A stretch of 64,000 bases of DNA, from the NCBI GenBank assembly GCA_018303405.1, contig JAGVYD010000014.1, positions 9,350-73,349 of the forward strand, in the 5' to 3' direction. The position numbers and the translations under genes were made by a program. Source of the stretch: Candidatus Woesearchaeota archaeon. Lineage in GTDB: Archaea > Nanobdellota > Nanobdellia > Woesearchaeales > JABMPP01. Within the stretch, counting starts at the first letter, position 1, and each line of letters starts with the position of its first letter. Under the pieces are notes generated by a model. That model saw only the letters and a list, made by a program, of their open reading frames with translations, searched no databases and was not told the origin of the DNA. Below are positions 1-64,000 of this stretch, piece after piece.

Positions 1-1
1 T

Positions 2-565
2 GCAGATATTGCCAATGCGGTTCCGGGGAATTCAGCATTTTTCTTCCCGAGCTACAGCCTGCGGGACACTGTCGCCAAAATTTTTACCAGGCATTGCACC
101 AAAAAAATATTTTATGAGGACAGCAGGATGGACAAGGGGCAAAGGCAGGGCCTGCTGGAAAAATTCAAGAAGGAAAGCGTGAGCAAAGAGGGGGCGGTTT
201 TGCTCGGCACTGCGACAGGCTCGTTTGGCGAGGGAATAGACCTGCCAGGCGATTTCCTCAAGGCAGTGGTGGTGGTAGGCCTCCCGCTCAATCCGCCTGA
301 TGTCGAGACAAAGGCGTTGATTGACTATTACAACAAGAAATATGGGAAAGGGTTTGATTATGCATACACTTTCCCGGCCATAACAAAATGCATGCAAAGC
401 GCAGGGAGGTGCATAAGGAGCGAGACTGACAGGGGGATAATAGTCTTCCTGGATGAAAGGTTTGCCTTTCCGCACTATGCCAGGTGCTTCCCGCCCGACT
501 ATAATTTGAGGGTCACCAGCAGGTATATTGAGGAAATAAACAACTTCTTTAACATAAAAACATAA
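2..565 (+). CDS. Rad3/XPD/DinG-family helicase, C-terminal fragment. The gene starts upstream of the window.
   Basis: The ORF is open to the window edge. The C-terminal helicase_C_2-like motif ...QSAGRCIRSETDRGIIVFLDERF... is typical of XPD/DinG helicases. Confidence 0.55.
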   Translation, partial: ADIANAVPGNSAFFFPSYSLRDTVAKIFTRHCTKKIFYEDSRMDKGQRQGLLEKFKKESVSKEGAVLLGTATGSFGEGIDLPGDFLKAVVVVGLPLNPPDVETKALIDYYNKKYGKGFDYAYTFPAITKCMQSAGRCIRSETDRGIIVFLDERFAFPHYARCFPPDYNLRVTSRYIEEINNFFNIKT

Positions 566-591
566 ATTATAAATATAGATTTATCCATATA

Positions 592-789
592 ATGGCCCAG
601 GTGTGCAAAGTGTCCAAAAAGAAAATATCCATAGTTATGGATAAAGATGTCTTTGAAGAGTTCAGGAAGTTCTGCGAAGCCAACAGCAGAGCTGGCCTCA
701 GCTCGCACGGAAGCAAGGGAGATATTCTTCGCCGTGCTCAGAAATCTCCCGAACTGAGAGCTAAACATTTTTGGATGGTTCTACAATGA
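592..789 (+). CDS. Small ribbon-helix-helix (CopG-like) protein. It is a diverged tandem paralog of the next ORF.
   Basis: Its N-terminus ISIVMDKDVFEEFRKFCEAN resembles VSMTIDDDVFEEFRKYCEANG in the next ORF. The C-terminal half diverges, possibly through a frameshift. Confidence 0.3.
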   Translation: MAQVCKVSKKKISIVMDKDVFEEFRKFCEANSRAGLSSHGSKGDILRRAQKSPELRAKHFWMVLQ

Positions 790-941
790 AAAAGAAAGTT
801 TCCATGACAATAGACGATGACGTCTTTGAGGAATTCAGGAAGTACTGCGAAGCCAACGGCATGAAGATTTCCACAAAAGTCGAGGCAATGATGAAGGACA
901 CCATGAAAAACCTCAGCCTCGGGAAGTTTCTGAAGAAGTGA
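786..941 (+). CDS. Small RHH/CopG-like protein of 51 aa, not listed in the ORF track.
   Basis: ATG at 786 and TGA at 939-941. Translation MKKKVSMTIDDDVFEEFRKYCEANGMKISTKVEAMMKDTMKNLSLGKFLKK has a beta-strand then helix pattern typical of RHH antitoxins. Confidence 0.4.
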   Translation: MKKKVSMTIDDDVFEEFRKYCEANGMKISTKVEAMMKDTMKNLSLGKFLKK

Positions 942-963
942 GAAAAAATGCTGAACACCTTGC

Positions 964-1122
964 TTGCATTATATTCACTGTCAGGAAACCATCAAATCGC
1001 CTGATGAACTAAGAACAAATGGCAAAAAGCATTATGCTGTAAAGAAGCTCAATGGCCACACCCTTAAAGTTGTATATGTAAAGGAAAAGGATATAAAGGT
1101 GATTACCTCTTTTTTCTTATAA
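964..1122 (+). pseudogene. DUF4258-like toxin-like remnant with no in-frame ATG; it would need a TTG start. Its stop overlaps the ATG of the DUF2283 gene.
   Basis: Translation ...SPDELRTNGKKHYAVKKLNGHTLKVVYVKEKDIKVITSFFL* resembles the DUF4258 C-terminus (...KVVY....VITVY). The TAA at 1120-1122 overlaps the ATG at 1122. Confidence 0.35.
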
Positions 1123-1322
1123 TGAAAATAAGATATGATGCGGATGCTATGTACATAACACTGAGGGATGATAAAATAGACCACACTAAAGAGATAGATG
1201 AAAATACAATAGCTGATTTTAATAAAGAGGGCCAAGTCATAGGTGTAGAATTGCTTTTTGTCAGGGAAAGAAATCCAGATGTTTTGAAGGAGTTTCAAGT
1301 TCAAAACCTTATGCCGGCTTAG
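1122..1322 (+). CDS. DUF2283 family protein, the usual antitoxin-like partner of DUF4258.
   Basis: MKIRYDADAMYITLRDDK...GQVIGVELLF matches the DUF2283 pattern (MKIxYDxExDxLYIxL...IGIEIL). Confidence 0.6.
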   Translation: MKIRYDADAMYITLRDDKIDHTKEIDENTIADFNKEGQVIGVELLFVRERNPDVLKEFQVQNLMPA

Positions 1323-1375
1323 CTTCTGTTCTTATTCCGAAAAATATTTAAGATGATGCCCAATATTCTTCCATT

Positions 1376-1735
1376 ATGCGCAGAAGTGGCTTTTTTGGCA
1401 GAAGGGGCGTTTCCCCGCTGATTGCAACTGTTGTTCTCATCGGCTTTGCCGTGTCGTTAGGCGCAGTCATAATGAGCTGGGGCAAGACAATCTTTGAAGA
1501 GGAGCCTACGGTTGAGATCCCGCCAGAGCAGTCCAACCTTGTCTGGTACATGGGTAGCAATATCGAAAATGTCTGCTATTCGGGCGAGTCCATCAAAATG
1601 ACGCTGAAGAGCGACCCGAAGATAAACATCAAGTCAATTTTTGTGGCTGCCAGACACAGCCATTATCACAAACTCGCCGCAGAGATGCAGCTAATTCTGT
1701 CTTTGACCACTAAAGAGAATAAATGGCAGGCTTAA
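1376..1735 (+). CDS. Archaeal type IV pilin-like protein with a class III signal peptide.
   Basis: N-terminus FGRRG|VSPLIATVVLIGFAVSLGAVI resembles the archaeal pilin/flagellin prepilin motif (KG-ISPVIATVLLIAI). Confidence 0.5.
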   Translation: MRRSGFFGRRGVSPLIATVVLIGFAVSLGAVIMSWGKTIFEEEPTVEIPPEQSNLVWYMGSNIENVCYSGESIKMTLKSDPKINIKSIFVAARHSHYHKLAAEMQLILSLTTKENKWQA

Positions 1736-3117
1736 ATCATTGTCTTATGCTTTCTGTGCAGCCAGACAACCGAGAAATAGAGGAATACAACAGCCAAGAG
1801 GACAATGCCCAATGCCAGGAACAATGCCGGCAGGCCGAATTTATATGCAATATAGGCACCAATGGGCGCGGTTATGATGTATGGCACAGTGGACAATAGG
1901 CCAAGGCTGGAAAAATAGTTCTGCCGTTCCGTTTCGTGGAGCAGGTCATTTATGAGGAGGCCATGTGCAACCCCGGCTATGGCCCCGCCTATGACTCCGA
2001 CAATTGTCCCCATGGATATTGAGATTATGTTCGGGTTGTAATAATAGGTCAAAGGCATTATTGCCATGAATGTTGTGCCAAAGGCAAGCATCGGGAATTT
2101 GCCATATGCCCTTGCGTTAATCCTGGAAATCAGGGGGCCGAACAGGGATGTCAATGCAGCCACGGTAAATACCAATGCCACGCTCATGTAATTGCCCAGC
2201 CCGGGGTGGCTGGCATTCTGGAAAATGTAAATCCCAAAATAGGAATTGCCAAGGACCTGCACACTCGCAACAAGAATGCTTGATGTTATCATTATCGCTG
2301 TCAGCTTGTCCTTCATGAATGCCTGGAATGCAATTTTTATTTTTGCCAGGCCGCCATAAATATGGGGAAAAACGCTGTCGTGCTCGTGTGTCACATCCTG
2401 CTCTGGCCTGGCCAATGCGAAAATCAGGATGCCGAGCAAAAAAGCCAGGGCTGATATGCCCAGCACAAGGAAACTGTTGTTCAGGTGCATCCCTGAGATA
2501 GCCAGGTAAGGGATATTGTCAAGTGAAAAGCCGGTTATGATGAGGGCGGCGGCAGTGACTATCAGCCCGTATTTGGACAAGAACCGCATCACGGCATTGC
2601 CCGCAGACTTATCCCGCAGTTTCAGGTAAAAATCCCCAAAAATGGCAACCAATACGCCTGAAATCAGTATCAATGCGGAAAACGCCCAGTAATTCTTCAT
2701 CTCCAGGCTGACACCAAGCAGAATCATGGAGAGCGAAAACAAAATGCCTGCAATTATGGCGACCCTTTTATTGTAAGCGCTGTTCCTGTGGTAGCTCTGC
2801 ACCACGGTAGATGTGAAGACGCTGAGGAGGGTTTTCACGGCATTGATTATTCCAATCAGGAAAATCCCAGCCCCGCTCTGCAGGAAAAAAATGTTTATGA
2901 ATTGCTGCGATGAAAAGCCATAGCCAACTGTGTCAAAGAAATCCTTTGCGGCATACTTGCCTGCATTGGGGTCGCTTTTGGGCTTGGCTTTTTTGCCCAG
3001 CACATTGTCCAGCTCATTTTCCAGGAATCCCTTGGCGACATACTCTGACTTTATCACAGCAGGGTCTTCGCCTGCATTTACCCTCTTTTCAATCTCCTTC
3101 CGCGCCCCATCATCCAT
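1732..3117 (-). CDS. MFS-type membrane transporter with an N-terminal soluble extension.
   Basis: 461 aa with about 12 predicted hydrophobic helices after a ~60 aa charged N-terminal domain. Confidence 0.55.
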   Translation of the reverse strand: MDDGARKEIEKRVNAGEDPAVIKSEYVAKGFLENELDNVLGKKAKPKSDPNAGKYAAKDFFDTVGYGFSSQQFINIFFLQSGAGIFLIGIINAVKTLLSVFTSTVVQSYHRNSAYNKRVAIIAGILFSLSMILLGVSLEMKNYWAFSALILISGVLVAIFGDFYLKLRDKSAGNAVMRFLSKYGLIVTAAALIITGFSLDNIPYLAISGMHLNNSFLVLGISALAFLLGILIFALARPEQDVTHEHDSVFPHIYGGLAKIKIAFQAFMKDKLTAIMITSSILVASVQVLGNSYFGIYIFQNASHPGLGNYMSVALVFTVAALTSLFGPLISRINARAYGKFPMLAFGTTFMAIMPLTYYYNPNIISISMGTIVGVIGGAIAGVAHGLLINDLLHETERQNYFSSLGLLSTVPYIITAPIGAYIAYKFGLPALFLALGIVLLAVVFLYFSVVWLHRKHKTMI

Positions 3118-3174
3118 GCCCTGAATGTCTCAAAATGTGTATATAAAGTTTTTTGTTTTAAGATGCAATTAGAA

Positions 3175-3690
3175 TCAGGATGTAAGGGAAGCGTTCTGGT
3201 AGTTTATCACGACTGGCTTGCCGTCCTGCATCAGCCTCGTTATCCGGGCATTTCCATTGCTGTCAACTTTAACAGCGACCTGCATGTTCCTTGTGCTGAA
3301 TTCAGCATTCCTTTCAAAGAAATATTGCTCAATCCCGTATTCCACCCGCATCGTGCTGCCCGAGACATAATTTACCTTGCCTGCGATAAAGGCCTTATCT
3401 TCCGGCTTTGCTGGTGAGCTTCCGGCATATCTCCAAACATGGTTTTCATCTTCCTCCAGCCATACATAGATATTGTCCCCGCTTTTCACGCCTTCGACAA
3501 AGGGGATTGACCCGATTTCATATGCAATTGTGATGTATTGCCCACGAAAAATGTCAAATGGGTCAACAGGCCTTGTGTCAAGAATGATTTCCTTGCCAAA
3601 CATTAAAGGCCATGTGAGAATAAGTATCATGATTGCCAGAACACCGAGAAGGACACAAAGTCCGATAATCAGCCTTGTTGTTTGCTTCAT
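3175..3690 (-). CDS. GDYXXLXY-family protein.
   Basis: N-terminal TM helix followed by ...DPFDIFRGQYITIAYEI..., which fits the GDYXXLXY domain. It lies immediately downstream of a DUF2157-type membrane protein, as is typical. Confidence 0.55.
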   Translation of the reverse strand: MKQTTRLIIGLCVLLGVLAIMILILTWPLMFGKEIILDTRPVDPFDIFRGQYITIAYEIGSIPFVEGVKSGDNIYVWLEEDENHVWRYAGSSPAKPEDKAFIAGKVNYVSGSTMRVEYGIEQYFFERNAEFSTRNMQVAVKVDSNGNARITRLMQDGKPVVINYQNASLTS

Positions 3691-3692
3691 AG

Positions 3693-5963
3693 CTATGCTC
3701 CCTGTTTAGGTGGTTGCGGGGATTCGACCGGGTTCTCATTCGCCAGGCCTGAATCACGTGGTTTGTCCATGTCTTTTATTTCACGGATGAGCTTTCTTCT
3801 CCATCTCTCAATAAACCAGCCACCGGCCAAAAGGATAATGCCACCAATTATGAAAATCAGGCTTAAGCTGAGGTATCCCCTGAGGTCCATCATAAATCCA
3901 ATATACCGTGTAATAATGAAAAGGGCAAAGAAGAATATTCCCAGGTTTACAAGTTTGGGCAGTCTCTGCCACGTGCCATAGAAAATAATCCCGAGGATTA
4001 CGCCAAGGAATACAAGGTTGGAAAAAATCCATATGACCCATAATGCAAAAGACATGCTGGAACGGCTCCATGCGCCATAATATTCCGCTTCCCAGCTGCA
4101 ATTCCTGTCCGAAGTGCATGTTGACCGGGTAGTTGAGCTGCGGCATTTATCCGACACAGTGTTGTATTCCTGCCTAATAGAAGAAATTGCCGCTCCGCCA
4201 TAAGTATCGGAACAATAACCCTTGCCCGGGCTAATTGCGGAGGTCGGGATAGTTTGAGTTTGTACACAGGACAAGATATTGCCGTGCCCGCTGCTGTCAG
4301 CGAAATTAACAGCCCCTTCAGCATCCTCGAAACTTAGATGTATGGCAAGGTCCTTTTTCAGGCTCTCATTTGTGAATGAATTGGAAAAGAGATCCAAGAC
4401 TTCCGAAGCAGTCAGCGCCCTTCCCCATATTGCAAAGTCATCTACAGAGCCTCTGAAAGCTCTGCCCTCTAAATCAATTTCATTTCCAATTACCACTCGC
4501 TCAGGTGTAGTGTTATATGCATAGCTGGGTGTCCTGGACCTGAATTTGCCATCCAGGTATAAAGTCGTTAGTGTTATTCCTGATTCATAGGTAACTGCCA
4601 CATGGTGCCACTGGTTATCTTTGTACTGCTGTGAGGATGCCATGGTGAACCAGTCTCTATTTTTATTCCAACCCAAAACACCGAATTGGCTTGAATCACA
4701 GGCTTCAATCTGGAAATTTTCACCATCTTTATTTGCGCCGAATCCGCCCAGCGTGCAGGGTGACGATTGATAACTTTCCGGGAATTTAAACCAAAGGGCT
4801 AAAGTCTTATCGCCAGTTGTGGGAAGGCCTGAGGGGGCTTCCTTGATCAAGTAGGATTTTCCTGTATTGGAAAATTCAAGAGCATAACCGAACTTGCCCC
4901 TTACAGACTTGCTGCACAAGGAGGAGGTGGTTGACTGTTGCTGTGCTGGCGCTGCATTAGGGTTGGTCCATTTGCACCCGCTGCCTTCGCATGCCCCTTG
5001 AGAGTCAATGTTGTAGCAGTTTTTTTGTACGCAGTCACCATTGCTGATATTGCGCCACTCACAGATGCTGGCCTGGCTGCATTCGTTTGCTCCATTATAT
5101 TCATAACAATTCACAGGCCTGCACTCCCCAATCTCATTTGACCCCAGCTTTGAAACTCCGATCACCGCGAGCAAAAGGACAACAATTCCCAGGAAGTAGT
5201 ATATTTCCCTCTGGTTTTGTCTATCGCTTTTTTTGGCCAGCATTACCCCAAGAATAAAGATGATTATCGCCACAATTGCGACCACTGTAAAAAACCCCAT
5301 GACGCCTCCCCCGGCGTCCATTCCTTCAATCCACAACACTGACAGGATCAGCTGAAAGCTTAAGAGGTAGGAATACAGCAAAAAATAGAACGCTGCCCAG
5401 AATTGATAAAGCCTGGCAAACGCGTGCTGCCTGTATTTATGCAGCAAATAAAGCCCGAAAAAAAAGACTCCGACTGCCAATAAAATGAAGGACAAATAGA
5501 CAAATGAAAATTCAAAGCCGTTGTCCATGAATGCAAAGTATTGCAGGCACAGCCAGACAAGGAACTCCACAAGGGCCAGGACAAGGTTAATCGCTGATGG
5601 AAGGATGTATGCAGTGAACAGTACACCGGCCCATGCCGGCAGGAATAGCCATGCAGTGCCCTGAAAAGAGACATCTGTGTGAAAAATCTGTGCTATCAGG
5701 AAAATGCTGGAGGTATACAGCAGGGCTCCGAGAACAAATAATGCTTTTGCGGTGCCCCCATATCCCTTTAGCCTGGCCATGACTCCGCTTGCAAATGCTG
5801 CGCATGTAAAAAAAACAAGGATAATAATTTTGACCGCTGAACTGAAGATATGCCAGTTTTGCGCAATTATCCATGCAACTCCTATAAAAATCAAGATTGA
5901 GCCGATTACTGCAACAATGGTGCCAAAAGACGCCATCCCTTTTTTGTTAACCACGTTAAGCAT
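3693..5963 (-). CDS. Large membrane protein. It has a DUF2157-like N-terminal TM domain, an extracellular Cys-rich region and a LamG/concanavalin-like domain, then C-terminal TM helices.
   Basis: Polytopic N-terminus (WIIAQNWHIFSS...). Middle region is Cys-rich with ...QWHHVAVTYESGITLTTLYLDGKFRS...FRGSVDDFAIWGRALTASEV..., a LamG-like jelly-roll signature. Hydrophobic C-terminus. Confidence 0.5.
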   Translation of the reverse strand: MLNVVNKKGMASFGTIVAVIGSILIFIGVAWIIAQNWHIFSSAVKIIILVFFTCAAFASGVMARLKGYGGTAKALFVLGALLYTSSIFLIAQIFHTDVSFQGTAWLFLPAWAGVLFTAYILPSAINLVLALVEFLVWLCLQYFAFMDNGFEFSFVYLSFILLAVGVFFFGLYLLHKYRQHAFARLYQFWAAFYFLLYSYLLSFQLILSVLWIEGMDAGGGVMGFFTVVAIVAIIIFILGVMLAKKSDRQNQREIYYFLGIVVLLLAVIGVSKLGSNEIGECRPVNCYEYNGANECSQASICEWRNISNGDCVQKNCYNIDSQGACEGSGCKWTNPNAAPAQQQSTTSSLCSKSVRGKFGYALEFSNTGKSYLIKEAPSGLPTTGDKTLALWFKFPESYQSSPCTLGGFGANKDGENFQIEACDSSQFGVLGWNKNRDWFTMASSQQYKDNQWHHVAVTYESGITLTTLYLDGKFRSRTPSYAYNTTPERVVIGNEIDLEGRAFRGSVDDFAIWGRALTASEVLDLFSNSFTNESLKKDLAIHLSFEDAEGAVNFADSSGHGNILSCVQTQTIPTSAISPGKGYCSDTYGGAAISSIRQEYNTVSDKCRSSTTRSTCTSDRNCSWEAEYYGAWSRSSMSFALWVIWIFSNLVFLGVILGIIFYGTWQRLPKLVNLGIFFFALFIITRYIGFMMDLRGYLSLSLIFIIGGIILLAGGWFIERWRRKLIREIKDMDKPRDSGLANENPVESPQPPKQGA

Positions 5964-6009
5964 TGTGCGTCAAATAGGATATAAATATTTATCGGTCACC
6001 AAAAAAGCC

Positions 6010-7062
6010 CTAGACAAAAAAGAAAGCAATGGCAAGGATGGTATAAACAGCGATAAGCTGCACGCCCTCGAGCCAGTTCCCCCTTCCGTCTGTCACAAGA
6101 TAATTGAGGATCATGACAGTTGACAGCAATGCCGCAATTTCAAACAGGTTGAACACCAGCGAGAATTTGTGGTCAAAAAATGAGCTGACAAAAACCAGCA
6201 CAGGGACAACAAAAAGGCTGATCTGGTTGGCTGAGCTCGCCCCGATTTCAAGCGATATGTTTATCCTGTTTTTCAGGACCATTGTGATTGCAGCAATCAT
6301 TTCTGCAACGTTGGATATTACGCCGACAACCACTATTCCAATGAATATATGCCCCAGCCCCAATTTCTGGCTGAACGATGTCAGGTCATTCACAAGAATG
6401 TTGGCCATGAATGTGACTGCAATCGAAGAAAAGAACAGCACCCACAGCGATTTCCTTTTGCTCCACTCTCCCTCAATTTTGGAGATTATTATGTCTTCTG
6501 AGTAAAACAGGTATTTGTGGGTGTACAGTGAGAACAGGAGGCTGGCGATGTATATAAGCGCAAGCACAATTGAGACCAGGGTGCTGAGGAGTTGTGGATC
6601 GCTTCCGGTTGTGTACTTGTAAATAGTTGGCATGCTCAGGCCAGTCACGGCTATGACCAGCATTGTCCCGGATATGCCTGCTGATATGATATTGAATTTC
6701 TGCTCCTTGTACTTTAATCCGCCTATGAAAACGCTTAATCCGATTAGAAGGAGAATGTTAACCATGATGCTTCCCACAATTGACCCGCGGACAAGGTCCA
6801 GATAGCCCTGGGATATGGCAATAATGGACACTGACAGCTCGATGAAATTGCCAAAGGTTGCATTCAGGATTCCGGCGACTTTTGGATTGCTGTGTGCGGC
6901 AAGGTTCTCTGTTGCACGGCCAAGCATCCTGGCCAGGCCAACCAGTGCCAGTGTAGCCACAATAAATGCAAGGGTCCTGTAGTCAGAAAAATAATGTATT
7001 AAGATTGCTACAGGTATCAGCCATAACAATCCAGCCATGTATCGGTCAAATTTTCTGCCCAT
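6010..7062 (-). CDS. CaCA-family cation/proton exchanger (Ca2+/H+ antiporter, ChaA/CAX-like).
   Basis: Two internal repeats carry GNxxE-type motifs (GNFIELSVSI and SNVAEMIAAI). Polytopic, 350 aa. Confidence 0.7.
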   Translation of the reverse strand: MGRKFDRYMAGLLWLIPVAILIHYFSDYRTLAFIVATLALVGLARMLGRATENLAAHSNPKVAGILNATFGNFIELSVSIIAISQGYLDLVRGSIVGSIMVNILLLIGLSVFIGGLKYKEQKFNIISAGISGTMLVIAVTGLSMPTIYKYTTGSDPQLLSTLVSIVLALIYIASLLFSLYTHKYLFYSEDIIISKIEGEWSKRKSLWVLFFSSIAVTFMANILVNDLTSFSQKLGLGHIFIGIVVVGVISNVAEMIAAITMVLKNRINISLEIGASSANQISLFVVPVLVFVSSFFDHKFSLVFNLFEIAALLSTVMILNYLVTDGRGNWLEGVQLIAVYTILAIAFFFV

Positions 7063-7182
7063 GTTGCCTGCTAAGGGTATGCCTGCCTGAACAGATATAA
7101 ATTACTTGCTGTTTGGCAGCACGTGTGGAAAAGCTTATATATTGTTCACTTTACCTCTCAAAGCAGAAGAAGCTGCTATTAT

Positions 7183-7199
7183 GGGCTCCTAGCTCAGCC
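7183..7199 (+). repeat. 17-nt direct copy of the tRNA-Lys 5' end (GGGCTCCTAGCTCAGCC). It lies 144 nt upstream of the tRNA.
   Basis: Exact match to tRNA positions 1-17; the sequence diverges afterwards. A 9-bp-stem hairpin (ATGGGATTT...AAATCCCAT) lies between the copy and the tRNA. Confidence 0.6.
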
Positions 7200-7326
7200 A
7201 TGGCAACTGAACTCTCGGTTGACAAGCGAGGCGTGTAAATGGGATTTTCACTTTGCTCAAATCCCATGAACTCACCGAGAATATCCATGAGCTGAAATGA
7301 ACAGCCGCAGAAAAGACAATCACAAT

Positions 7327-7422
7327 GGGCTCCTAGCTCAGCCTGGTCAGAGCGATTGGCTCTTATGCATGGAGAAGTGCAAGGAAACCAATAGGTCGGG
7401 GGTTCGAATCCCCCGGGGCCCA
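7327..7422 (+). tRNA. tRNA-Lys(CUU) with a canonical 21-nt intron after position 37.
   Basis: Manual fold: acceptor GGGCTCC/GGGGCCC; D-arm GCTC...GAGC; anticodon stem ATTGG/CCAAT; anticodon loop CTCTTAT (CUU). A 21-nt insert lies between loop and 3' stem. T-arm GGGGG-TTCGAAT-CCCCC; discriminator A. Confidence 0.85.
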
Positions 7423-7525
7423 TGACATTTTAATAAAATCATATAGCGAATACCCGCAGACCTATCTGCGCGATAAAGCCCGCCGTTTCCTTGCAATGTT
7501 TATGCAAGAGAAAGGAACTGGACAA

Positions 7526-8341
7526 TTAATTATCCAGCGGACTTTTTATTTTGATCATTTTTGGCCTTACGGCATGAGTGTATCCTAAGGTTGTTTCCGG
7601 AGTTACATGACCAAGCAGGGATTGTACTGTGGCCACATCTTGTCCAGACTCTAGCAGGTGTGTTGCGAATGAGTGTCTGAAAATATGCGGATGGACATGT
7701 TTTCGGATTTTTGCTTTATGGCCTGCCTTTTCCACTATCATTTGTACGGATTTTGTTGTTAATGCACCTTTTCTTCCTGGAAATAACCATAACTTTTCGT
7801 GCCCACACCCTCTTTTCAGTTCTTCCACTATTCTTTGTGGTATGATGAATGGCCTGTCCTTATTTCCTTTTCCTCCCCTTACCCATCCAATGTTTTCTTC
7901 AAATGAGAAATCATTTATCCTTAACTGTGTAACTTCTCTTACACGTAGCCCTGCACCGTACATTAATGAGACCAATAATTTATGTTTTGGATTTTCTATG
8001 ACATTCAGTATTTTTTGGACTTCTTCTTTTGTCAGGTATTCTGGCTTTCTTACAGGGGTCTTGGCATATCTTATCTTTAGATAGCATGCCTTATGCAGTA
8101 TGTCTATCATCATGAATCTGAGTGCATTATGTGCCACATTTAGTGTACTTCCTGATGCCCCTCTTTCTTCCATCTTGTAAAGGAATTCTCGCACATCTTT
8201 TTTGGAAAATGCTCTTATTTCCCTGTCCTTATTTGCTAATAAGAATAATTTCACATATTGCATATATGTCTTGACCGTTCTTGGAGATAACTTCCTGCGT
8301 AGCATCTCTCTCTTCATATTATAGAGTATGTCAATAGTCAT
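7526..8341 (-). CDS. Tyrosine recombinase/integrase of the XerC/XerD/XerA type.
   Basis: 271 aa. C-terminal catalytic motifs ...HIFRHSFATHLLESGQDVATVQSLLGHVTPETTLGYTH (R..HxxR..Y). It lies next to the tRNA 3' end. Confidence 0.85.
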   Translation of the reverse strand: MTIDILYNMKREMLRRKLSPRTVKTYMQYVKLFLLANKDREIRAFSKKDVREFLYKMEERGASGSTLNVAHNALRFMMIDILHKACYLKIRYAKTPVRKPEYLTKEEVQKILNVIENPKHKLLVSLMYGAGLRVREVTQLRINDFSFEENIGWVRGGKGNKDRPFIIPQRIVEELKRGCGHEKLWLFPGRKGALTTKSVQMIVEKAGHKAKIRKHVHPHIFRHSFATHLLESGQDVATVQSLLGHVTPETTLGYTHAVRPKMIKIKSPLDN

Positions 8342-8598
8342 TTCCCCGGGAAATGCTCTCCTCTTAAAATGTGTAATCCTAAAAAATTCGGAGAATTTCC
8401 GCCCAATCCCGTAAAATCAGTCTTCACCACCCTCAAAAGAGCACACTTTTTCCTCACCAATCCCTTAAATTCTGCCTTCCCAAGCCCCATAACCCCATAA
8501 TCCTGCCTTCTTCGCATATATAGTGTTATACGCAATTCAAAAAATATTTTTCTAGATTAATCGAAAGATTTATTTATTCCTATTTTAAATATCAATGT

Positions 8599-8964
8599 AT
8601 GGCTTCAACTAAACCAAAAACTTCATCTATAGATAAGTACATTTCACAATTTCCAAAAGAGATTCAAAGGGTTTTAGAAAAGCTTAGGCAAACAATCAAA
8701 AAATCGGCTCCAAAATCTGAAGAAACAATGAGCTATGGTATACCGACTTTTGATATGAACGGGAAGCATTTGGTTCATTTTGCTGCATTTAAAAAGCACA
8801 TTGGCTTCTATCCAACTCCTTCTGGCATAATCAAGTTCCAGAAAAAAATGTCAGATTATGAAACCGCAAAAGGCTCTGTGAAATTTCCTCTGGATAAGCC
8901 TATCCCATTTGATTTAGTAAAGGAAATTGTGAAATTCAGAGTTGAAGAAAATAAATCTAAATAA
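8599..8964 (+). CDS. DUF1801 (YdhG-like) domain protein.
   Basis: ...MSYGIPTFDMNGKHLVHFAAFKKHIGFYP... matches the DUF1801 core. Confidence 0.55.
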   Translation: MASTKPKTSSIDKYISQFPKEIQRVLEKLRQTIKKSAPKSEETMSYGIPTFDMNGKHLVHFAAFKKHIGFYPTPSGIIKFQKKMSDYETAKGSVKFPLDKPIPFDLVKEIVKFRVEENKSK

Positions 8965-9101
8965 GGTTTAACGAAAAATATTTTTTGAACTCACTCCGCT
9001 ACGCTCCGTGCCGCGCTGCGCTCTCCTCCTTTCAGTCGTCGGGGCTTATAACAGCGGTTAATTGCAATGATGGCATTTGTAGTAAAAGTATATGGTTAAT
9101 T

Positions 9102-9584
9102 TTATTCTTGCAATATCCTAATCGTCTCTCTTTGCACTTTTAATATCAATTCTTTTATTCTTTTTAACTGCTGTAAATCAATGCTTGTTTCAACGCCATA
9201 AGTTGAAATTTCCCTGCTCTCTTTTACTGTTGGATTTGTGATGCTCTTTTCAACATCAAGTGTATCAAATTGAGTAACCAAGTCTTTATCCAAGTTCAGT
9301 TTCTTCTCGTTTATCAAAGTGAGCAAAACAGTTATCGTACAAGTCTGATTTCTTGACTCATGGCCATATTTGGCGAGGATTGCTAAAAAGCAGTGATATA
9401 TGGAATAAAAGCCGACATTTAAAGCCCAGTCATATATTTTCAACCTTTCAAGTGTTTGCGCTACACTATAATTATACTCTGACTTCTTAACGTGCTTTTG
9501 CGCCAAATCCAAATCTGGCTTTGTTTTTATCAGTCTTTTTGGACCTTTCAAACACCATTTTAGATGCTCGCCTATTTGCAGCAT
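9102..9584 (-). CDS. HEPN-domain protein, the putative toxin of an MNT-HEPN pair.
   Basis: All-helical 160 aa. The ...AQKHVKKSEYNYSVAQTLERLKIYDWALNVGFYSIYHCFLAIL... region is HEPN-like. It overlaps the upstream nucleotidyltransferase gene by 13 nt. Confidence 0.45.
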   Translation of the reverse strand: MLQIGEHLKWCLKGPKRLIKTKPDLDLAQKHVKKSEYNYSVAQTLERLKIYDWALNVGFYSIYHCFLAILAKYGHESRNQTCTITVLLTLINEKKLNLDKDLVTQFDTLDVEKSITNPTVKESREISTYGVETSIDLQQLKRIKELILKVQRETIRILQE

Positions 9585-10201
9585 TTTCTAACTACCTCAA
9601 CATATTTTTCAGGATTATGAAATACAAGACTCTCTGATAGTATACTATAAAAAATTTTGTCGTTTTTATTTAATGCAATATCCTTTTCTGCTATATCCAC
9701 ATATCTTATAGGTTTTTCAACTAATTCAGATTTTCTTATTTCATCCTTTATTTTTTTGATGTCGTTAGATTTTTTAGCATCATACATAAGCAAAATATCT
9801 ACATCGTTAAAATCCTTAGTTTTTATAGATGAACCAAAAATTAATCCCATTTCAATGCAGTCCTTAAATTTCTTCAAACTATGAGATACCACACTTAACC
9901 ATTTAGGGAAGTTTCTTTCTTCCAAACTCAGCATATACTCCATAAATTTTATTGCTAGCTTGTTGCCATATTCATAATAAAAAAAGACCGAATTCCCCAT
10001 GTCTTCTTTGGCTAATAGCTTTTTATCCACCAAAATATTACATAATTTATTAGCGTGAGCGTGATTTATATTCAAAATTCTAGCCAATTGCCTAGCGTTG
10101 TATCTATCCTTATAATGCTTAAACAGATAGTTGGCTATCTGAACTTCAATTTTTGTAAATTGTATGTTACTAACATCCATATGTATGCTGAAAACATACA
10201 T
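9572..10201 (-). CDS. Minimal nucleotidyltransferase (MNT) with an N-terminal wHTH, the putative antitoxin partner of the HEPN protein.
   Basis: NTase signature GSSIKTKDFNDVDIL (GS-x9-DxD). The gene order MNT then HEPN is operon-like. Confidence 0.6.
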   Translation of the reverse strand: MYVFSIHMDVSNIQFTKIEVQIANYLFKHYKDRYNARQLARILNINHAHANKLCNILVDKKLLAKEDMGNSVFFYYEYGNKLAIKFMEYMLSLEERNFPKWLSVVSHSLKKFKDCIEMGLIFGSSIKTKDFNDVDILLMYDAKKSNDIKKIKDEIRKSELVEKPIRYVDIAEKDIALNKNDKIFYSILSESLVFHNPEKYVEVVRKCCK

Positions 10202-10329
10202 AATATATAAATTTTATGATTTTAAGCCTATAATTTTTGCTTTTAGCATGAGTGTGCCCCTTTACTATTGTCCTTGTAAGTGCACAATTAACCGAAAATT
10301 TTATATATTACGTGCCCTTACAGCATCAT

Positions 10330-11268
10330 ATGGCTTATATCGAAATATTAAAACGAAATAAAAAAGAGTATTATTACCTCACAAAAAATATAAGGCTTAG
10401 TTTAAACAAATGGAAGAAGATAAGGGTGTTCTTAGGGGATAAGAAACCTTCAAAAGAAGAACTAAAAAAATATGCCCGAGAAATAGAGGATAAATCAAAA
10501 CCTTTTTCAAAAATCTCAAATTATACATATCTTTCAGAGCATGATGCAGAAACCTTGCAGGATTTAAAGGAAAGCTACACAACTTGGCTTAAACAAATTC
10601 CAAAAAGTGTCAAGGAAAAACTGAATGAGGATTTCGTAATACGTTTTACATACCATTCCAATGCAATTGAAGGCAATCGGCTTACATTAAGACAAACCGC
10701 CCTTATTCTAAAAGATAAGGTAATACCTTCTGGAATACGTGCAGAAGATTACAATGAAGCAATAAACGGAAAAGAATGTCTGGATTATATAAACTTGTAT
10801 AAAGGCGAATTAAACACAAAATTCCTTGAAAGAATAAATGGGATTCTAACAAAAAACACTGGAGTTGTTTATGGAGGAAGAATCAGATTTTTTGATGTAC
10901 AGATACAAGGTTCAACGCATGTTCCGCCACCTCATGCTGAAGTCAAAAAGCACTTGCTCAACTTCTCTAAATGGTATAGCGCAAATAAGAATAAACTACA
11001 CCCATTTGAATTAGCAGTATTGGTTCATGCAAAATTGGCATGGATACATCCCTTTGAGGATGGAAATGGCAGAACTGCAAGAACAGTTATGAATTTTATC
11101 TTAATGAAAAAGGGTTTCCCTATGTTTTTTATACCATTTGAGAAAAGAGAAGAGTACTATCAATCATTAGATATTGCCGATAAAGGAGAATATAAAGAAT
11201 ACATCTCCAGAATGCTTCAGTTAATTATAGACCAGATAAGAAGTTACGGGCACAATAAGAAAGAATAA
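10330..11268 (+). CDS. Fic/Doc-family protein (AMPylator-type).
   Basis: Canonical Fic motif HPFEDGNGRTAR, plus the upstream inhibitory helix motif SNAIEGN (S/TxxxEG/N). The start may be at 10252. Confidence 0.85.
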   Translation: MAYIEILKRNKKEYYYLTKNIRLSLNKWKKIRVFLGDKKPSKEELKKYAREIEDKSKPFSKISNYTYLSEHDAETLQDLKESYTTWLKQIPKSVKEKLNEDFVIRFTYHSNAIEGNRLTLRQTALILKDKVIPSGIRAEDYNEAINGKECLDYINLYKGELNTKFLERINGILTKNTGVVYGGRIRFFDVQIQGSTHVPPPHAEVKKHLLNFSKWYSANKNKLHPFELAVLVHAKLAWIHPFEDGNGRTARTVMNFILMKKGFPMFFIPFEKREEYYQSLDIADKGEYKEYISRMLQLIIDQIRSYGHNKKE

Positions 11269-11665
11269 TTCTTTGGATTGTGCACATACAATTACTTTTA
11301 ACAATAACTCCCCGATTCTTGCTACTATTTTTGTGAGTGTGCCCTTTGATTCTTGTCCTTAAAGTATCGCTTCGCTCTTTTGATTGGACTGTGCGCCCCT
11401 GCGTCATAGCTATCCCCGGGACATTCGTCAGTCGATCGATGCCGAGTATGGTCGACGTTTTGGCAAGGCTTGACCGACTCCGAAAAATGGGCTCTACTCT
11501 GAAGGTCTCCGTCTCATTTTTCTCCGTCCAAATTCCATAAAAAATGCCATGCATTTTTGGGCGCCAAAAACCGAGGGTTTTTAGTGTTTTTCTGCAAGAA
11601 AATTAAGTGACTGAAAACAAAAACTTTAATAAATATTCAAAGTTGTTTATAATAAAGGAGAAACT

Positions 11666-11941
11666 ATGACAAAAAAGTCCATCGCAAATGGTGTTGCGCA
11701 CAATGTGCCAGAAGATATAAAAAAAACTTTGTCTTCCAATTCAGACATCCTTGAAAAATGGAACAACCTTACTCTGATTCAACGTAATGAGTGGATTTGC
11801 TGGATTACCATAGTCAAAAAGCCGGAAACGAGGGTTGAACATATACAGCGGATGGTTGCGGAACTAAAAGAAGGCAAACGCCAACCCTGCTGTTGGCCTG
11901 GCTGCCCGCACCGCAGACCAAAGGCAAAAAAGTGGTTTTGA
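11666..11941 (+). CDS. YdeI/OmpD-associated family protein (DUF1801-related).
   Basis: ...ITIVKKPETRVEHIQRMVAELKEG... matches the conserved AKKPETRxKRI motif of the YdeI family. Confidence 0.55.
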   Translation: MTKKSIANGVAHNVPEDIKKTLSSNSDILEKWNNLTLIQRNEWICWITIVKKPETRVEHIQRMVAELKEGKRQPCCWPGCPHRRPKAKKWF

Positions 11942-12230
11942 CATACGTGGAGCACCAGCCCCTAACTTACGAAAACGTCGAGCTGGGTGAAAATGCCTTC
12001 TGATATTAGAAGGCTCGGCGGCGCCCTCTTTGCTGACCGCCGCTACGGCAATGTCTTCGTATATCACAACGGCGCGGAATCTTACTATGCCGCCAGGGCG
12101 TTCCGTGGCTCGCTAAGGGCCTGGATTTTACGCAGACAGCGAAGGTGGTAAACCTTGCTACACGCTTCAGAAAAGTAACATAGTTCTAATGCATGTGTTT
12201 AAGGGATACTGTGCGCTTTTGTTTTTCTAA

Positions 12231-12644
12231 TCAAACAAACGAAGAATGCGCAGGAGGGGGCAAATCAGCCTTCCCTAATTTGCGAATTCTAAGCTCCAGT
12301 TTGTTATAATCATCCTTGTGTATCCGGTTCTTGTCAAAAACATCTTTTGATGCGCGGAAATGTTTGGTTATATCATTGCCTTCCTTGCTCCACAGGTCCA
12401 GGAGGTCCTTGGCTTCTGTATATCTTGTGGCAGTTCTTTTGGCAACTTGAAAAACTTGACCTCTTGGGTTCGGGACAAACTCATAATAGTCATACAGGAT
12501 TTGATAAACATAATCCTGCCTCAGTCTTTCTGGAAAACGCTCATACACCAGATCATCTGCATTTATGGTGTACAATTCCTGGTGCACATTTAGGGGCTCG
12601 CTCACATCTGCCATTTTCTCACCCTTGCTTCTGTTCATGGGCAT
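12231..12644 (-). CDS. Hypothetical protein, paralog of the 12619-12993 protein.
   Basis: 137 aa. It overlaps the upstream paralog by 26 nt and has the same strand and architecture. No recognisable family. Confidence 0.45.
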   Translation of the reverse strand: MPMNRSKGEKMADVSEPLNVHQELYTINADDLVYERFPERLRQDYVYQILYDYYEFVPNPRGQVFQVAKRTATRYTEAKDLLDLWSKEGNDITKHFRASKDVFDKNRIHKDDYNKLELRIRKLGKADLPPPAHSSFV

Positions 12645-12993
12645 CCGCCTTGCCAGCCATTGGTACCTGGCGTATTTTCCTTATTTTCACTTCCAGATTT
12701 TCAAATGTATTGGTGTCAATCAGGCCATGTTCCAGCGTCCCCAAAGTCCATCTCAAATCATCAACAATCTCTTTGCCTATTTTCCTCCACAGGTGTTGGA
12801 TATTCATGGCATGGACCTGTATAGTCTCATCACGCCGATGCTCAATCCGGAACTGGGTGCCTATATATGCCTGGCCGCACGCAATGATAGGGTATGTTAC
12901 TTCGTAAAGGTATATGGGACGGGGAGTCTTCCGGTCATAGTATTTTTTAAGCGCGTCGGCCACTTTTATTGTCAGGTATTCTTGTTTTGCCAT
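12619..12993 (-). CDS. Hypothetical protein. It is paralogous to the adjacent downstream ORF.
   Basis: 124 aa. It shares N-terminal (YLTIKVADAL / LYTINADDLV) and C-terminal (NLEVKIRKIRQ / KLELRIRKLGK) blocks with the 12231-12644 protein. Confidence 0.45.
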   Translation of the reverse strand: MAKQEYLTIKVADALKKYYDRKTPRPIYLYEVTYPIIACGQAYIGTQFRIEHRRDETIQVHAMNIQHLWRKIGKEIVDDLRWTLGTLEHGLIDTNTFENLEVKIRKIRQVPMAGKADAHEQKQG

Positions 12994-13112
12994 ATTCTCA
13001 CCAATATTACTATTATATAATAGTTAATAGTGTATACCAATATTTAAAATTATTTAATAATTTTTCATAAAAAACAACAAAATTTATATAATAATTGTAG
13101 TAAAATAAGGAT

Positions 13113-14093
13113 ATGGGCAATTCGCAACTCAAATTGACAGCCATTGACAGAAAACTGCTTTATGAGCTGGATATGGATGCACGGCAGTCCATATCGGCGT
13201 TGGCAAAAAAAACCAGGTCAAGCCCCGCAGTCATTGAGTACCGGATGAAAAGGATGGAAAAATCAGGCCTGATCAGGAAGTATATCACCTTCCTTGATGC
13301 GGGCAAGCTGGGCCTGATGGTTTGGAATGTCTATCTTAAGCTGCAGAACGCCACAAGCAAGGAAGAAAAGGAAATCCTTGATTATCTCGCATCATTAAAA
13401 CGGACCTGGTGGGTGGCCTCCTGTTCAGGGAAGTGGGATATCATCTATAGCCTGTGCGTCAAGGATGTAAAGGAATTTTACTCAATTGCAGCTGATGTCC
13501 ATAACAGGTATGGGGAATTCATAACCGACCAAAACATAGAGGCGCATGCTGAAGTTGAGATAATTTCGCGCGGGTACTTCGTTAAGAAGGGAGGCATGGG
13601 CTCGACGTGGTACAAGGCAATAGAAAAAAGCATGATAGATGGCAAAGACCTGAAAATCCTCAAGGCCATTGCAGAAAATGCCAGGTTAATGTCGACAGAT
13701 GTGGCAAAAAAAACAGGATTGACATCAAGGATTGTGTCTTATCGCATAGCTGAGCTTCAAAAAAATGGGATCATCCATAGGTTCAGGCTGGTCTTGGATG
13801 TATCCAAGATAGGGATGAGCTTCTATAAGGTTGTGGTGCACCTGAAAAACTACACTGAAAGGAAAAATTTTGCCCTCAAGCAGCATTGCATTGACGAGGG
13901 GAATATATTCCATTATGAGCAGAAAATAGGCTCCTGGATGCTGGAGCTTGAGCTTGACGCCGGGAATTATGAATCAGCTGACAGGCAAATGAAAAGGATG
14001 AAGGAAAAGTTCCCTGATTTTATTAGGGACTATGAGCTTCTGCTGATTACCGGAGAGCCAAAGGCGGAATTGGACCTTACCAAGCAGATCTAA
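13113..14093 (+). CDS. Fused tandem Lrp/AsnC-like protein with two HTH plus RAM-like modules. It is a regulator or an AhbA/B- or NirDL-like siroheme-decarboxylase-fold protein.
   Basis: Two internal repeats each start with an AsnC-type HTH (LTAIDRKLLYELDMDARQSISALAKKT... and KDLKILKAIAENARLMSTDVAKKTGLTSR...). Each is followed by a beta-alpha-beta RAM-like region. Confidence 0.6.
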   Translation: MGNSQLKLTAIDRKLLYELDMDARQSISALAKKTRSSPAVIEYRMKRMEKSGLIRKYITFLDAGKLGLMVWNVYLKLQNATSKEEKEILDYLASLKRTWWVASCSGKWDIIYSLCVKDVKEFYSIAADVHNRYGEFITDQNIEAHAEVEIISRGYFVKKGGMGSTWYKAIEKSMIDGKDLKILKAIAENARLMSTDVAKKTGLTSRIVSYRIAELQKNGIIHRFRLVLDVSKIGMSFYKVVVHLKNYTERKNFALKQHCIDEGNIFHYEQKIGSWMLELELDAGNYESADRQMKRMKEKFPDFIRDYELLLITGEPKAELDLTKQI

Positions 14094-14171
14094 AGAAACA
14101 CCACATCGGGCATGGTCATTGTTCACCTGGGAATAAATAAACTTTAAATAGGTGTCCATGGTTAATTTTTT

Positions 14172-15359
14172 ATGACTAGGGAGGCCTCACATTACCTTGT
14201 AAAATCAATTGTGCAGGCAGTAAAGCCTTGGTTTCAGTCGGAACAGATTATTGCAGTTCTGGAAAGAGTTATCAGCGAGAATCCGAAACTTGTCTTCAAA
14301 GCCGGAATTAATCACCTTATGCGCGTTCCGAGGATATGGCAGAATTCTGAAAAATTCGAAGCAAAATACAAATTTCCAGGGCCCAGGGTCATTTTTATTA
14401 ACCCTGGTGAATATTGTCAGCTTCAATGCGATGGCTGCGGTACGCATGACAAATCAACTGAAAAACTTAAATTAGAAGAGATGGATTCCATTGTAAACCA
14501 GGCAAAAGAACTTGGTTCACATTCTATTGTTCTTCTGGGCAAAGAACCCCTCCACCCAAAAACTTCGGATGATGTTTATAGCCTGATTGACAATCACAGA
14601 GACATGTTCTTCTTTGTTTTTACAAACGCAATAAATTTAGAAAATAGATTCGTCGATTTAACGCAAAAAAATGCTAATATTTTTTGGAATTTGAGCGCTG
14701 ACGGAATTGGGGAATATTCTGAAAGGTCGCGTGGGAGAGGATCCTTCAGGTTTGTCGAGGATGCAATGGACAGGTTGCATAAAGCGAAGATTCCGTACGG
14801 AATCTCCTTTACTGTAAGAGAACATAACCAGGACCATCTTTCAGATCCGGAGACACTGAAATTTTTCAATGATAATGGGGCAGTTGTGGCTCTTTTTTTT
14901 CCTTACGGTCCGGCAAATGGTTGGTATAAGGGTGTGATGATGACATCTAAAGAGCGAGCTGCATTTGACGAAAGAATTAAGCATATCCAGGATGAAACGC
15001 CGATGGTTTTGATAAATTATGTTGACAGGTTGAAATATGCTGGTTGCGCAGCGGGCAGAGGGCATTTTTATGTAAGGTCTTCAGGAGAAGTGTTGCCTTG
15101 CTTTACAACCAGCTTCTCAATGGGCAATGTTAAAGAAACACCATTGGAGCAAATAATTACTTCTCCGGCAGCGAGACAATTTCGTGAATTGCATGAAGAA
15201 GGTGGGAATGCCTGCCTGGTTCTAAATCTGCCTCATCGCATTATGGACCTTGCAAGGCAGCAAAATTTGCCGCAGACAGATCCTACTGTTGCAAATGTCG
15301 CAAGATTAATTGCAGATGATCCTCTATACAGACAGGAATATCATGCAGGACCGAAATAA
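14172..15359 (+). CDS. Radical SAM enzyme with an ~80-aa N-terminal extension and a C-terminal twitch/partial-SPASM-like Cys region.
   Basis: CX3CX2C motif CQLQCDGC at ~aa 83-90. C-terminal ...AGCAAGRGHFYVRSSGEVLPCF...GGNAC resembles an auxiliary-cluster (SPASM/twitch) domain. Confidence 0.7.
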   Translation: MTREASHYLVKSIVQAVKPWFQSEQIIAVLERVISENPKLVFKAGINHLMRVPRIWQNSEKFEAKYKFPGPRVIFINPGEYCQLQCDGCGTHDKSTEKLKLEEMDSIVNQAKELGSHSIVLLGKEPLHPKTSDDVYSLIDNHRDMFFFVFTNAINLENRFVDLTQKNANIFWNLSADGIGEYSERSRGRGSFRFVEDAMDRLHKAKIPYGISFTVREHNQDHLSDPETLKFFNDNGAVVALFFPYGPANGWYKGVMMTSKERAAFDERIKHIQDETPMVLINYVDRLKYAGCAAGRGHFYVRSSGEVLPCFTTSFSMGNVKETPLEQIITSPAARQFRELHEEGGNACLVLNLPHRIMDLARQQNLPQTDPTVANVARLIADDPLYRQEYHAGPK

Positions 15360-15426
15360 TTCCTGTTTAACCATTCTCCCTCGTAAAATCACAATATTTA
15401 AAAACACCAAAGTTATTTTACCGTCG

Positions 15427-15567
15427 ATGCCAAAGAAATGCATTATATGCGAAGGCCCTGCAGTCTTTTCAATTAGGGGCACGAATGATTTTTACTGCTT
15501 CGAGTGCGCAACGGAGAATTTTGCAGACATCAGCGTCCTCGAAAAGCTTGAAGCGCCTCAGCAATAA
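15427..15567 (+). CDS. 46-aa zinc-ribbon-like peptide (CxxC-x18-CxxC) directly downstream of the radical SAM gene.
   Basis: MPKKCIICEGPAVFSIRGTNDFYCFECATENFADISVLEKLEAPQQ. An AT-rich TATA-like box (atatttaaaaa) lies ~30 nt upstream. The longer ORF-track start at 15310 overlaps the rSAM gene. Confidence 0.4.
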   Translation: MPKKCIICEGPAVFSIRGTNDFYCFECATENFADISVLEKLEAPQQ

Positions 15568-15620
15568 AAAGTATTAAATACCGCTGATTCTAAAAAACAA
15601 GTGCTTGCGGAGGGTTCACC

Positions 15621-17039
15621 ATGGTCTTGGAGCATTTTCGGCGAAAGATGAAGGCTAATCATGGTTTGCTGGAGAACACCATGATAATAGCGGTCACTTC
15701 AGTGCTTGCGAACATGTTCAATTATATCTTTTATTTTTACACTGCAAGAAAGCTTGGCCCTGAGCAGTACAGCGTCTTCGGGGCGCTGCTTTCCATATAT
15801 TTCATATTCTTCTTTCTTACGAACATAATGAACTATATTGTGATTCAATACGTCTCCTATTTCCGTGCAAAGACACAGTTTGACAAGATCAGGAGGATGT
15901 TTGACCTTACAACAAAGTCCATGACAATAGTGGGTTTCTCCATATTTCTTGCCCTGGTTATATTGAGCGCGCCAATAAGGCATTTCATAAAGCACGACTC
16001 CATTGTGCCGATTGTGTTCCTTGGGCTGTTTATCTGGGCTTATGTCATCCTTGCAACATTTTTTGGCATGCTTAACGGGAACCAGAAATTCAGGTTTCTG
16101 GGCGCCGGAAGGGTGACAGATGGTTTTTTCACCCTGGTCTTCGGCGCAGTCTTCCTCAGCCTCGGCATGGGAGTCTCAGGCGCCCTGCTCGGCCTTTTCT
16201 TTGCGGCCCTGCTTACAATCCCGTTTGTGATTGTGCCGCTGAAATTCCTCTTTTCCATCCAGCCGGCAAGGATTGGCGATGTTGGCATACTGCCTTACAT
16301 CCTGAAGTCAATCGGCCTTTCGCTTATAATTGGCATCATGCTGAATATTGACGTGATAATGGTTAAGATATTTTTTACCAGCCTGGACGCGGGCTATTTT
16401 GCAGCTGCATCGCTGATGGGCAAGATTATATTCTTTGTGTCAACAGGGATGCTCTCTGTGATGTTCCCCAAGGCAGCGGAATTGCACAGCAATGGTGAGG
16501 ACAGCAGCCCTTTGCTCAAGGATGCCTTGACCTACACTGCAACAATCGGTTTTTCCATAACCTTGCTCTACCTGGTATTCCCTAATTTTTTTGCGCACAT
16601 ACTTTTCAGCGCTGATTACAAAATAGCAAATCTGATAGGCCTTTATGCGCTGAGCACGACATTTCTTGCGCTTACAAATGTGTTTGTGATGTACAACATG
16701 GCAATCAAAAGATTTTCAACTGCCTTTACATTGCTGCCCTTTGCTGTCCTTGAGATAGTGGTCATAAGCGTTTTCCGCAGCTCGTTGTTTGTGGTGCTTT
16801 CCCTTATGTGCCTGACTATGTTCCTCGCATTTGTCTCGATTGTTTATTTCAACCAGGAGGAATTCCTCAAGATGTTCAGGAAAACAACAGGCTACAGGAA
16901 GTATCCTGTCTCGGCCTATTTGCGGCTCAAGACAGAGTCCGACAGTAATAATAACCGGCACACTTCATCCAGGAAAATCAAGATGGAAGAGCTGGATGAG
17001 TTTCTCGATTTGAGCGACATCCCGGATAAAAAAGAGTGA
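15621..17039 (+). CDS. MOP-superfamily (Wzx/MATE-like) polytopic exporter/flippase.
   Basis: 472 aa with ~12-14 TM helices and a hydrophilic C-terminal tail. The topology is typical of oligosaccharide or peptide exporters. Confidence 0.55.
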   Translation: MVLEHFRRKMKANHGLLENTMIIAVTSVLANMFNYIFYFYTARKLGPEQYSVFGALLSIYFIFFFLTNIMNYIVIQYVSYFRAKTQFDKIRRMFDLTTKSMTIVGFSIFLALVILSAPIRHFIKHDSIVPIVFLGLFIWAYVILATFFGMLNGNQKFRFLGAGRVTDGFFTLVFGAVFLSLGMGVSGALLGLFFAALLTIPFVIVPLKFLFSIQPARIGDVGILPYILKSIGLSLIIGIMLNIDVIMVKIFFTSLDAGYFAAASLMGKIIFFVSTGMLSVMFPKAAELHSNGEDSSPLLKDALTYTATIGFSITLLYLVFPNFFAHILFSADYKIANLIGLYALSTTFLALTNVFVMYNMAIKRFSTAFTLLPFAVLEIVVISVFRSSLFVVLSLMCLTMFLAFVSIVYFNQEEFLKMFRKTTGYRKYPVSAYLRLKTESDSNNNRHTSSRKIKMEELDEFLDLSDIPDKKE

Positions 17040-17054
17040 CGCAAGGGATCTTAA

Positions 17055-17218
17055 GGTGCTATAGAAAATGTAAGTCTTGCCATCGTTTATGCGAGCATTT
17101 CAATGCCACAGAAGCACATGCAAAGGAGATTGCAAGAGGAATTTGCATCTTCACGCTGAGCCAGAGCATGCGAGCTGATGGCAAGACCGAGGCGTTAGCC
17201 GAGATTTTCTACAGCGCT
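17055..17218 (+). mobile_element. MITE-like element, copy A (164 bp), with ~14-nt terminal inverted repeats and an 8-bp imperfect target-site duplication.
   Basis: TIRs GGTGCTATAGAAAAT / GATTTTCTACAGCGC. Flanks ATCTTAAG / ATCTTGAG. About 90% identical to the reverse complement of 53784-53948. Confidence 0.75.
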
Positions 17219-17261
17219 CAATCTTGAGCAAAGTTTCTATATTGGAGTCAAAAGAAAAACA

Positions 17262-18008
17262 TTATTGCTGGATTGTTTCCGTGGTTTCCACGGAATTTTC
17301 AGATGATTGGTCAGGCTGCACATCCCTTGCCTGGCCTGAGTCCTGCTGGCCCTGCCTTGGAGATGGCCTTTCAGGCATTTTTCTTTCCAAAAGCTCGGAT
17401 GGCCTCTTTGTTTCTTCACTGGCCTTGCTCAGCTCCTGGCCAGGAATTGTTTCAAGGACGCGTAGTTCAGCAATGGACAGTGGGTAGGTTTTTTTGAGAT
17501 GGTCCCTTAACGCCCTTTGGACTTTATAGTTTATGACATCCATGAACAGGGTCAGGTAATTTGATTTTGTGACAACTGCTTCCAGAAATGCAAGCGCTTC
17601 CTTTCTCAGGCTGATGTGGATTGATTTCCTTGTCTGTGACTTGGTTACGAACATGGGCTTCAGTTTCATCTTGATGCCGTCTGCAGAACTGCACTTGAAG
17701 GAATAGTCAAGCTTGTCCTTCTTTCTCCTCACAATCCTTCGTATGCTGGATGAAACAATTGAATAAGAAACAGGGTATGCTATTCCCTTTGCGCCGACAA
17801 CCTTCTCAACCCTGAACTTCAGGTTGATATTTTGGTTCTTTGGATTTCCGGTCAGGCTCATCAGGTTTGCCTGGATGTGCCTTCCCTTCATCTGGTCAGG
17901 CATTTCCAGCGGCAGCTCGCCAATGAATGTTTCGCCAAAAGTCGAATTGGTATAAACCTGGTACCAGTTTTTTCTCTTGATTCTAAGCTGTGATTTTTCT
18001 GTAGCCAT
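17262..18008 (-). CDS. rps3ae: 30S ribosomal protein S3Ae (eS1) with a low-complexity C-terminal extension.
   Basis: N-terminus ...KRKNWYQVYTNSTFGETFIGELP... matches the S3Ae signature (KxKxWYxVxAPxxFG). Confidence 0.75.
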   Translation of the reverse strand: MATEKSQLRIKRKNWYQVYTNSTFGETFIGELPLEMPDQMKGRHIQANLMSLTGNPKNQNINLKFRVEKVVGAKGIAYPVSYSIVSSSIRRIVRRKKDKLDYSFKCSSADGIKMKLKPMFVTKSQTRKSIHISLRKEALAFLEAVVTKSNYLTLFMDVINYKVQRALRDHLKKTYPLSIAELRVLETIPGQELSKASEETKRPSELLERKMPERPSPRQGQQDSGQARDVQPDQSSENSVETTETIQQ

Positions 18009-18117
18009 TTTGCCAATGAATTGGGACTAATGAACCCTTTATAAAGTTATCTGAGGGATGGCTCTGTTTTAGCAGGTGTTGCTGCCAGCATTTTCAACAG
18101 CACATAACAAAACAAGC

Positions 18118-18335
18118 TTAGCAGAAAACTTCGCCTGAAGGCTCAGGTTTTGCCATCGGCTCGCATGGGCATCTTACTCACGAGGGCAGTTTTCTCCCTG
18201 GAGCTTAACGATTTTTGGAATCGCTTAAGTGCCGAACGAGCAGAGCGAGTGACCGCACTCCGAAAACTGCTGCCTGCCTTATTTCCAGGTGCTCGCGGAA
18301 TTGATGGCAAAACGTAAACTTTCCTGCTAAGCCAC
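18118..18335 (+). mobile_element. Degenerate third copy or relative of the MITE family.
   Basis: gcagaaaacttcgcctgaaggctcaggttttgccatcggctcgcat aligns with the 5' part of the 53.8 kb copy (gtagaaaatctcggctggtgcctcggtcttgccatcggctcgcat). The 3' part (attgatggcaaaacg) resembles gctgatggcaagaccg. Confidence 0.35.
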
Positions 18336-18514
18336 AAAACAGTAAACTTTAAATATAATGCCAAAACACTAAATTAATGTCTTCTTCTCGGAGATTCTCG
18401 GGAGGTAGATGGGAAAGCAATGAATATTTTGGGCATTTGGCAACGCAATGCCGGCAAAGTTTTTGGCAACCAGGCGTTGAGATGCATTATTTATTGGATA
18501 AAGGGTTGGATTGA

Positions 18515-19297
18515 ATGACAAAAATCAAGAAAGGGGATTTCATTGAGCTGGACTACACCGGCAAAAGCAAGGAAGAGGGCATAATTTTTGACACAACAAT
18601 TGAAAGCGTTGCAAAAGAGAATGGATTATATTCAGGCAAGGCTGAATATGCGCCGGTGATTGTTTGCGTCGGCCAAAAGCATTTGCTGCCCGGCCTGGAT
18701 GGCCATCTTGAAGGCACGGAGGCAGGGAAGGGTTATACTTTTGACATCCCGCCTGAAGGTGCATTCGGGAAAAAGGACGCCAAGCTTCTCCAGCTGGTTC
18801 CAACTGCTAGGTTCAAAAAGGAAAACATCCAGCCAATGCCTGGAATGCAGGTTGACATTGACAACCATATGGGAGTCATTAAGACTGTTTCAGGCGGGAG
18901 GACATTGGTTGACTTTAACCATCCGCTGTCTGGAAAAGAAGTTGTCTACTCAATTGATATCAAGAGGATAGTGGAAGACAGCCTTGAGAAGGTCAGAAGC
19001 CTGCTCAGGATGCAGCTTGGCCTGAAAGGGCCTGAAATCAGCATGAAGGATGGCACAGTTGAAGTTGATTTCCCGCAGGAAATGCCAAAGGAAATCGTTG
19101 AAATGATTGAAAAGCAGCTTGCTGAGCTTGTTCCTGATGTGAAAAAGCTTGTTTTTGTGGCCAAGCCCAAAGCCGATGATAAGGAAGGGAAGGCTCATCA
19201 GGATGAAAACAGGGCAAAGGAGCATGCTGGCCATGCGCACAACGAGCATGAAGGGCACAGCCATGCAGGGCATGACCATTCAGGCCACAAGCATTAA
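18515..19297 (+). CDS. FKBP-type peptidyl-prolyl isomerase (SlyD-like) with a His-rich C-terminal tail.
   Basis: FKBP core (KGDFIELDYTGK...), an insert-in-flap-like region, and the C-terminal tail HAGHAHNEHEGHSHAGHDHSGHKH. Confidence 0.7.
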   Translation: MTKIKKGDFIELDYTGKSKEEGIIFDTTIESVAKENGLYSGKAEYAPVIVCVGQKHLLPGLDGHLEGTEAGKGYTFDIPPEGAFGKKDAKLLQLVPTARFKKENIQPMPGMQVDIDNHMGVIKTVSGGRTLVDFNHPLSGKEVVYSIDIKRIVEDSLEKVRSLLRMQLGLKGPEISMKDGTVEVDFPQEMPKEIVEMIEKQLAELVPDVKKLVFVAKPKADDKEGKAHQDENRAKEHAGHAHNEHEGHSHAGHDHSGHKH

Positions 19298-19417
19298 TTT
19301 TATATATTAGAAATGCAAGTGATTTTACCACAAAGGCCGGCGCGCCACCGAGGGCAAATCCAGGCATTGCCAGCCAATGATTGATATTTTGGCCAAGGGA
19401 GGCAAGAAGGTGTCACA

Positions 19418-20557
19418 ATGTCAGATTTCCTAAAAGAGATTGTTGATGAAGTCAACCTGAAACAACAGGCAAAGCCAGCCTACCCAGGGATGAAGCAGGC
19501 GCCGACAAAAAAGAACGCAATTGATGCTGAGCTGGAAGAGCTGCTCGCAAAACAGCGGGCAACAATCAAGGTTGTTGGCTGCGGCGGCGCCGGCAATAAC
19601 ACAATTAACAGGATTACCGAAGTTGGTGTTGCAGGCGCAGAAACAGTTGCGATAAATACCGATGCCCAGGACCTGCTTTACACATCAGCTGACAAGAAAA
19701 TACTCATTGGAAAGGAGCTGACCCATGGCCTGGGCGCAGGCTCAATCCCAAAAATCGGTGAAGATGCTGCAAGGGAATCAGAGCATGACATTAAAAAAGC
19801 ATTGGAAGGCTGCGACATGGTCTTCATAACATGCGGCCTTGGCGGCGGAACAGGGACAGGCTCTGCTCCTGTGGCGGCGGAAGTTGCCAAAAAGCTCGGA
19901 GCTCTTGTTGTTGGGATAATAACGATGCCATTCATGATGGAAGGGCACAGAAGGTATGAAAACGCTGTCATTGGCCTGGAAAAGATGGAGCAGACCGTTG
20001 ACACGCTGATTGTCATACCAAATGACAAGCTTTTGGAGCTCGCCCCTGACCTCCCATTGCACACAGCATTCAAGGTTGCAGACGAAATACTTACAAATGC
20101 AGTCAAGGGAATTGCCGAGCTGGTCACCAAGCCAGGCCTTGTGAACCTTGACTTTGCAGACATCAGGGCTGTGATGGGCAAGGGAGGAGTTGCCCTGATC
20201 GGCGTTGGCGAAAGCGATACAGAGAACAGGGCGATTGAGGCTGTTGAAAAGGCCATTTCAAACCCATTGCTTGATGTTGATATTTCAGGCGCAAATGGCG
20301 CGCTGATTAATGTCCTCGGCGGAGTTGACATGACTCTCAATGAGGCAAGGACAGTTGTCGAGGCTGTTTCGGAAAAACTGGACAGCGATGCCAGGATTAT
20401 ATGGGGAGCGCAGATATCCGAGGACATGCAGCACACAATAAGGGCAATGCTTATAATAACAGGCGTTAAATCCAGCCAGATACTTGGTGCCGGGCAGGGA
20501 ACATCAGGAAAAAAGAGGGAGATTGAGACAGAGCTCGGCATCGAATTTGTTGACTGA
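19418..20557 (+). CDS. ftsZ: Cell division GTPase FtsZ.
   Basis: Tubulin/FtsZ signature GCGGAGNN and the overall FtsZ architecture, with an N-terminal extension. Confidence 0.9.
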   Translation: MSDFLKEIVDEVNLKQQAKPAYPGMKQAPTKKNAIDAELEELLAKQRATIKVVGCGGAGNNTINRITEVGVAGAETVAINTDAQDLLYTSADKKILIGKELTHGLGAGSIPKIGEDAARESEHDIKKALEGCDMVFITCGLGGGTGTGSAPVAAEVAKKLGALVVGIITMPFMMEGHRRYENAVIGLEKMEQTVDTLIVIPNDKLLELAPDLPLHTAFKVADEILTNAVKGIAELVTKPGLVNLDFADIRAVMGKGGVALIGVGESDTENRAIEAVEKAISNPLLDVDISGANGALINVLGGVDMTLNEARTVVEAVSEKLDSDARIIWGAQISEDMQHTIRAMLIITGVKSSQILGAGQGTSGKKREIETELGIEFVD

Positions 20558-20667
20558 TAAGGGGATAGAGGGGAGTGAGAGGCAGGCAGGGCAAATGCGC
20601 TTTATGCTGGCCTTGTGCGCAACTTCATTTTCATCAAGGTATATGAATAAGTGAAAAAGGGTCCAAA

Positions 20668-20871
20668 ATGGAAGAGACACAATCGCAAGAACCGGAAGCG
20701 CCGGGAAAATTCAAGTCATTCGTAAATGAATGCATCAGGGTGCTGAGGGTCACAAAGAAGCCCAGCAGGGAGGAATTCAAGACTATTGTCAAGGTTTCAG
20801 GGCTTGGGATGATGCTCATAGGATTTATAGGGTTCGTCGTAACAATGATCAAGCAGGTATTTTTAAAGTAA
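20668..20871 (+). CDS. secE: Preprotein translocase SecE / Sec61-gamma subunit.
   Basis: 67 aa with a single C-terminal TM helix. It lies immediately upstream of Spt5, the conserved gene order. Confidence 0.7.
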   Translation: MEETQSQEPEAPGKFKSFVNECIRVLRVTKKPSREEFKTIVKVSGLGMMLIGFIGFVVTMIKQVFLK

Positions 20872-20935
20872 AATGCCATGCGATTGGCAAATTTAGCCTG
20901 ACAAAACAAAACTGAAGAGGAAACAAGGATATAAG

Positions 20936-21733
20936 GTGAATATCAAAATGAGTGATGATTTCAAGAAGGAATTGGAGCAGCTGAAAAAGCAGCATGTTGA
21001 CCAGAAAGATGAGAAGCAGGAAAGTGCGGCGCCTGAAAAGCAGGAATCTGCAAAAATGTCTGACAAGGACGAGTTTGCTGAAATGCTGGACGAGATTTCA
21101 GAGCCAGCCAAGGACAAAGAGGCTGAAGAAGAGCAAGCTGAGAAGGAGTTGCCTGCAAAGGAAGTGGCAGTGGCTCCCAAGGCTGAAGTCAAGCAGCATA
21201 TTTTTGCTTTGAGGACAACGGCAAACAGGGAAGACCAGGTCATGGATTTTGTCACAAGCAATGCGAAAAAGAAAAAGCTTGATTTGTATTCCGTCATAAG
21301 GCCGCATGGCATGAGGGGATATATTTTCCTGGAGGCCCCATCAAGGAGCGACGCTGAGCAGTCGGCATTCAACGTGCCCTATGCAAGGGGCATTCTGCCA
21401 AAGGAGATTGATTATTCTGAAATAGAGCACATGCTTGAGCAGGTCAAGAAGGAAGTGAACATCCGCAAGAATGACATTGCAGAGATTATCTCGGGGCCAT
21501 TCAAGCGCGAGAAGTGCAAGGTTACAAGGATAGACAAGGCAAAGGAAGAGGTTGTTGTTGAACTGCTTGAAGCCGCCGTGCCCATCCCAATCACAGTCAA
21601 GATGGACGCAATCAAGGTCATCAGGCGGGAAAACGAGGGCGAGGATGCTGACAGCGATGAGCAAAAATCAATTGAGGTTCCGCCTTCAGTCGAGTCATCC
21701 GGCACTTCCGGGCCAGAAGAGGACGAGTTTTAG
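20936..21733 (+). CDS. spt5: Transcription elongation factor Spt5 (NusG homolog) with acidic N- and C-terminal extensions.
   Basis: The NGN domain starts at ...IFALRTTANREDQVMDFV... A KOW motif (GPFKREKCKVTRID) follows. An ~80 aa E/K/D-rich N-terminal extension precedes the NGN domain. Confidence 0.8.
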   Translation: MNIKMSDDFKKELEQLKKQHVDQKDEKQESAAPEKQESAKMSDKDEFAEMLDEISEPAKDKEAEEEQAEKELPAKEVAVAPKAEVKQHIFALRTTANREDQVMDFVTSNAKKKKLDLYSVIRPHGMRGYIFLEAPSRSDAEQSAFNVPYARGILPKEIDYSEIEHMLEQVKKEVNIRKNDIAEIISGPFKREKCKVTRIDKAKEEVVVELLEAAVPIPITVKMDAIKVIRRENEGEDADSDEQKSIEVPPSVESSGTSGPEEDEF

Positions 21734-21853
21734 GAGGTTATCCTCTATAGTTTTATTTTTTTATTGTTGTTTCTTTTGATTTCTCAGAATTTTAACTTTT
21801 GAACAGTAGTTACAATTGCAAAGATTTAAAAGCATCCAATATGCCACCTGCTC

Positions 21854-22459
21854 ATGGATAGCGATTTGCTTTACAGAAGGGTGTACACTCTTGATTCAGA
21901 GTTGCAATTCAGGGAAGCTACAGACCAGGTAAAAGCAGCTCTGGAAAAGAATCCAAGTGATCCGGTGGTTATCATCACCGCGGCAGTGCATTATGCCCGC
22001 ATGGAAAAATTTCCTCTCGCAAGAAGTTATGTGGATCAGATACCATCTGAATTCTTGGATGACCCAAGGCTCCTTATGAGCATTGCCCCAACACTTGTCG
22101 AGACTGGCTCAGCAGAAAAGGCCATCCAGAGCCTTGAGAAAGCACTGGGCATCCTGGGAGCCCATGGCATAGATGAGCCTACCCTGGAAATCGACATCAG
22201 GCACAATCTAAAAATAGCATACATAAAGGCAGGGTTGCCAGACAAAGCCAAAGCTGAATTCAGCAGGATTCAGGGGATAGAAAGAAATGCAAATTTTGAC
22301 CATTATCTTGACAAAATGTCGGCCTTATATGCACCTGGTGTCTTAAAAATACAGGATTGGCTGAGCTTCTTGAGAATTTTGGTGCAGGAAGGAGAGAAAG
22401 AAGCCCAGGTTTTCTGGGACAGCAAGATGTTTCCAGGCGGCAGGCCAACATTGTCTTAG
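21854..22459 (+). CDS. Hypothetical helical-repeat (TPR-like) protein.
   Basis: 201 aa, predicted all-alpha. No family recognised. Confidence 0.4.
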   Translation: MDSDLLYRRVYTLDSELQFREATDQVKAALEKNPSDPVVIITAAVHYARMEKFPLARSYVDQIPSEFLDDPRLLMSIAPTLVETGSAEKAIQSLEKALGILGAHGIDEPTLEIDIRHNLKIAYIKAGLPDKAKAEFSRIQGIERNANFDHYLDKMSALYAPGVLKIQDWLSFLRILVQEGEKEAQVFWDSKMFPGGRPTLS

Positions 22460-22639
22460 TGAGATAGTTAGAACTGTTTTTAATTTTCTGGCAAATTTTC
22501 CTGGACATTATTTGAGCTTCTGTTGAGCTGGCAAGATATTTTCCAGTTTAATCCGAAAATCTTCTGCAACATAGTGGATTTATCACGAAAAAATTAGGGT
22601 TAAGTCCATTAAGAATAAAATTTAAATTATTTAATTATG

Positions 22640-22900
22640 AATAAAAAAGAAAAACCCCGCTAATGCGAAGCGGCGCCCACGTATTGCTTTATTTTCGCAA
22701 ATATATATAATTTGCTGATTTTGTGCAAAGGAGGAGAAGTCTAGCCAGGTTTGACGCCTCGCTCAAGACGAGGCGGCGCCCACACGCCATGCGAGTTCGA
22801 ATCCTCCTAAAAAAGGCGAAGAACGGCACCGTGCTGGAAGCTGCCGCGAATCTCTCGCCTCCGCCGCACAAAATTTCTTTTGAATAATCAAACTTTATAA
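22640..22900 (+). ncRNA. Candidate structured RNA or leader upstream of rpl11. Its identity is unresolved. The strand assignment is tentative (the T-loop-like motif reads on +; strand otherwise unresolved).
   Basis: A GC-rich island in an AT-rich intergenic region. It has a perfect 7-bp hairpin CGCCTCG-CTCAAGA-CGAGGCG. The pair AGGAGGA...TCCTCCT encloses ~66 nt. The motif GCGGCGCCCAC is repeated. A T-loop-like GAGTTCGAATCC is present. Confidence 0.3.
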
Positions 22901-22971
22901 AGCCATAAACAGCAATATCAAAGAGCAAAGCTTTTAAAGCAACTCTAAATCCCAAATAGCATAATCAGACG

Positions 22972-23763
22972 GTGATGCACATAGCCAAGGAAAAAGTTGA
23001 AGCATTGGTTGAAGGCGGCAAGGCAACAGCAGCCCCGCCATTGGGCCCTGCACTCGGGCCGCTCGGCGTAAATATCGGCAAGGTAGTTGCAGATATAAAC
23101 AAAAAGACCGAATCATTCAAGGGAATGCAGGTGCCTGTCAAGATAACAGTTGATACTTCTACAAAGGAATATGAGATTTCAATCGGGACCCCTCCGGCTT
23201 CAGCGCTTGTGAAAAAGGAGGCAAACATAGAGAAGGGCTCCGGCAACCCATTGCTGGATTTGATTGCAGACATCAAGATTGAGCAGATTATCAAGATTGC
23301 AAAAATGAAAGAAGACAGCCTCCTTGGCAAGACAATGAAGGAGAAGGTCAAGGAAATCATTGGAACATGCGGCTCAATGGGCGTAATGGTTGAAGGCGTT
23401 ACAGCAAAGGCAGCAATAAAGCTTGTTGATGAAGGCAAATTCGACGAGGAGATAAAGCTCCAGAAGACAGAGCTTTCAGCAGCAGAGCTGAAGGAACTGG
23501 AAGAGGAGAAGAAGAAGCTTGCAGAGGAGATCCTGAAGAGGCGCGAAGAGTTTGTCAAGAAGGCAAAAGAGATTATCGCGGCCAATGAAGGAAAGGAAAG
23601 AGGGTTTATCAAGGGCAAGCTTGGCGAGGCCAAGATTCCGCAGGCCATCATCGACGAACTGCTGCCTGCGGAAGCAGCTGGCGGAGCCGCCGCAGCGCCT
23701 GGCGCGCCTGGAGCAGCGCCTGCAAAAGAAGCAGTGGCCAAGGCAGCGCCCGCGAAGAAATAA
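22972..23763 (+). CDS. rpl11: 50S ribosomal protein L11 with a ~110-aa K/A/E-rich, stalk-like C-terminal extension.
   Basis: L11 core (GKATAAPPLGPALGPLGVNI...TPPAS...SMGVMVEG). The extension contains AAGGAAAAPGAPGAAPAKEAVAKAAPAKK. Confidence 0.8.
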   Translation: MMHIAKEKVEALVEGGKATAAPPLGPALGPLGVNIGKVVADINKKTESFKGMQVPVKITVDTSTKEYEISIGTPPASALVKKEANIEKGSGNPLLDLIADIKIEQIIKIAKMKEDSLLGKTMKEKVKEIIGTCGSMGVMVEGVTAKAAIKLVDEGKFDEEIKLQKTELSAAELKELEEEKKKLAEEILKRREEFVKKAKEIIAANEGKERGFIKGKLGEAKIPQAIIDELLPAEAAGGAAAAPGAPGAAPAKEAVAKAAPAKK

Positions 23764-23782
23764 TTTTTTCTTATCTTTGAAT
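23764..23782 (+). terminator. T-rich tract after rpl11, a possible archaeal terminator.
   Basis: taattttttcttatcttt immediately 3' of the stop codon. Confidence 0.3.
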
Positions 23783-23868
23783 AAGAGGATGTTCAGCAAG
23801 AAAACATTTTATATGTTTTGAAGCATGGCACAATAAGCTTTATAAAAAAGCTGTATTTCGAAATCACA

Positions 23869-25431
23869 ATGACAGATAATGTCCATGAAAACTGCGGTGT
23901 GGCAGCAGTCCATATCCCGGACGGCTCTAAATTCCAAGGCATGGCTCCGAATTTTCTCTATAAATTGCTCATGAATTTGCAGGGCCGCGGGCAGTTGAGC
24001 GCAGGGATAACAACTTATAATCCCCTTAGGCCCCGATTGCTTGAAACCCATAGGGACCTTGGGCTTGTCACAGAGGTTTTCAAGGAATCCAATCCGGATG
24101 AACAGCTGAAAATTTTCAAGTCCCTGGCAGGCAACACAGGAATAGGCCATACAAGGTATGCGACATGCGGCGCAGATGACAGAGACAATGCGCAGCCCCT
24201 TGAAAGGACGCACGGCAGAAGGTGGAAATGGTTTTCTTTTTGCTTTAATGGGAACATTGCAAATTATTCTGACCTGAAAAAGCCGCTGGTTGAAAAGGCT
24301 GATTACCACATAATGTTTGACAATGACACTGAAATCATGATGCATTATCTTTCAAGGGAGCTTCAGGCGAAATCCAGGCCGGACATGAAAGAGGTCTTTT
24401 CCAGCCTCGCCAAAAAATTTGATGGCGCATTCAATATTGCCTTCATCAATGCAAGGGGGACGCTCATTGTGCTTCGTGACCCGATAGGCTTCAGGCCAAT
24501 GTGTTATGGCCACTATGAGGATGTCTTGCTCGTATCATCAGAGTCAAACGCCCTGGCAAATTTTGGCGTCACTGACATTAAATACCTCCAACCTGGGGAA
24601 GTCCTGCAGGTGCTGGAGGGTAAGATTGCCATAAAGCAGTTGGTGCCATCAAAAAAACAGGCAAGGTGCATGTTTGAATGGGTCTATTTCTCCAACGTTG
24701 CATCGCATTTTGACGGCAAATCAGTGTATTTGGCCAGGACAAAGCTGGGAGAAGAGCTTGCCAAGCTTGAGACTTTGCCCATTAACACAAATGAGTATGT
24801 GGTTGTTCCGGTGCCGGACAGCGCAAAACCAGCTGGGGATGCATATGCCTATGCCCTTGGCCTGCCGAGCCGTGAAGGCCTCATCAGGAACAGGTTTGCA
24901 GGCAGGACATTTATTGAAGGCCGGAGCCGCGAGGACAAGGTCAGGAACAAGTTCACTGTCCAGAAAAATATAATCGAGGGGAAAAAAGTCCTGCTGGTTG
25001 ACGACAGCATTGTGCGCGGCACCACAACCAGAAACATTGTAAAATACCTGAAAGAGGTTGGAAAGGCAAAGGAAGTCCACATAAGGGTCAGCTGCCCGCC
25101 AATTGTGGCACCCTGCTTTTATGGGATAGACATGTCCACCATAACTGAGTTGTTTGCGCCCAGGTTCAAGATCGACCCTAAAAAGCCAATTGAAAAAACA
25201 GTGCTGGACAGGATGGCAAAGGAATTGGGCGCTGACAGCCTGATCTACCAGACTATTCCTGGGCTGGCCAGGTCAATCTCGTTCCCGCAGGAAAAGCTGT
25301 GCATGGCCTGCCTAAACACAGATTATCCGACAAAGCAAGGCAATCTTTTGTATGGCACAGCCCTTAAGAATGCAATGAACGGGCAAAAGGGCAGGACATA
25401 TGAAAAGGATAAAGATAAAGGTTCGTGCTAA
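23869..25431 (+). CDS. purF: Amidophosphoribosyltransferase (PurF) with a short propeptide.
   Basis: The sequence (MTDNVHEN)CGVAAV follows an Ntn Cys. PRTase motif VLLVDDSIVRGTT. C-terminal Cys ligands. Confidence 0.75.
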   Translation: MTDNVHENCGVAAVHIPDGSKFQGMAPNFLYKLLMNLQGRGQLSAGITTYNPLRPRLLETHRDLGLVTEVFKESNPDEQLKIFKSLAGNTGIGHTRYATCGADDRDNAQPLERTHGRRWKWFSFCFNGNIANYSDLKKPLVEKADYHIMFDNDTEIMMHYLSRELQAKSRPDMKEVFSSLAKKFDGAFNIAFINARGTLIVLRDPIGFRPMCYGHYEDVLLVSSESNALANFGVTDIKYLQPGEVLQVLEGKIAIKQLVPSKKQARCMFEWVYFSNVASHFDGKSVYLARTKLGEELAKLETLPINTNEYVVVPVPDSAKPAGDAYAYALGLPSREGLIRNRFAGRTFIEGRSREDKVRNKFTVQKNIIEGKKVLLVDDSIVRGTTTRNIVKYLKEVGKAKEVHIRVSCPPIVAPCFYGIDMSTITELFAPRFKIDPKKPIEKTVLDRMAKELGADSLIYQTIPGLARSISFPQEKLCMACLNTDYPTKQGNLLYGTALKNAMNGQKGRTYEKDKDKGSC

Positions 25432-25718
25432 TTATTGTCATGATTCTTTGGCTTTGGTTTTTTGGCTTTTTCGAAAAATGCCTTTTCCATTCTCTTGAGG
25501 AATGCCACTTCAAATCCCAGAATCAGCAGGCCGAATATTAGGAAAGGCACGCCAGGTAGGACTGGGAGAAATACGCCCGTAATTCCTATCATGACCAGTA
25601 TAACGCCAATGGCAATTCCAATCCATCCCCATTTCCTTATTTTTTCAGCGTTCGATATCAGGAATCCTGCCATGCGCTTACCAAATCCCATAGGGTATAA
25701 TAAATTAACTGTTCCCAT
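25428..25718 (-). CDS. Small PGPGW-family membrane protein.
   Basis: Two TM helices with LPVLPGVPFLIFGLLILG. Confidence 0.45.
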   Translation of the reverse strand: MGTVNLLYPMGFGKRMAGFLISNAEKIRKWGWIGIAIGVILVMIGITGVFLPVLPGVPFLIFGLLILGFEVAFLKRMEKAFFEKAKKPKPKNHDNN

Positions 25719-25800
25719 GAGATATCCGCAGGGATATGCAAATCGTCATTCATAAGCTTTATAAAACCCCAATTTTTCCCATGAACCTCTAGTATCTCTC

Positions 25801-25863
25801 CATTATAGGGCATTATATGGAGTTAAAGCAATACACCTAATTGAATAGAGAACAGAAGGAGGA
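25801..25863 (+). promoter_or_regulatory. Putative thermosome promoter and RBS.
   Basis: Tandem TATA-like catTATAggg/catTATAtgg, then gaaGGAGGa 8 nt before the ATG at 25871. Confidence 0.3.
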
Positions 25864-25870
25864 TGAGATT

Positions 25871-27505
25871 ATGGCTCAGCAAATTCAGCCGATTTTTATT
25901 TTGCCGGAAGGCGCCCAGAGAAGCGTGGGCAAGGATGCGCACTCAACGAATATCATGGCTGCAAAGGCAGTTGCAGAGACAGTCAGGACAACCCTTGGGC
26001 CCAAAGGAATGGACAAGATGCTTGTGGATTCAATGGGGGATGTCACAGTCACAAATGACGGGGTCACAATTCTTGAAGAGATGAATATCGAGCACCCGTC
26101 AGCAAAGATGATAGTTGAAATTGCCAAGACACAGGAAAATGAGGTTGGCGACGGGACTACAACAGCTGTGGTGCTGGCAGGAGAGCTCCTGAAAAATGCA
26201 GAGGAGTTGCTTAACCAAAACATTCATCCAACAGTTGTTGCCAAGGGATACAGGATTGCGTCAGAAAAGGCACAGGTTATCCTGAATGCAATTTCTGAAA
26301 AGATTACAAAGGAGGACAATGACAGCCTGATTAAGATTGCCACAACGGCAATGACTGGAAAGGGCGCTGAGTATTCCAAGGAAAAGCTGGCAAAGATGAC
26401 AGTTGACGCAGTGAAGATGATTGTTGAGTCAGACGGCAACATTGATTCTGAAAATGTGAAAATTGAAAAAAGGTCAGGCGCGCCGGCTGATGATTCCATG
26501 CTTATCAAGGGCGTGCTTATCGACAAGGAAAGGGTGCATCCGGGCATGCCGCGGCAGGTCAAGAATGCCAAGATTGCGCTGATTGACAAGGAGATTGAGA
26601 TATCCAAGACAGAGATTGACAGCAAGATTGAGATAACCTCGCCGGACCAGATGCAGGCATTTTTGGACCAGGAAGAGAAAATGCTGAAAAACCTTGTTGA
26701 AAAAATCCTTTCATCTGGCGCAAACGTGGTCATCTGCCAGAAGGGCATTGATGATGTTGCGCAGTATTTCATGTCAAAGAAGGGCGTTTATGCCGTGAGG
26801 CGGGTCAGCGAATCAGACATGAAAAGGCTGGCCAGGGCGACCGGCGGAAGGGTAGTCAGCAACATACATGACCTCGATAAGTCAGACTTAGGATTCTCCG
26901 GCTCTGTTGAAGAGAAGAAGGTCGGCGATGAGCAGTACACATTCATCCAGGATTGCAAGAACCCGAAGGCAGTTACCCTGCTTGTAAGAGGCGGCACAGA
27001 GCATGTGACAAATGAGATAGAAAGGGCAATCAGTGATGCAGTAGGGGATGTTATTGCAGCCTTGAGGGTTGGCAAGATTGTGGGCGGAGCTGGTGCAGTC
27101 GAGATTGAGCTTTCCAAGCAGCTTTACAAATTTGCGAATTCCCTATCAGGCAAGGAGCAGCTGGCAGCAAAAGCCTTTGCGCAGTCACTGGAAGTCATAC
27201 CCAAGACCCTTGCAGAAAATGCAGGCTTGGACCCGATTGATGTCCTGACTGAGCTGAAGGCCGCGCATGACAAAGGCCAGAAGTGGGCCGGAATCAATGT
27301 ATTTACAGGCAAGGTCATGGATGCCATGAAAAACGGCGTAGTCGAGCCATTGAAAATCAAGACTCAGGCAGTGAGCTCAGCATCCGAAGTTGCAATAATG
27401 ATATTGAGGATTGATGACCTCATAGCAGCTGGCAAGTCCAGTGGGCCATCAGGAGGAGGGCCGCAGATGCCGCCGGGCATGGGCGGTATGGGCGGTGAAT
27501 ACTAA
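25871..27505 (+). CDS. ths: Thermosome subunit (group II chaperonin).
   Basis: Full-length Cpn60/TCP-1 signature. N-terminus [24 protein letters not shown]-terminal GGM repeat tail. Confidence 0.9.
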
Positions 27506-27816
27506 TGGGACGAATTAAAACAAAGATGATAAAGAGGCTGACAAAAAAGCTCATGAAATCACATAGTGATTCTTTCAGCGAGGATTTCGGCAAGAACAAG
27601 GCATTGACAGCGAAGTGGACGACAAAATCATCGCCCAAAATCAGGAATATCATTGCTGGCTATGTTACCAGGCTGAAGAAAAAGGGCTACCAGGAAGGGC
27701 AGGCCCTGCCAAGAGCGCCGCCTCAGCAGAAATATTCTGACAGGGGAGACATGTACGGAAGCTCTGACAGGCAAGGCAGAAGGGGCGGCAGCGGCCGTTC
27801 CAGGAACCAGCGATAA
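27505..27816 (+). CDS. rps17e: Ribosomal protein S17e with an RG-rich C-terminal extension.
   Basis: [16 protein letters not shown]...IRNIIAGYVTRLKKK matches the eS17 N-terminus. Confidence 0.7.
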   Translation: MGRIKTKMIKRLTKKLMKSHSDSFSEDFGKNKALTAKWTTKSSPKIRNIIAGYVTRLKKKGYQEGQALPRAPPQQKYSDRGDMYGSSDRQGRRGGSGRSRNQR

Positions 27817-27938
27817 TTTTGCCTGGATATTTTTTTGTTTTTCCCGGGTTTCTTTGTTTTTTCCATCTTGAGTTATCCGTTCTTTATGGCTTTTTCAGCT
27901 GTTTAAGCGCAAATTTAATATAATTGGAGTGCAATTGA

Positions 27939-28172
27939 TTGCCTATCATGCCAAGAGCGGATAAAAATAGGATAATACCGGGAGCGCCGGTTGGGAGATT
28001 GCTGATGGCAGCAGGAGCCAAGCGGGCCAGCGCAGGCGCAGTCCAGGCACTTGCAGAGTATCTTGAAGCAAAAGGCGTGGAGATAGGCGCACGCGCAGTT
28101 GAGATGGCCAAGCACACTGGAAGGAAGACTGTGCACGGGGAAGACATCAAGCTTGCTGCGAGAAAGCAGTAG
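27939..28172 (+). CDS. Archaeal histone-fold protein (HMf-like) with a short basic N-terminal tail.
   Basis: ...IIPGAPVGRLLMAAGAKRASAGAVQALAEYLEAKGVEIGARAVEMAKHTGRKTVHGEDIKLAARKQ aligns with HMfB. The N-terminal tail is MPIMPRADKNR. Confidence 0.8.
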   Translation: MPIMPRADKNRIIPGAPVGRLLMAAGAKRASAGAVQALAEYLEAKGVEIGARAVEMAKHTGRKTVHGEDIKLAARKQ

Positions 28173-28190
28173 AATTGTTGTTAGTTTTTC

Positions 28191-28472
28191 TTATTTCCTT
28201 TTCAATAGGATTTCAATGGATGACACCCTGACATTCTTGCCTTCCTTGTTCTGGAATTCCTCAGAGTCAATGTCGATTTTAATGACTTCAATCTGGCCAG
28301 TGAGAAATCTTTTTTGCGCCACTTCCACCACGTCAACGGCACGGCTGATAAATTTGCCTCTAGCCTTTACTGTGACTTCAGAAGCGTTCTTGGTCGTGAA
28401 TTGCATCACAACCCCGGTCACATAGTTCATGAAGGGCTTGCCGCCAATAAATATTGAATTGTCGCTGCCCAT
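28191..28472 (-). CDS. alba: Alba DNA/RNA-binding protein.
   Basis: ...IFIGGKPFMNYVTGVVMQF...VKARGKFISRAVDVVEVAQKRF...IEILLKRK matches Alba. Confidence 0.8.
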   Translation of the reverse strand: MGSDNSIFIGGKPFMNYVTGVVMQFTTKNASEVTVKARGKFISRAVDVVEVAQKRFLTGQIEVIKIDIDSEEFQNKEGKNVRVSSIEILLKRK

Positions 28473-28766
28473 ACTGCACCCCCTGTTAACTGTTATCCTT
28501 ATGCAGCATAGCTGAGCCAGCCGCGCCCCAATGTCTTCCATTGGTGAAAGCACTCGGTAACTTCAGCGCATATGGAGTTTATATATTTAAAAAGCTTTGT
28601 GTAAAAGATCAGGGCATAACAGCAATAAAATTCAGTCAGCATTATGGAGTGGTAGTAATAAAAATGCCCGCAATTTAAACAAAAAGAATGGCAGCTAAAG
28701 CTGGATTTTCTGCAAAATCGCAATCATTGCAAAATATTTAAATAAGCCCTGGCCTTCTGTTCAGCC

Positions 28767-29408
28767 ATGATTATAACCATATCAGGCATGCCCGGCTCCG
28801 GCAAGACAAGTGTCGCATTGTTTCTGGCAAAAAAATTCAGGCTGAAATATTATTCTGTGGGGACCATAATGAGGTCAATGGCAAGGGAGAAGGGCATCAG
28901 CGTCACAGAGATGAACAAAAGGGGCGAAAAGGACAAAAAAATTGACAGGCAGATTGATGATTACCAGATACGGCTGGGAAAGCGTGTAAAAAATGCGATT
29001 TTTGACGGCAGGCTTAGCTTTCATTTTGTCCCGAAGTCTGTCAGGATTTTGCTTCAATGCGACCCGGAAACAGGCGCCAAGAGGATTTTCAGCCAGAAGA
29101 GAAAGAATGAGAATTACTCAACGTACAGGGAAGCCATTGCATACATTAAGAAAAGGTCGGCATCAGAGCGGTTAAGGTTTAAGCGCTATTACAAAGTTGA
29201 TATTAACAGCAGGAAGAATTTTGACATCGTCTATGACACAAGCCACAATGACCAGTGGAGAAGTGCAAATGAAATTCTCAGGATGGTCGAGACTGTCAGG
29301 AAAAATAAGGCGAAAAACGCTGAGCGCAGGATGGCATCTGGAAATTCCCGAATCATGAACAGGACAGGGATCCGGCGCATCTCTGCAAGATCGGGAAGGG
29401 CAAAATAG
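28767..29408 (+). CDS. cmk: Archaeal-type cytidylate kinase (P-loop NMP kinase) with a basic C-terminal extension.
   Basis: Walker A ISGMPGSGKTSVA followed by an NMP-binding region. Confidence 0.6.
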   Translation: MIITISGMPGSGKTSVALFLAKKFRLKYYSVGTIMRSMAREKGISVTEMNKRGEKDKKIDRQIDDYQIRLGKRVKNAIFDGRLSFHFVPKSVRILLQCDPETGAKRIFSQKRKNENYSTYREAIAYIKKRSASERLRFKRYYKVDINSRKNFDIVYDTSHNDQWRSANEILRMVETVRKNKAKNAERRMASGNSRIMNRTGIRRISARSGRAK

Positions 29409-29467
29409 CCTGATGAATCGTCCTGAAATCAATAAGCTATTTAAATGATAATTTGGTTTTGGTTTCC

Positions 29468-30799
29468 ATGGCAAACATCCTGCTTATTGGCTGCGGCGCC
29501 CGGGAGCACGCAATTGCTGACGCTGTCAAGCGCAGCCCCCAGAAGCCGGTTCTTTATGCAGTGATGGCCTGGAGAAATCCGGCTTTGATTGCAATGTGCG
29601 AGGACTTTATTGTTGCAAAATACAATGATTTCCAGGCGCTTGAGCTTTTCGTGAAGAAGATTAAGCCTGAGTTTTGCATAATCGGCCCTGAGCAGCCCTT
29701 GGCAGAGGGAGTGGTTGACTTTCTCGCAGACCACGGGATTCCGTGCGTCGGCCCTACAAAAAGCCTGGCCAGGCTGGAAACCAGCAAATCATTCACAAGG
29801 ATGCTGATGGATAAGTATAAGATTCCAGGGCTGCCAAAATTCCATGTTTTTGATTCCATGGACGGGATTGCTGAATTCATCGACATGCTCGCAGAGGAAG
29901 GCAAGCAGTTTGTCATAAAGCCTGATGGCCTGACTGGCGGGAAGGGAGTCAAAGTGCAGGGCGACCACCTGAAAGGCAAGGATGATGCATTGGACTATTG
30001 CAAGGAGATTCTTGCGCAGGGCCAGGTGGTAATTGAGGAAAAGCTGGACGGCGAGGAATTCAGCATCCAATGCTTCTGCGATGGAAAGGCAGTTGTGCCG
30101 ACTCCTGCAGCGCAGGACCATAAAAGGGCTTTTGATGGTGACAAGGGGCCCAATACAGGGGGGATGGGAAGCTACAGCATGGAAAACCACCTCTTGCCGT
30201 TTCTTACACAGGATGCAGCAGACCAGGGGATAGAGATCACGAGAAGGATGGCAGCTGCGCTTTATGAGGAGACAGGCGAATTTTACAAGGGCATCATGTA
30301 TGGTGGCTATATCCTCACAAGGGAAGGGGTCAAGCTGATAGAGTACAATGCAAGGTTTGCTGACCCTGAATCAATGAATGTCCTGACTATTTTGGTCACA
30401 GATTTTGTCGAAATCTGCCGTGCAATAATAAATGAGGAGCTCGGCGATCTGGAAATTGTCTTTGCCAGCAAGGCAACTGTGTGCAAGTATGCTGTTCCAC
30501 AGGGATATCCTGACAAGCCAGCCAGGGGAGAGGAGATTTCGCTGGGCGAAAAAATCGCTGGTGTGAAAATCTACCTGGCATCAGTGGAGCAAAGCAAGGG
30601 TGACCCAAAAAAAATGGTCATGCTCGGCTCAAGGGCAATAGCATTTGTGGGCATTGCCGACACAATTCAAAATGCAGAGTACCTGGCGGAAAAAGCTGTT
30701 TCAGCTGTGCAGGGCCCGGCTTTCCACAGAAAGGACATTGGCACCACTGACTTGATTGATAAGAGAGTTGACCATATCAGGAAGATGTCGCCAAGGTAA
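29468..30799 (+). CDS. purD: Phosphoribosylamine-glycine ligase.
   Basis: N-terminus MANILLIGCGAREHAIA plus an ATP-grasp core. Confidence 0.85.
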   Translation: MANILLIGCGAREHAIADAVKRSPQKPVLYAVMAWRNPALIAMCEDFIVAKYNDFQALELFVKKIKPEFCIIGPEQPLAEGVVDFLADHGIPCVGPTKSLARLETSKSFTRMLMDKYKIPGLPKFHVFDSMDGIAEFIDMLAEEGKQFVIKPDGLTGGKGVKVQGDHLKGKDDALDYCKEILAQGQVVIEEKLDGEEFSIQCFCDGKAVVPTPAAQDHKRAFDGDKGPNTGGMGSYSMENHLLPFLTQDAADQGIEITRRMAAALYEETGEFYKGIMYGGYILTREGVKLIEYNARFADPESMNVLTILVTDFVEICRAIINEELGDLEIVFASKATVCKYAVPQGYPDKPARGEEISLGEKIAGVKIYLASVEQSKGDPKKMVMLGSRAIAFVGIADTIQNAEYLAEKAVSAVQGPAFHRKDIGTTDLIDKRVDHIRKMSPR

Positions 30800-30831
30800 G
30801 CTTGTGCCGGCAGTTAGGAAAATATCGCACC

Positions 30832-31380
30832 ATGAAAGAAAATTTAAGAAAGCATTTTCTGGAAAAGAGGAACGCGCTTCAGGAAAAGCAGATTCAGGAT
30901 TGGAGCAGAATTATCAGGGCTAACCTCGAATCCCTGCCGGAATTCCAGAGAGCCAGGAGCTGCATGGTCTTTGTCTCCAAAGGCAGCGAAGTTTTTACCC
31001 ACGATTTAATCCAGGAAAACCTGACAAGAAAAAGGATTTCCGTGCCTGCCACAACCAAGGCGCATATCATCCCGGCCGTAATCAATTATTTTGACGAGCT
31101 TAAGGAAGGCATGTTTGGGATTCTTGAGCCCAGAAAGATTGTTGAAATGGACAAAGAGGACATTGATTTGGTTATTGTCCCGGGGATTGCCTTTGATGAA
31201 ACTGGCAACAGGCTCGGCTATGGGAAGGGGTATTATGATAAGTTCCTGAAATTGGTTGGCTGCCCAAAAATTGCCCTTTCTTTTGAAATGCAGATTGCAG
31301 AAGAAGTGCCGCGGCACAGCAATGATGTCAAAATGGATATCATTGTGACAGAGCAAAGAGTTATAAAGCCTGGCAGGTAA
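30832..31380 (+). CDS. 5-formyltetrahydrofolate cyclo-ligase (MTHFS).
   Basis: ...VIVPGIAFDETGNRLGYGKGYYDKFL... is the MTHFS signature. Confidence 0.65.
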   Translation: MKENLRKHFLEKRNALQEKQIQDWSRIIRANLESLPEFQRARSCMVFVSKGSEVFTHDLIQENLTRKRISVPATTKAHIIPAVINYFDELKEGMFGILEPRKIVEMDKEDIDLVIVPGIAFDETGNRLGYGKGYYDKFLKLVGCPKIALSFEMQIAEEVPRHSNDVKMDIIVTEQRVIKPGR

Positions 31381-31459
31381 TAGACAGCAATAATAAATTA
31401 ACTATATTTAAGTTTTGGCATATTTAAGTTTTGGTGCAAGATTAAAAAGAGCGGAAAAA

Positions 31460-32119
31460 ATGGACTTGAAAACACATTCTGTCGAGCAGGCTATAATAGA
31501 CATCAGGAACGGAAAATTCATAGTAATTTTCGACCCTGAAAGGGAAAAAGAGGGGGACTTGGTCATTGCCGCCAAATTTGCCACCCCGCCAAAGCTTAAG
31601 TTTCTCATGCAAAACTGCTACCAGCAGGTCTGTGTTCCAATGACCGAGCATCTGCTGAAGAAGATGGGGATTCCGCCGATGACTTATTATTCAGAGGATT
31701 TCCACGGCTGCAGGTACGCGCTGTCATGTGATTCCAAAAAGGGAGGCACTGGCGTTTCTGCACGTGACAAGAGCCTCGTTATCCAGGACCTTGTTGCAGG
31801 CAGGCTTGAAAACCTGAGCATGCCGGGCCACACCTTCCCATTGATTGCCAGGCCTGGCGGATTATTCCAGAGGCGCGGCCACACAGAGGCTTCCATTGAC
31901 CTGCTGAAACTGGCAGGCATCAAGCCTGAAATTGCTGTTCTTGCTGAAATCATAGACAATAAGCGCGCAGAGTCAGCCACTGGAGAGGAGCTTGAGGCAT
32001 TTATCGCGAAAAATGGCCTTACAGTTGTCAAGATCCAGGACATTCTGGATTTTATGGCCAGGCCAGGCGAGCCGCAGCTGAATATCACTGCTGAACTGAA
32101 GGAAAAGCCAGCTCAATAA
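31460..32119 (+). CDS. ribB: 3,4-dihydroxy-2-butanone 4-phosphate synthase.
   Basis: ...REKEGDLVIAA...ARD...RGHTEASIDL... is the DHBP synthase signature. Confidence 0.7.
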   Translation: MDLKTHSVEQAIIDIRNGKFIVIFDPEREKEGDLVIAAKFATPPKLKFLMQNCYQQVCVPMTEHLLKKMGIPPMTYYSEDFHGCRYALSCDSKKGGTGVSARDKSLVIQDLVAGRLENLSMPGHTFPLIARPGGLFQRRGHTEASIDLLKLAGIKPEIAVLAEIIDNKRAESATGEELEAFIAKNGLTVVKIQDILDFMARPGEPQLNITAELKEKPAQ

Positions 32120-32170
32120 AACAATAAAACATATAAATACCCCTAAAATCGCATTGATTGGTGGGGAAAA

Positions 32171-33463
32171 ATGGCACCAATTTCTTTCATGGACGACCTC
32201 AGGAAAAAAGATCCGGCAGTGGCTGAAACTATAGACCACGAATTGAGGCGCATCAGGAATGGCGTCGAGCTTATTCCTTCTGAAAATTTTGTTTCCCTTG
32301 CAGTGATGCAGGTCATGGGAACTGTCTTTACAAACAAGTACTCTGAAGGCTACCCGCATAAAAGGTATTATGGAGGCAATGAATATGTTGACATGGTTGA
32401 GGACATTGCTGTTGAGCGGGCAAAAAAGCTGTTTGGCGCTGAGCATGTGAATGTCCAGCCTTATTCCGGCAGCCCTGCCAACCTGGCATGCTTTTTTGCA
32501 TTCATGAGCCTGGGCGATGATTTCATGGGCCTGGACCTGTCCTGCGGCGGCCATCTCACGCACGGCAGCCCTGTTAATTTCTCAGGCAAATGGTACAAGA
32601 TACACAGCTATGGTGTCAACAAGGACACAGAGCTCATGGAGATGGATGTCATAAGAAAACAGGCAAAGGAAGTCAAGCCGAAAATGATAATTTCCGGGCT
32701 GACAGCCTACCCAAGAAAAATTGATTTCAAGGCATTCCAGGAAATCTGCGACGAAGTTGGCGCAATCCACATGTCTGATATTTCGCATATTTCCGGATTG
32801 GTCGTTTCAGGCGTGCATCCGAGCCCGGTACCGCATGCAGATGTTGTCACAACAACAACGCATAAGACATTGAGGGGGCCAAGAGGGGCCATGATAATGT
32901 GCAAGGAAAAGCATGCAAAGGCAATTGACAAGGCTGTTTTCCCGGGATTGCAGGGCGGGCCTCATGACCACATCACAGCTGCAAAGGCAGTTGCATTTGG
33001 CGAGGCCCTTCAGCCAGACTTCAAGGAGTATGGAAAGCAGATAGTCAAAAATGCAAAAGCAATGGCTGAAGAGCTTATGCGAAAAGGGGTAAAGCTTGTC
33101 ACAGACGGGACAGACAACCACCTTATGGTAATAGACCTGACCAAAAGCATGGGCAGGGATTTGACTGGAAAAGGCAAGGAGATACAGATTGCCCTGGAGG
33201 AAGCAGGGATTTACACAAACAAGAACACAATCCCTTATGAGCCTGGCTCGCCATTCAACCCTTCGGGCATAAGGATCGGGACTCCTGCAATAACAACAAG
33301 AGGCATGAAGGAAAGCGAAATGAAAGTGATTGCGGACGGAATTTCCAGGGTCATTGCCAAGTTTGAGGACAGGGACGCAATAACCAGAGTCAATGAGGAC
33401 ATTCTTGAAATGTGCAAGAAATTCGAGCTATATCCCGGGCTGGACATATTGAAGATGAAGTGA
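32171..33463 (+). CDS. glyA: Serine hydroxymethyltransferase.
   Basis: PLP-binding region TTTTHKTLRGPRG and full-length SHMT architecture. Confidence 0.9.
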   Translation: MAPISFMDDLRKKDPAVAETIDHELRRIRNGVELIPSENFVSLAVMQVMGTVFTNKYSEGYPHKRYYGGNEYVDMVEDIAVERAKKLFGAEHVNVQPYSGSPANLACFFAFMSLGDDFMGLDLSCGGHLTHGSPVNFSGKWYKIHSYGVNKDTELMEMDVIRKQAKEVKPKMIISGLTAYPRKIDFKAFQEICDEVGAIHMSDISHISGLVVSGVHPSPVPHADVVTTTTHKTLRGPRGAMIMCKEKHAKAIDKAVFPGLQGGPHDHITAAKAVAFGEALQPDFKEYGKQIVKNAKAMAEELMRKGVKLVTDGTDNHLMVIDLTKSMGRDLTGKGKEIQIALEEAGIYTNKNTIPYEPGSPFNPSGIRIGTPAITTRGMKESEMKVIADGISRVIAKFEDRDAITRVNEDILEMCKKFELYPGLDILKMK

Positions 33464-33499
33464 ATAAGATTTATATAGCGCTGATTTCTCTCATATTGT

Positions 33500-34345
33500 A
33501 TGCCAGCCAACATAATCAATGGAAAGGCGCTTGCCGATAAAATCCGAGATAAATTGAAGGAAAAAATATCCAAGGGCAATGCAAAGCCGGGCCTTGCCAT
33601 AATCCAGGTAGGCGACAATCCTGTATCGGCAGTTTACATCAACAAGAAGATGCTCGCTGGCAACGATGTCGGCATCAACATGCAGCATGTCAAGCTTCCT
33701 GAGAATTGCAGGAATGAGGATGTGCTCCAGAAGATTGATGAGCTGAACAATTCGCCCGAGATTCATGGCATGATAGTCCAGCTCCCGCTGCCAAAGCAGC
33801 TTGACACCAATCTGGTCATGAACGCAGTTCTGCCACACAAAGATGTTGACGGATTTCACCCAGTCAATATTGGCAACCTTGCAGCAGGTTCTCCGAAATT
33901 CATTCCAGCAACAGCCAAAGGCATATTAAAATTGATTGAATCAACAGGAATACCATTGAAAGGCAGGCATGCAGTTGTTGTTGGCAGGAGCAACATTGTC
34001 GGAAGGCCGACAAGCTATCTTCTGCTGCAAAAGGATTGCACTGTCACTGTATGCCACAGGGAAACAAGGGACTTGGCCAGCCACACAAGACAGGCTGATA
34101 TCCTTGTGGTTGCAGTCGGAAAAATCGGACTGATAACAGGGAGCATGATCAAGCCAGGCGCAATTGTAATAGATGTCGGGATGAACAAGACAGAGGACGG
34201 CAGGCTTTGCGGCGATGTTGACTTCAATACAGCAAAAGATTTTGCAGGATGGATTACCACTGTGCCTGGCGGAGTAGGGCCGATGACTGTGGCTATGCTT
34301 TTAGAAAATACGTATGAGGCTATGGTGAATAATCCTTTCAAATAA
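33500..34345 (+). CDS. folD: Bifunctional methylene-THF dehydrogenase/cyclohydrolase.
   Basis: ...VVGRSNIVGRPTSYLL... Rossmann motif and FolD architecture. Confidence 0.85.
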   Translation: MPANIINGKALADKIRDKLKEKISKGNAKPGLAIIQVGDNPVSAVYINKKMLAGNDVGINMQHVKLPENCRNEDVLQKIDELNNSPEIHGMIVQLPLPKQLDTNLVMNAVLPHKDVDGFHPVNIGNLAAGSPKFIPATAKGILKLIESTGIPLKGRHAVVVGRSNIVGRPTSYLLLQKDCTVTVCHRETRDLASHTRQADILVVAVGKIGLITGSMIKPGAIVIDVGMNKTEDGRLCGDVDFNTAKDFAGWITTVPGGVGPMTVAMLLENTYEAMVNNPFK

Positions 34346-34421
34346 ACAGTATTGAATTCTGCAGGTGAAAAATAAGGTTTATAAAGAGTTCATCACTTCT
34401 AAGTAGAGAGGCAGTAATATC

Positions 34422-34937
34422 ATGGACCTAAACAAAATTGTTGCGAAATCTGTGGAACTTAAACTGATTGACGGCTCGATCGTGCGCGGCAAGGTTCTGA
34501 CTAGGGACATCGCAGAGAAATTGGATATCTATAATTTTGACTATCCATTTGGGGGGAAATATTTCTTCAGGACTGAGGATGGTAATTATGTTAGGCTCAG
34601 TGCTCACGGAATTAATAGGGTTGTGGGAACCCATGGGCCTCTCCGGCAGCAGACAAGGCCCTACTCGTTGAAAATAGAAACATACGACTCTGATAAAAAA
34701 GGCAGGATAATTGAAAGTTATCCCTCTCAATTTGCCCTGATAAGCTGGCCACTTAAGTCAGGCGCTCAGGTATTGGAGATGGTGAACATAAACTCTCCTC
34801 ACACAATAAAAAAATTGGACTTAATGCAGAGGTATGGCAATGGCAGGCCGCAGTTGGTTTATAGTGAAAAAGCCCCTGAAGGGGTATTGACAGGGCCCGG
34901 CGGCTTGATTAAAGCATTGGTCCAGAACCAGGCCTGA
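34422..34937 (+). CDS. Hypothetical protein.
   Basis: 171 aa. No family recognised. Confidence 0.35.
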   Translation: MDLNKIVAKSVELKLIDGSIVRGKVLTRDIAEKLDIYNFDYPFGGKYFFRTEDGNYVRLSAHGINRVVGTHGPLRQQTRPYSLKIETYDSDKKGRIIESYPSQFALISWPLKSGAQVLEMVNINSPHTIKKLDLMQRYGNGRPQLVYSEKAPEGVLTGPGGLIKALVQNQA

Positions 34938-34998
34938 TGAAGGCGAATTCTTTCAGTAACTTTTATAAACCTACATTTTCTCCCGGGATTGAGCCAAA

Positions 34999-35610
34999 AT
35001 GCTGAAAATCGGAGTTCTATCCTCTACAAGGGCCACAGACATGATTGCACTACTGGATGCAATAAAAAACCGTGAAGTGGATGCCAGGGTGACAGTGGTC
35101 ATAAGCGACAAAAAGAGCGCATTGGCGCTGGACAATGCAAAAAGGCACGGCATTGCAGCGATTGCTGTCAGCCCGGCCGACAAGTCAAGGGAGGACTTTG
35201 ACAAGGAGATCTCGGAAATACTTGACCAGCACAGTGTGGAACTTGTTTTGATGATTGGTTATATGAGGATTGTCTCCCCCTGGTTTGTCAACAGGTATAA
35301 GCACAGGATAATGAACATTCATCCAAGCCTCTTGCCCGCCTTTGCCGGCGGCATGGACAAGGATGTGCACAAGACTGTCCTGGACTCAGGAGTAAAAATA
35401 ACAGGCTGCACACTGCATTTTGTTGACGAGTCAGTGGATGGCGGGCCAATAATAATGCAAAAGGCAGTTGCAATTCAGGAAAGCGAGAGTGTGGACACAT
35501 TGAAGGCAAAAGTCCAGAAGGCAGAGCAGGAAATCATAATCACTGCAGTAAAACTTTATTCACAGGGCAAGCTGAAAGTTGAGGGCAATAAGGTTGTGTC
35601 AGCTGCATGA
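34999..35610 (+). CDS. purN: Phosphoribosylglycinamide formyltransferase.
   Basis: ...NIHPSLLPAFAG... formyltransferase motif. Confidence 0.85.
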   Translation: MLKIGVLSSTRATDMIALLDAIKNREVDARVTVVISDKKSALALDNAKRHGIAAIAVSPADKSREDFDKEISEILDQHSVELVLMIGYMRIVSPWFVNRYKHRIMNIHPSLLPAFAGGMDKDVHKTVLDSGVKITGCTLHFVDESVDGGPIIMQKAVAIQESESVDTLKAKVQKAEQEIIITAVKLYSQGKLKVEGNKVVSAA

Positions 35611-35636
35611 ATCACTTATGAAGGGGCGACGCTGAA

Positions 35637-36287
35637 ATGAAGGTTTATTTTGTAACCCAGAATGATTATAAGGTCAAAGAAGTCAAGGCAATCATGAAGG
35701 AATATGGGATTAAGATAGATAAGCTCAACCTGGAAAAGGATGAGATGAAGGAAAAGCCCATTGAGCAGGTTGCAGTTGAAAATGCCGAGAAATTTGCGCG
35801 AAAGCATAATGTCCCGGTAATAGTGGAAGACACTGGCTTTTATTTTCATGCCTATGGAAATTTCCCAGGGAGCAATCCAAAACTGATGTATGGCCTTTTG
35901 GGCTACAAAGGCCTGATGAAGCTCCTGGAAAACGAGCAGAACAGAGGGGCTGAATTCAGGAGCGCTGTTGCATTTTCAGACGGGCAGCAGACCAAGCTGA
36001 TTATCGGAAAGCTGACTGGCAGGGTCAGTGATTGCGTTCATGGCGAGGATATTGATGTTATGCCGTATGAGAGGATATTCATAGCAGATGGGCATGAGAA
36101 GCCATTGGCATTCCTGCCAAGGGCAGAGAAAAATAAGATGAGCCACCGTGCCAAGGCGTTCAGGGAAATGGCGGACTGGCTCAACCAAAAGCATAACCTA
36201 AAAAAGGAAGAGAAAGTACAGGACAGCCTCCAGGAAGATGAGTTCCCGGAGATGCACAATTATGAGATGAATGGTGATTATTATTAA
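35637..36287 (+). CDS. Non-canonical purine NTP pyrophosphatase (Ham1/ITPase family).
   Basis: ...EDTGFYF...GNFPG...SHRAKAF... are Ham1 motifs. Confidence 0.7.
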   Translation: MKVYFVTQNDYKVKEVKAIMKEYGIKIDKLNLEKDEMKEKPIEQVAVENAEKFARKHNVPVIVEDTGFYFHAYGNFPGSNPKLMYGLLGYKGLMKLLENEQNRGAEFRSAVAFSDGQQTKLIIGKLTGRVSDCVHGEDIDVMPYERIFIADGHEKPLAFLPRAEKNKMSHRAKAFREMADWLNQKHNLKKEEKVQDSLQEDEFPEMHNYEMNGDYY

Positions 36288-37809
36288 GCCAAAGGCTGCC
36301 TTAATCAGCGTATTTGACAAGACAGGGATTGCTGATTTCGCTAAAGGGCTGGCCAGGCACGGCATAGAAATTCTCGCAACAGGCGGAACAGCCTCGCTTC
36401 TTGAAAAGAATGGGATAAAGATTACTAAAGTCGAATCCTACACTGGCAGCCCTGAAATTTTGGATGGCAGGGTCAAGACACTGCATCCGAGCATCTTTGG
36501 CGGAATCCTTGCAATCCGCGGCAAGAAGGAGCATGCTGAGCAGCTTTCTGAGCACAAATTGAAGGAAATTGACATGATTGTCGTGAACCTTTATCCATTT
36601 GAAGCCACAATAGCCAAGAATCCAGGCATGGAAGATGCGCTTGAGAACATAGACATCGGCGGAGTTTCGCTTATCAGGGCAGCAGGCAAGAATTTCCAGG
36701 ATGTCGCCGTGATTGTTGACCCAAAGGACTATTCCAGTCTCCTTGATGAAGTGGAAAAAGGCGGGATTGCCGAAGAAACCCTCAAGAAACTGGCTGTCAA
36801 GGCGTTTAGGACAACCGCAGCCTATGATTCTGCAATTGACAATTACCTGAGCGAAAGGCTTGCAGGCGAAAAAGTGATCAGGCCTTTTTTTATGCACGGA
36901 CAGGAGATGAGGTATGGCGAAAACCCGCATCAAAAAGGCTGGTTCTACAAGAGTGAAAAGTTGGAAGAGGCCTGTGTCGCGAATGCAAAGATGCTGAGCG
37001 GCAAGGAGTTGAGCTATAACAACATCCTGGATGCCAATGAGGCTTTCGAGCTTGTAAAGGAATTTGATGAGCCTTGCTGTGCCATCATAAAGCATACCAA
37101 TCCCTCAGGCGTTGCTGTTGACAATGAGATATCCGAAGCCTACAGGAAAGCCCTGGCCTGCGACCCGCTGTCAGCATTTGGCTGTGTTGTTGCAATGAAC
37201 AGGAAGTGCGACATAAGGACAGCTGAGCTGATGAAGCCTAATTTTATTGAGGTGGTAATCTGCCCGGGATTTGAGCCTGGCGCGCTTGAATTGCTGAAAA
37301 CAAAAAAGAATCTCAGGCTGCTTGAAACAGGAAAGATAGGGGAAAGGGCTCCGCAGATGGAAATGCGCACTGTGACCGGCGGCCTTCTTGTGCAGTCAAG
37401 GGATTTCCCAAAATTGGACAACAGGACATTCAAAGCTGTTACCAGGAAAACACCTTCGCCAGGGGAATTGGAGGACATGATTTTTGCAATCAGGGTTGCC
37501 TTGCACGTAAAATCAAATTCTGTTGTTTTTGTCAAGGATAAGGTCACTGTTGGCATCGGGGCAGGGCAGATGTCAAGGGTTGACTCAGTCAAAATTGCAG
37601 TTGAAAAAAGCCAGGGCCTTGTGAAGGGAAGTGTAATGTGCTCTGATGCATTCTTCCCGTTCAGGGACGGGGTGGATGAGGCTGCCAAGGCCGGCGTTTC
37701 TGCCATTGTGCAGCCAGGCGGCTCAATCAGGGATGATGAGGTTGTCAAGGCTGCTGACGAGCATGGAATCTCAATGGTTTTCTCGGGCATAAGGTTGTTC
37801 AAGCACTGA
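36271..37809 (+). CDS. purH: Bifunctional AICAR transformylase/IMP cyclohydrolase.
   Basis: MGS-like N-terminal domain (SVFDKTGIADFAKGL) and AICARFT C-terminal domain. Confidence 0.85.
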   Translation: MVIIIKPKAALISVFDKTGIADFAKGLARHGIEILATGGTASLLEKNGIKITKVESYTGSPEILDGRVKTLHPSIFGGILAIRGKKEHAEQLSEHKLKEIDMIVVNLYPFEATIAKNPGMEDALENIDIGGVSLIRAAGKNFQDVAVIVDPKDYSSLLDEVEKGGIAEETLKKLAVKAFRTTAAYDSAIDNYLSERLAGEKVIRPFFMHGQEMRYGENPHQKGWFYKSEKLEEACVANAKMLSGKELSYNNILDANEAFELVKEFDEPCCAIIKHTNPSGVAVDNEISEAYRKALACDPLSAFGCVVAMNRKCDIRTAELMKPNFIEVVICPGFEPGALELLKTKKNLRLLETGKIGERAPQMEMRTVTGGLLVQSRDFPKLDNRTFKAVTRKTPSPGELEDMIFAIRVALHVKSNSVVFVKDKVTVGIGAGQMSRVDSVKIAVEKSQGLVKGSVMCSDAFFPFRDGVDEAAKAGVSAIVQPGGSIRDDEVVKAADEHGISMVFSGIRLFKH

Positions 37810-37826
37810 AGTGAAGGTTCCTAATT

Positions 37827-38708
37827 TTACCCAAAATTAATGCCAAGCCTCTCCTCAAGTGGAAAAACTCTTTTTGCATTTTCAAGAAATTGGTGCTGGG
37901 CGTCTTCCGGCAGTTTTTCAAAGAGCGTCAATGCCCGTTTCACATCCAAAAGCCAGGGAAAGTCAGTGCCCCATAAGTATTTTTTATTCAGCTGCCCATC
38001 AGCCATGCTTGCAAGCAGGTCATATTCCATTATGGCAGAATGGATGTCGCTGTGCGTTGATGGCGCAAGCAGGCCGGTTGTCTTGTCAAGCCTCCTTAAT
38101 TCTCCAGTCATGGCAGTTGTGTTGGTGAAGGCATTGGAATAATCACGCAAGAAATTTTTTCTGTAACCCAGTTCAGATTGCCTTAATCCACCCAGGTTGT
38201 GGGCAAGGATAACATTCACTCCAGGGTTCCTTTCAAGCCTGTCCCTGATCTTTGCATCGGATGTGTTCTCTTCAAAGTCATCTGAGCTGCAATGGTTCAG
38301 CACAGGGATGCCTGCTTTCCCGGCTATTTCATAATAAGGGTCAAGTGCAGGGTCATCTATGTCCAGGCCGAGCAGGGATGTCGGCACCTTCAGCCCGATG
38401 ATTTCAGACCTCTTCGCCAGTTTCTCAATTTGTTTAGGTGTGGTTTCCCTGTACTCAAAAGGCGAGTCGGGAGGGGAGGCATACGGCGCCAAGATTAAAT
38501 ATGCCCCAAGCAATAAGTCAGGATTGGCTTTCACAACATCAGCCATGAGTGGGTTCAAGTCAGGATTTGTCCCTACAATAAAATATTTTAGGTCATGGGT
38601 GTGGTTTCCCTGCGTGTCAAAAAATTTTTTCATAAACCTTAGATTATCAAGTGTAAAGCCCTCATTCAGCAGTGGCCCGTACATTGCCTGGGTGTCGATA
38701 ATTTTCAT
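37827..38708 (-). CDS. Amidohydrolase-superfamily (TIM-barrel metal-dependent hydrolase) protein.
   Basis: 293 aa. Fold-level resemblance only. Confidence 0.4.
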   Translation of the reverse strand: MKIIDTQAMYGPLLNEGFTLDNLRFMKKFFDTQGNHTHDLKYFIVGTNPDLNPLMADVVKANPDLLLGAYLILAPYASPPDSPFEYRETTPKQIEKLAKRSEIIGLKVPTSLLGLDIDDPALDPYYEIAGKAGIPVLNHCSSDDFEENTSDAKIRDRLERNPGVNVILAHNLGGLRQSELGYRKNFLRDYSNAFTNTTAMTGELRRLDKTTGLLAPSTHSDIHSAIMEYDLLASMADGQLNKKYLWGTDFPWLLDVKRALTLFEKLPEDAQHQFLENAKRVFPLEERLGINFG

Positions 38709-38940
38709 GCTAATCAGCGTTTTCTCAGTTTATAGTTTATAAATTGATTATTTCAATGTTTATTTTGCGTTGATTTTATAACCTTATAACCCGAACAGGT
38801 TAACATTATAATACCAACCGAGAACACCTTGAAGTGCCCTGCACCTCTTCTTTTTATTCATCTTTGGCAGGATGGTGGCATTTTTAAGATTTTGCAATCT
38901 TATTCAATCCAAATGAATTTTGCATGCAATATTGTGAGGA

Positions 38941-39279
38941 TTAGAGCATTTTGAGCTTGCCTGTGAACTCGTCGATCTTTGTGTCATCATCAGGGCCAAT
39001 GCCCAGGCAGGTCACAGTTCCGGGCTGGAGGACTGTGTAGCCTGCGTCGGTTATTAGGGCAGTCTTTAGCCCCCCGTCACGGCAAAGCGCCATGTATTTT
39101 TTAAGCTCCTTTTCATCGCTGACTTCCAAAACGATTTTTTTGCCTCCCTCTGCCCTCCATTTGTCCAGGATTTTTCTGTCAGTTTTTAGCGCTGCCTCCA
39201 AAGAGGCGTGCGCAACCTGTGCAGCCATTTTGCCCTTTGGCAGTTTTAAGTCCTTTCTGACTATTATTACTTGTTTCAT
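38941..39279 (-). CDS. pth2: Peptidyl-tRNA hydrolase, archaeal Pth2 type.
   Basis: MKQVIIVRKDLKLPKGKMAAQVAHAS... is the Pth2 signature. Confidence 0.75.
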   Translation of the reverse strand: MKQVIIVRKDLKLPKGKMAAQVAHASLEAALKTDRKILDKWRAEGGKKIVLEVSDEKELKKYMALCRDGGLKTALITDAGYTVLQPGTVTCLGIGPDDDTKIDEFTGKLKML

Positions 39280-39308
39280 TTTTAAGATCAGCCAGCTCAA
39301 TAAGCAGC

Positions 39309-40892
39309 TCAATGAGCGGAATTTACATAGCATTCGTCACACATATGTGTAGCGGGAAGCCCGATAGCCTGTGACAGTTCCTCTTTTGTTGCATAAACCA
39401 GGGCTTCATTCTCCTGCATCCCGAGTGCCTTCTTAATTTCAGGAAGTGATTTCCCGTGCGCAATAAGCTCCTCAGTTGTGTGGAAATCAATTGCATGGTT
39501 GCATGGGTGCCTTATGGCAGGGAAGGTGATAAACAGATGGATCTCTTTGGCGCCAAGATGCCTTAGGTACTTGATATCATGCTTGATGGTTGTGCCCCTG
39601 ACTATGGAATCATCCACAATTATGACATATTTCCCCTCAACCTCCTCCCTGAAGACATAATGGTCGGCTATGGTGTCCAGTTCCCTGTGCTCCTGGGTTG
39701 GCTGGAGGAATATCCTCGGCGAGAATGGGTGCTTTTCAATTGATGAATTGTAGGCAATGCCGGTTGTATTTGCCAGGTGTATGGCTGCTGCCTCAGCTGT
39801 CCGCGGGACAGGGCAAATGATCAAGTCTGTTTTGTGCTTCATTAAATGATTGTATTCAGGGGTGGACATGAACCGCTTCCACATTGCGTCGACTATTAAT
39901 TTCCTGATGTTTTTTACAAGGTTGTTGTTGAGATAGGAGGATGCCCGCATAAAATATGATGCTTCAAAAGGGCATAATTTTATTCTGGAAGGCATTATTT
40001 GCTTTCTTATCACGTCAAGGCTGCTGTTGATAAAAATCATCTCGCCCGGCGCTATTTCATCATAAGCCTGCCGGCCTGATGCATAGAGCTTGTTTGATGT
40101 GCCCTTGAAAAGCATTTTTTCGAGTGCAATTGTTTCAGAGGCAAACGCATAATCAGTGATTTCGCCTTCATTGCCATCATGCTCCCGTGCCACGCCATAG
40201 AACAACGGCCTTCTTCCTTCCGGGTCCCGGAATGCGACCAGGCCGACATTATTGATTATGGCAATAGCGCTGTATGTTGCCTTAACACGCTCCATGACAC
40301 CCCTGACAGCCATCTCAATCTTCTTGCCGTCGTCCAAACTCTCCGAATTCGAATGGAATTCCTCTGAAAATACCTTGAGGATTGCCTCCACATCATTGTT
40401 GCCAGCTTTCCTGAGCCCAAGATTTGTAAAGTATGCATCTATTTCAGCGTAGTTGTGCACATCTCCATTGTGCACGATTACAATTCCGCCGTGCGGGGCG
40501 TGCAGTGGCTGGATGCTGGCCTGGCTCATCCTGGATTTCTCCTCGTGGGACAAGTCCTTGTCCGATGCTGAGACTGTATAGCCTGCTGTGGGGTACCTGA
40601 CCTGGCCAACCCCCATGAACCCGGTCATCTGGGAAAGCTTGGCCTTTGTGAATACCTCTGACACCTTGCCATGCCCTTTTTCAATCTTTAAGGGATTCAG
40701 GTCAAGGACTGTGTGCTCAACGGCCAGCTCGCGGAGCATTTTTTGCTTTTGCTTGTTTATAGAGAATTTTCTGATTGTCGCGACGCCAGCGGAAAAATCG
40801 CCCCGGTTTTGCAGCTGGTACAGCCCGTGCGCTACAAGGGCGCCCATATCTTTCCGGTTTTGATTAGATATTATCCCTATGACCCCGCACAT
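39309..40892 (-). CDS. Second PurF-like class II glutamine amidotransferase/PRTase.
   Basis: MCGVIGII (Ntn Cys at position 2) and PRTase motif VIIVDDSIVRGTT. Confidence 0.7.
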   Translation of the reverse strand: MCGVIGIISNQNRKDMGALVAHGLYQLQNRGDFSAGVATIRKFSINKQKQKMLRELAVEHTVLDLNPLKIEKGHGKVSEVFTKAKLSQMTGFMGVGQVRYPTAGYTVSASDKDLSHEEKSRMSQASIQPLHAPHGGIVIVHNGDVHNYAEIDAYFTNLGLRKAGNNDVEAILKVFSEEFHSNSESLDDGKKIEMAVRGVMERVKATYSAIAIINNVGLVAFRDPEGRRPLFYGVAREHDGNEGEITDYAFASETIALEKMLFKGTSNKLYASGRQAYDEIAPGEMIFINSSLDVIRKQIMPSRIKLCPFEASYFMRASSYLNNNLVKNIRKLIVDAMWKRFMSTPEYNHLMKHKTDLIICPVPRTAEAAAIHLANTTGIAYNSSIEKHPFSPRIFLQPTQEHRELDTIADHYVFREEVEGKYVIIVDDSIVRGTTIKHDIKYLRHLGAKEIHLFITFPAIRHPCNHAIDFHTTEELIAHGKSLPEIKKALGMQENEALVYATKEELSQAIGLPATHMCDECYVNSAH

Positions 40893-40967
40893 GATTTTAT
40901 GAGAAGGGGAGGTGGTTTATAAAATTACTGCTAATGGTTATGAGGGAGCCGGGACACTTGTGCACAA

Positions 40968-41786
40968 TTACACAAGCGGTGTCTTTCCGCCGTAAAGTGC
41001 AGAGAATTTGCCGCCCTTGAATTCCAGCGTGAAGATATCTGTGTTCACTTTGGTCGCCCTCATTTTGACGACCCTGATATTTCTGTCAATTTTGCGCGCC
41101 CGGGGGGCAAGTTCCACATGGATTATGCCATCCGCCAGGAAATCTTCAATTTGGTATTCGCCATATTTATCTCCTGTTAGCCGCATCTCAGAAATCAAAA
41201 GTGAGGTAATTGACAAATCGCGGAAAAATTCAAACAGGTAAAACAGCTGTGTCCTTGCATTGGCAAAATCTGAGAGCACGTAAAGCGCTGACAGCGAGTC
41301 CAGTGCAAAAATGCCCAAATCACAGTTTTCCCTGACTTTTTTCAGTATGTTTTTCAGGACATTCAGCCAGTCGCCGGCCTGTTTGTCGCTCAGTGATTTG
41401 ACTTGTTTTCTGATTGCCCCGAGGTCAGTGATTATCATTGCGCCTTTTCCTGATTTTACCCTCGCAACTGCGTCATTGATCTTGCCAATGTCATCCAAAA
41501 TGACCAAGTTGATTTGCTTCAGGTCAAACCCCATGTTCACAAGGTGCTTAACCAGGCTTTGGTAGGACTGTTCCAAAGACAAGTAAAGGCCGATCTTGCC
41601 TTTCAGCGCCTCGTTGTAAAGAACATTGAATGTAATGGAAGATTTCATTGTGCCGGCTGTTCCAGCTATAAGAACTACATGGCCTTCAGGTATGCCACCC
41701 TGTATTTCACTATCGAGATTGCTTATGTATGTTGGCACCCTTCTAAGCTCGAACTCTCCCGCCATCTTGACCTCTTTTTTGTTCAA
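40968..41786 (-). CDS. KaiC/RadA-like RecA-superfamily ATPase with a degenerate Walker A.
   Basis: ...VVLIAGTAGTMKSS... P-loop has Met in place of the conserved Gly. Single RecA-like domain. Confidence 0.5.
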   Translation of the reverse strand: MNKKEVKMAGEFELRRVPTYISNLDSEIQGGIPEGHVVLIAGTAGTMKSSITFNVLYNEALKGKIGLYLSLEQSYQSLVKHLVNMGFDLKQINLVILDDIGKINDAVARVKSGKGAMIITDLGAIRKQVKSLSDKQAGDWLNVLKNILKKVRENCDLGIFALDSLSALYVLSDFANARTQLFYLFEFFRDLSITSLLISEMRLTGDKYGEYQIEDFLADGIIHVELAPRARKIDRNIRVVKMRATKVNTDIFTLEFKGGKFSALYGGKTPLV

Positions 41787-41977
41787 CTGCCATGCATCGC
41801 ATTATGCATGAGCCAATGCCCTGTGCAATCACATATTATATTGTTATTATATTAACCTTATATTAACCTTGAATATTATGTCTTATGGGTTATATATTTT
41901 ATATATTGCCTTTTCATGGTGGACATTGCATCCGGCAGTATTTCGCTTTTATGGGATGTTGATTGCTTAATGCTTAT

Positions 41978-43240
41978 TTAAGTTTTGTGCTTCAGCACAG
42001 TCATTTTACCCTTTCCTGTTGTCACGACTATGCTCACCTTTGCAGCATCAAGGCTTGAGCCCACTATCATGCCATCTGTCTTGTATTCCCAGATTTTCTT
42101 CCCGATGTACCTTCCAGGCGGGATTGTCATGATATCAGAATAGCTCCCTGACTGCTGTGTAATCCCTGCAACACCAGGCACATAATTCAGCAGGAATTGG
42201 CCTTCAGCATCCAGGACATACACTGAATGATCGTATGAGCATGCGACAATCTCAAGCCTCCCATCCCCATCCACATCAGCCGCTATTGGAGGGGCAACGA
42301 CCCAAAAGCTGGTTTCGTAGCTCCAAAGCTTGTTGCCATCTGAAGCCAGCGCATATACCTGGTCATCACAGCATCCGAACAATACTTCCATTTTTTTATC
42401 GCCGTTTATGTCCGCCAGTGTGGCAGAAGAGGGAATGCTGGCCCCTGCCTTGTATGTCCAAAGGACTTCGCCATTATGGTCAAAGAGGTACAAAAACCCG
42501 TCATTTGTCCCCACGACAATATGGTCTTCGCCGTCCCCGAAAACATCGCCAACTGCAGGCGATGCAGTGATTTTTCCCTGGCATTTGTGCTTCCAAACCA
42601 GCTTGCCTTCAATGGAAATGCAGTACAGGGTTCCGTCATTGCTCCCAAATACAAGGCGCCTTTTCCCGCCCACCATCAGGAAAGCAGGGGATGACTCAAT
42701 TCCGGATGCTGCCTTGCTAATCCACTTAAGCCCGCCCAGGCTGTCAAGGCAATACAAATTTGAATCGCTGCTGCCGAAAAGGATGTCCTCAATCCTTTCA
42801 TGCCCGTCAATGGAAATAAGGGGCGTTGTCTTTACCGGGCCTTTTGCCTGGAACTCCCACATGTAATTGCCATTTGAGTCAAGTGCATAGACCGAGCCAT
42901 CATCCCTGCCAAAGACAATCTCCATGTTGCCGTCATAGTTGATGTCCATTATCCTTGGCTCTGATTGTATGGATTCTGAGAATTCTGTAGGCTGGAACAA
43001 TTGCTGCATGTCTGTTTTTGCAGCCTTGGCTGGCGAAAACACCCATTCGATCTTGTCTTCCTTCACGGCAAACAGCCTGCCGTCCTTGGTGCCGAAAACA
43101 GCCACATGCTGCCTCATTTTGTCGAGGTCGGCAATGATAGGCCTTGTGGTTATGTCAGTCTTGATATCTAGGCTGGAGGACATCTCAAGCCTGCCTGTCC
43201 TTTTTCCAAGAAGATGCTGCACTGAATTGTAAAGTCCCAT
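41978..43240 (-). CDS. PQQ-repeat beta-propeller protein.
   Basis: Repeated ~40-aa units with conserved G/W spacing, typical of PQQ/BamB-like propellers. Confidence 0.55.
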   Translation of the reverse strand: MGLYNSVQHLLGKRTGRLEMSSSLDIKTDITTRPIIADLDKMRQHVAVFGTKDGRLFAVKEDKIEWVFSPAKAAKTDMQQLFQPTEFSESIQSEPRIMDINYDGNMEIVFGRDDGSVYALDSNGNYMWEFQAKGPVKTTPLISIDGHERIEDILFGSSDSNLYCLDSLGGLKWISKAASGIESSPAFLMVGGKRRLVFGSNDGTLYCISIEGKLVWKHKCQGKITASPAVGDVFGDGEDHIVVGTNDGFLYLFDHNGEVLWTYKAGASIPSSATLADINGDKKMEVLFGCCDDQVYALASDGNKLWSYETSFWVVAPPIAADVDGDGRLEIVACSYDHSVYVLDAEGQFLLNYVPGVAGITQQSGSYSDIMTIPPGRYIGKKIWEYKTDGMIVGSSLDAAKVSIVVTTGKGKMTVLKHKT

Positions 43241-43337
43241 CCAGGCTCTACCATATTTTGGCGGATATATAAATTTTTCTCAGTGGCGCATAAAGGACTC
43301 ATTTATTGAAAGGCGTTAGATGTAAAAATAGGTTGGA

Positions 43338-44744
43338 ATGCCTTTGCAAATCTTTTTAAATGACCATTATTATCACTGTGTAATGGATGCAAATAGACGT
43401 GTTGTTATAACAGGTGCCGGAGTTGTTTCCCCTATAGGCAATGATGTTGAAACATTCTGGAATAATTTACTTGCGGGAAAGTCAGGCGTAATTGCAGTTG
43501 ATGAAGACTGGATTGGCAGACAGACTGAGGTTATGGACCGCGGTGAAAAAAAAATAATTGATGTTTTTCAAACACGTGTTTACGCACCGGTTAGGGATTT
43601 TGATGAGAGCAGGCTTGGCTTCAGGGAAGGCCAAAGAAGCGATTTTGTCTCAAAATTTGCAATCGATGCAGCTCGACAAGCTATTGAGAATGCGGGCCTG
43701 GAAACTAGATTGGTTGGCCCGGACAAGCAGAAACAATATGAAATTCTTGGGATTGATACAGATCGGGCTGGTGTAATGATAGGAACGGGCATCGGCGGCC
43801 AGACAACAGATGTCGAAAATTATGAAAGATACTTAAAAGGTGATTATAGAAACATTAGCCCATTGGCAGTGCCAATGATTATGGCAAATGCTGTGCCCGG
43901 AATGCCTGCTATAAAATACAAGTTTCACGGTCCATCGGGCGTAATTGCAACCGCATGTGCAACAGGAACAGACACCATTGGACATGCATATCAGCAAATT
44001 ATTCTCGGAAAAGCTGATTTAATGCTGGCTGGTGGTTCTGAAGCTCTGCTTAGGGATGGAGGTTATACATTTTATCTTTTTAATAAGGCAGGTGCAATGA
44101 CAACAAGGCACTATGACGACCCCACAAAAGCCAGCCGGCCATTTGATAAAGACAGGGATGGGTTTGTGATGGGAGAAGGAGCAGGTGTACTAGTGCTTGA
44201 AGAGCTTGAACATGCAAAAGCAAGAAATGCACCAATACTTGCTGAGGTTGTAAATTATCATTCAACAACTGATGCATATAATCTTACAGATCCTGATCCA
44301 AATGGCACACAAGTAATCAGGCTTATGAAGGAAGTTATGGCTGAACGAGGCATTGACCCAAAAGAAGTTGATTACATCAATGCACACGGCACATCAACAA
44401 TAAAAAATGATGAAGCTGAAACTCAGGCAATAAAGGCTGTTTTTGGGGATCATGCGTATAATCTATTGGTCAATTCATCTAAGTCAATGATTGGGCATTC
44501 GTTGGGCGCCAGCGGGGCACTGGAAGCAATTGCCACTGCACTTTCGCTCAAGCATGGCAAGGTGCACCCGACAATTAATTATGAAACGGTTGATCCTGGC
44601 GACCCCAAAATACCAGGCTCGGCCCTTGATTTAAATTTTGTGCCTGATGTGGCAGTTGTGCAGCCGATTAGAATTGCTTTGACTAATTCTTATGGATTTG
44701 GCGGGCATAATGCAACTTTGCTTTTGGCAAAATATGAAGGCTAA
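43338..44744 (+). CDS. Beta-ketoacyl synthase (FabF/KAS II-like).
   Basis: Active-site region ...SGVIATACATGTDTIGHAY... plus C-terminal His/His motifs (NAHGTST, GHSLGASG). Confidence 0.75.
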   Translation: MPLQIFLNDHYYHCVMDANRRVVITGAGVVSPIGNDVETFWNNLLAGKSGVIAVDEDWIGRQTEVMDRGEKKIIDVFQTRVYAPVRDFDESRLGFREGQRSDFVSKFAIDAARQAIENAGLETRLVGPDKQKQYEILGIDTDRAGVMIGTGIGGQTTDVENYERYLKGDYRNISPLAVPMIMANAVPGMPAIKYKFHGPSGVIATACATGTDTIGHAYQQIILGKADLMLAGGSEALLRDGGYTFYLFNKAGAMTTRHYDDPTKASRPFDKDRDGFVMGEGAGVLVLEELEHAKARNAPILAEVVNYHSTTDAYNLTDPDPNGTQVIRLMKEVMAERGIDPKEVDYINAHGTSTIKNDEAETQAIKAVFGDHAYNLLVNSSKSMIGHSLGASGALEAIATALSLKHGKVHPTINYETVDPGDPKIPGSALDLNFVPDVAVVQPIRIALTNSYGFGGHNATLLLAKYEG

Positions 44745-44969
44745 TTTCCGATTTTAGTATTTTGTTTTATTCTTGGGCTTTGTCCGAAAAGTTAGTTTGG
44801 GCATCAATTTTGCGAAGTCCATTCCAGGATGGGTTAGGCATTTTTCGGGGTTGCAGAGGAGAAAAATGCAATTTGCGAGAAGCTGCAATGCTGAGCGGAT
44901 GCCCAAACCAAGCCGAAAGGCGAGTTTTCGGACAAAGCCTTATTCTAGACAAAATTTATATAACCCCTA

Positions 44970-46706
44970 TTGTTGATTGAGACAATGGACAATAAGAACA
45001 ACAATCACAAAAATAATTTGCACAATAATAAAACCAATGGAAAGAATGGCAACCATAAAAATGATAATAAAAATAATCACAATAACCAGAAGGCAGAAGA
45101 CTTTGAGGGATTATTCTGGGCTGACCAGCTGGCTGAAGAGATTATTGGCAGGGAAAAATTTCGTTATCTGGAGCAGGAAACTCCCAAATTCGACAAATTT
45201 ACAGTGAAAACTTCTGCTTCCCTGTCAGGCGTTCTCCATATAGGGAGATTGAGTGATACAATAAGGGGAAGCTCGGTTTACCAGGCCTTGAAGGATGCCG
45301 GAGCCAAGGCACGGCTGATCTGGGTGGCTGAGGACATGGACCCCTTGCGAAAAGTCCCTGAAGGAGTGCCCAAAGACTATGAAAAATATATCGGGATGCC
45401 AGTTACAGACCTGCCGGACCCGGAAGGATGCCACAAAAGCTATGCCGACCACCACGTTGCCGAGTATTTCAAGGTCCTGGATGAATTCGTGACTGAAAAA
45501 ATGGAAAAGTTTTCCATGCGCGCGGAATACAAGGCAGGAAATTTCAGGCCTTATATCAAAAAAATCCTGGACCAAATCGAGACAATAATTGAAATCCAGA
45601 ACAGGTACAGGACTAATGCCCTGAAAAAAGGATGGTCGCCCTGGACCCCGATTTGTGACAATTGCGGGAAAATAATTACCCCGAAGGTGACTGGCTTTGA
45701 AGGCGGCAAAGTCCAGTATGTTTGCAAGGATTATGCATTTGAAAAATATACTGCCACAGGATGCGGCCATCGTGGGGAAAATGACCCTTTGAAGGGCAAT
45801 GGCAAGCTGGTCTGGAAAAGCGAATGGGCAAGCCAATGGGCCTTGTGGAAAGTTGTTTCAGAGGGCGCGGGAAAGGAATACCAGGTGCCGAACAGTGCAT
45901 TCTGGATTAATGCTGAAATTGTGGAAAAGGTGCATGGCTTTCCGAGCCCGGTCCCGATTTTTTATGAGCATTTGATGATTGACAATGTCAAGATGTCAGC
46001 CTCGCTTGGCAATGTGGTTTACCCGTCGGACTGGCTGGAGGTTGCGTCGCCCGAGCTTCTCAGGCTTTTTTACAACAAGAGGCTCATGACCACAAGAAGC
46101 TTTTCCTGGAAGGATTTGCCTGTTTTATATGATGAGGAGGATTATTATGCAGGTGTCAGCGCCGGCGAAATTATCCTGGAGAACAAGAAGGAAGAGGCGC
46201 ACATCAAAAGGCTCTTCCAGATATCCCACGGCCATGCTGAAACCAGGACATGCCCCGTGTCATTTTCCCATGCAATTGTTGTTTCCCAGATCTCAAACAA
46301 GGATGAAGACATAGTCAAGAGCCTGAAAAAAACAGGGCAGTACGATGACGCCAGGAAGGATATAATTTGGGAAAGGATTGGCAAAGTCAGGAGATGGCTT
46401 GACAAATATGCGCCAGTCGAGGCAAAATTCGAAGTCATGGAAGAGATTCCAAAGGGATTGTCATTGAGTTCAGCACAAAAAAAAGCGCTGCACACTCTTG
46501 CCGGGAGGCTTTTGGAAAAAGAATGGCAGGAAAAGGAGCTTTTTGAGGAAATTTATGCCATTGCGAAGGAGCTGGGCATGCAGGGCAGGGAGGTTTTTGA
46601 GGCAGGCTACAGGGTTTTGCTGGACAAGACAAGGGGGCCAAAGCTCGCCCCATTTATTTTGATGCTTGGCAGGGAAAAAGTGGCAGGAATGTTTAAAGAA
46701 GTGTAG
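44970..46706 (+). CDS. lysK: Class I lysyl-tRNA synthetase with an N/K-rich low-complexity N-terminus.
   Basis: HIGH-type motif (SGVLHIGRL), KMSKS variant (VKMSASLG), Zn-binding Cys cluster (CDNCGK...C). Confidence 0.8.
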   Translation: MLIETMDNKNNNHKNNLHNNKTNGKNGNHKNDNKNNHNNQKAEDFEGLFWADQLAEEIIGREKFRYLEQETPKFDKFTVKTSASLSGVLHIGRLSDTIRGSSVYQALKDAGAKARLIWVAEDMDPLRKVPEGVPKDYEKYIGMPVTDLPDPEGCHKSYADHHVAEYFKVLDEFVTEKMEKFSMRAEYKAGNFRPYIKKILDQIETIIEIQNRYRTNALKKGWSPWTPICDNCGKIITPKVTGFEGGKVQYVCKDYAFEKYTATGCGHRGENDPLKGNGKLVWKSEWASQWALWKVVSEGAGKEYQVPNSAFWINAEIVEKVHGFPSPVPIFYEHLMIDNVKMSASLGNVVYPSDWLEVASPELLRLFYNKRLMTTRSFSWKDLPVLYDEEDYYAGVSAGEIILENKKEEAHIKRLFQISHGHAETRTCPVSFSHAIVVSQISNKDEDIVKSLKKTGQYDDARKDIIWERIGKVRRWLDKYAPVEAKFEVMEEIPKGLSLSSAQKKALHTLAGRLLEKEWQEKELFEEIYAIAKELGMQGREVFEAGYRVLLDKTRGPKLAPFILMLGREKVAGMFKEV

Positions 46707-46746
46707 TGCATCGGGCTTGTGGGCAATACTGCCGACTATCAGGATA

Positions 46747-47673
46747 TTATTTTTTCGCTGTTTTCTTCTTCTTTGGCGGCATTATGGAATAAACAACTGT
46801 TTTGTATGTTTTATGGGGCCTGAATTTTTTCTTGAAGAACAGCATGGGGGCATCGCTCCCGCCAAGGTTGACCTCATGGAATTTCATTTTTTTGAGGTAT
46901 GACAGCTCATCGATGTATGCTGTTTCGCCCAAGCCATCAGCACTGTAATCAAGGATGCCTATCGCGGAGTAGGCTTTTTTTGAGTTTGGGATTCGCCAGC
47001 CGGCTGAAATAGTTGCCGGCTTTCCATCAACAAGAATGCTCCTTGCATAATCGCAGCCCTTGAAATTATTGTCAATAAGCTTGATATATTTCCCAATTTC
47101 TGCGCGGTCTCTCAGGGCCCTTTTTCTCACCCATCGCTTTACAAGCTCCTTCAATTGCGATTTCTTGAGTGACCTGGATGAGACAATCCTGACTTTGTGG
47201 AAACGATAGAGCCTGTTGCGCAAATTGCGGATTTTTTTCCAATTTTTGCCGGGTATATTTTCGTCAAAGCCTTTGATCTTGAACAGCGGCCAGTGGAGCG
47301 AGTAGTTTATGCGCGGGAAATGAAATTCATTTTTTGCCTTCTTCATGACAGACTTGCGCAAATTTTCCCGCGTCTCCACAACAACCTTTTTTGCCTTGTC
47401 GTGCCCGATGGCGAAGTTAACAAAGTCAATAAAGATTTTCTGCCTTATTTTGGCAGGGGCAATGACCTCGTCAAATGTGTGCCATGTGCCTTTGCGGCCG
47501 CGCAGCGCAAGAACTCCCATATGTTTCCCAAAGTGGACAAAAACAGGCCTGCACCCTTTTTCCCCCATGTAAAGATAATGCTGATAATTGTGCTCTGGCC
47601 CGGTGCCGTATTTCCTGATTGCCTTAAGCACAATTCTTTTATGCGCCTTAAGCTGCAATATTTTTATTGCCAT
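46747..47673 (-). CDS. DUF2156-like protein (MprF C-terminal-like aminoacyl-tRNA-dependent transferase fold).
   Basis: 308 aa. ...FHEVNLGGSDAP... resembles the conserved (F)NLG(G/M)AP motif of phosphatidylglycerol lysyltransferase C-terminal domains. Basic termini. Confidence 0.4.
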   Translation of the reverse strand: MAIKILQLKAHKRIVLKAIRKYGTGPEHNYQHYLYMGEKGCRPVFVHFGKHMGVLALRGRKGTWHTFDEVIAPAKIRQKIFIDFVNFAIGHDKAKKVVVETRENLRKSVMKKAKNEFHFPRINYSLHWPLFKIKGFDENIPGKNWKKIRNLRNRLYRFHKVRIVSSRSLKKSQLKELVKRWVRKRALRDRAEIGKYIKLIDNNFKGCDYARSILVDGKPATISAGWRIPNSKKAYSAIGILDYSADGLGETAYIDELSYLKKMKFHEVNLGGSDAPMLFFKKKFRPHKTYKTVVYSIMPPKKKKTAKK

Positions 47674-47798
47674 TGATGAATCATTGACTGATATCTATTT
47701 ATGTTTTTTTATATTTTATGATTGAAGATGTGCATAAAGTAGAGTAGGCAATCATAAATGGAAAAAATCACAGGCAATGATAAAGAAAAACACAAAAA

Positions 47799-48863
47799 TT
47801 ACTTTGCTTCCGGGTTTGGGCTTTCAAGCTGGGAATTAAGCTTGTTGGCATCAATCTCTGTCATATTGTATATTTCATGCTTGATGCCGTACCTGTCCAG
47901 GGCTATTGTGAAAATCCTGTTGATCATCTCATTATAAGTGATGCCAAGAGATTTTGCCGCTTTTGGCAGGGTGTTGTCAGCGCTTATGCCTGGATTTGGG
48001 TTTAATTCGAGGACATAAGGCGTTCCATCTGCTGAGAGCCTGAAATCAATTCTCCCGTAATCCCTTGCGCCAAGAATCTTATAAGTGTCGAGGGCAATCT
48101 TCCTTAGCTTGACCTCCAGGCTTTTTGGCAGGTCTACGGGGCATATCTCAACGCTTTTCTGGAAAATTTCGCTTTCCTTGTCCCACTTTGCATCATAGGT
48201 GAAAATCCTGTGCATACCTGGCTCAAGCTCGCCAAAGACAATTTCACTGACAGGCAAGGCCTGGGCTGTGCCATTGTTGCCCCACACACCAACTGCAAAC
48301 TCCCTCCCGTCAATATACTCTTCCACAAGGGCAGGCTGGTTATATGTGCGGATAATGTAGCTGACCCTCCTCATTAATTCTTTCTCATCATTTACAATTG
48401 CGTCATTGGTTATGCCAATGCTGTTGTCCATGGCAACTGGCTTGACAATGAGCGGGAAAGTCAGGTCAGGGCTCACTTTCTTGTTCCTGGAATAGAAAAC
48501 CTGGAATTTCGGAGTCGGGATGCCGTAATAATTCAAAATTTCCTTGACTTTGACCTTGTTCATGCACAGTGCAAGTGTCAATGGCGCTGAGCCTGTGTAA
48601 GGGATTCCAAGAAGCTCCAGCATCGCCGCGACATGAGGCTCAAAGAAGCTGTTGCCATTAAACCTTTCGCAGACATTGAATGCCATGTCCACATTTGCCT
48701 TTCTGAGCTTCTCAAAGGTTTTTTCATTCACATCAAAGAATGACACTTCATGGCCATACTCCTTAAGCGCTGTGACAACGCTTCTGCCAACTTCGACAAG
48801 GTCGTCCTCGACTTCCTTGAACTCATTATCCTCGAAGACATTTGAAAGAACCGCGACCCTCAT
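47799..48863 (-). CDS. ATP-grasp ligase of the D-alanine--D-alanine ligase (Ddl) family.
   Basis: N-terminus MRVAVLSNVFEDNE...ALKEYGHEV plus an ATP-grasp core. Confidence 0.6.
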   Translation of the reverse strand: MRVAVLSNVFEDNEFKEVEDDLVEVGRSVVTALKEYGHEVSFFDVNEKTFEKLRKANVDMAFNVCERFNGNSFFEPHVAAMLELLGIPYTGSAPLTLALCMNKVKVKEILNYYGIPTPKFQVFYSRNKKVSPDLTFPLIVKPVAMDNSIGITNDAIVNDEKELMRRVSYIIRTYNQPALVEEYIDGREFAVGVWGNNGTAQALPVSEIVFGELEPGMHRIFTYDAKWDKESEIFQKSVEICPVDLPKSLEVKLRKIALDTYKILGARDYGRIDFRLSADGTPYVLELNPNPGISADNTLPKAAKSLGITYNEMINRIFTIALDRYGIKHEIYNMTEIDANKLNSQLESPNPEAK

Positions 48864-49271
48864 AAGCGCACCCTCGGTACATTGATTGCACAGAAATTTT
48901 TAGACAAAACTGTCACAGTCTTGGTTTTTGAGAACAGACTGGATTTCTCATGGCTGGATTGGTCAACTCTGGCTACCATTTTTTGCTAGTCGTTGCTGTT
49001 TCCAGCCGTTTTAGTTGGTTAATTGAGATTTTCATTTCAATTTTTTATAAATTATGTCCTAGCTAATATTTAAATATTTTTATTTTGCGCGGAATTTTTT
49101 TGGAATTTTGATGAAATTTGATAAAAAAATGGCTGAAATCGGTTCTAATCGCATATTTTTGCCTAAAATCAGCAATAAAACCGCAAAAGCAAAAAAAATT
49201 AGAATAAAAAAATGCAAAATCCGACCGGAATCAATCAACAGATAATTAACAAATACATTTCAGGCACTCAA

Positions 49272-49364
49272 CTAATCATTGTCATCAGGGTCATTCCCAT
49301 CAAAATTGTCTCCCCAGTCATCGTCTGAATCATCATCAAAATAATTTTTCCATGGTCCTTCCAT
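49272..49364 (-). CDS. 30-aa highly acidic micro-protein with a strong Shine-Dalgarno.
   Basis: AAGGAGGTGAGAAGG-ATG; MEGPWKNYFDDDSDDDWGDNFDGNDPDDND. Its SD overlaps the stop of the upstream Zn-ribbon ORF. Confidence 0.35.
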   Translation of the reverse strand: MEGPWKNYFDDDSDDDWGDNFDGNDPDDND

Positions 49365-49378
49365 CCTTCTCACCTCCT

Positions 49379-49495
49379 TAAAGAGTTTTGATTTCCGCCC
49401 CTCTTGGCATTGCTTCTCCGCACTCAGGGCAATATTCCTCTTCCTCATCCATCAGATAGCCGCACATTGGGCATTCGAGCTCCGCCATAATCATC
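49379..49495 (-). CDS. 38-aa zinc-ribbon micro-protein.
   Basis: MIMAELECPMCGYLMDEEEEYCPECGEAMPRGAEIKTL with CPxCG...CPECG. A GGGGTGA SD-like motif lies upstream. Confidence 0.35.
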
Positions 49496-49727
49496 ACCCC
49501 GATGTCCGCTAAAAGTTAAGGCAGGGAAATTGATGCAGGACAGGTGCATTGCAGTTTCCTGTTTTCAGTTTCTGCAACCCGATTCCCCCACTTCCATTTC
49601 TCATGCCTTTCTTCTCGCGACTTTTTTGTTTTTTTGATTTTTTATTATTTTTCTATTCAAGGCAGGAGTGGCTACATAGTTTTTATGTATTTAAATCTTA
49701 TCTTTCCGCATATCCTTCTCTGAAGCT

Positions 49728-51659
49728 CTATAATGGCATCCCGATTTCGTGCATCAATTCCACGTATGATGCAGCGCTCCATGCCTGTGCCTTGCATCCC
49801 TGCGGCTTAAGCCTGGAGGCAGAGCTTACTTCTGAATGGTGCCCTAAGAATCCCTGGTATAGTATGTCGCTGGTGCTGGAGTTAAGGATGCCCTGGATTT
49901 CCTTGGAAAATCCCCTCCGGCTCACTTGGTGCATTGAGATTGCTGCCAAGTTGTTGATAAAGTACCATGAATCACCGCGATGGTAGCTTTGGTTGTTTTC
50001 TCCGGTGTAGTCTTGGGTAAACAATGGAGAGCCTTTGTCAATGGTTGCCAGCCCGCCCCAGCCCAGCCATATTCTGTCCAATGCATATGAGAAGACTTTC
50101 CGCCATTGCATGCCGGATAAGAGTTGTGGGTAGATGTAATGCGCAAGGAAGACATTGGGTCTTTGCGTAGCATCCCCGAGGCCATCGCACAATTTTTCCC
50201 CGTCATAAAAGAGCTCCCTTGTGCTTTGCGAGTAAATTTTCTCTGATTTAAGGCAGAAATCATAATTTTCAGTGTCTTTCAGGAGTTTTGAGAGTTTTTT
50301 TGCCACTTCCAGCATTTTCAGGAAAAGGCATTGAATCTCAATCCTCTTGCCTTGCCTTGTGTCCCCTCCATAATCGGTGTCCATCCATGTTTCCAGCGGA
50401 TTATTGTAAATCAGGCCCCTGTCCAGGTATTTCTCCATAATTGATTTCAAAGAAAAATCAAGCTTGTCCTTGAAATACAGAAGGTCCTTTTCAGGCAGGA
50501 TATCATCCAGCAGCTTCCGCTTTTCAAGCGCTTCTATAAGGTCACCCAGCCTCTTGAATGCCCATCCCACAGAATCAGCGCTTGCCAGTTCTGACTTCGG
50601 AAACCTATTGGTGAGGCGGCCATCCTCCCTGAGCTGGCGCAGCAGGCGCTTCAGGATTTTTGCAACAAGCTTATACTGCTCCTGGGCAATCAATGCCCCG
50701 AGTGATATTGCCTCATCCCTGCTCCAAAACTGGAAAAACCATGGCAGGCCTGCAAAAATCCCATCCTCGTGTGGGATTGAAACATACAGTGAATCGATGG
50801 AAGCGGATGCGCAAGCATATGCAACTGCAAATGCCGGGTCTGGCAATGCAAATTTCTGGGCACCCAGTCTTTTTTGGTGGCTTTCAATCTCATCCTGCCA
50901 CTCATGCGCATGCCTTTGCAGTTTATCAGCATTTTCAACAGCTTCCTCCTGAATGTCAGAAAACCCAAATGAGAGGCTTAATGCTTTTTCACAGGCAATT
51001 GAAAATGCCCTGAACACGTACAATTCCTTTGGGGAGGAATTCCTTTCAGCATCATATGGATAATAGTCCTTTTCCCAGGTCTGGAGCAGCCCGACATCCT
51101 TTTCATTGAAATTCCCCTTAATTGCGAGATAAATTGAGTAGGCCTTTTCATTGAGCGTGCTATCCTGGAACTTGGCGTATTCGACGATAATCAGGCCATC
51201 CTGCCTTGAGATGGAATAAATCCTCCCCTGGTCATTAAAATCATAGATTTTCCTGCAGTCAAGGTAAACAGCCAGCTTTCCGGTGAATTCCTTTACATTG
51301 TACTGGAAGGAGTCGCTGTGCGGCATGAAAAAAGTCTCAGAGATATTTCCTGTTTTCCTTTCGGCACTGCCCGGCCTGACAAGAATGGCTTCAGCCGGGA
51401 TGGCGTTGGAAAGCGATGCATCATCCTTGTTGTACAGCTGGATCTTGTCAACTGTCTTGAATAATTGCCAGTCTGCTGCTGGCTCACTGCCTGGCTTTGG
51501 CCTTAATTCACGAAAGAAATGGCAACCTGAAAACCTGCTCGGATTTTGCCCGGCAGATAGGGACAAGTATCCGCCTCTCTTGTTAGTCAGCAGGAATTCT
51601 GCTGATTCCACCTCTTTTTCAGCGTGGTGACCCGCTAAATCATATGATATTTTCACCAT
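49728..51659 (-). CDS. Glycogen debranching enzyme (amylo-alpha-1,6-glucosidase, GDE C-terminal type).
   Basis: 643 aa. Archaeal GDE N-terminal domain plus a GDE_C (alpha/alpha)6 barrel region. Confidence 0.65.
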   Translation of the reverse strand: MVKISYDLAGHHAEKEVESAEFLLTNKRGGYLSLSAGQNPSRFSGCHFFRELRPKPGSEPAADWQLFKTVDKIQLYNKDDASLSNAIPAEAILVRPGSAERKTGNISETFFMPHSDSFQYNVKEFTGKLAVYLDCRKIYDFNDQGRIYSISRQDGLIIVEYAKFQDSTLNEKAYSIYLAIKGNFNEKDVGLLQTWEKDYYPYDAERNSSPKELYVFRAFSIACEKALSLSFGFSDIQEEAVENADKLQRHAHEWQDEIESHQKRLGAQKFALPDPAFAVAYACASASIDSLYVSIPHEDGIFAGLPWFFQFWSRDEAISLGALIAQEQYKLVAKILKRLLRQLREDGRLTNRFPKSELASADSVGWAFKRLGDLIEALEKRKLLDDILPEKDLLYFKDKLDFSLKSIMEKYLDRGLIYNNPLETWMDTDYGGDTRQGKRIEIQCLFLKMLEVAKKLSKLLKDTENYDFCLKSEKIYSQSTRELFYDGEKLCDGLGDATQRPNVFLAHYIYPQLLSGMQWRKVFSYALDRIWLGWGGLATIDKGSPLFTQDYTGENNQSYHRGDSWYFINNLAAISMHQVSRRGFSKEIQGILNSSTSDILYQGFLGHHSEVSSASRLKPQGCKAQAWSAASYVELMHEIGMPL

Positions 51660-51694
51660 TGAACAAATCTTCCGGCCAAAATTGACTAAATGGC

Positions 51695-52678
51695 CTATTC
51701 CTCTTCGATTTCTGAAGACTCCCCGATATTGATTTTCTTGAATTTGCCAGCAAAGACTGAATTTGCCCCGATTATGGACATGTGCAATTGGGTATTCTCA
51801 ATGCGGGTGTTGGCATTTATTATGCTGTCCCTGAGGATGGAATTCAGTATTGTCACATTGCTTGCAACTGAAACATATGGCCCGACAATTGAATTCTCTA
51901 TTATTGCGTCCTTTTCGATGTGGACTGGCGGGATAATGATTGAATTTTTTGTTTTGGCGCCCATCATGCTCCTTTTGTCCAGGAAATACCGGTTGGTGTC
52001 GAGAAGCGCCTCTGCTGTGCCGCAGTCTTTCCAGACCTGGACTTCAAGGGACTTGAATTTCGCCCCCCTGTCAATCATCATCTGGAAGGCATCCATCAGG
52101 TAGTATTCCCCCTTGTTCATCTTTTTCTCCCTGAGCATCTCATTTATGCACTGGAACATCAGCTTGTAATTTCTGACATAATACAATCCGATGTTGACAA
52201 GGTTTGAGATGGGAGGGTCGGCCTTTTCTGAAATTTTAGTCACATCCCCGCTTGAATCTGTCTTGATTTGGCCAAACCTTCTTGGGTCTTCAACGCTTTT
52301 GACAAAAATCCCGCCGTCTTCCTTGATTTTTTTTAGCTCATCGATTTTAGCGTCGGAAATTGTATCAACGAACCAGATTACGACATCTTCCTTTATGTAC
52401 GGCTCCGCAAGCTTGACGGCAGTTGCCTGGCCGTTCAGCACAGTCTGCTCGATGAATCTTGTCCTGAACTTGTAGTTGGCATTGACGAATTCCTCAATTT
52501 GCTCGCCGAGGTAGCCGGTTATGAAGATTATCTCTGAGATGGACTTGTTGCCTTTTATGCTGTCAAGGATATGCGCAAGGACCGGCTTCCCCGCAACTGT
52601 CACAAGGGGCTTTGCCTTAGTGTAAGTGTGCGGCCTCAATCTTGTGCCCATTCCTGCTACGGGTATGATTACCTGCAT
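51695..52678 (-). CDS. Sugar-1-phosphate nucleotidyltransferase with a C-terminal left-handed beta-helix.
   Basis: MQVIIPVAGMGTRLRP...KPLV (NTP-transferase motif). Hexapeptide repeats at the C-terminus. Confidence 0.7.
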   Translation of the reverse strand: MQVIIPVAGMGTRLRPHTYTKAKPLVTVAGKPVLAHILDSIKGNKSISEIIFITGYLGEQIEEFVNANYKFRTRFIEQTVLNGQATAVKLAEPYIKEDVVIWFVDTISDAKIDELKKIKEDGGIFVKSVEDPRRFGQIKTDSSGDVTKISEKADPPISNLVNIGLYYVRNYKLMFQCINEMLREKKMNKGEYYLMDAFQMMIDRGAKFKSLEVQVWKDCGTAEALLDTNRYFLDKRSMMGAKTKNSIIIPPVHIEKDAIIENSIVGPYVSVASNVTILNSILRDSIINANTRIENTQLHMSIIGANSVFAGKFKKINIGESSEIEEE

Positions 52679-52728
52679 TTTTACGGATAATTCAGAGGTA
52701 TATTTAAAATTAATGCCATTGCGCAGAC

Positions 52729-53730
52729 CTAAATCTCACCCCTAAAGAACTTTGCCGCCTCTTCAGGGGGAACCGTGTTGATGTATGCTTCTGTGCCAAT
52801 TTCAAATCCGGCGAGCCTGGCTATTCGCGGGGTAAATTCAAGGTGAAAGTGAAGATTGCGCCCTGGCGGCGCATTGTGGAGGTAAAAATTGTAAGGATGG
52901 CCCAGTTCCTTTAGTTTTGCGAGCACCTTTTGGAAAATATCGGCAAAATCCTGCAATTCAACATAGTTGAGGTCCTGCATGGACGTCAAGTGCCTTTTCG
53001 GGAAAAGCCATAATTCATAGTTATATCTCGAAGCATAAGGCGTAAATGCTGCAAAATACTTTGTTTCGATGCATTTTCTGTAGCTTCCTTTCTCAATATC
53101 GACAATCCTGCAGTAGGGGCAGTGGCCTTTTTCCTTCTGGAAGGATTCAGCTGCATCTGATTCCTGGCGGATTATTGACGGAACCAGGTTCATGGACAGG
53201 ATTTGGGTATGGGTATGGACAAGGGAGGCGCCGCCCTCCTTGCCGTGATTCTTGAAAAGAACAACATATTTTGCGCTCGGATTTTTTTGCAGCTCCTTCA
53301 TCCTGAGGTTGTAGACTTTGACAACTTCAAGTATCTGCTCTTTGGCCAGGTCGTGGAGATGCTGGCCGTGCTGCGGAGTTTCCACCACGATTTCATGCAT
53401 GCCATAGGGGTTTGAAAACGTGAAAAAATCGTTGTCAGTCCTTATTTCAGGGGTTCCTGCGAGCTCAGTGGCCGGGAACTTGTTCGGGAATACCCTTACC
53501 TGCCATGAATTTGCCTTTTCAAGCCTGTAAATTTCAGGAGGCGTCAAATGCTCATTTCCCGGGCAAAAGAAGCATATTTTTTCACTTTGCGCAGATTCCT
53601 CTGGCTTGAACTCCCTCGGCCGTGCACCCCTGCCGCTGGATATGATTGCCCACCTGTCCAGAAGATAATCCTTCCTTAGCTCCATTTTCCATCCTTTTTT
53701 GCGTCTTTGCTCCCAACAATCAACCAACAA
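52729..53730 (-). CDS. GalT-type HIT-family hexose-1-phosphate nucleotidyltransferase or phosphorylase.
   Basis: HxHxQ active site (VHTHTQ). Zn-binding Cys/His pairs are present. Confidence 0.6.
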   Translation of the reverse strand: MLVDCWEQRRKKGWKMELRKDYLLDRWAIISSGRGARPREFKPEESAQSEKICFFCPGNEHLTPPEIYRLEKANSWQVRVFPNKFPATELAGTPEIRTDNDFFTFSNPYGMHEIVVETPQHGQHLHDLAKEQILEVVKVYNLRMKELQKNPSAKYVVLFKNHGKEGGASLVHTHTQILSMNLVPSIIRQESDAAESFQKEKGHCPYCRIVDIEKGSYRKCIETKYFAAFTPYASRYNYELWLFPKRHLTSMQDLNYVELQDFADIFQKVLAKLKELGHPYNFYLHNAPPGRNLHFHLEFTPRIARLAGFEIGTEAYINTVPPEEAAKFFRGEI

Positions 53731-53783
53731 TCAACCGATAAATTGATTATGGGCCCTCATAAAATGAAACTATGCTATTTTCA

Positions 53784-53948
53784 GGCGCTGTAGAAAATCT
53801 CGGCTGGTGCCTCGGTCTTGCCATCGGCTCGCATTCTCTGATTTGGCATGAAGATGCAAATTCCTCTTGCAATCTCCTTTGCATATGCTTCTGTGGCAAT
53901 AAAATGCTCGCATAACTGATGGCAAGACTTACATTTTCTACAGCGCCC
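53784..53948 (-). mobile_element. MITE-like element, copy B (165 bp, inverted relative to copy A), with a 10-bp target-site duplication.
   Basis: Flanking direct repeat CTATTTTCAG on both sides. TIRs GGCGCTGTAGAAAAT / (A)CATTTTCTACAGCGCC. About 90% identical to copy A. Confidence 0.75.
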
Positions 53949-53964
53949 TATTTTCAGGCAAAGC

Positions 53965-55758
53965 CTAATGCTTGTCCACTGCCATATTGTGCGCCCGGAT
54001 GTAATTCTCGGCAAAATTTTTCCAGTCCGACGTCGAGCTGATTTTCTTGGCCTCATACTTGTTTGCAATCCTTTCTTCCCGCGTCAGCTGCGTATAGTCA
54101 AGCAGTATCTGCTTGAGGTTTTCAACAACGCTCCCGTCATTCCTGTTCATCCTGTTGACAACATAAATCCCTGGAAACTTTGATGGCTTGCATTCCTTGC
54201 AGATATACCTGCCAAACCCTGCAAGGTCTGTAGTGACTGATGCCACCCCGAGCGCTGCAGCCTCAAGAGGCGTGTAGCCCCAGGGCTCATAGTATGAAGG
54301 GAATATTCCCAGCTGCGAGCCGAGGATGGCCTCATAATAATTGAGGTCCAATAATCCATCAGAGCCTGTGAGATAGGTTGGGTAATACACAACCTTGACT
54401 TTGTCATCCTTTGAATTTGTAAGGCCCTGCTCGGCAAAGCCGTTGAGGATTGAATCATGCGCTTCGTCATAGAGGTCATGTGTTGCTATGGGCGGCTTGC
54501 CGGATTTTTTTAGCTTAAGCCCCTTTTTCTTGAGCTCCTTTGTAAGCTCGGCGCCAAAAACGCTTTCTGCAGTTATCGCAGCGCCTGTTGCCATGGAAAG
54601 AATAAGGCTGTTTTTTATGTCGGGCAATGAGTCTTCAATGGATTCATGGATGTCCATGAAATTTGCCCTGCTCTCCAAAACTTCAGGCTTAATGCCGCGC
54701 ACATTTGCAGGAATCCAGAAAAATGCCACAACTGTCTTGTTGCTTTTCTCTTTCTTCATGATTTGGTTAAGCTGGCCCAGCGCCTTCACAAATACATCAA
54801 TCCCCTTGTCATGGTATTCATACCGGCCGACGATAAAATAGATGTATGTCTTGGCCAGGTTAAATTGGTAGTAGGGGAAGAAATAATAAATCAAAAAAGA
54901 TTTTATCCTGGTTTTCAGCAGCTGGTGCTTGATGGCAATTTCCTCCATGGTTGGAAATTTTTCAAGATGAAGTCCGTTGGGCAGCAGCAGGTCAGGCTCC
55001 TTTCCCAGCAGGTGCTTTGCTTCTATGCCGGTGATTTCACTGACAGTGGTAAAGATATCCGCATTGTGCGCCGCAGCTTTTTCTGTGAGGTGCTTGGCCT
55101 GTATCCCGAATTTTTTTGCTTCACTGTCGCCGTCCAGGGTTCCAAATTTGTTGTAAAGGTCAACATTGTTGGATGCAAGTGTCCTGCCAATCATCGTTGC
55201 ATGGGTTGTAAAAACTGTCGCAACCTTGCTGTTTGCTGCCTTAAGGTAAAGCAGCCCGCCGGCTGACAGCCACTCATGGAACTGCGCCACAACTTTTGCA
55301 TTGGATGATTTTGCAACAGCATCGATCAATTTGCCGGCAGAGTATGACCAGATAGTCGGCTCATCGTAATCATGGAAGTGGGTGCCCAGTGAATCAATTT
55401 GAAATTTGCTCCACAACTCTCCCTTTATGGCATTGCCTTGCGATGAGAATGATGTAAAATCAATCAGGATCGTTGAAGGCCCCCCTCCAATCAGCCATTT
55501 CCCGAAGTGGCATATGATGCCCTCGCGCTTTAACGCATCAAATATATCCCTCAGTTGGTGCGGCGGGACAGTTTCGTGAAATTCCCCTGTTGCCTTGTTT
55601 GGAAAATATGGGCCAATCAGATAATAATTAGCATAAGCGCGCATCATTGATTCAGCTTTGCTGCTGACTACTGTGTAAATCCCGCCGACCTTATTGCAAA
55701 CTTCCCATGAGACTTCGAAAAAAAAGTCTGCTTTTGGCTGTTCGGCTATAATGGTCAC
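53965..55758 (-). CDS. Eukaryote-type (GT3 family) glycogen synthase.
   Basis: N-terminus ...FFFEVSWEVCNKVGGIYTVVSSKA... closely resembles the GT3 glycogen synthase start (FEVAWEVANKVGGIYTV). Confidence 0.65.
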   Translation of the reverse strand: MTIIAEQPKADFFFEVSWEVCNKVGGIYTVVSSKAESMMRAYANYYLIGPYFPNKATGEFHETVPPHQLRDIFDALKREGIICHFGKWLIGGGPSTILIDFTSFSSQGNAIKGELWSKFQIDSLGTHFHDYDEPTIWSYSAGKLIDAVAKSSNAKVVAQFHEWLSAGGLLYLKAANSKVATVFTTHATMIGRTLASNNVDLYNKFGTLDGDSEAKKFGIQAKHLTEKAAAHNADIFTTVSEITGIEAKHLLGKEPDLLLPNGLHLEKFPTMEEIAIKHQLLKTRIKSFLIYYFFPYYQFNLAKTYIYFIVGRYEYHDKGIDVFVKALGQLNQIMKKEKSNKTVVAFFWIPANVRGIKPEVLESRANFMDIHESIEDSLPDIKNSLILSMATGAAITAESVFGAELTKELKKKGLKLKKSGKPPIATHDLYDEAHDSILNGFAEQGLTNSKDDKVKVVYYPTYLTGSDGLLDLNYYEAILGSQLGIFPSYYEPWGYTPLEAAALGVASVTTDLAGFGRYICKECKPSKFPGIYVVNRMNRNDGSVVENLKQILLDYTQLTREERIANKYEAKKISSTSDWKNFAENYIRAHNMAVDKH

Positions 55759-55963
55759 CTCTTTGATGTCTCTTTTGTAATATTTACATGAATGATGTTA
55801 TTATTTACATTATTAATAATGTTAGTTATGAGAGTGTTTTATGAGGGTATTTTCCTTTGGTATTTATCAGTTTTTATGTATATCTTGACCATATCCCTTA
55901 TATATGCTTTATGCATTGCCAGTATATAAACCTATACCTTCTATTGGCGCAGGACAATGCGCC

Positions 55964-56554
55964 TCACTGCACAAATACTTTATCGTTTGGCCAATTGTCC
56001 CGTATCTTGCCCGAATCAAGGTTGAATTTATTGTAGTTATGCAGCATAGTCAGGCTCTGGGTTAAGGGCAGTGAGATGGATTCCTGTATGGATCCCTTTC
56101 CAAAATGCCTGTCAAGCATTGGAGCAATTTCAGCATTGAAAATCTCAAGTATGTCAGTATCAATCCGCGATTCTACTGTTATGATGAATACCAGCTGGCC
56201 ATTCATTTCACCCAGGTCACTGGAAACCACATGTTTCAGGAATAAAGGTGTTAATTCGCCTGGCTGGTAAAAGGCATCAAGGAATTGCTTGCGCGTAATG
56301 CCATAACGCAGCTTGATCATGTACATCTGCCTTGCGCTGAAAACCTGGGTTCCATCCTTCCAGTTGTTAACATGGGCAAAATAAGTTAGGATGCCTTTTT
56401 GTTCCAGCTCCTTTCGTTTGCGGTTTACAGTAGCAACGGGCAGCTTGGCACGGCTGGCAATCTTATTGTCTGATGATCTGGGATTTCGAATAAGCTCAGA
56501 AAGCATTTTGGTTTCCTTGGCGTCAAAAAGGTGCATGAATGTGCTAAAGTGCAT
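55964..56554 (-). CDS. Winged-helix transcriptional regulator.
   Basis: N-terminal HTH (...LSELIRNPRSSDNKIASRAKLPVATVNRKRKELEQKGIL...). Confidence 0.45.
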   Translation of the reverse strand: MHFSTFMHLFDAKETKMLSELIRNPRSSDNKIASRAKLPVATVNRKRKELEQKGILTYFAHVNNWKDGTQVFSARQMYMIKLRYGITRKQFLDAFYQPGELTPLFLKHVVSSDLGEMNGQLVFIITVESRIDTDILEIFNAEIAPMLDRHFGKGSIQESISLPLTQSLTMLHNYNKFNLDSGKIRDNWPNDKVFVQ

Positions 56555-57164
56555 GATATATAAATATGTTATGATTTTGCATAAAATGATATAAATATTC
56601 CAAATATAGAATAAAATATGGTGATTTTTATATAATAATCATTAAAAGTGAGATATAATTTGATAGAAAGTTTTCAGAGAGTACCGGAGCATTGCTTGGC
56701 TGTGAGTTCTATTATTCAGGCTATAGATGAGGGAATATTGCAGATTGGCTAAGTTACATAGGCTCTGTCCAGAGACTTGGTTTTGGCATCAAGGTTGTGA
56801 GACTTATCAATTCTCACATAAGGCATTTTTCGGAGTTCCAGAGAGAAAAATGCAATTTCTTCCTGGAGTTGAAGGCGAACAGATGCCAAAACTCGAGCCG
56901 AAGGCGAGATTCTGGACAGCGCCATTTACATAGTAAAATTTATATACTCAGTTAATATTTTTCATATTGGAGAGTGTATATAATAAACATTGGTGGATTG
57001 ACATTAATAACAGTGTTAAACTTTGCTGCATACAAGTTTATTGCACTACGTGAAACGTGAGTTAGTTGGATGCTTAGACAATGGTAGGCAACACACCTTG
57101 CCCAAATTTGACCTTTTTTATAAATTCGCAAAAGAGGCTATTATTAAAAAAGTAAGAGGACCTG

Positions 57165-58424
57165 ATGAAAGTATTAATGTTCGGGTGGGAATTCCCCCCG
57201 ATTAGCAGCGGTGGCTTGGGCACCGCATGTTATGGCCTGACAAAAGGCTTAAGCAACAAAGGGGTGGAAGTCACATTTGTCCTCCCAAAAGGCTATTCTC
57301 CGGATTTTGCCGACCACCTAAACATTGTTTCTGCTGAAGGCATTAGGCTAAAGAATGTCAAATTCAGGCCTATCAAAAGCCCACTTAGGGGGTATATTGA
57401 TTCCGCTGCTTATGATGAAAAAATAAGGAATATGCTTATCAAAGGATGGGGGGGCCATAATGCAACTATTTATGGCAATGACTTGTTTGATGAAGTTGAA
57501 AGGTACGCGGAAAAGGCCAAAATTCTGGCCCAGCATGAAGATTTTGATGTGATTCATGCGCACGACTGGATGACATTCAAGGCAGGCGCTAATGTCAAGA
57601 CAAGTACAGGCAAGCCTTTGGTTGTGCATGTGCATGCCACAGAATTTGACAGGACAGGCGGAAGCCCGAACCAGCATGTGTATGACATTGAAAGGGAAGG
57701 CATGCATGCTGCTGACATGGTTATTGCTGTCAGCAATTTCACTAAAAACAAGATTGTCCAGCATTATGGCGTGCCGGCAGGCAAGGTAAGGGTAGTCCAC
57801 AATGCTGTTGAATTGTCTTCTCAGGCTCATTTTTTTAACGCGGGGTCCGGAAAAAACAACGGGGAAAAGGTAGTGCTTTTCCTCGGCAGGGTCACCCTGC
57901 AAAAAGGTCCGGACTATTTCTTGTATGCAGCAAAGAAGGTTCTGGACCTCGACCCCCGCGTTAAATTTATAATTGCCGGGACGGGTGACATGATGCCCTT
58001 CCTGATCAATAAGGCAGCAGAGATGGGAATCTCAAAGAATGTGCTCTTCACAGGATTTGTGACAGGCACCGATGTTGACCGTGCCTACAGGATGGCCGAC
58101 CTTTATGTCATGCCATCTGTTTCAGAGCCATTTGGCATTACACCGCTGGAAGCAATGAGGAATGGTGTTCCTGTCCTGATTTCCAAGCAAAGCGGTGTAT
58201 CAGAGGTTATATCCAATTGCCTGAAAGCTGATTTCTGGGATGTTAATGACCTCGCAAACAAGATGATGGCAGCATTGAATTACCAGACCATGAATCGCTC
58301 GCTGAGAGAGAATGGAAGCTTTGAAGTGAGAAAATTCTCATGGGAAAATTCAGCAGAGAAATGCATTGCAGTTTACAACGAGGCCAGGCAGGCTTCGATT
58401 GGCAGGGGCAGGGGTGTTGCCTGA
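57165..58424 (+). CDS. GT4-family glycosyltransferase.
   Basis: GT-B fold with the E-x7-E motif region (...SEPFGITPLEAMRNGVPVL...). Confidence 0.75.
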   Translation: MKVLMFGWEFPPISSGGLGTACYGLTKGLSNKGVEVTFVLPKGYSPDFADHLNIVSAEGIRLKNVKFRPIKSPLRGYIDSAAYDEKIRNMLIKGWGGHNATIYGNDLFDEVERYAEKAKILAQHEDFDVIHAHDWMTFKAGANVKTSTGKPLVVHVHATEFDRTGGSPNQHVYDIEREGMHAADMVIAVSNFTKNKIVQHYGVPAGKVRVVHNAVELSSQAHFFNAGSGKNNGEKVVLFLGRVTLQKGPDYFLYAAKKVLDLDPRVKFIIAGTGDMMPFLINKAAEMGISKNVLFTGFVTGTDVDRAYRMADLYVMPSVSEPFGITPLEAMRNGVPVLISKQSGVSEVISNCLKADFWDVNDLANKMMAALNYQTMNRSLRENGSFEVRKFSWENSAEKCIAVYNEARQASIGRGRGVA

Positions 58425-58563
58425 TGGTAGATGTCTGCTTTTACTTCCGAAGCAAATCTTTTACAAAAGATTTGATAGAAAAGATGGAGGCTCAAAGCCT
58501 CCAAACGCTAGGTAAAATAAAACAAGAGTGTCGCGGTGACGCCTGTACCAGGTGGATAGCCAA

Positions 58564-59844
58564 ATGGTAGATGTCTGCTTTTACTTCCAGGTTCACCAGC
58601 CTGAAAGGATTAGGAATTACCAGGTGTTTGACATAGGCCATCGCAGTGATTATTTTGACGACCATAAAAACAGGGCCATCATTGAGCGGGCCAGCCAGAA
58701 ATGCTATTTGCCTGCAAACAGGCTTATGCTTGAGCTTATTAGCCAGCACGGCGGAAAATTCAAGATAAGCTACAGCCTTACAGGGGTGTGGCTCGACCAG
58801 GCTGAGAAATTTGCGCCCGAAGTGATTGAAAGCTTTGAAAAGCTGAATGAGACCGGCTGCGTGGAATTCCTTTCTGAAACATACCATCATTCTCTATCCT
58901 ACCTTTATTCCAAGGATGAATTCAGGGAACAGGTTGATTTGCACAGGAAAAAAATAAGGCAGCTTTTTGGCCAGGCCCCTAAAATTTTCAGGAATACTGA
59001 GCTCATCTACAATAATGAACTGGCGAATTTCATTGAGGGGATGGGCTACCAGGGAATCATGGCAGAGGGATGGGACCATTACCTTGGATGGCGGTCCCCC
59101 AATTTTGTCTACCGCCCAAAAACCTGCAAGAGCATCAAGCTGCTTCTCAAGAATTACAAGCTGAGCGATGACATTGCATTCAGGTTTTCAAACCACGACT
59201 GGAAAGAGCATCCGCTGACAGCGCCAAAATATGCCGGATGGATAAACAAAGTGAACGGCAATGGGACAAATGTAAACCTGTTCATGGATTATGAGACCTT
59301 CGGCGAGCACCAGTGGTCAACAACCGGCATTTTCAAATTCCTGAAGCAGCTGCCCGGCGAGATACTCAGCCATCCTGACAACGGCTTTGTGACTCCGTCG
59401 GAGCTTGTGGCAAGGCATGAGCCAAAAGATGAAGTGGATATCCACAGCTTCCTTTCCTGGGCAGATGTTGAAAGGGACCTCTCGGCCTGGATTGGCAATG
59501 ACATGCAGAATGCGGCATTGCGCGAGATCTATGCAATGGAAAAAAGGGTCAAGGAAACAGGGGATGAAAGATTGATTGCGGACTGGAGGAAATTATTGAC
59601 ATCTGACCATTTCTATTACATGTGCACAAAGTGGTTTGCCGACGGTGACGTTCACAAGTATTTCAACCCGTATGATTCGCCTTATGAGGGGTTCATTGCC
59701 TACATGAATGTGCTGAATGATATAAGTGGCAGGATATTGGGTGCAATGCCCCGGCAGCAGAAATCAGTTCCAGGCACAGCTGCCAAAATGTGGGCCAATG
59801 TTGCCCTTAGCGAAAATCCGAGCAGGATTATTGGCGGCCAATGA
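58564..59844 (+). CDS. GH57-family glycoside hydrolase (alpha-amylase or branching-enzyme type).
   Basis: N-terminus ...VCFYFQVHQPER... and overall GH57 architecture. Confidence 0.65.
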   Translation: MVDVCFYFQVHQPERIRNYQVFDIGHRSDYFDDHKNRAIIERASQKCYLPANRLMLELISQHGGKFKISYSLTGVWLDQAEKFAPEVIESFEKLNETGCVEFLSETYHHSLSYLYSKDEFREQVDLHRKKIRQLFGQAPKIFRNTELIYNNELANFIEGMGYQGIMAEGWDHYLGWRSPNFVYRPKTCKSIKLLLKNYKLSDDIAFRFSNHDWKEHPLTAPKYAGWINKVNGNGTNVNLFMDYETFGEHQWSTTGIFKFLKQLPGEILSHPDNGFVTPSELVARHEPKDEVDIHSFLSWADVERDLSAWIGNDMQNAALREIYAMEKRVKETGDERLIADWRKLLTSDHFYYMCTKWFADGDVHKYFNPYDSPYEGFIAYMNVLNDISGRILGAMPRQQKSVPGTAAKMWANVALSENPSRIIGGQ

Positions 59845-59881
59845 TGCTGCTTAGAGACCAGTTGCCTATTATCAAAAAAGA

Positions 59882-60271
59882 ATGAGAATTGAAATGAGCG
59901 GGACAGAGGATGCTGACAATCTTTTGTTCCAGGCATTCAAGCAAAGAAGAGGTGAAATTTTGGGCAAGGAAAAGAAAAAGAGGGTAAAGGCTGAAAAAAA
60001 GCACGCGAGCTATGACAAGAGCTGCGAGCCAGGCCAGGCATTTCATGCAATTGACGGTTCGAGCTATGCCAGCTTAAGTGATTTTGCAAATGCCCTTGAG
60101 CACATGTCTGATGACACTTTTTATTACCATGTCACAGACAGCAAGAATGACTTCCATAACTGGATAAAGGATGTGTTTCAGGAGCCGAAATTGGCTGAAA
60201 AGCTGCTCCATGCAAGGACCAAGGAAAAGCATGAAGTGGTTATGCTTCGCTATTTGCATAAGTCAGCCTGA
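59882..60271 (+). CDS. Hypothetical protein.
   Basis: 129 aa, charged. No family recognised. Confidence 0.35.
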   Translation: MRIEMSGTEDADNLLFQAFKQRRGEILGKEKKKRVKAEKKHASYDKSCEPGQAFHAIDGSSYASLSDFANALEHMSDDTFYYHVTDSKNDFHNWIKDVFQEPKLAEKLLHARTKEKHEVVMLRYLHKSA

Positions 60272-60444
60272 TTCCGGCTGATTTTTGCAGATGAACAATT
60301 GTTAAGAGGGTATACCATTCTGAAATAGTAAAAATACAAAGCTTTATAAATAATAAGCCTTGGAATCATTCAGAAAAGGGGTCTGCAGTCATTTTGATGT
60401 TAATCAAAAGGCTGCACCGACAATAAATAATTAAACAAAACCGA

Positions 60445-60921
60445 ATGGGGGGATTGTGCATGAAAAAGCTATTATATGCGATTGCAGCAGTATTTGTGCT
60501 GGCAATCAGTGTGGTTTCAGCAGCTTCCGTGGAGCCAGTTTATATGGAGGGCAACCCGGATTGTGAGGACCTCGGATTTGACAACGAATATAAGATAGAT
60601 CCACCAGCAGGTGGAATTTTCTTTGACGGCGCGATTACAACCATCTTGGACAGCCAGTTTGATTGGTCTTCAACCTTTGGAATGGATGCAGTGATTGCAA
60701 AGGGTGGCCCAAATGCCAACGTATATTATTATGACCCAGCATCCTTCGGTGATACTGATTTGACGTCACCGACTAATCCAGCCAATGGAAAGCCATACGA
60801 CCTCAGCCACATGACATTCTGCTGGGATGACGGCGGCAACGACGTTCCAGAGTTCGGCGTTATCGCAGCCATGACAGTTCTTGGCGGCGCAGGCTATTTC
60901 ATCTACAGGAAAAGGAAGTAA
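60445..60921 (+). CDS. Secreted protein with a PEF-CTERM-like archaeosortase sorting signal.
   Basis: N-terminal signal peptide. The C-terminus ...VPEFGVIAAMTVLGGAGYFIYRKRK has a PEF motif, a TM helix and a basic tail. Confidence 0.5.
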   Translation: MGGLCMKKLLYAIAAVFVLAISVVSAASVEPVYMEGNPDCEDLGFDNEYKIDPPAGGIFFDGAITTILDSQFDWSSTFGMDAVIAKGGPNANVYYYDPASFGDTDLTSPTNPANGKPYDLSHMTFCWDDGGNDVPEFGVIAAMTVLGGAGYFIYRKRK

Positions 60922-61205
60922 ATTTCCTTTCTTTTTTTTCTATTTTGTCAAGAACCACCGGTCAGAGACTAGTGGAATGTCATGTTTAGTTCCACAGACC
61001 TCGTGGTTCTTGAGCATGATCAGAATTTTCCAACCGAGTGAGAGAAAATGCAAGCAAAGCTTGCCACCAGTCACAGACTGGGTGGAAAATTCTGACATTT
61101 TAAATTGATTCTGATTATGTTGAATGTTCTGACTACACCTATACTGAATTTTTGATGTGAGGTTTTGTTATAGTAGAAGTTTTGATCTATTGGAATTTTG
61201 CAGCT

Positions 61206-62921
61206 TTAATTTCTCTGGCTCGTGAACCTGGTCCGGTTTGTTGCCCAGTAGATGATGATATACAATGCAAGGACAATCTCGGCCAGGAGCATCAGTGTCA
61301 AAAGCTCATCCTTCAGGACCGGAAGCGGTTGTGAGAAAATAATCGCCTTTCTGAGCAGGGATACTGACAGTATGAATGGGTTGAACTGGATTATCCTCAG
61401 GATGTCAGAAGGGATATTCTCTATTGGTATGAGCAGGTTTGAAAACAACAGCAGGCTTGAGGATATGAGCGCTGAAGCAAGTATGGTTATTGACTCTGAG
61501 CGGAAAATTACACCAATCAGGGCCCCGAACAGCACAAAGAAGGCAGCCACAAGAATGCAGATGGCAAGCGTGGTCCACAGGTTTGTCACAATTGTGTTGA
61601 AAAAGAATGCAAAGGCTATGCTGAGCATTATGATTATCTGGACGCTGACCAGGCTCAGGTTTGTGAGGAAATCTGCAATAAAAAAGACTATTTTATGGGT
61701 TGGCGACACTGAGTTGCGGAACTGTGCAGGGGAATTGTGCTCAACCACGAATACTATTGCGGCGAGGAAAATGCCTGCGAACATTATTGATATGGCCATC
61801 AGTGTGGGAAAGACAAAGTCCAGGTTGGAGTTGTAAGTGCTCAATGCCTTTATGTTCGCAGTGGCGGGTGATGCAAGCTGCTCAGCTTCGACGTCGCCAA
61901 TTGAGCTCAGCCTTTTCTGGATATCTGCCAATGATGTTTTCAGCCTCTTTGCCACTTTGCCGCCTGTGGACGCCAGGCCCGAAATTGCCGCATATTGGTC
62001 GCTGCTGCCCGATAGCTGCTGCTCGACAGTGGCGTAATTGGAATTCAGGTTTTCGACCTTGACGCGCAATGCCATCAGGCTATTGTTGATCGTGCCTGCA
62101 TAAGATGAGCTGAAAAGGTTATTGATGTAATTTTCATGGCCAAGGATGATTTTCTGGTAATTCCTGTAGGTCTGGAAATGCTTGTTTTCATCAGACTCGC
62201 TGAAATCCCCGCTCCTGACCAGGAGGTCGGCAAAGTCAAGCACATCCTTTGAGTCTGCCATTGCTGAGTCCACAGTGGATTTGACAGAGCGGATTTTGCT
62301 GTCGACGGAATCAATGTCGGATGAGTTGAGCCTGATGCTTCTATTGAGGCTGTCAAGGATTTCCTTTGCCTCGCCCGACCGTGTGATGATTTCTGCATTG
62401 CTCCCTTCCAGCGTTTCAAGGTAGGCAAGGTCTTTGGCCATTTCATCATTGATAAAGCTGGCCTTGCCAAGCAGGTCATTCGTGATGCCCGCAGAAATTT
62501 CCTTTGACCTCTCCTCGAGCTTGGAATACAGCCTGTCCCTCACGACCCAGGCGAGGTTGAGGTTTGAATAGTCGATGAATATTGAAATCTCATTGTTGGC
62601 TCCGCCAATTTCCATGCCAGGCGGGAAAATAACGCAAGTGTGCGCAAGCCCGATTTTCACATTGTCTATGCAGGATGCTTCCGAGGATGCTTTCACCGTC
62701 TGGAGCGGGTCTGCATTTAATTTTGCGATAAATGAGTTTGTCAGGCTTGAATAGCCGCCAGAATAGATGCTTACCTTGATTTTGTATTCGCTGAGATTGT
62801 CGAATGCTATCCCGGCTAGGAAGATTATGAGCAATGGAAGCAGGATAAAGACAATGGCCCACCACCTGGACTTAAGCATGATGGTCAGGTTCTTCTTCAT
62901 GATCAGGCCGATTCTTTTCAT
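61206..62921 (-). CDS. ABC-2 family transporter permease with a large extracytoplasmic coiled-coil domain.
   Basis: N-terminal TM helix, ~330 aa extracellular region, C-terminal 5-TM ABC-2 module. Confidence 0.6.
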   Translation of the reverse strand: MKRIGLIMKKNLTIMLKSRWWAIVFILLPLLIIFLAGIAFDNLSEYKIKVSIYSGGYSSLTNSFIAKLNADPLQTVKASSEASCIDNVKIGLAHTCVIFPPGMEIGGANNEISIFIDYSNLNLAWVVRDRLYSKLEERSKEISAGITNDLLGKASFINDEMAKDLAYLETLEGSNAEIITRSGEAKEILDSLNRSIRLNSSDIDSVDSKIRSVKSTVDSAMADSKDVLDFADLLVRSGDFSESDENKHFQTYRNYQKIILGHENYINNLFSSSYAGTINNSLMALRVKVENLNSNYATVEQQLSGSSDQYAAISGLASTGGKVAKRLKTSLADIQKRLSSIGDVEAEQLASPATANIKALSTYNSNLDFVFPTLMAISIMFAGIFLAAIVFVVEHNSPAQFRNSVSPTHKIVFFIADFLTNLSLVSVQIIIMLSIAFAFFFNTIVTNLWTTLAICILVAAFFVLFGALIGVIFRSESITILASALISSSLLLFSNLLIPIENIPSDILRIIQFNPFILSVSLLRKAIIFSQPLPVLKDELLTLMLLAEIVLALYIIIYWATNRTRFTSQRN

Positions 62922-62963
62922 TTGGTTTTTGTCTCCGGAGCTTCATTAATTTGTTTCAGTAGC

Positions 62964-63929
62964 TTATTTATCCAGGAACATCTTGAAAAGGGTGTCCATG
63001 GACGGATTCCTGATTTCAAGATTCTCAATGTCTTCGTTGGTCAATACCCTGGATAGTGCATTGTTGATTATGTGCTCCTGCTGTTTTGCCTGGAGGATTA
63101 TCCTGTTTTTCCTGGAGTTTGAATGCTTGACTTCTATGAATGGCAGGCCAAGGATTTTTTTCAGAACGGCATCATATTTGCCGTCTCTCGTTATAATCTG
63201 GATTTCCTTTATTTTGGAGTGGAATTGCCGGAATTCGCTGGTTGTCCCGAAAAACGCGACCTTCCTTGTATGGAGAAAGACAATCCTGTCGCAGAAATGC
63301 TCAAGCTCGGAGAGAAAATGGCTGGCAACAATGATTGTTGTCCCCCTTCTGTTGATATTCTCCATTACATCCCACATTTGAACCCTGAGTATCGGGTCCA
63401 TGTCAGCAGTCGGCTCGTCGAGAATGAGGATTTTGGGATTGTGCACAATGGCGCATGCAATGTCCAGCCTTTTTTTCATTCCCCCTGAGAGGTTTTTGCC
63501 AGGCATTGACACAAAGTCATGCAGCTCCACAAGCTCAAGCGCCTTTTTGATATTCTGCTCCTTAATCGACTTGCCGAGGTTATATAGCCCTGCAAAATAA
63601 TTCAGGTTTTCCGAGACTGTAAGCTCAGGGTAAAATGAGGGGTCCTGGGTTGAAAAGCCGAAGAGCCTTTTGTATGATTCAGGGTTTTCCATGCCCGGCA
63701 CAAATTTCCCTGCAATCTTGGAGCCGTACATGACCCTCCCTGATGTTATGGGATAATAGCCTATGATGGCATTCAGCAGGGTTGTTTTCCCAGCTCCTGA
63801 GACGCCCACAATCCCAAGCATTTCACCTTCCCTGATGTTCAGGTTGATATTTTGGAGGATTTTCTTGCCGCCAAGCTCCACTGACAGGTTCTCAAGCTTC
63901 AGAAGTTGACCTTTGATCTCGCTTGCCAT
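62964..63929 (-). CDS. ABC transporter ATP-binding protein.
   Basis: Walker A GVSGAGKTT, signature LSGGMKKR, Walker B ILILDEPT. Confidence 0.85.
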   Translation of the reverse strand: MASEIKGQLLKLENLSVELGGKKILQNINLNIREGEMLGIVGVSGAGKTTLLNAIIGYYPITSGRVMYGSKIAGKFVPGMENPESYKRLFGFSTQDPSFYPELTVSENLNYFAGLYNLGKSIKEQNIKKALELVELHDFVSMPGKNLSGGMKKRLDIACAIVHNPKILILDEPTADMDPILRVQMWDVMENINRRGTTIIVASHFLSELEHFCDRIVFLHTRKVAFFGTTSEFRQFHSKIKEIQIITRDGKYDAVLKKILGLPFIEVKHSNSRKNRIILQAKQQEHIINNALSRVLTNEDIENLEIRNPSMDTLFKMFLDK

Positions 63930-64000
63930 GCCTTTAAAGCAGGTGTGCTCATTATTTAAAGTTATGGATGCAGATATTGATGGATAACTATAGTTATTTT

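Follow-up and report, generated by a model that had tools for sequence, protein, structure and literature searches.

What is the segment of about 10 kb that lies between a Ca2+/H+ antiporter gene and the housekeeping genes S3Ae, FKBP and FtsZ in the genome of a Woesearchaeote, and how did it come to be there? The host is a small groundwater archaeon (archaeon GW2011_AR3, contig QS98_C0002; hereafter AR3), and the window is the 64-kb stretch of its DNA that was analysed. A preliminary description had read the segment as an accessory island, with a tRNA-Lys gene and a recombinase at its left edge and a MITE at its right, and proposed that it was either an element integrated at the tRNA gene or DNA accreted beside the host's own XerA. 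The second of these fits best: we favour, at slightly better than even chances, a composite, lineage-specific accessory region of ~8 kb in which foreign DNA accreted beside the host XerA and a candidate dif.

Gene content and extent of the variable region

Gene identities were taken from a Pfam profile search, with extra matches from PADLOC, and every gene previously listed for the segment was recovered (Table 1); S3Ae, FKBP, FtsZ and Spt5 follow to the right of the exporter. The HEPN and MNT genes form an overlapping pair (9102-10201) that matches PADLOC PDC-M05A (2.1e-10), and with Fic they are predicted to be defence or toxin-antitoxin-type genes inside the region. The two proteins of unknown function are paralogous as proposed, but distantly so (26% identity, E 1e-8), and have no match in Pfam, NCBIfam or PADLOC. 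Among the GC-rich patches described as non-coding, one is instead the C-terminal ~43 residues of a DUF4256 protein (profile positions 130-172 of 173), a truncated gene surviving as a pseudogene remnant.

Table 1. Features of the segment and its edges (window coordinates)
Feature	Position	Strand	Evidence or remark
Na_Ca_ex antiporter	6010-7062	-	Pfam
Duplicate of tRNA-Lys 5' end plus 2 upstream bases, 19 nt	7181-7199	+	Exact repeat of 7325-7343
tRNA-Lys(CUU) with 23-nt anticodon-loop intron	7327-7422	+	Rfam tRNA, 57.5 bits
Tyrosine recombinase, XerA family, 271 aa	7526-8341	-	Pfam Phage_integrase and SAM-like N domain
xerA leader, conserved in eight genomes; box AGAAAAA(G/C)TGT	8342-8509	-	Alignments
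Candidate dif-like core site, 28 nt	8510-8537	- (xerA strand)	AATTGCGTATA-ACACTA-TATATGCGAAG
Perfect 17-nt inverted repeat bracketing DUF1801 gene	8536-8552 / 8973-8989		
DUF1801 gene	8599-8964	+	Pfam; GC 0.336
HEPN gene	9102-9584	-	Pfam HEPN 6.8e-5; GC 0.350
wHTH-nucleotidyltransferase (MNT)	9572-10201	-	Pfam Polbeta 5.9e-4; GC 0.289
27-nt direct repeat flanking Fic gene, 85% identical	10249-10275 / 11334-11360		
Fic gene	10330-11268	+	Pfam Fic 5.2e-20; PADLOC SoFic 1.9e-30
OmdA/YdeI C-terminal-domain protein, 91 aa	11666-11941	+	Pfam OmdA 3.4e-15
DUF4256 gene fragment	11966-12148	+	Pfam DUF4256 3.4e-20; GC 0.56
Two overlapping genes of unknown function, 137 and 124 aa	12231-12644 and 12619-12993	-	
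Tandem Lrp/AsnC regulator	13113-14093	+	
rSAM-SPASM enzyme	14172-15359	+	
46-aa CxxC...CxxC protein (small Zn-ribbon)	15427-15567	+	
Polysacc_synt-type exporter	15621-17039	+	Pfam
MITE-like insertion	17,058-17,217		Between exporter and S3Ae

A single syntenic relative was found, L001, with FtsZ 89%, Spt5 70%, S3Ae 61% and antiporter 61% identical to those of AR3. Its gene order is antiporter, tRNA-Lys, one unrelated 247-aa ORF, Zn-ribbon, exporter, S3Ae, FKBP, FtsZ and Spt5, and the nine genes from xerA through rSAM are absent, so that the two genomes differ by presence and absence and do not share the same content here. Because L001 keeps the Zn-ribbon protein and exporter onward, adjoining S3Ae (65% and 57% identical to the AR3 pair), the variable region is ~7,423 to ~15,400, about 8 kb, and these two genes are conserved synteny outside it. 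The claim of a ~10-kb island thus holds as to its variable, accessory nature, but not for its right 1.8 kb. A tblastn search finds no Lrp/AsnC or rSAM counterparts in L001.

Composition and assembly

The genes xerA, DUF1801, HEPN, MNT and Fic are lower in GC (0.29-0.38) than any other gene in the window, and they form one block. Against the 48 window genes outside 7,400-17,100 (mean GC 0.471 +/- 0.020) their z-scores are -4.3 to -9.1. Across this block GC3 shifts by ~0.2-0.25, abruptly at its edge and far beyond the spread of the 48, and native-composition DNA resumes just past the xerA stop codon, as it also does in L128. By composition, then, part of the segment is clearly foreign and imported; farther right the rSAM gene has a GC3 of 0.376 (z = -3.4). 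The repeats that bracket single genes, the one around Fic being unique within the window, and the GC-rich truncated DUF4256 fragment indicate several insertion/deletion events.

So abrupt a compositional change in a metagenome-assembled contig might suggest a chimera of two organisms' DNA created in assembly or binning. The same junctions recur, however, at 99.8-100% identity in more than 10 contigs from independent assemblies and assemblers (ENA, JGI and NCBI samples), which makes a chimera highly improbable. The region is present in every AR3-population contig, and none of these contigs showed excision, an empty site, a circular form or polymorphism. SNPs are denser and contigs more fragmented inside the low-GC block, and two independent assemblies terminate at 11,420.

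The left edge and the identity of the recombinase

ARAGORN places tRNA-Lys at 7326-7423, and the sequence itself gives the anticodon CUU. The start at 7183 given previously belongs instead to a second copy, 17-19 nt long, of the tRNA 5' end, separated from the gene by a structured spacer of 125 nt (7200-7324), and L001 has the same duplicate-spacer-tRNA arrangement. From the tRNA-matching part of the copy onward, 7183-7326 folds with z = -2.0 and has no Rfam family match.

The best of all models for the recombinase is NCBIfam recomb_XerA_Arch, at a score (198 bits) that lies below its cut-off of 220, and the integron-integrase model comes close (195.6 bits vs 198.3 for XerA). Its best PDB relative is Pyrococcus abyssi XerA (4a8e, E 4.5e-38, in a single colinear alignment), and it lacks the ~46-residue IntI-specific segment. 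The recombinase thus groups with chromosomal XerA, which most archaea encode (PMC8371274). It is 70-82% identical to its Woesearchaeota homologues, and in seven other Woesearchaeota loci these sit among ordinary genes, including those for topoisomerase VI, CTP synthase, ribosomal proteins and the CCA-adding enzyme, with a tRNA neighbour in none of the seven. The window holds no second recombinase. The L132 xerA gene is native in composition (GC3 0.867), and that of L131 is near-native (0.674) beside cargo of GC3 0.15; in these two genomes xerA is resident and the neighbouring DNA imported. Across the four higher-GC genomes examined, xerA GC3 is below that of the host in three (AR3, L128 and L131) and native in L132. 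AR3 xerA itself is island-like in codon composition (GC3 0.349 vs 0.543 +/- 0.049 for the host), and may not be resident but have come in together with the block.

Could the block from 7,526 to ~11,330 be a degraded integrative element that entered the tRNA-Lys 3' end by its own XerA-like integrase and whose distal att has decayed? The recombinase gene lies 103 bp from the tRNA 3' end, the usual geometry of an integrase and its att; xerA and the four cargo genes are similarly low in GC3; and the return to native DNA behind the xerA stop codon, the richness in SNPs and contig breaks and the assembly ends at 11,420 all accord with a discrete block. Yet, with up to 3 mismatches allowed, the tRNA 3' end does not recur, nor is there any other repeat of tRNA-Lys or its downstream region. 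Pfam, NCBIfam and PADLOC reveal no plasmid, virus, replication, structural or excisionase genes in the segment, and no relatives occur among viral contigs. Together with the tRNA-free housekeeping contexts in seven other genomes and the native or near-native xerA of L131 and L132 beside foreign neighbours, this leaves a discrete element integrated at tRNA-Lys, as first suggested, not supported, and we consider its degraded form unlikely.

A candidate dif-like site upstream of xerA

Each of the eight xerA loci carries a single 28-nt imperfect inverted repeat with an 11-6-11 layout, located 166-224 nt upstream of xerA (about 170-196 nt in AR3, where it is unique in the 64-kb window). In leave-one-out scoring with a position weight matrix built from six of the eight sites, the six score 26-35 bits and everything else at most 17; among the 132 loci fetched, the exact IUPAC pattern matches none that lacks xerA. 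Between-genome conservation begins at this site, and GC, 0.446 on its leader side, falls to 0.164 distally. Alignment of the leader in eight genomes gives no consensus RNA structure, and a 59-65-codon ORF within it is not conserved. The conserved recombinase-linked DNA site at eight xerA loci is a new result.

We regard the palindrome as a candidate dif. Its consensus left arm is 10/11 identical to P. abyssi dif. In streptococci (XerS/difSL) and Helicobacter (XerH/difH), single-recombinase Xer systems have dif beside the recombinase gene. AR3 resembles the xerA/dif-type systems of the Sulfolobales in having one Xer-type recombinase, a unique imperfect repeat with ~11-bp arms and a 6-bp spacer nearby, and a flank conserved on one side only; in the Sulfolobales dif is close to xerA and the flank is also conserved on one side (PMC2958812, Cortez et al. 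2010). Unlike in those systems, the AR3 site is a predicted one. Scanning with P. abyssi dif, which has been validated by experiment, does not distinguish it from AT-rich background, and, being AT-rich, it could be the xerA promoter (TATA/BRE) instead.

Native and foreign DNA at other xerA loci

On the far side of the palindrome, the higher-GC genomes pass into AT-rich foreign DNA. Comparing the site-distal 1 kb with the 1 kb next to the 3' end of xerA, GC is 0.343 vs 0.472 in AR3, 0.359 vs 0.564 in L128, 0.269 vs 0.605 in L131 and 0.309 vs 0.457 in L064. The first 250 nt of the L132 contig, which include 230 nt of site-distal DNA, have GC 0.24-0.36 in a contig of ~60% GC; the L128, L131 and L132 contigs end within site-distal DNA. 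Of the 7 loci whose flanks could be measured, 6 show the asymmetry in the expected direction (sign test ~0.06).

These data bear on whether anything was acquired at all. With one syntenic relative, insertion in AR3 and loss from L001 are indistinguishable, and the region might be ancestral, deleted or replaced in L001, its low GC the outcome of relaxed or different selection where genes are seldom expressed; its fixation throughout the AR3-population contigs and the xerA GC3 below that of the host in three of four genomes would suit such a history. Against it stand the sharp-edged GC3 shift outside the 48-gene spread, the high-GC fragment and gene-bracketing repeats, and the recurrence of low GC beside xerA in unrelated gene neighbourhoods, and we judge it quite improbable.

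Proposed origin and known systems

XerA-family enzymes resolve chromosome dimers at dif. Under accretion beside the host XerA, the gene at the left end of the region would be the lineage's ordinary XerA-type gene, and the AT-rich foreign DNA (DUF1801, HEPN/nucleotidyltransferase and SoFic-like Fic) begins immediately beyond the candidate dif. We infer that the site is a dif and that XerA did the capture: XerA-mediated recombination, either at the site or close to it, would have taken up DNA without its own recombinase beside xerA, and this DNA would then have decayed and been overlaid by later arrivals. The truncated DUF4256, the OmdA-only ORF, the two paralogues, Lrp and rSAM farther right would be older DNA or come from other sources. 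The conserved recombinase-linked site is thus a place where foreign DNA seems to collect.

Such capture can be likened to bacterial integrative mobile elements exploiting Xer (IMEX), such as the CTX phage and the gonococcal genetic island, which lie between dif and a second dif-like site; to our knowledge none has been described in archaea. As with IMEX, foreign DNA without a recombinase of its own adjoins the candidate Xer site of the host, recurrently across genomes, whereas in AR3 no second copy of the site, even degenerate, bounds the foreign DNA, and circular form, empty site and polymorphism were not observed. Archaeal elements that integrate at tRNA genes with pNOB8/SNJ2-type integrases share with AR3 a SAM-like-N tyrosine recombinase adjoining a tRNA gene with cargo beyond, and their integrases group with XerA in a similarity network (PMC8371274); AR3 differs in lacking a tRNA att duplication and plasmid or virus genes and in a recombinase family that is not tRNA-linked elsewhere. 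Integrons, including archaeal ones (Ghaly et al. 2022, PMC9668308), likewise have a recombinase divergent from a row of small accessory genes, toxin-antitoxin-like ones among them; AR3 differs in that its recombinase has no counterpart of VchIntI4 residues 180-246 (the IntI-specific additional domain) and that no attC-like sites were found. Defence islands offer a further parallel in the clustering of a SoFic-like Fic and HEPN/nucleotidyltransferase in low-GC DNA, whereas AR3 has only two candidate systems and most of its region is not defence-related.

The MITE at the right end

The MITE reported at the right edge is real: it ends in inverted repeats of ~14 nt and is accompanied by a target duplication of 9-10 bp. 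As its two neighbour genes are syntenic in a relative, however, it does not mark an island boundary. It is an independent insertion and no part of the variable region; the exporter-S3Ae gap is only ~66 bp in L001, and an inverted copy, 89% identical, lies at 53,785-53,950 of the window.

Host and limits of the variable region

The window is contig QS98_C0002 of archaeon GW2011_AR3 (AR3), the name carried by the recombinase and, among ten proteins of the region matched by exact sequence, by all those whose source name is given in full. This host is placed among the DPANN archaea by its FtsZ and has a GC content of ~46%: an identical FtsZ in a second deposit carries the label Candidatus Woesearchaeota, and the FtsZ homologues at 75–84% identity all come from Woesearchaeota or Nanoarchaeota. 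When searching for syntenic relatives we found one locus, L001 (CAZSAD010000008.1), from a public MAG of 30% GC labelled 'uncultured Methanosarcinales archaeon'. That label gave rise to the idea of a methanogen host (Methanosarcinales) receiving DNA from a DPANN donor, which we rejected on the annotation of the exact FtsZ, on the taxonomy of its 75–84% homologues and on the 30% GC of the L001 genome. The label itself looks wrong, as L001 has a gene order in common with the Woesearchaeote and protein identities of 57–89%, including FtsZ (89%), a 544-aa protein (89%), LysRS (74%), a PurF-like protein (73%), Spt5 (70%), S3Ae (61%) and the antiporter (61%).

Gene order in L001 runs from the antiporter through a tRNA 5' fragment, tRNA-Lys and one 247-aa ORF without family to a CxxC...CxxC miniprotein (65% identical), the exporter (57%), S3Ae, FKBP, FtsZ and Spt5. 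The AR3 variable region is missing there and another ORF occupies its place. Comparison with this order therefore delimits the variable part to the span listed in the table, and makes the peptide and the exporter conserved neighbors of S3Ae. All synteny evidence comes from this one locus, the sole match in antiporter-based genome and metagenome scans; an S3Ae protein search gave four matches, none adding a syntenic locus, and the contigs of FtsZ relatives that we searched for synteny stop at FKBP/S3Ae.

The preliminary description of an accessory island was largely right, but both of its boundaries were wrong. On the left, the coordinate 7183 taken for the tRNA-Lys gene is that of a duplicate of the first 17 nt of the tRNA. 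On the right, the MITE proposed to mark the edge is genuine but is an unrelated insertion, not an island boundary; it has terminal repeats GCGCTGTAGAAAAT of about 14 nt, a target duplication of 9–10 bp and an inverted copy elsewhere in the window. Population SNPs cluster (18,088–18,203) near a further, partial MITE copy.

Features and their coordinates in the window
Feature	Position	Details
tRNA 5' duplicate with spacer	7181-7326	first 17-19 nt of tRNA-Lys, 144 nt upstream of the gene
tRNA-Lys(CUU)	7327-7422	23-nt intron
Variable part of the region, from comparison with L001	about 7,423-15,400
xerA, tyrosine recombinase gene	7526-8341 (-)
Direct repeat in xerA leader	8403-8492	36 nt, imperfect, 75% identical, 54-nt spacing, motif CCAATCCCnTAAAwTC
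Candidate dif-like site	8510-8537	AATTGCGTATAACACTATATATGCGAAG; unique in the window
GC-rich patch	8990-9050	61 nt, 64% GC
DUF4256 remnant	11,966-12,148	last ~43 residues
CxxC...CxxC protein and exporter	15427-17039	46-aa CxxC...CxxC protein; in L001, 7001-8663
MITE	17,058-17,217	about 160 nt
Partial MITE copy	18123-18167	45 nt
Compositional outlier gene	43338-44744	468 aa; GC3 0.324 (window mean 0.54)
Inverted MITE copy	53,785-53,950	about 160 nt; 89% identical to the first

Within the AR3 population the region is present in all contigs, and no presence/absence polymorphism was seen among them. More than 10 contigs from independent assemblies are 99.8–100% identical across it, which excludes an assembly chimera. 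Searching the exact island proteins for other contexts gave matches from the same strain only. Among the population contigs, 10 SNP positions lie within 7.5–11.3 kb and only 5 in the rest of the compared span (~13 kb), two clusters having been set aside, one at a probable assembly error and one beside the partial MITE copy. Contigs L058 and L059, from independent assemblies, share an end at precisely 11,420, a short way beyond the right edge of the low-GC block, and others stop at 12,599 and 14,730; unseen differences between strains in the right half of the region may lie behind these ends. In a variant carried by L056 and L072 (14731–14741, 15609–15645) the rSAM gene is frameshifted (204 + 197 aa) and the exporter is shorter (452 aa); the variant is either a genuine strain whose rSAM gene is broken or a product of misassembly. 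In several further assemblies of the AR3 strain, 125 extra bases with no match elsewhere in the window lie between 1652 and 1653.

Gene content and composition

Every gene listed in the preliminary description was confirmed by Pfam (HEPN at 6.8e-5), and the two unknown proteins called paralogous are distant paralogues at 26% identity. Two products match known defence-system models, from which their functions are predicted: the Fic protein matches the SoFic model (1.9e-30) and PDC-S04, and the nucleotidyltransferase (MNT) paired with HEPN matches the candidate system PDC-M05A (2.1e-10). The region yielded no genes of plasmid, virus or excision type. DUF1801 is bracketed by a perfect 17-nt inverted repeat and Fic by a 27-nt direct repeat. 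One of the reported GC-rich non-coding patches is a truncated remnant of a DUF4256 gene. A GC-rich patch between DUF1801 and HEPN, within the AT-rich block, has neither a repeat elsewhere in the window nor a recognizable coding remnant.

Part of the region is foreign by composition. The five lowest-GC genes in the 64 kb are xerA (0.384), HEPN (0.350), DUF1801 (0.336), Fic (0.329) and MNT (0.289), with z from -4.3 to -9.1 against a background of 48 genes outside 7,400–17,100 (mean 0.471 ± 0.020) and GC3 of 0.29–0.37 versus 0.543 ± 0.049. A GC and codon profile thus sets apart a foreign-like block of five genes, but the remaining genes of the segment are near host composition, except rSAM (GC3 0.376). 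Far from the region, a 468-aa gene is another compositional outlier (see table).

The CxxC...CxxC protein and the exporter are kept as a pair in L001, where the rSAM and Lrp genes are absent. Because the pair persists without them, a role as zinc-ribbon partner of the exporter seems likelier for the small protein than one as substrate peptide of the rSAM enzyme.

The recombinase and the tRNA-Lys junction

The recombinase is 70–82% identical to a large Woesearchaeota family. Its best family model, recomb_XerA_Arch, scores 198.3 bits, under the 220-bit cut-off, and close homologues score 192–204 and a 59%-identical one 227. The nearest solved relative, by best PDB match, is P. abyssi XerA (PaXerA), which aligns in a single colinear stretch. 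Five residues, R133, H219, R222, H245 and Y254, do not vary across the family alignment and are read as the catalytic set. In most archaea XerA is the dimer resolvase encoded on the chromosome, at a location that differs from genome to genome (PMC8371274, PMC2958812). When we inspected seven other Woesearchaeota loci carrying the gene (L060, L062, L064 in the complete genome CP060219.1, L126, L128, L131 and L132), the xerA neighborhoods all differed, with topoisomerase VI, CTP synthase, a beta-CASP RNase, thioredoxin and ribosomal proteins, the CCA-adding enzyme and similar genes alongside. We conclude that the recombinase is most likely the XerA of this lineage. An integron was also considered and rejected because the IntI-specific additional domain, a defining integron feature (PMC9668308), is absent (the VchIntI4 alignment skips chain residues 180–246) and a scan for R''/R' core pairs in the intergenic DNA of 8300–13150 found no attC sites.

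The main rival explanation is a decayed element integrated at tRNA-Lys, with a XerA-like integrase. The gene does adjoin the tRNA junction: the two genes converge, with 103 bp between the xerA stop codon and the tRNA 3' end. No second tRNA 3' end was found in 64 kb at ≤3 mismatches, however, nor any significant repeat of 7327–7530 within 8342–17300; the one duplicated piece of the tRNA comes from its 5' end, lies on the opposite side of the gene and also occurs in the island-free L001. At the seven other loci the neighbors are housekeeping genes, none of them (0/7) with a tRNA beside xerA, and no viral contigs were found to carry the recombinase or its upstream site. We therefore regard such an element as improbable, and the earlier suggestion of an integrated element at a tRNA hot spot is unsupported, lacking both a copy of the tRNA 3' end and plasmid, virus or excision genes. 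The alternative raised alongside it, in which the recombinase is that of the host's dif system and the island is its neighbor, is the better reading given the XerA model, the PaXerA match and the housekeeping loci, and the site described below gives it a concrete candidate open to testing.

The same tRNA 5' duplication occurs in L001 (9661–9781), with a spacing of ~122 nt, and a more distant organism, L085, has a single tRNA copy only, without the 5' duplicate. The spacers separating the two copies differ in sequence between AR3 and L001, but each folds moderately well (z = -2.0 in AR3, -2.7 in L001). Each has a hairpin, and in each a CAGCC(C)GCA motif could base-pair with the GGGCU start. The duplicate may represent either a small RNA element or the scar of an ancient att site on the 5' side of the tRNA.

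A conserved palindrome upstream of xerA

By itself, the AR3 island is an ordinary variable region of a genome-reduced archaeon, with a handful of genes of defence type. The more useful result is a cross-genome pattern, a conserved palindrome tightly linked to xerA. It became clear through alignment of the xerA upstream regions: an early dif search, for conserved 11-N6-8-11 palindromes with ≥9/11 arm complementarity in six loci, returned AT-rich noise only, and a k-mer scan gave a marginal TATATATGCGAAGA (60 versus ≤56 in shuffles). In the alignment, upstream similarity among xerA loci starts abruptly at a 28-nt imperfect palindrome with the consensus AATTGCATATA-ACCATA-TATATGCGAAG, and conservation runs on through a ~170-nt leader with a second box, AGAAAAA(G/C)TGT. 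No consensus fold or structured RNA was found in the leader. The palindrome is single-copy in all eight xerA loci (8/8, AR3 included), 166–224 nt before the ATG. A leave-one-out weight matrix scores it at 26–35 bits in six loci and anything else there at ≤17 bits; the sites of L131 and L132 are more diverged and were found by eye. Among 132 fetched loci, the exact degenerate pattern matches only those bearing xerA.

With two 11-bp inverted arms and a 6-bp spacer, the palindrome has the layout of Xer core sites, and we consider it a candidate dif. Its consensus left arm is identical at 10/11 positions to the validated P. abyssi dif arm, although in a scan with P. abyssi dif the site does not rise above AT-rich background and is not significant as an independent test. 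The predicted dif of Sulfolobales likewise lies near xerA, and there too only one flank is conserved (PMC2958812). Alternatively, the palindrome could be a TATA/BRE promoter. GC skew, examined as an origin/terminus signal, tracks the coding strand only. If the palindrome is dif, it would be the first candidate for DPANN archaea and a simple terminus-region marker for fragmentary genomes.

Two smaller observations concern these upstream regions. In AR3, the xerA leader contains an imperfect direct repeat (see table) overlapping a 59–65-codon ORF that is not conserved in other genomes. In L132 (200–262), a second sequence, AATTGAATATAA, lies ~25 nt upstream of the diverged site; L064 and L126 have exactly this sequence as the left arm of their sites, so it may be a duplicated half-site.

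Foreign DNA beyond the candidate site

In several Woesearchaeota the palindrome marks a sharp junction between native and foreign DNA. When comparing the GC content of 1 kb beyond the site (the side away from xerA) with that of 1 kb flanking the xerA 3' end, we found values of 0.343 versus 0.472 in AR3, 0.359/0.564 in L128, 0.269/0.605 in L131, 0.309/0.457 in L064, 0.298/0.384 in L060 and 0.347/0.377 in L062, with the order reversed in L126 (0.319/0.299). The L132 contig is roughly 60% GC, but GC is 0.24–0.36 in its first 250 nt, which take in the 230 nt on the far side of the site. For L131, GC3 is 0.15–0.16 in the two genes past the site, 0.674 in xerA and 0.80–0.86 in genes on the 3' side of xerA, and the xerA of L132 is fully native (GC3 0.867); these contrasts argue that both genomes have a resident xerA and imported DNA past the site. 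The contigs of L128, L131 and L132 all stop inside the distal DNA, as expected of a strain-variable spot, and contig breaks just upstream of xerA, typical of these organisms, would also be explained if the palindrome is dif.

In AR3 the low-GC DNA begins at the distal edge of the site, where GC switches from 0.446 in the leader to 0.164 in the first 61 bp beyond, and the window contains no other tyrosine recombinase. This resembles bacterial IMEX elements in that the cargo is without its own recombinase and adjoins a candidate Xer site of the host. It differs in that a flanking dif and a second dif-like site belong to an IMEX, whereas no second site-like match was found in the window; no weight-matrix score within the island exceeds 10.9 bits, which is noise, and a half-site-like match at 11,290, from a search at the far end of the island, is likewise noise (7.9 bits).

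On balance we favor a reading in which foreign DNA collects to the right of XerA's upstream site, probably captured by XerA recombination at or near it in the manner of bacterial IMEX elements. What has collected in AR3 is layered: DUF1801, the HEPN/MNT pair and Fic make up a recent, low-GC layer, and decayed, mixed material comes after it. In AR3 the whole module may have been imported or replaced, because xerA has an island-like GC3 of 0.349. A wider proposal, made with more doubt than confidence, is that Woesearchaeota have their dif ~200 bp upstream of xerA and that the xerA–dif module is a recurrent landing pad, at which the host XerA captures AT-rich, recombinase-less foreign DNA in an archaeal counterpart of IMEX integration. 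The AR3 island would be one such accretion, and the module, xerA included, would sometimes be replaced or relocated. If the palindrome is dif, such Xer-mediated capture would offer a testable route of gene acquisition for small-genome symbionts.

In L062, from a Woesearchaeote of 35% GC, the 10 kb upstream of xerA (1–9800) consist mostly of unknown small genes and, besides a PRTase-CE protein and a DUF5677 protein, encode a second integrase (419 aa); this stretch resembles an island and lies on the side of xerA where the AR3 island is found.

Follow-up and report, generated by a model that had tools for sequence, protein, structure and literature searches.

Miniature transposons with a promoter-proximal position and a covarying fold in a Woesearchaeota-like archaeon

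The window that we analysed, which is the whole 64-kb stretch of DNA, contains archaeal genes such as those for an intron-containing tRNA, ribosomal protein S3Ae, FtsZ, thermosome, Alba, Spt5 and a class I lysyl-tRNA synthetase (LysRS), and its metabolism is fairly rich for a Woesearchaeota-like genome. Exact protein matches assign the DNA to groundwater metagenomes from Rifle, and those homologues of its LysRS that bear an organism name all come from Candidatus Woesearchaeota. Purine and folate biosynthesis genes are found at 23818-37809, and a series of glycogen/starch genes (amylo-1,6-glucosidase, nucleotidyl transferase, GalT-like, glycogen synthase, GT4/GT5 starch-synthase-like and GH57) at 49728-59844. 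Next to the intron-containing tRNA (7327-7422), a tyrosine recombinase gene is located on the minus strand (7526-8341), and from there up to position 12000 the GC content is low (34-36% as compared to about 46%) and a Fic protein is encoded together with DUF1801, HEPN and nucleotidyltransferase-like proteins. The region 7327-12000 is probably an element integrated at the tRNA gene. Two direct repeats were also observed: one of 73 nt (616-688 and 789-861, 79% identity, spaced 173 nt), which looks like two tandem paralogous small genes, and one of 40 nt (58409-58448 and 58549-58588, 85% identity) that lies across the junction between a glycosyltransferase gene (57165-58424) and the GH57 gene (58552-59844).

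A covariance-model search, carried out with a model built from 20 full-length copies, revealed five members of a family of short repeats in the window, which are found in the order A, C, D, B and E (Table 1). An earlier note on this DNA had counted three copies, two of which with target-site duplications (TSD); D and E had been missed, and C is also flanked by a duplication (8/9). As the note had proposed, A and B are copies in opposite orientation, forming a 166-nt inverted pair that is 89% complementary, and carry inverted repeats at their ends (GGTGCTATAGAAAAT/ATTTTCTACAGCGCT in A, GGCGCTGTAGAAAAT/ATTTTCTACAGCGCC in B); the inner palindrome GTCTTGCCATC...GATGGCAAGAC was found as described. 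Copy C, which the note had placed at 18118-18335, does exist, as indicated by its score and by the motifs that it shares with the other copies, but its limits and strand are those given in Table 1. In particular, copy C has in common with A (plus strand) and B (minus strand) two long motifs, GTYTTGCCATC..GCGAGCA and ATGCGAGCNGATGGCAARACC, each of which has three matches in the window, whereas 0.01 are expected by chance. Relatives 97% identical to copy C are present at other loci, in L012 and L015, and relatives about 91% identical to copy D were found at L023:3745-3908, L028:842-1005 and L034:14631-14775.

Table 1. Positions of the five repeat copies, of their helices and flanking duplications, and of the adjacent promoter elements.
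Feature	Position in the window	Strand	Details
MITE copy A	17055-17218	+	141 bits, covariance model
Copy A, P1/TIR	17055-17069 with 17204-17218		
Copy A, P2	17074-17084 with 17177-17187		
Copy A, P3	17091-17096 with 17170-17175		GCGAGC/GCGAGC, tandem G.A
Copy A, P4 hairpin stem	17118-17124/17142-17148		Loop GGAGATTGCAAGAGGAA
Copy A, P5 hairpin	17188-17203		
Copy A, flanks (decayed TSD)	17046-17054; 17219-17227		GGATCTTAA vs. CAATCTTGA; 6/9, or 7/9 with a 1-nt shift
TATA-like octamer TTTCTATA	17234-17241	+	15 nt past right end of A
MITE copy C	18115-18333	-	104 bits; long form, diverged subfamily, 54-nt insertion in P4 loop
Copy C, TSD			ACAAAACAA/ACAAAACAG; 8/9, +/-1 nt
BRE+TATA (taaac-TTTAAATA)	18348-18355	+	Faces away from C, 14 nt past its sense-strand 5' end
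MITE copy D	44776-44939	+	151 bits
Copy D, TSD	44767-44775; 44940-44948		TTATTCTTG; TTATTCTAG; 8/9
BRE+TATA of the LysRS gene	44949-44962 (TATA 44955-44962)	+	BRE ACAAAA, TATA TTTATATA
MITE copy B	53784-53947	-	159 bits
Copy B, TSD	53775-53783; 53948-53956		CTATTTTCA, perfect 9 bp
MITE copy E	56761-56923	+	105 bits
Copy E, TSD	56752-56760; 56924-56932		AGTTACATA; ATTTACATA; 8/9
Copy E, promoter	56939-56946		BRE GTAAAA, TATA TTTATATA; 15 nt past right end of E

An internal 21-mer was used to scan genome and metagenome collections for exact matches. These comprised 28 metagenome loci, 3 of which (L024, L026 and L029) were chance matches that contain no element, and 9 loci from three MAGs, of which the submitters had assigned one to Woesearchaeota and two to Methanosarcinales. 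Through the covariance model, about 26 further distinct copies were identified outside the window, in the three archaeal MAGs and in many metagenome contigs. Two scans of viral contigs gave no match. The earlier note had indicated a family confined to the window, with flanking repeats due to coincidence, as the outcome that would speak against transposition; on the contrary, besides these further copies, the flanking 9-bp sequences match at no fewer than 7 positions in 27 of 31 copies (9 perfect, 11 at 8/9 and 7 at 7/9). The perfect duplications are unrelated in sequence (for example TGAAAATAG, TACCAAATC, TTTTAAAAC, GTAGTCTGA and TTTCAAACC). This frequency indicates that the duplication is 9 bp long, and neither 10 nor 8 bp, as had been stated for copies B and A, respectively; for the whole family, the duplication length, which the note had suggested to define by aligning all copies, is 9 bp. 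At copy B the duplication itself stands and is perfect, and the tenth nucleotide that matches is a G, with which the repeat begins on one side and which agrees by chance on the other. At copy A the duplication is likewise present, although decayed (GATCTTAAG/AATCTTGAG, 7/9, with boundaries defined to +/-1 nt).

A typical copy measures 161-165 nt (about 164 bp), and copies with nested modules reach 251 bp. The termini are GGCTYTGT... inverted repeats, in which 12-14 of the 14 terminal nucleotides are complementary in nearly all copies. Most family members have stop codons in all three sense frames and therefore no coding capacity, in agreement with the previous view that the peptides predicted in the open reading frame track are artefacts of the repeat. 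Some copies (L005, L007, L008, L009, L003 and L022) contain small hairpin modules nested at fixed points, such as a 35-nt module, TCCAACGAAGTTGGTGCCGAACTTTGTTCGAGCAT, between P2 and P3, or ATCAAAAATCTATAATTTTTGAATG.. after P4. A different repeat, with two long hairpins (CAAGAACCAC...GTGGTTCTTG and TCAGAATTTTCC...GGAAAATTCTGA), was observed in the window at 60945-61102, and parts of it recur separately in L028 with 91-98% identity, at 1038-1125 (beside a MITE) and at 11399-11529; it has the appearance of another family of small, mobile modules made of hairpins. The CAZRPY01 and CAZBGH01 MAGs (L001-L005, L007 and L008), labelled by the submitters as 'uncultured Methanosarcinales', carry the same MITE family as the Woesearchaeota MAG, and a thermosome gene segment of theirs (L001:669-2224) is 70% identical to that of the window. 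The 'Methanosarcinales' label of these MAGs may be wrong.

Syntenic loci that lack the element were found for copies A and D, and the covariance model detected no copy in either of them (L046 and L049). In L046, whose S3Ae is 54% identical, the gap between the convergent S3Ae and Polysacc_synt genes is 75 nt long, as compared to 223 nt in the presence of copy A. In L049, which comes from the same sample and whose LysRS is 78% identical, the gap between the ketoacyl-synthase and LysRS genes is 69 nt, as compared to 240 nt in the presence of copy D. The latter difference (171 nt) is close to the 173 nt expected from one element plus one duplication (164 + 9), and the context of the stop codon, like the spacing from TATA to ATG, is conserved; at these levels of protein identity the exact single-copy target is unreadable. 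An exact look-up of the S3Ae protein retrieved the same strain only, with both A and C present and no polymorphism. All features of MITEs that could be tested were found in this family, as the earlier note had supposed. These results support the conclusion that the repeats are genuine miniature transposons (MITEs) of a Woesearchaeota-like archaeon.

Also the statement that no transposase is present in the window was borne out. A Pfam search of all window ORFs of at least 90 amino acids showed no DDE transposase domain, the only recombinase being the tyrosine recombinase mentioned above, and scans for terminal inverted repeats (TIRs) over the window and 344 kb of loci showed no IS-sized pair of matching ends. 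The copies in the window are therefore non-autonomous, as already proposed. All true matches to the internal 21-mer, in both collections, are either MITE-sized or clipped by a contig end. A lead to the parent transposase comes from the termini. The 18-bp inverted repeat of IS903, GGCTTTGTTGAATAAATC, was verified in a Klebsiella plasmid (L048), where the IS that it delimits is 1057 bp long and carries an annotated IS903B transposase; the MITE ends agree with it at 10-12 positions out of 18, and in copy D and in the copy of L013 the initial 8 nucleotides (GGCTTTGT) match it at 8/8. IS903 generates a 9-bp target duplication. The parent transposase is thus probably of the IS5 family, IS903 group, an assignment that is a lead and not a proof, given that it is based on the similarity of 15-18 bp at the ends and on duplication length, the cognate full-length IS not having been found.

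The position of the copies with respect to promoters was analysed by considering TATA-like octamers (TTTAWATA, matching at 7/8 or better) that face away from the element. In 26 of the 31 copies, an outward TATA starts 13-18 nt (mostly 14-15 nt) past one end, a spacing shown by 10% of the intergenic positions drawn at random from the window (p about 1e-21); the remaining 5 copies have no good TATA at the expected distance. When the sequences are aligned on the TATA, the consensus reads C(-7) R(-6) A A A(-3, 95%) A N, then TTTAWATA, and is an archaeal BRE+TATA. The 9-bp target, which is G-poor, lies at about -15 to -7 from the TATA. Since it is located directly upstream of the BRE, the end of the element falls about 15 nt before the TATA and, for a leaderless mRNA, about 45 nt upstream of its start codon, and the promoter is left intact by the insertion. 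The next start codon is mostly found 27-37 nt past the TATA start, which fits leaderless archaeal mRNAs. The distance from the upstream gene varies between -2 and more than 200 nt, while that from the TATA is fixed, and a placement of this kind is unusual among the mobile elements of prokaryotes. At copy D, the TATA of the LysRS gene begins 15 nt past the element and 30 nt ahead of the ATG at 44985. After the TTTCTATA octamer that flanks copy A there is no co-oriented gene, and the S3Ae gene converges there; this octamer is possibly an orphan promoter or one that reads antisense, or else what is left of the targeted site.

Two tandem pairs of MITEs (L028:6085-6346 and L022:6530-6900) are separated by exactly 9 bp (CTGCAAGGC and GGTAGATAA, respectively), and this distance indicates that the second insertion reused the same target, upstream of one promoter, instead of entering the harmless resident copy. 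The end that faces the promoter is the right one in 15 copies, the left one in 8 and both in 3, a bias that is not significant (p = 0.21); this count rules out that it is invariably the right end that points toward the promoter, as had seemed to be the case at first. These data show that the promoter-proximal pattern is real and that insertion is not random.

On the element strand (plus for A, D and E, minus for B and C) the sequence forms five helices, named P1 to P5. P1 consists of the terminal repeats and is 96% paired, P2 of GUUUUGCCAUC and GAUGGCAAAAC, and P3 of 5'-GCGAGC-3' against 5'-GCGAGC-3', with two G-C pairs, a tandem G.A/A.G and two more G-C pairs. P4 is a central hairpin and P5 a 3' hairpin, usually also with a tandem G.A. 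Folds of single sequences beat those of shuffled ones (z between -3.4 and -4.6). In the covariation analysis of 32 distinct sequences, 97% of the cells were paired and 24 of 33 pairs were changed on both sides, a result that was reached by none of 500 shuffles, slid controls giving 26-43%. Compensatory changes were seen in every helix from P1 to P5. In copy D, for instance, P2 is changed on both arms (GTTTGGGCATC/GATGCCCAAAC), and in P3 of D and E the G.A step is kept while the flanking pairs covary. P4 occurs as 13 distinct stems, all perfectly complementary, including flips from AAAA/UUUU to UUUU/AAAA, which close a conserved purine-rich loop (GGARAUUGCAAKRGGAA). Non-canonical cells on the sense strand are G-U in 38 cases vs. 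A-C in 12, and those fixed within subfamilies are G-U, although by position the G-U excess is small (13 vs. 10).

The covariation of P1 and P2 could also have a DNA-level origin, given that a single transposase has to fit the two ends. That of P3-P5 is not explicable in this way, and we therefore infer selection on a single-stranded form, either RNA or ssDNA. Since either end can face the promoter and the element is located upstream of it, no consistent route is evident for transcription of the sense strand. A search of the window against Rfam 15 at the gathering score returned tRNA only, and at permissive E-values the region 16950-18450 gave only chance-level matches (E above 5). A kink-turn or C/D-box RNA was considered for the GCGAGC/GAUGG motifs and discarded, as the 3-nt bulge and the boxes are absent; by inspection, the tandem G.A of P3 and P5 has Watson-Crick pairs on both sides. 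The hammerhead-like CUGAUGA, guide RNAs of IS200/IS605 or IS110, retron msr-msd and casposon derivatives were ruled out by the TIRs and the 9-bp duplication. The promoter-fixed position and the covarying fold are the two most interesting properties of the family, and neither had been noticed in the earlier note.

Taken as a whole, the observations are in our opinion likely to reflect a family of non-autonomous DNA transposons of about 164 bp, belonging to Woesearchaeota-like archaea, that target promoters and keep their fold for their own propagation. According to this model, a DDE transposase encoded elsewhere, probably of the IS903 group of the IS5 family, would bind the GGCTYTGT... termini together with the conserved sub-terminal repeat GTTTTGCCATC and would insert the element by a 9-bp staggered cut. 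What is actively targeted may be either the BRE/TATA sequence or the bent promoter bound by TBP/TFB, and the fold would act in single-stranded form, as RNA or ssDNA, for the propagation of the element and not for a host function. A more detailed version of the mechanism can be put forward as a tentative possibility, in which the transpososome docks on BRE/TATA, possibly when bent by TBP/TFB, inserts about one helical turn upstream, reuses the 9-bp site and needs the single-stranded fold with its tandem G.A and purine-rich loop.

The pattern at promoters could in principle be produced by an ordinary MITE devoid of target preference, if insertions survived only when placed past the stop codon of the upstream gene and ahead of the next BRE. 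Intergenic regions are short, with the upstream gene ending 5-45 nt from many copies, insertions that break the BRE/TATA or a coding sequence would be purged, and one tenth of random intergenic positions already fit the spacing rule. Nevertheless, the observed proportion of copies exceeds this tenth far beyond chance, the TATA spacing is 14-16 nt even where 98 to more than 200 nt are free on the other side (L014 and L012), and in L028 and L022 the second insertions took the same 9-bp target though the resident MITE would have been equally harmless. We consider this explanation improbable as the only cause. Compared to survivorship alone, an active targeting of promoter DNA is the more likely cause, and some part of the pattern must be due to purifying selection, as the genome is compact.

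A stronger competitor, which we still regard as unlikely, concerns the fold, which might be a by-product at the DNA level, where P1 and P2 are transposase sites and the inner stems are palindromes derived from the ends of a parent IS. It is consistent with the inverted arrangement of P1 and P2 at both ends, as transposase sites would be, with an orientation that is unbiased with respect to promoters and neighbouring genes, and with the fact that no internal promoter is visible and no Rfam match was obtained. On the other hand, P4 and P5 are local hairpins, and protein binding to double-stranded DNA leaves unexplained why 13 unrelated P4 stems are always perfectly paired. Moreover, the GA/GA of P3 is kept while the neighbouring pairs change complementarily and not in parallel (D and E), the wobble pairs that are fixed read as G-U on just one of the strands, and among the exact 21-mer matches there is no full-length IS with the inner motif. 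A host structured non-coding RNA, or a regulatory DNA module located upstream of genes and not mobile, would agree with the strongly conserved fold, the constant length of 161-165 nt and the fixed promoter-side position. This explanation appears very improbable in view of the sequence-diverse 9-bp duplications around the copies, the terminal inverted repeats with IS-like GGC ends, the functionally unrelated neighbours (LysRS, S3Ae, a GalT-like gene and a glycosyltransferase), the syntenic relatives without the element, and the occurrence of both orientations and of tandem double insertions.

If the placement of these transposons reflects active targeting, the family would serve as a naturally occurring probe of how promoters are built in uncultured DPANN-type archaea and as a possible basis for promoter-directed insertion tools, and its behaviour would represent a safe-haven strategy analogous to that of Ty3 or Tf1. 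The covarying fold, with its strand-specific G.A pairs, suggests that in a DNA transposon nucleic-acid structure can be under selection besides the terminal repeats. At a practical level, five copies in 64 kb give rise to false ORFs and to repeats, by which the annotation and binning of such genomes can be misled. This density may be set beside that of a Woesearchaea genome which, with 105 MITEs per Mb, is among the densest in a census of prokaryotic MITEs (PMC11602168).

Archaeal MITEs, and their bulk abundance in Woesearchaeota, are already known, whereas in the literature searched we found no archaeal element that lands at one fixed core-promoter position. Like the SM-type MITEs of Sulfolobus and those of haloarchaea, the present elements are small, non-coding and intergenic, with TIRs and TSDs; a fixed BRE/TATA position and a covariation-supported fold set them apart, as our literature search returned no archaeal MITE described with either property. 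The folded repeats of bacteria, i.e. Correia/NEMIS, ERIC, RUP and bcr1 of Bacillus cereus (reviewed in PMC2229807 and PMC3184786), are also MITE-like, and their transcripts fold into long hairpins, in some cases with compensatory changes and effects on the expression of neighbouring genes. However, their ends and duplications are different (TA for Correia), they are not known to lie at a fixed promoter distance, and none is known to have the tandem G.A architecture of the present family. With IS903 of the IS5 family, the elements share the GGC termini and the 9-bp duplication, but they lack a transposase gene, reside in an archaeal host and possess a second, more conserved sub-terminal repeat and the five-helix fold.

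Promoter-tethered integration is known in eukaryotic retrotransposons such as Ty3, which is directed to Pol III start sites via TFIIIB, Ty1, Tf1 and the Dictyostelium TRE elements, and we suggest that it is the nearest functional analogy to the behaviour described here. These elements, too, insert a short, fixed distance upstream of a transcription start that TBP-family factors define, so that the gene is spared and a safe haven is gained in a compact genome. Those elements are LTR or non-LTR retroelements of eukaryotes equipped with integrases, whereas here a DNA transposon with TIRs is found in an archaeon, and tethering by TBP/TFB is hypothetical. If docking on the promoter does take place, these MITEs would be a prokaryotic counterpart of the promoter-tethered retroelements of eukaryotes.
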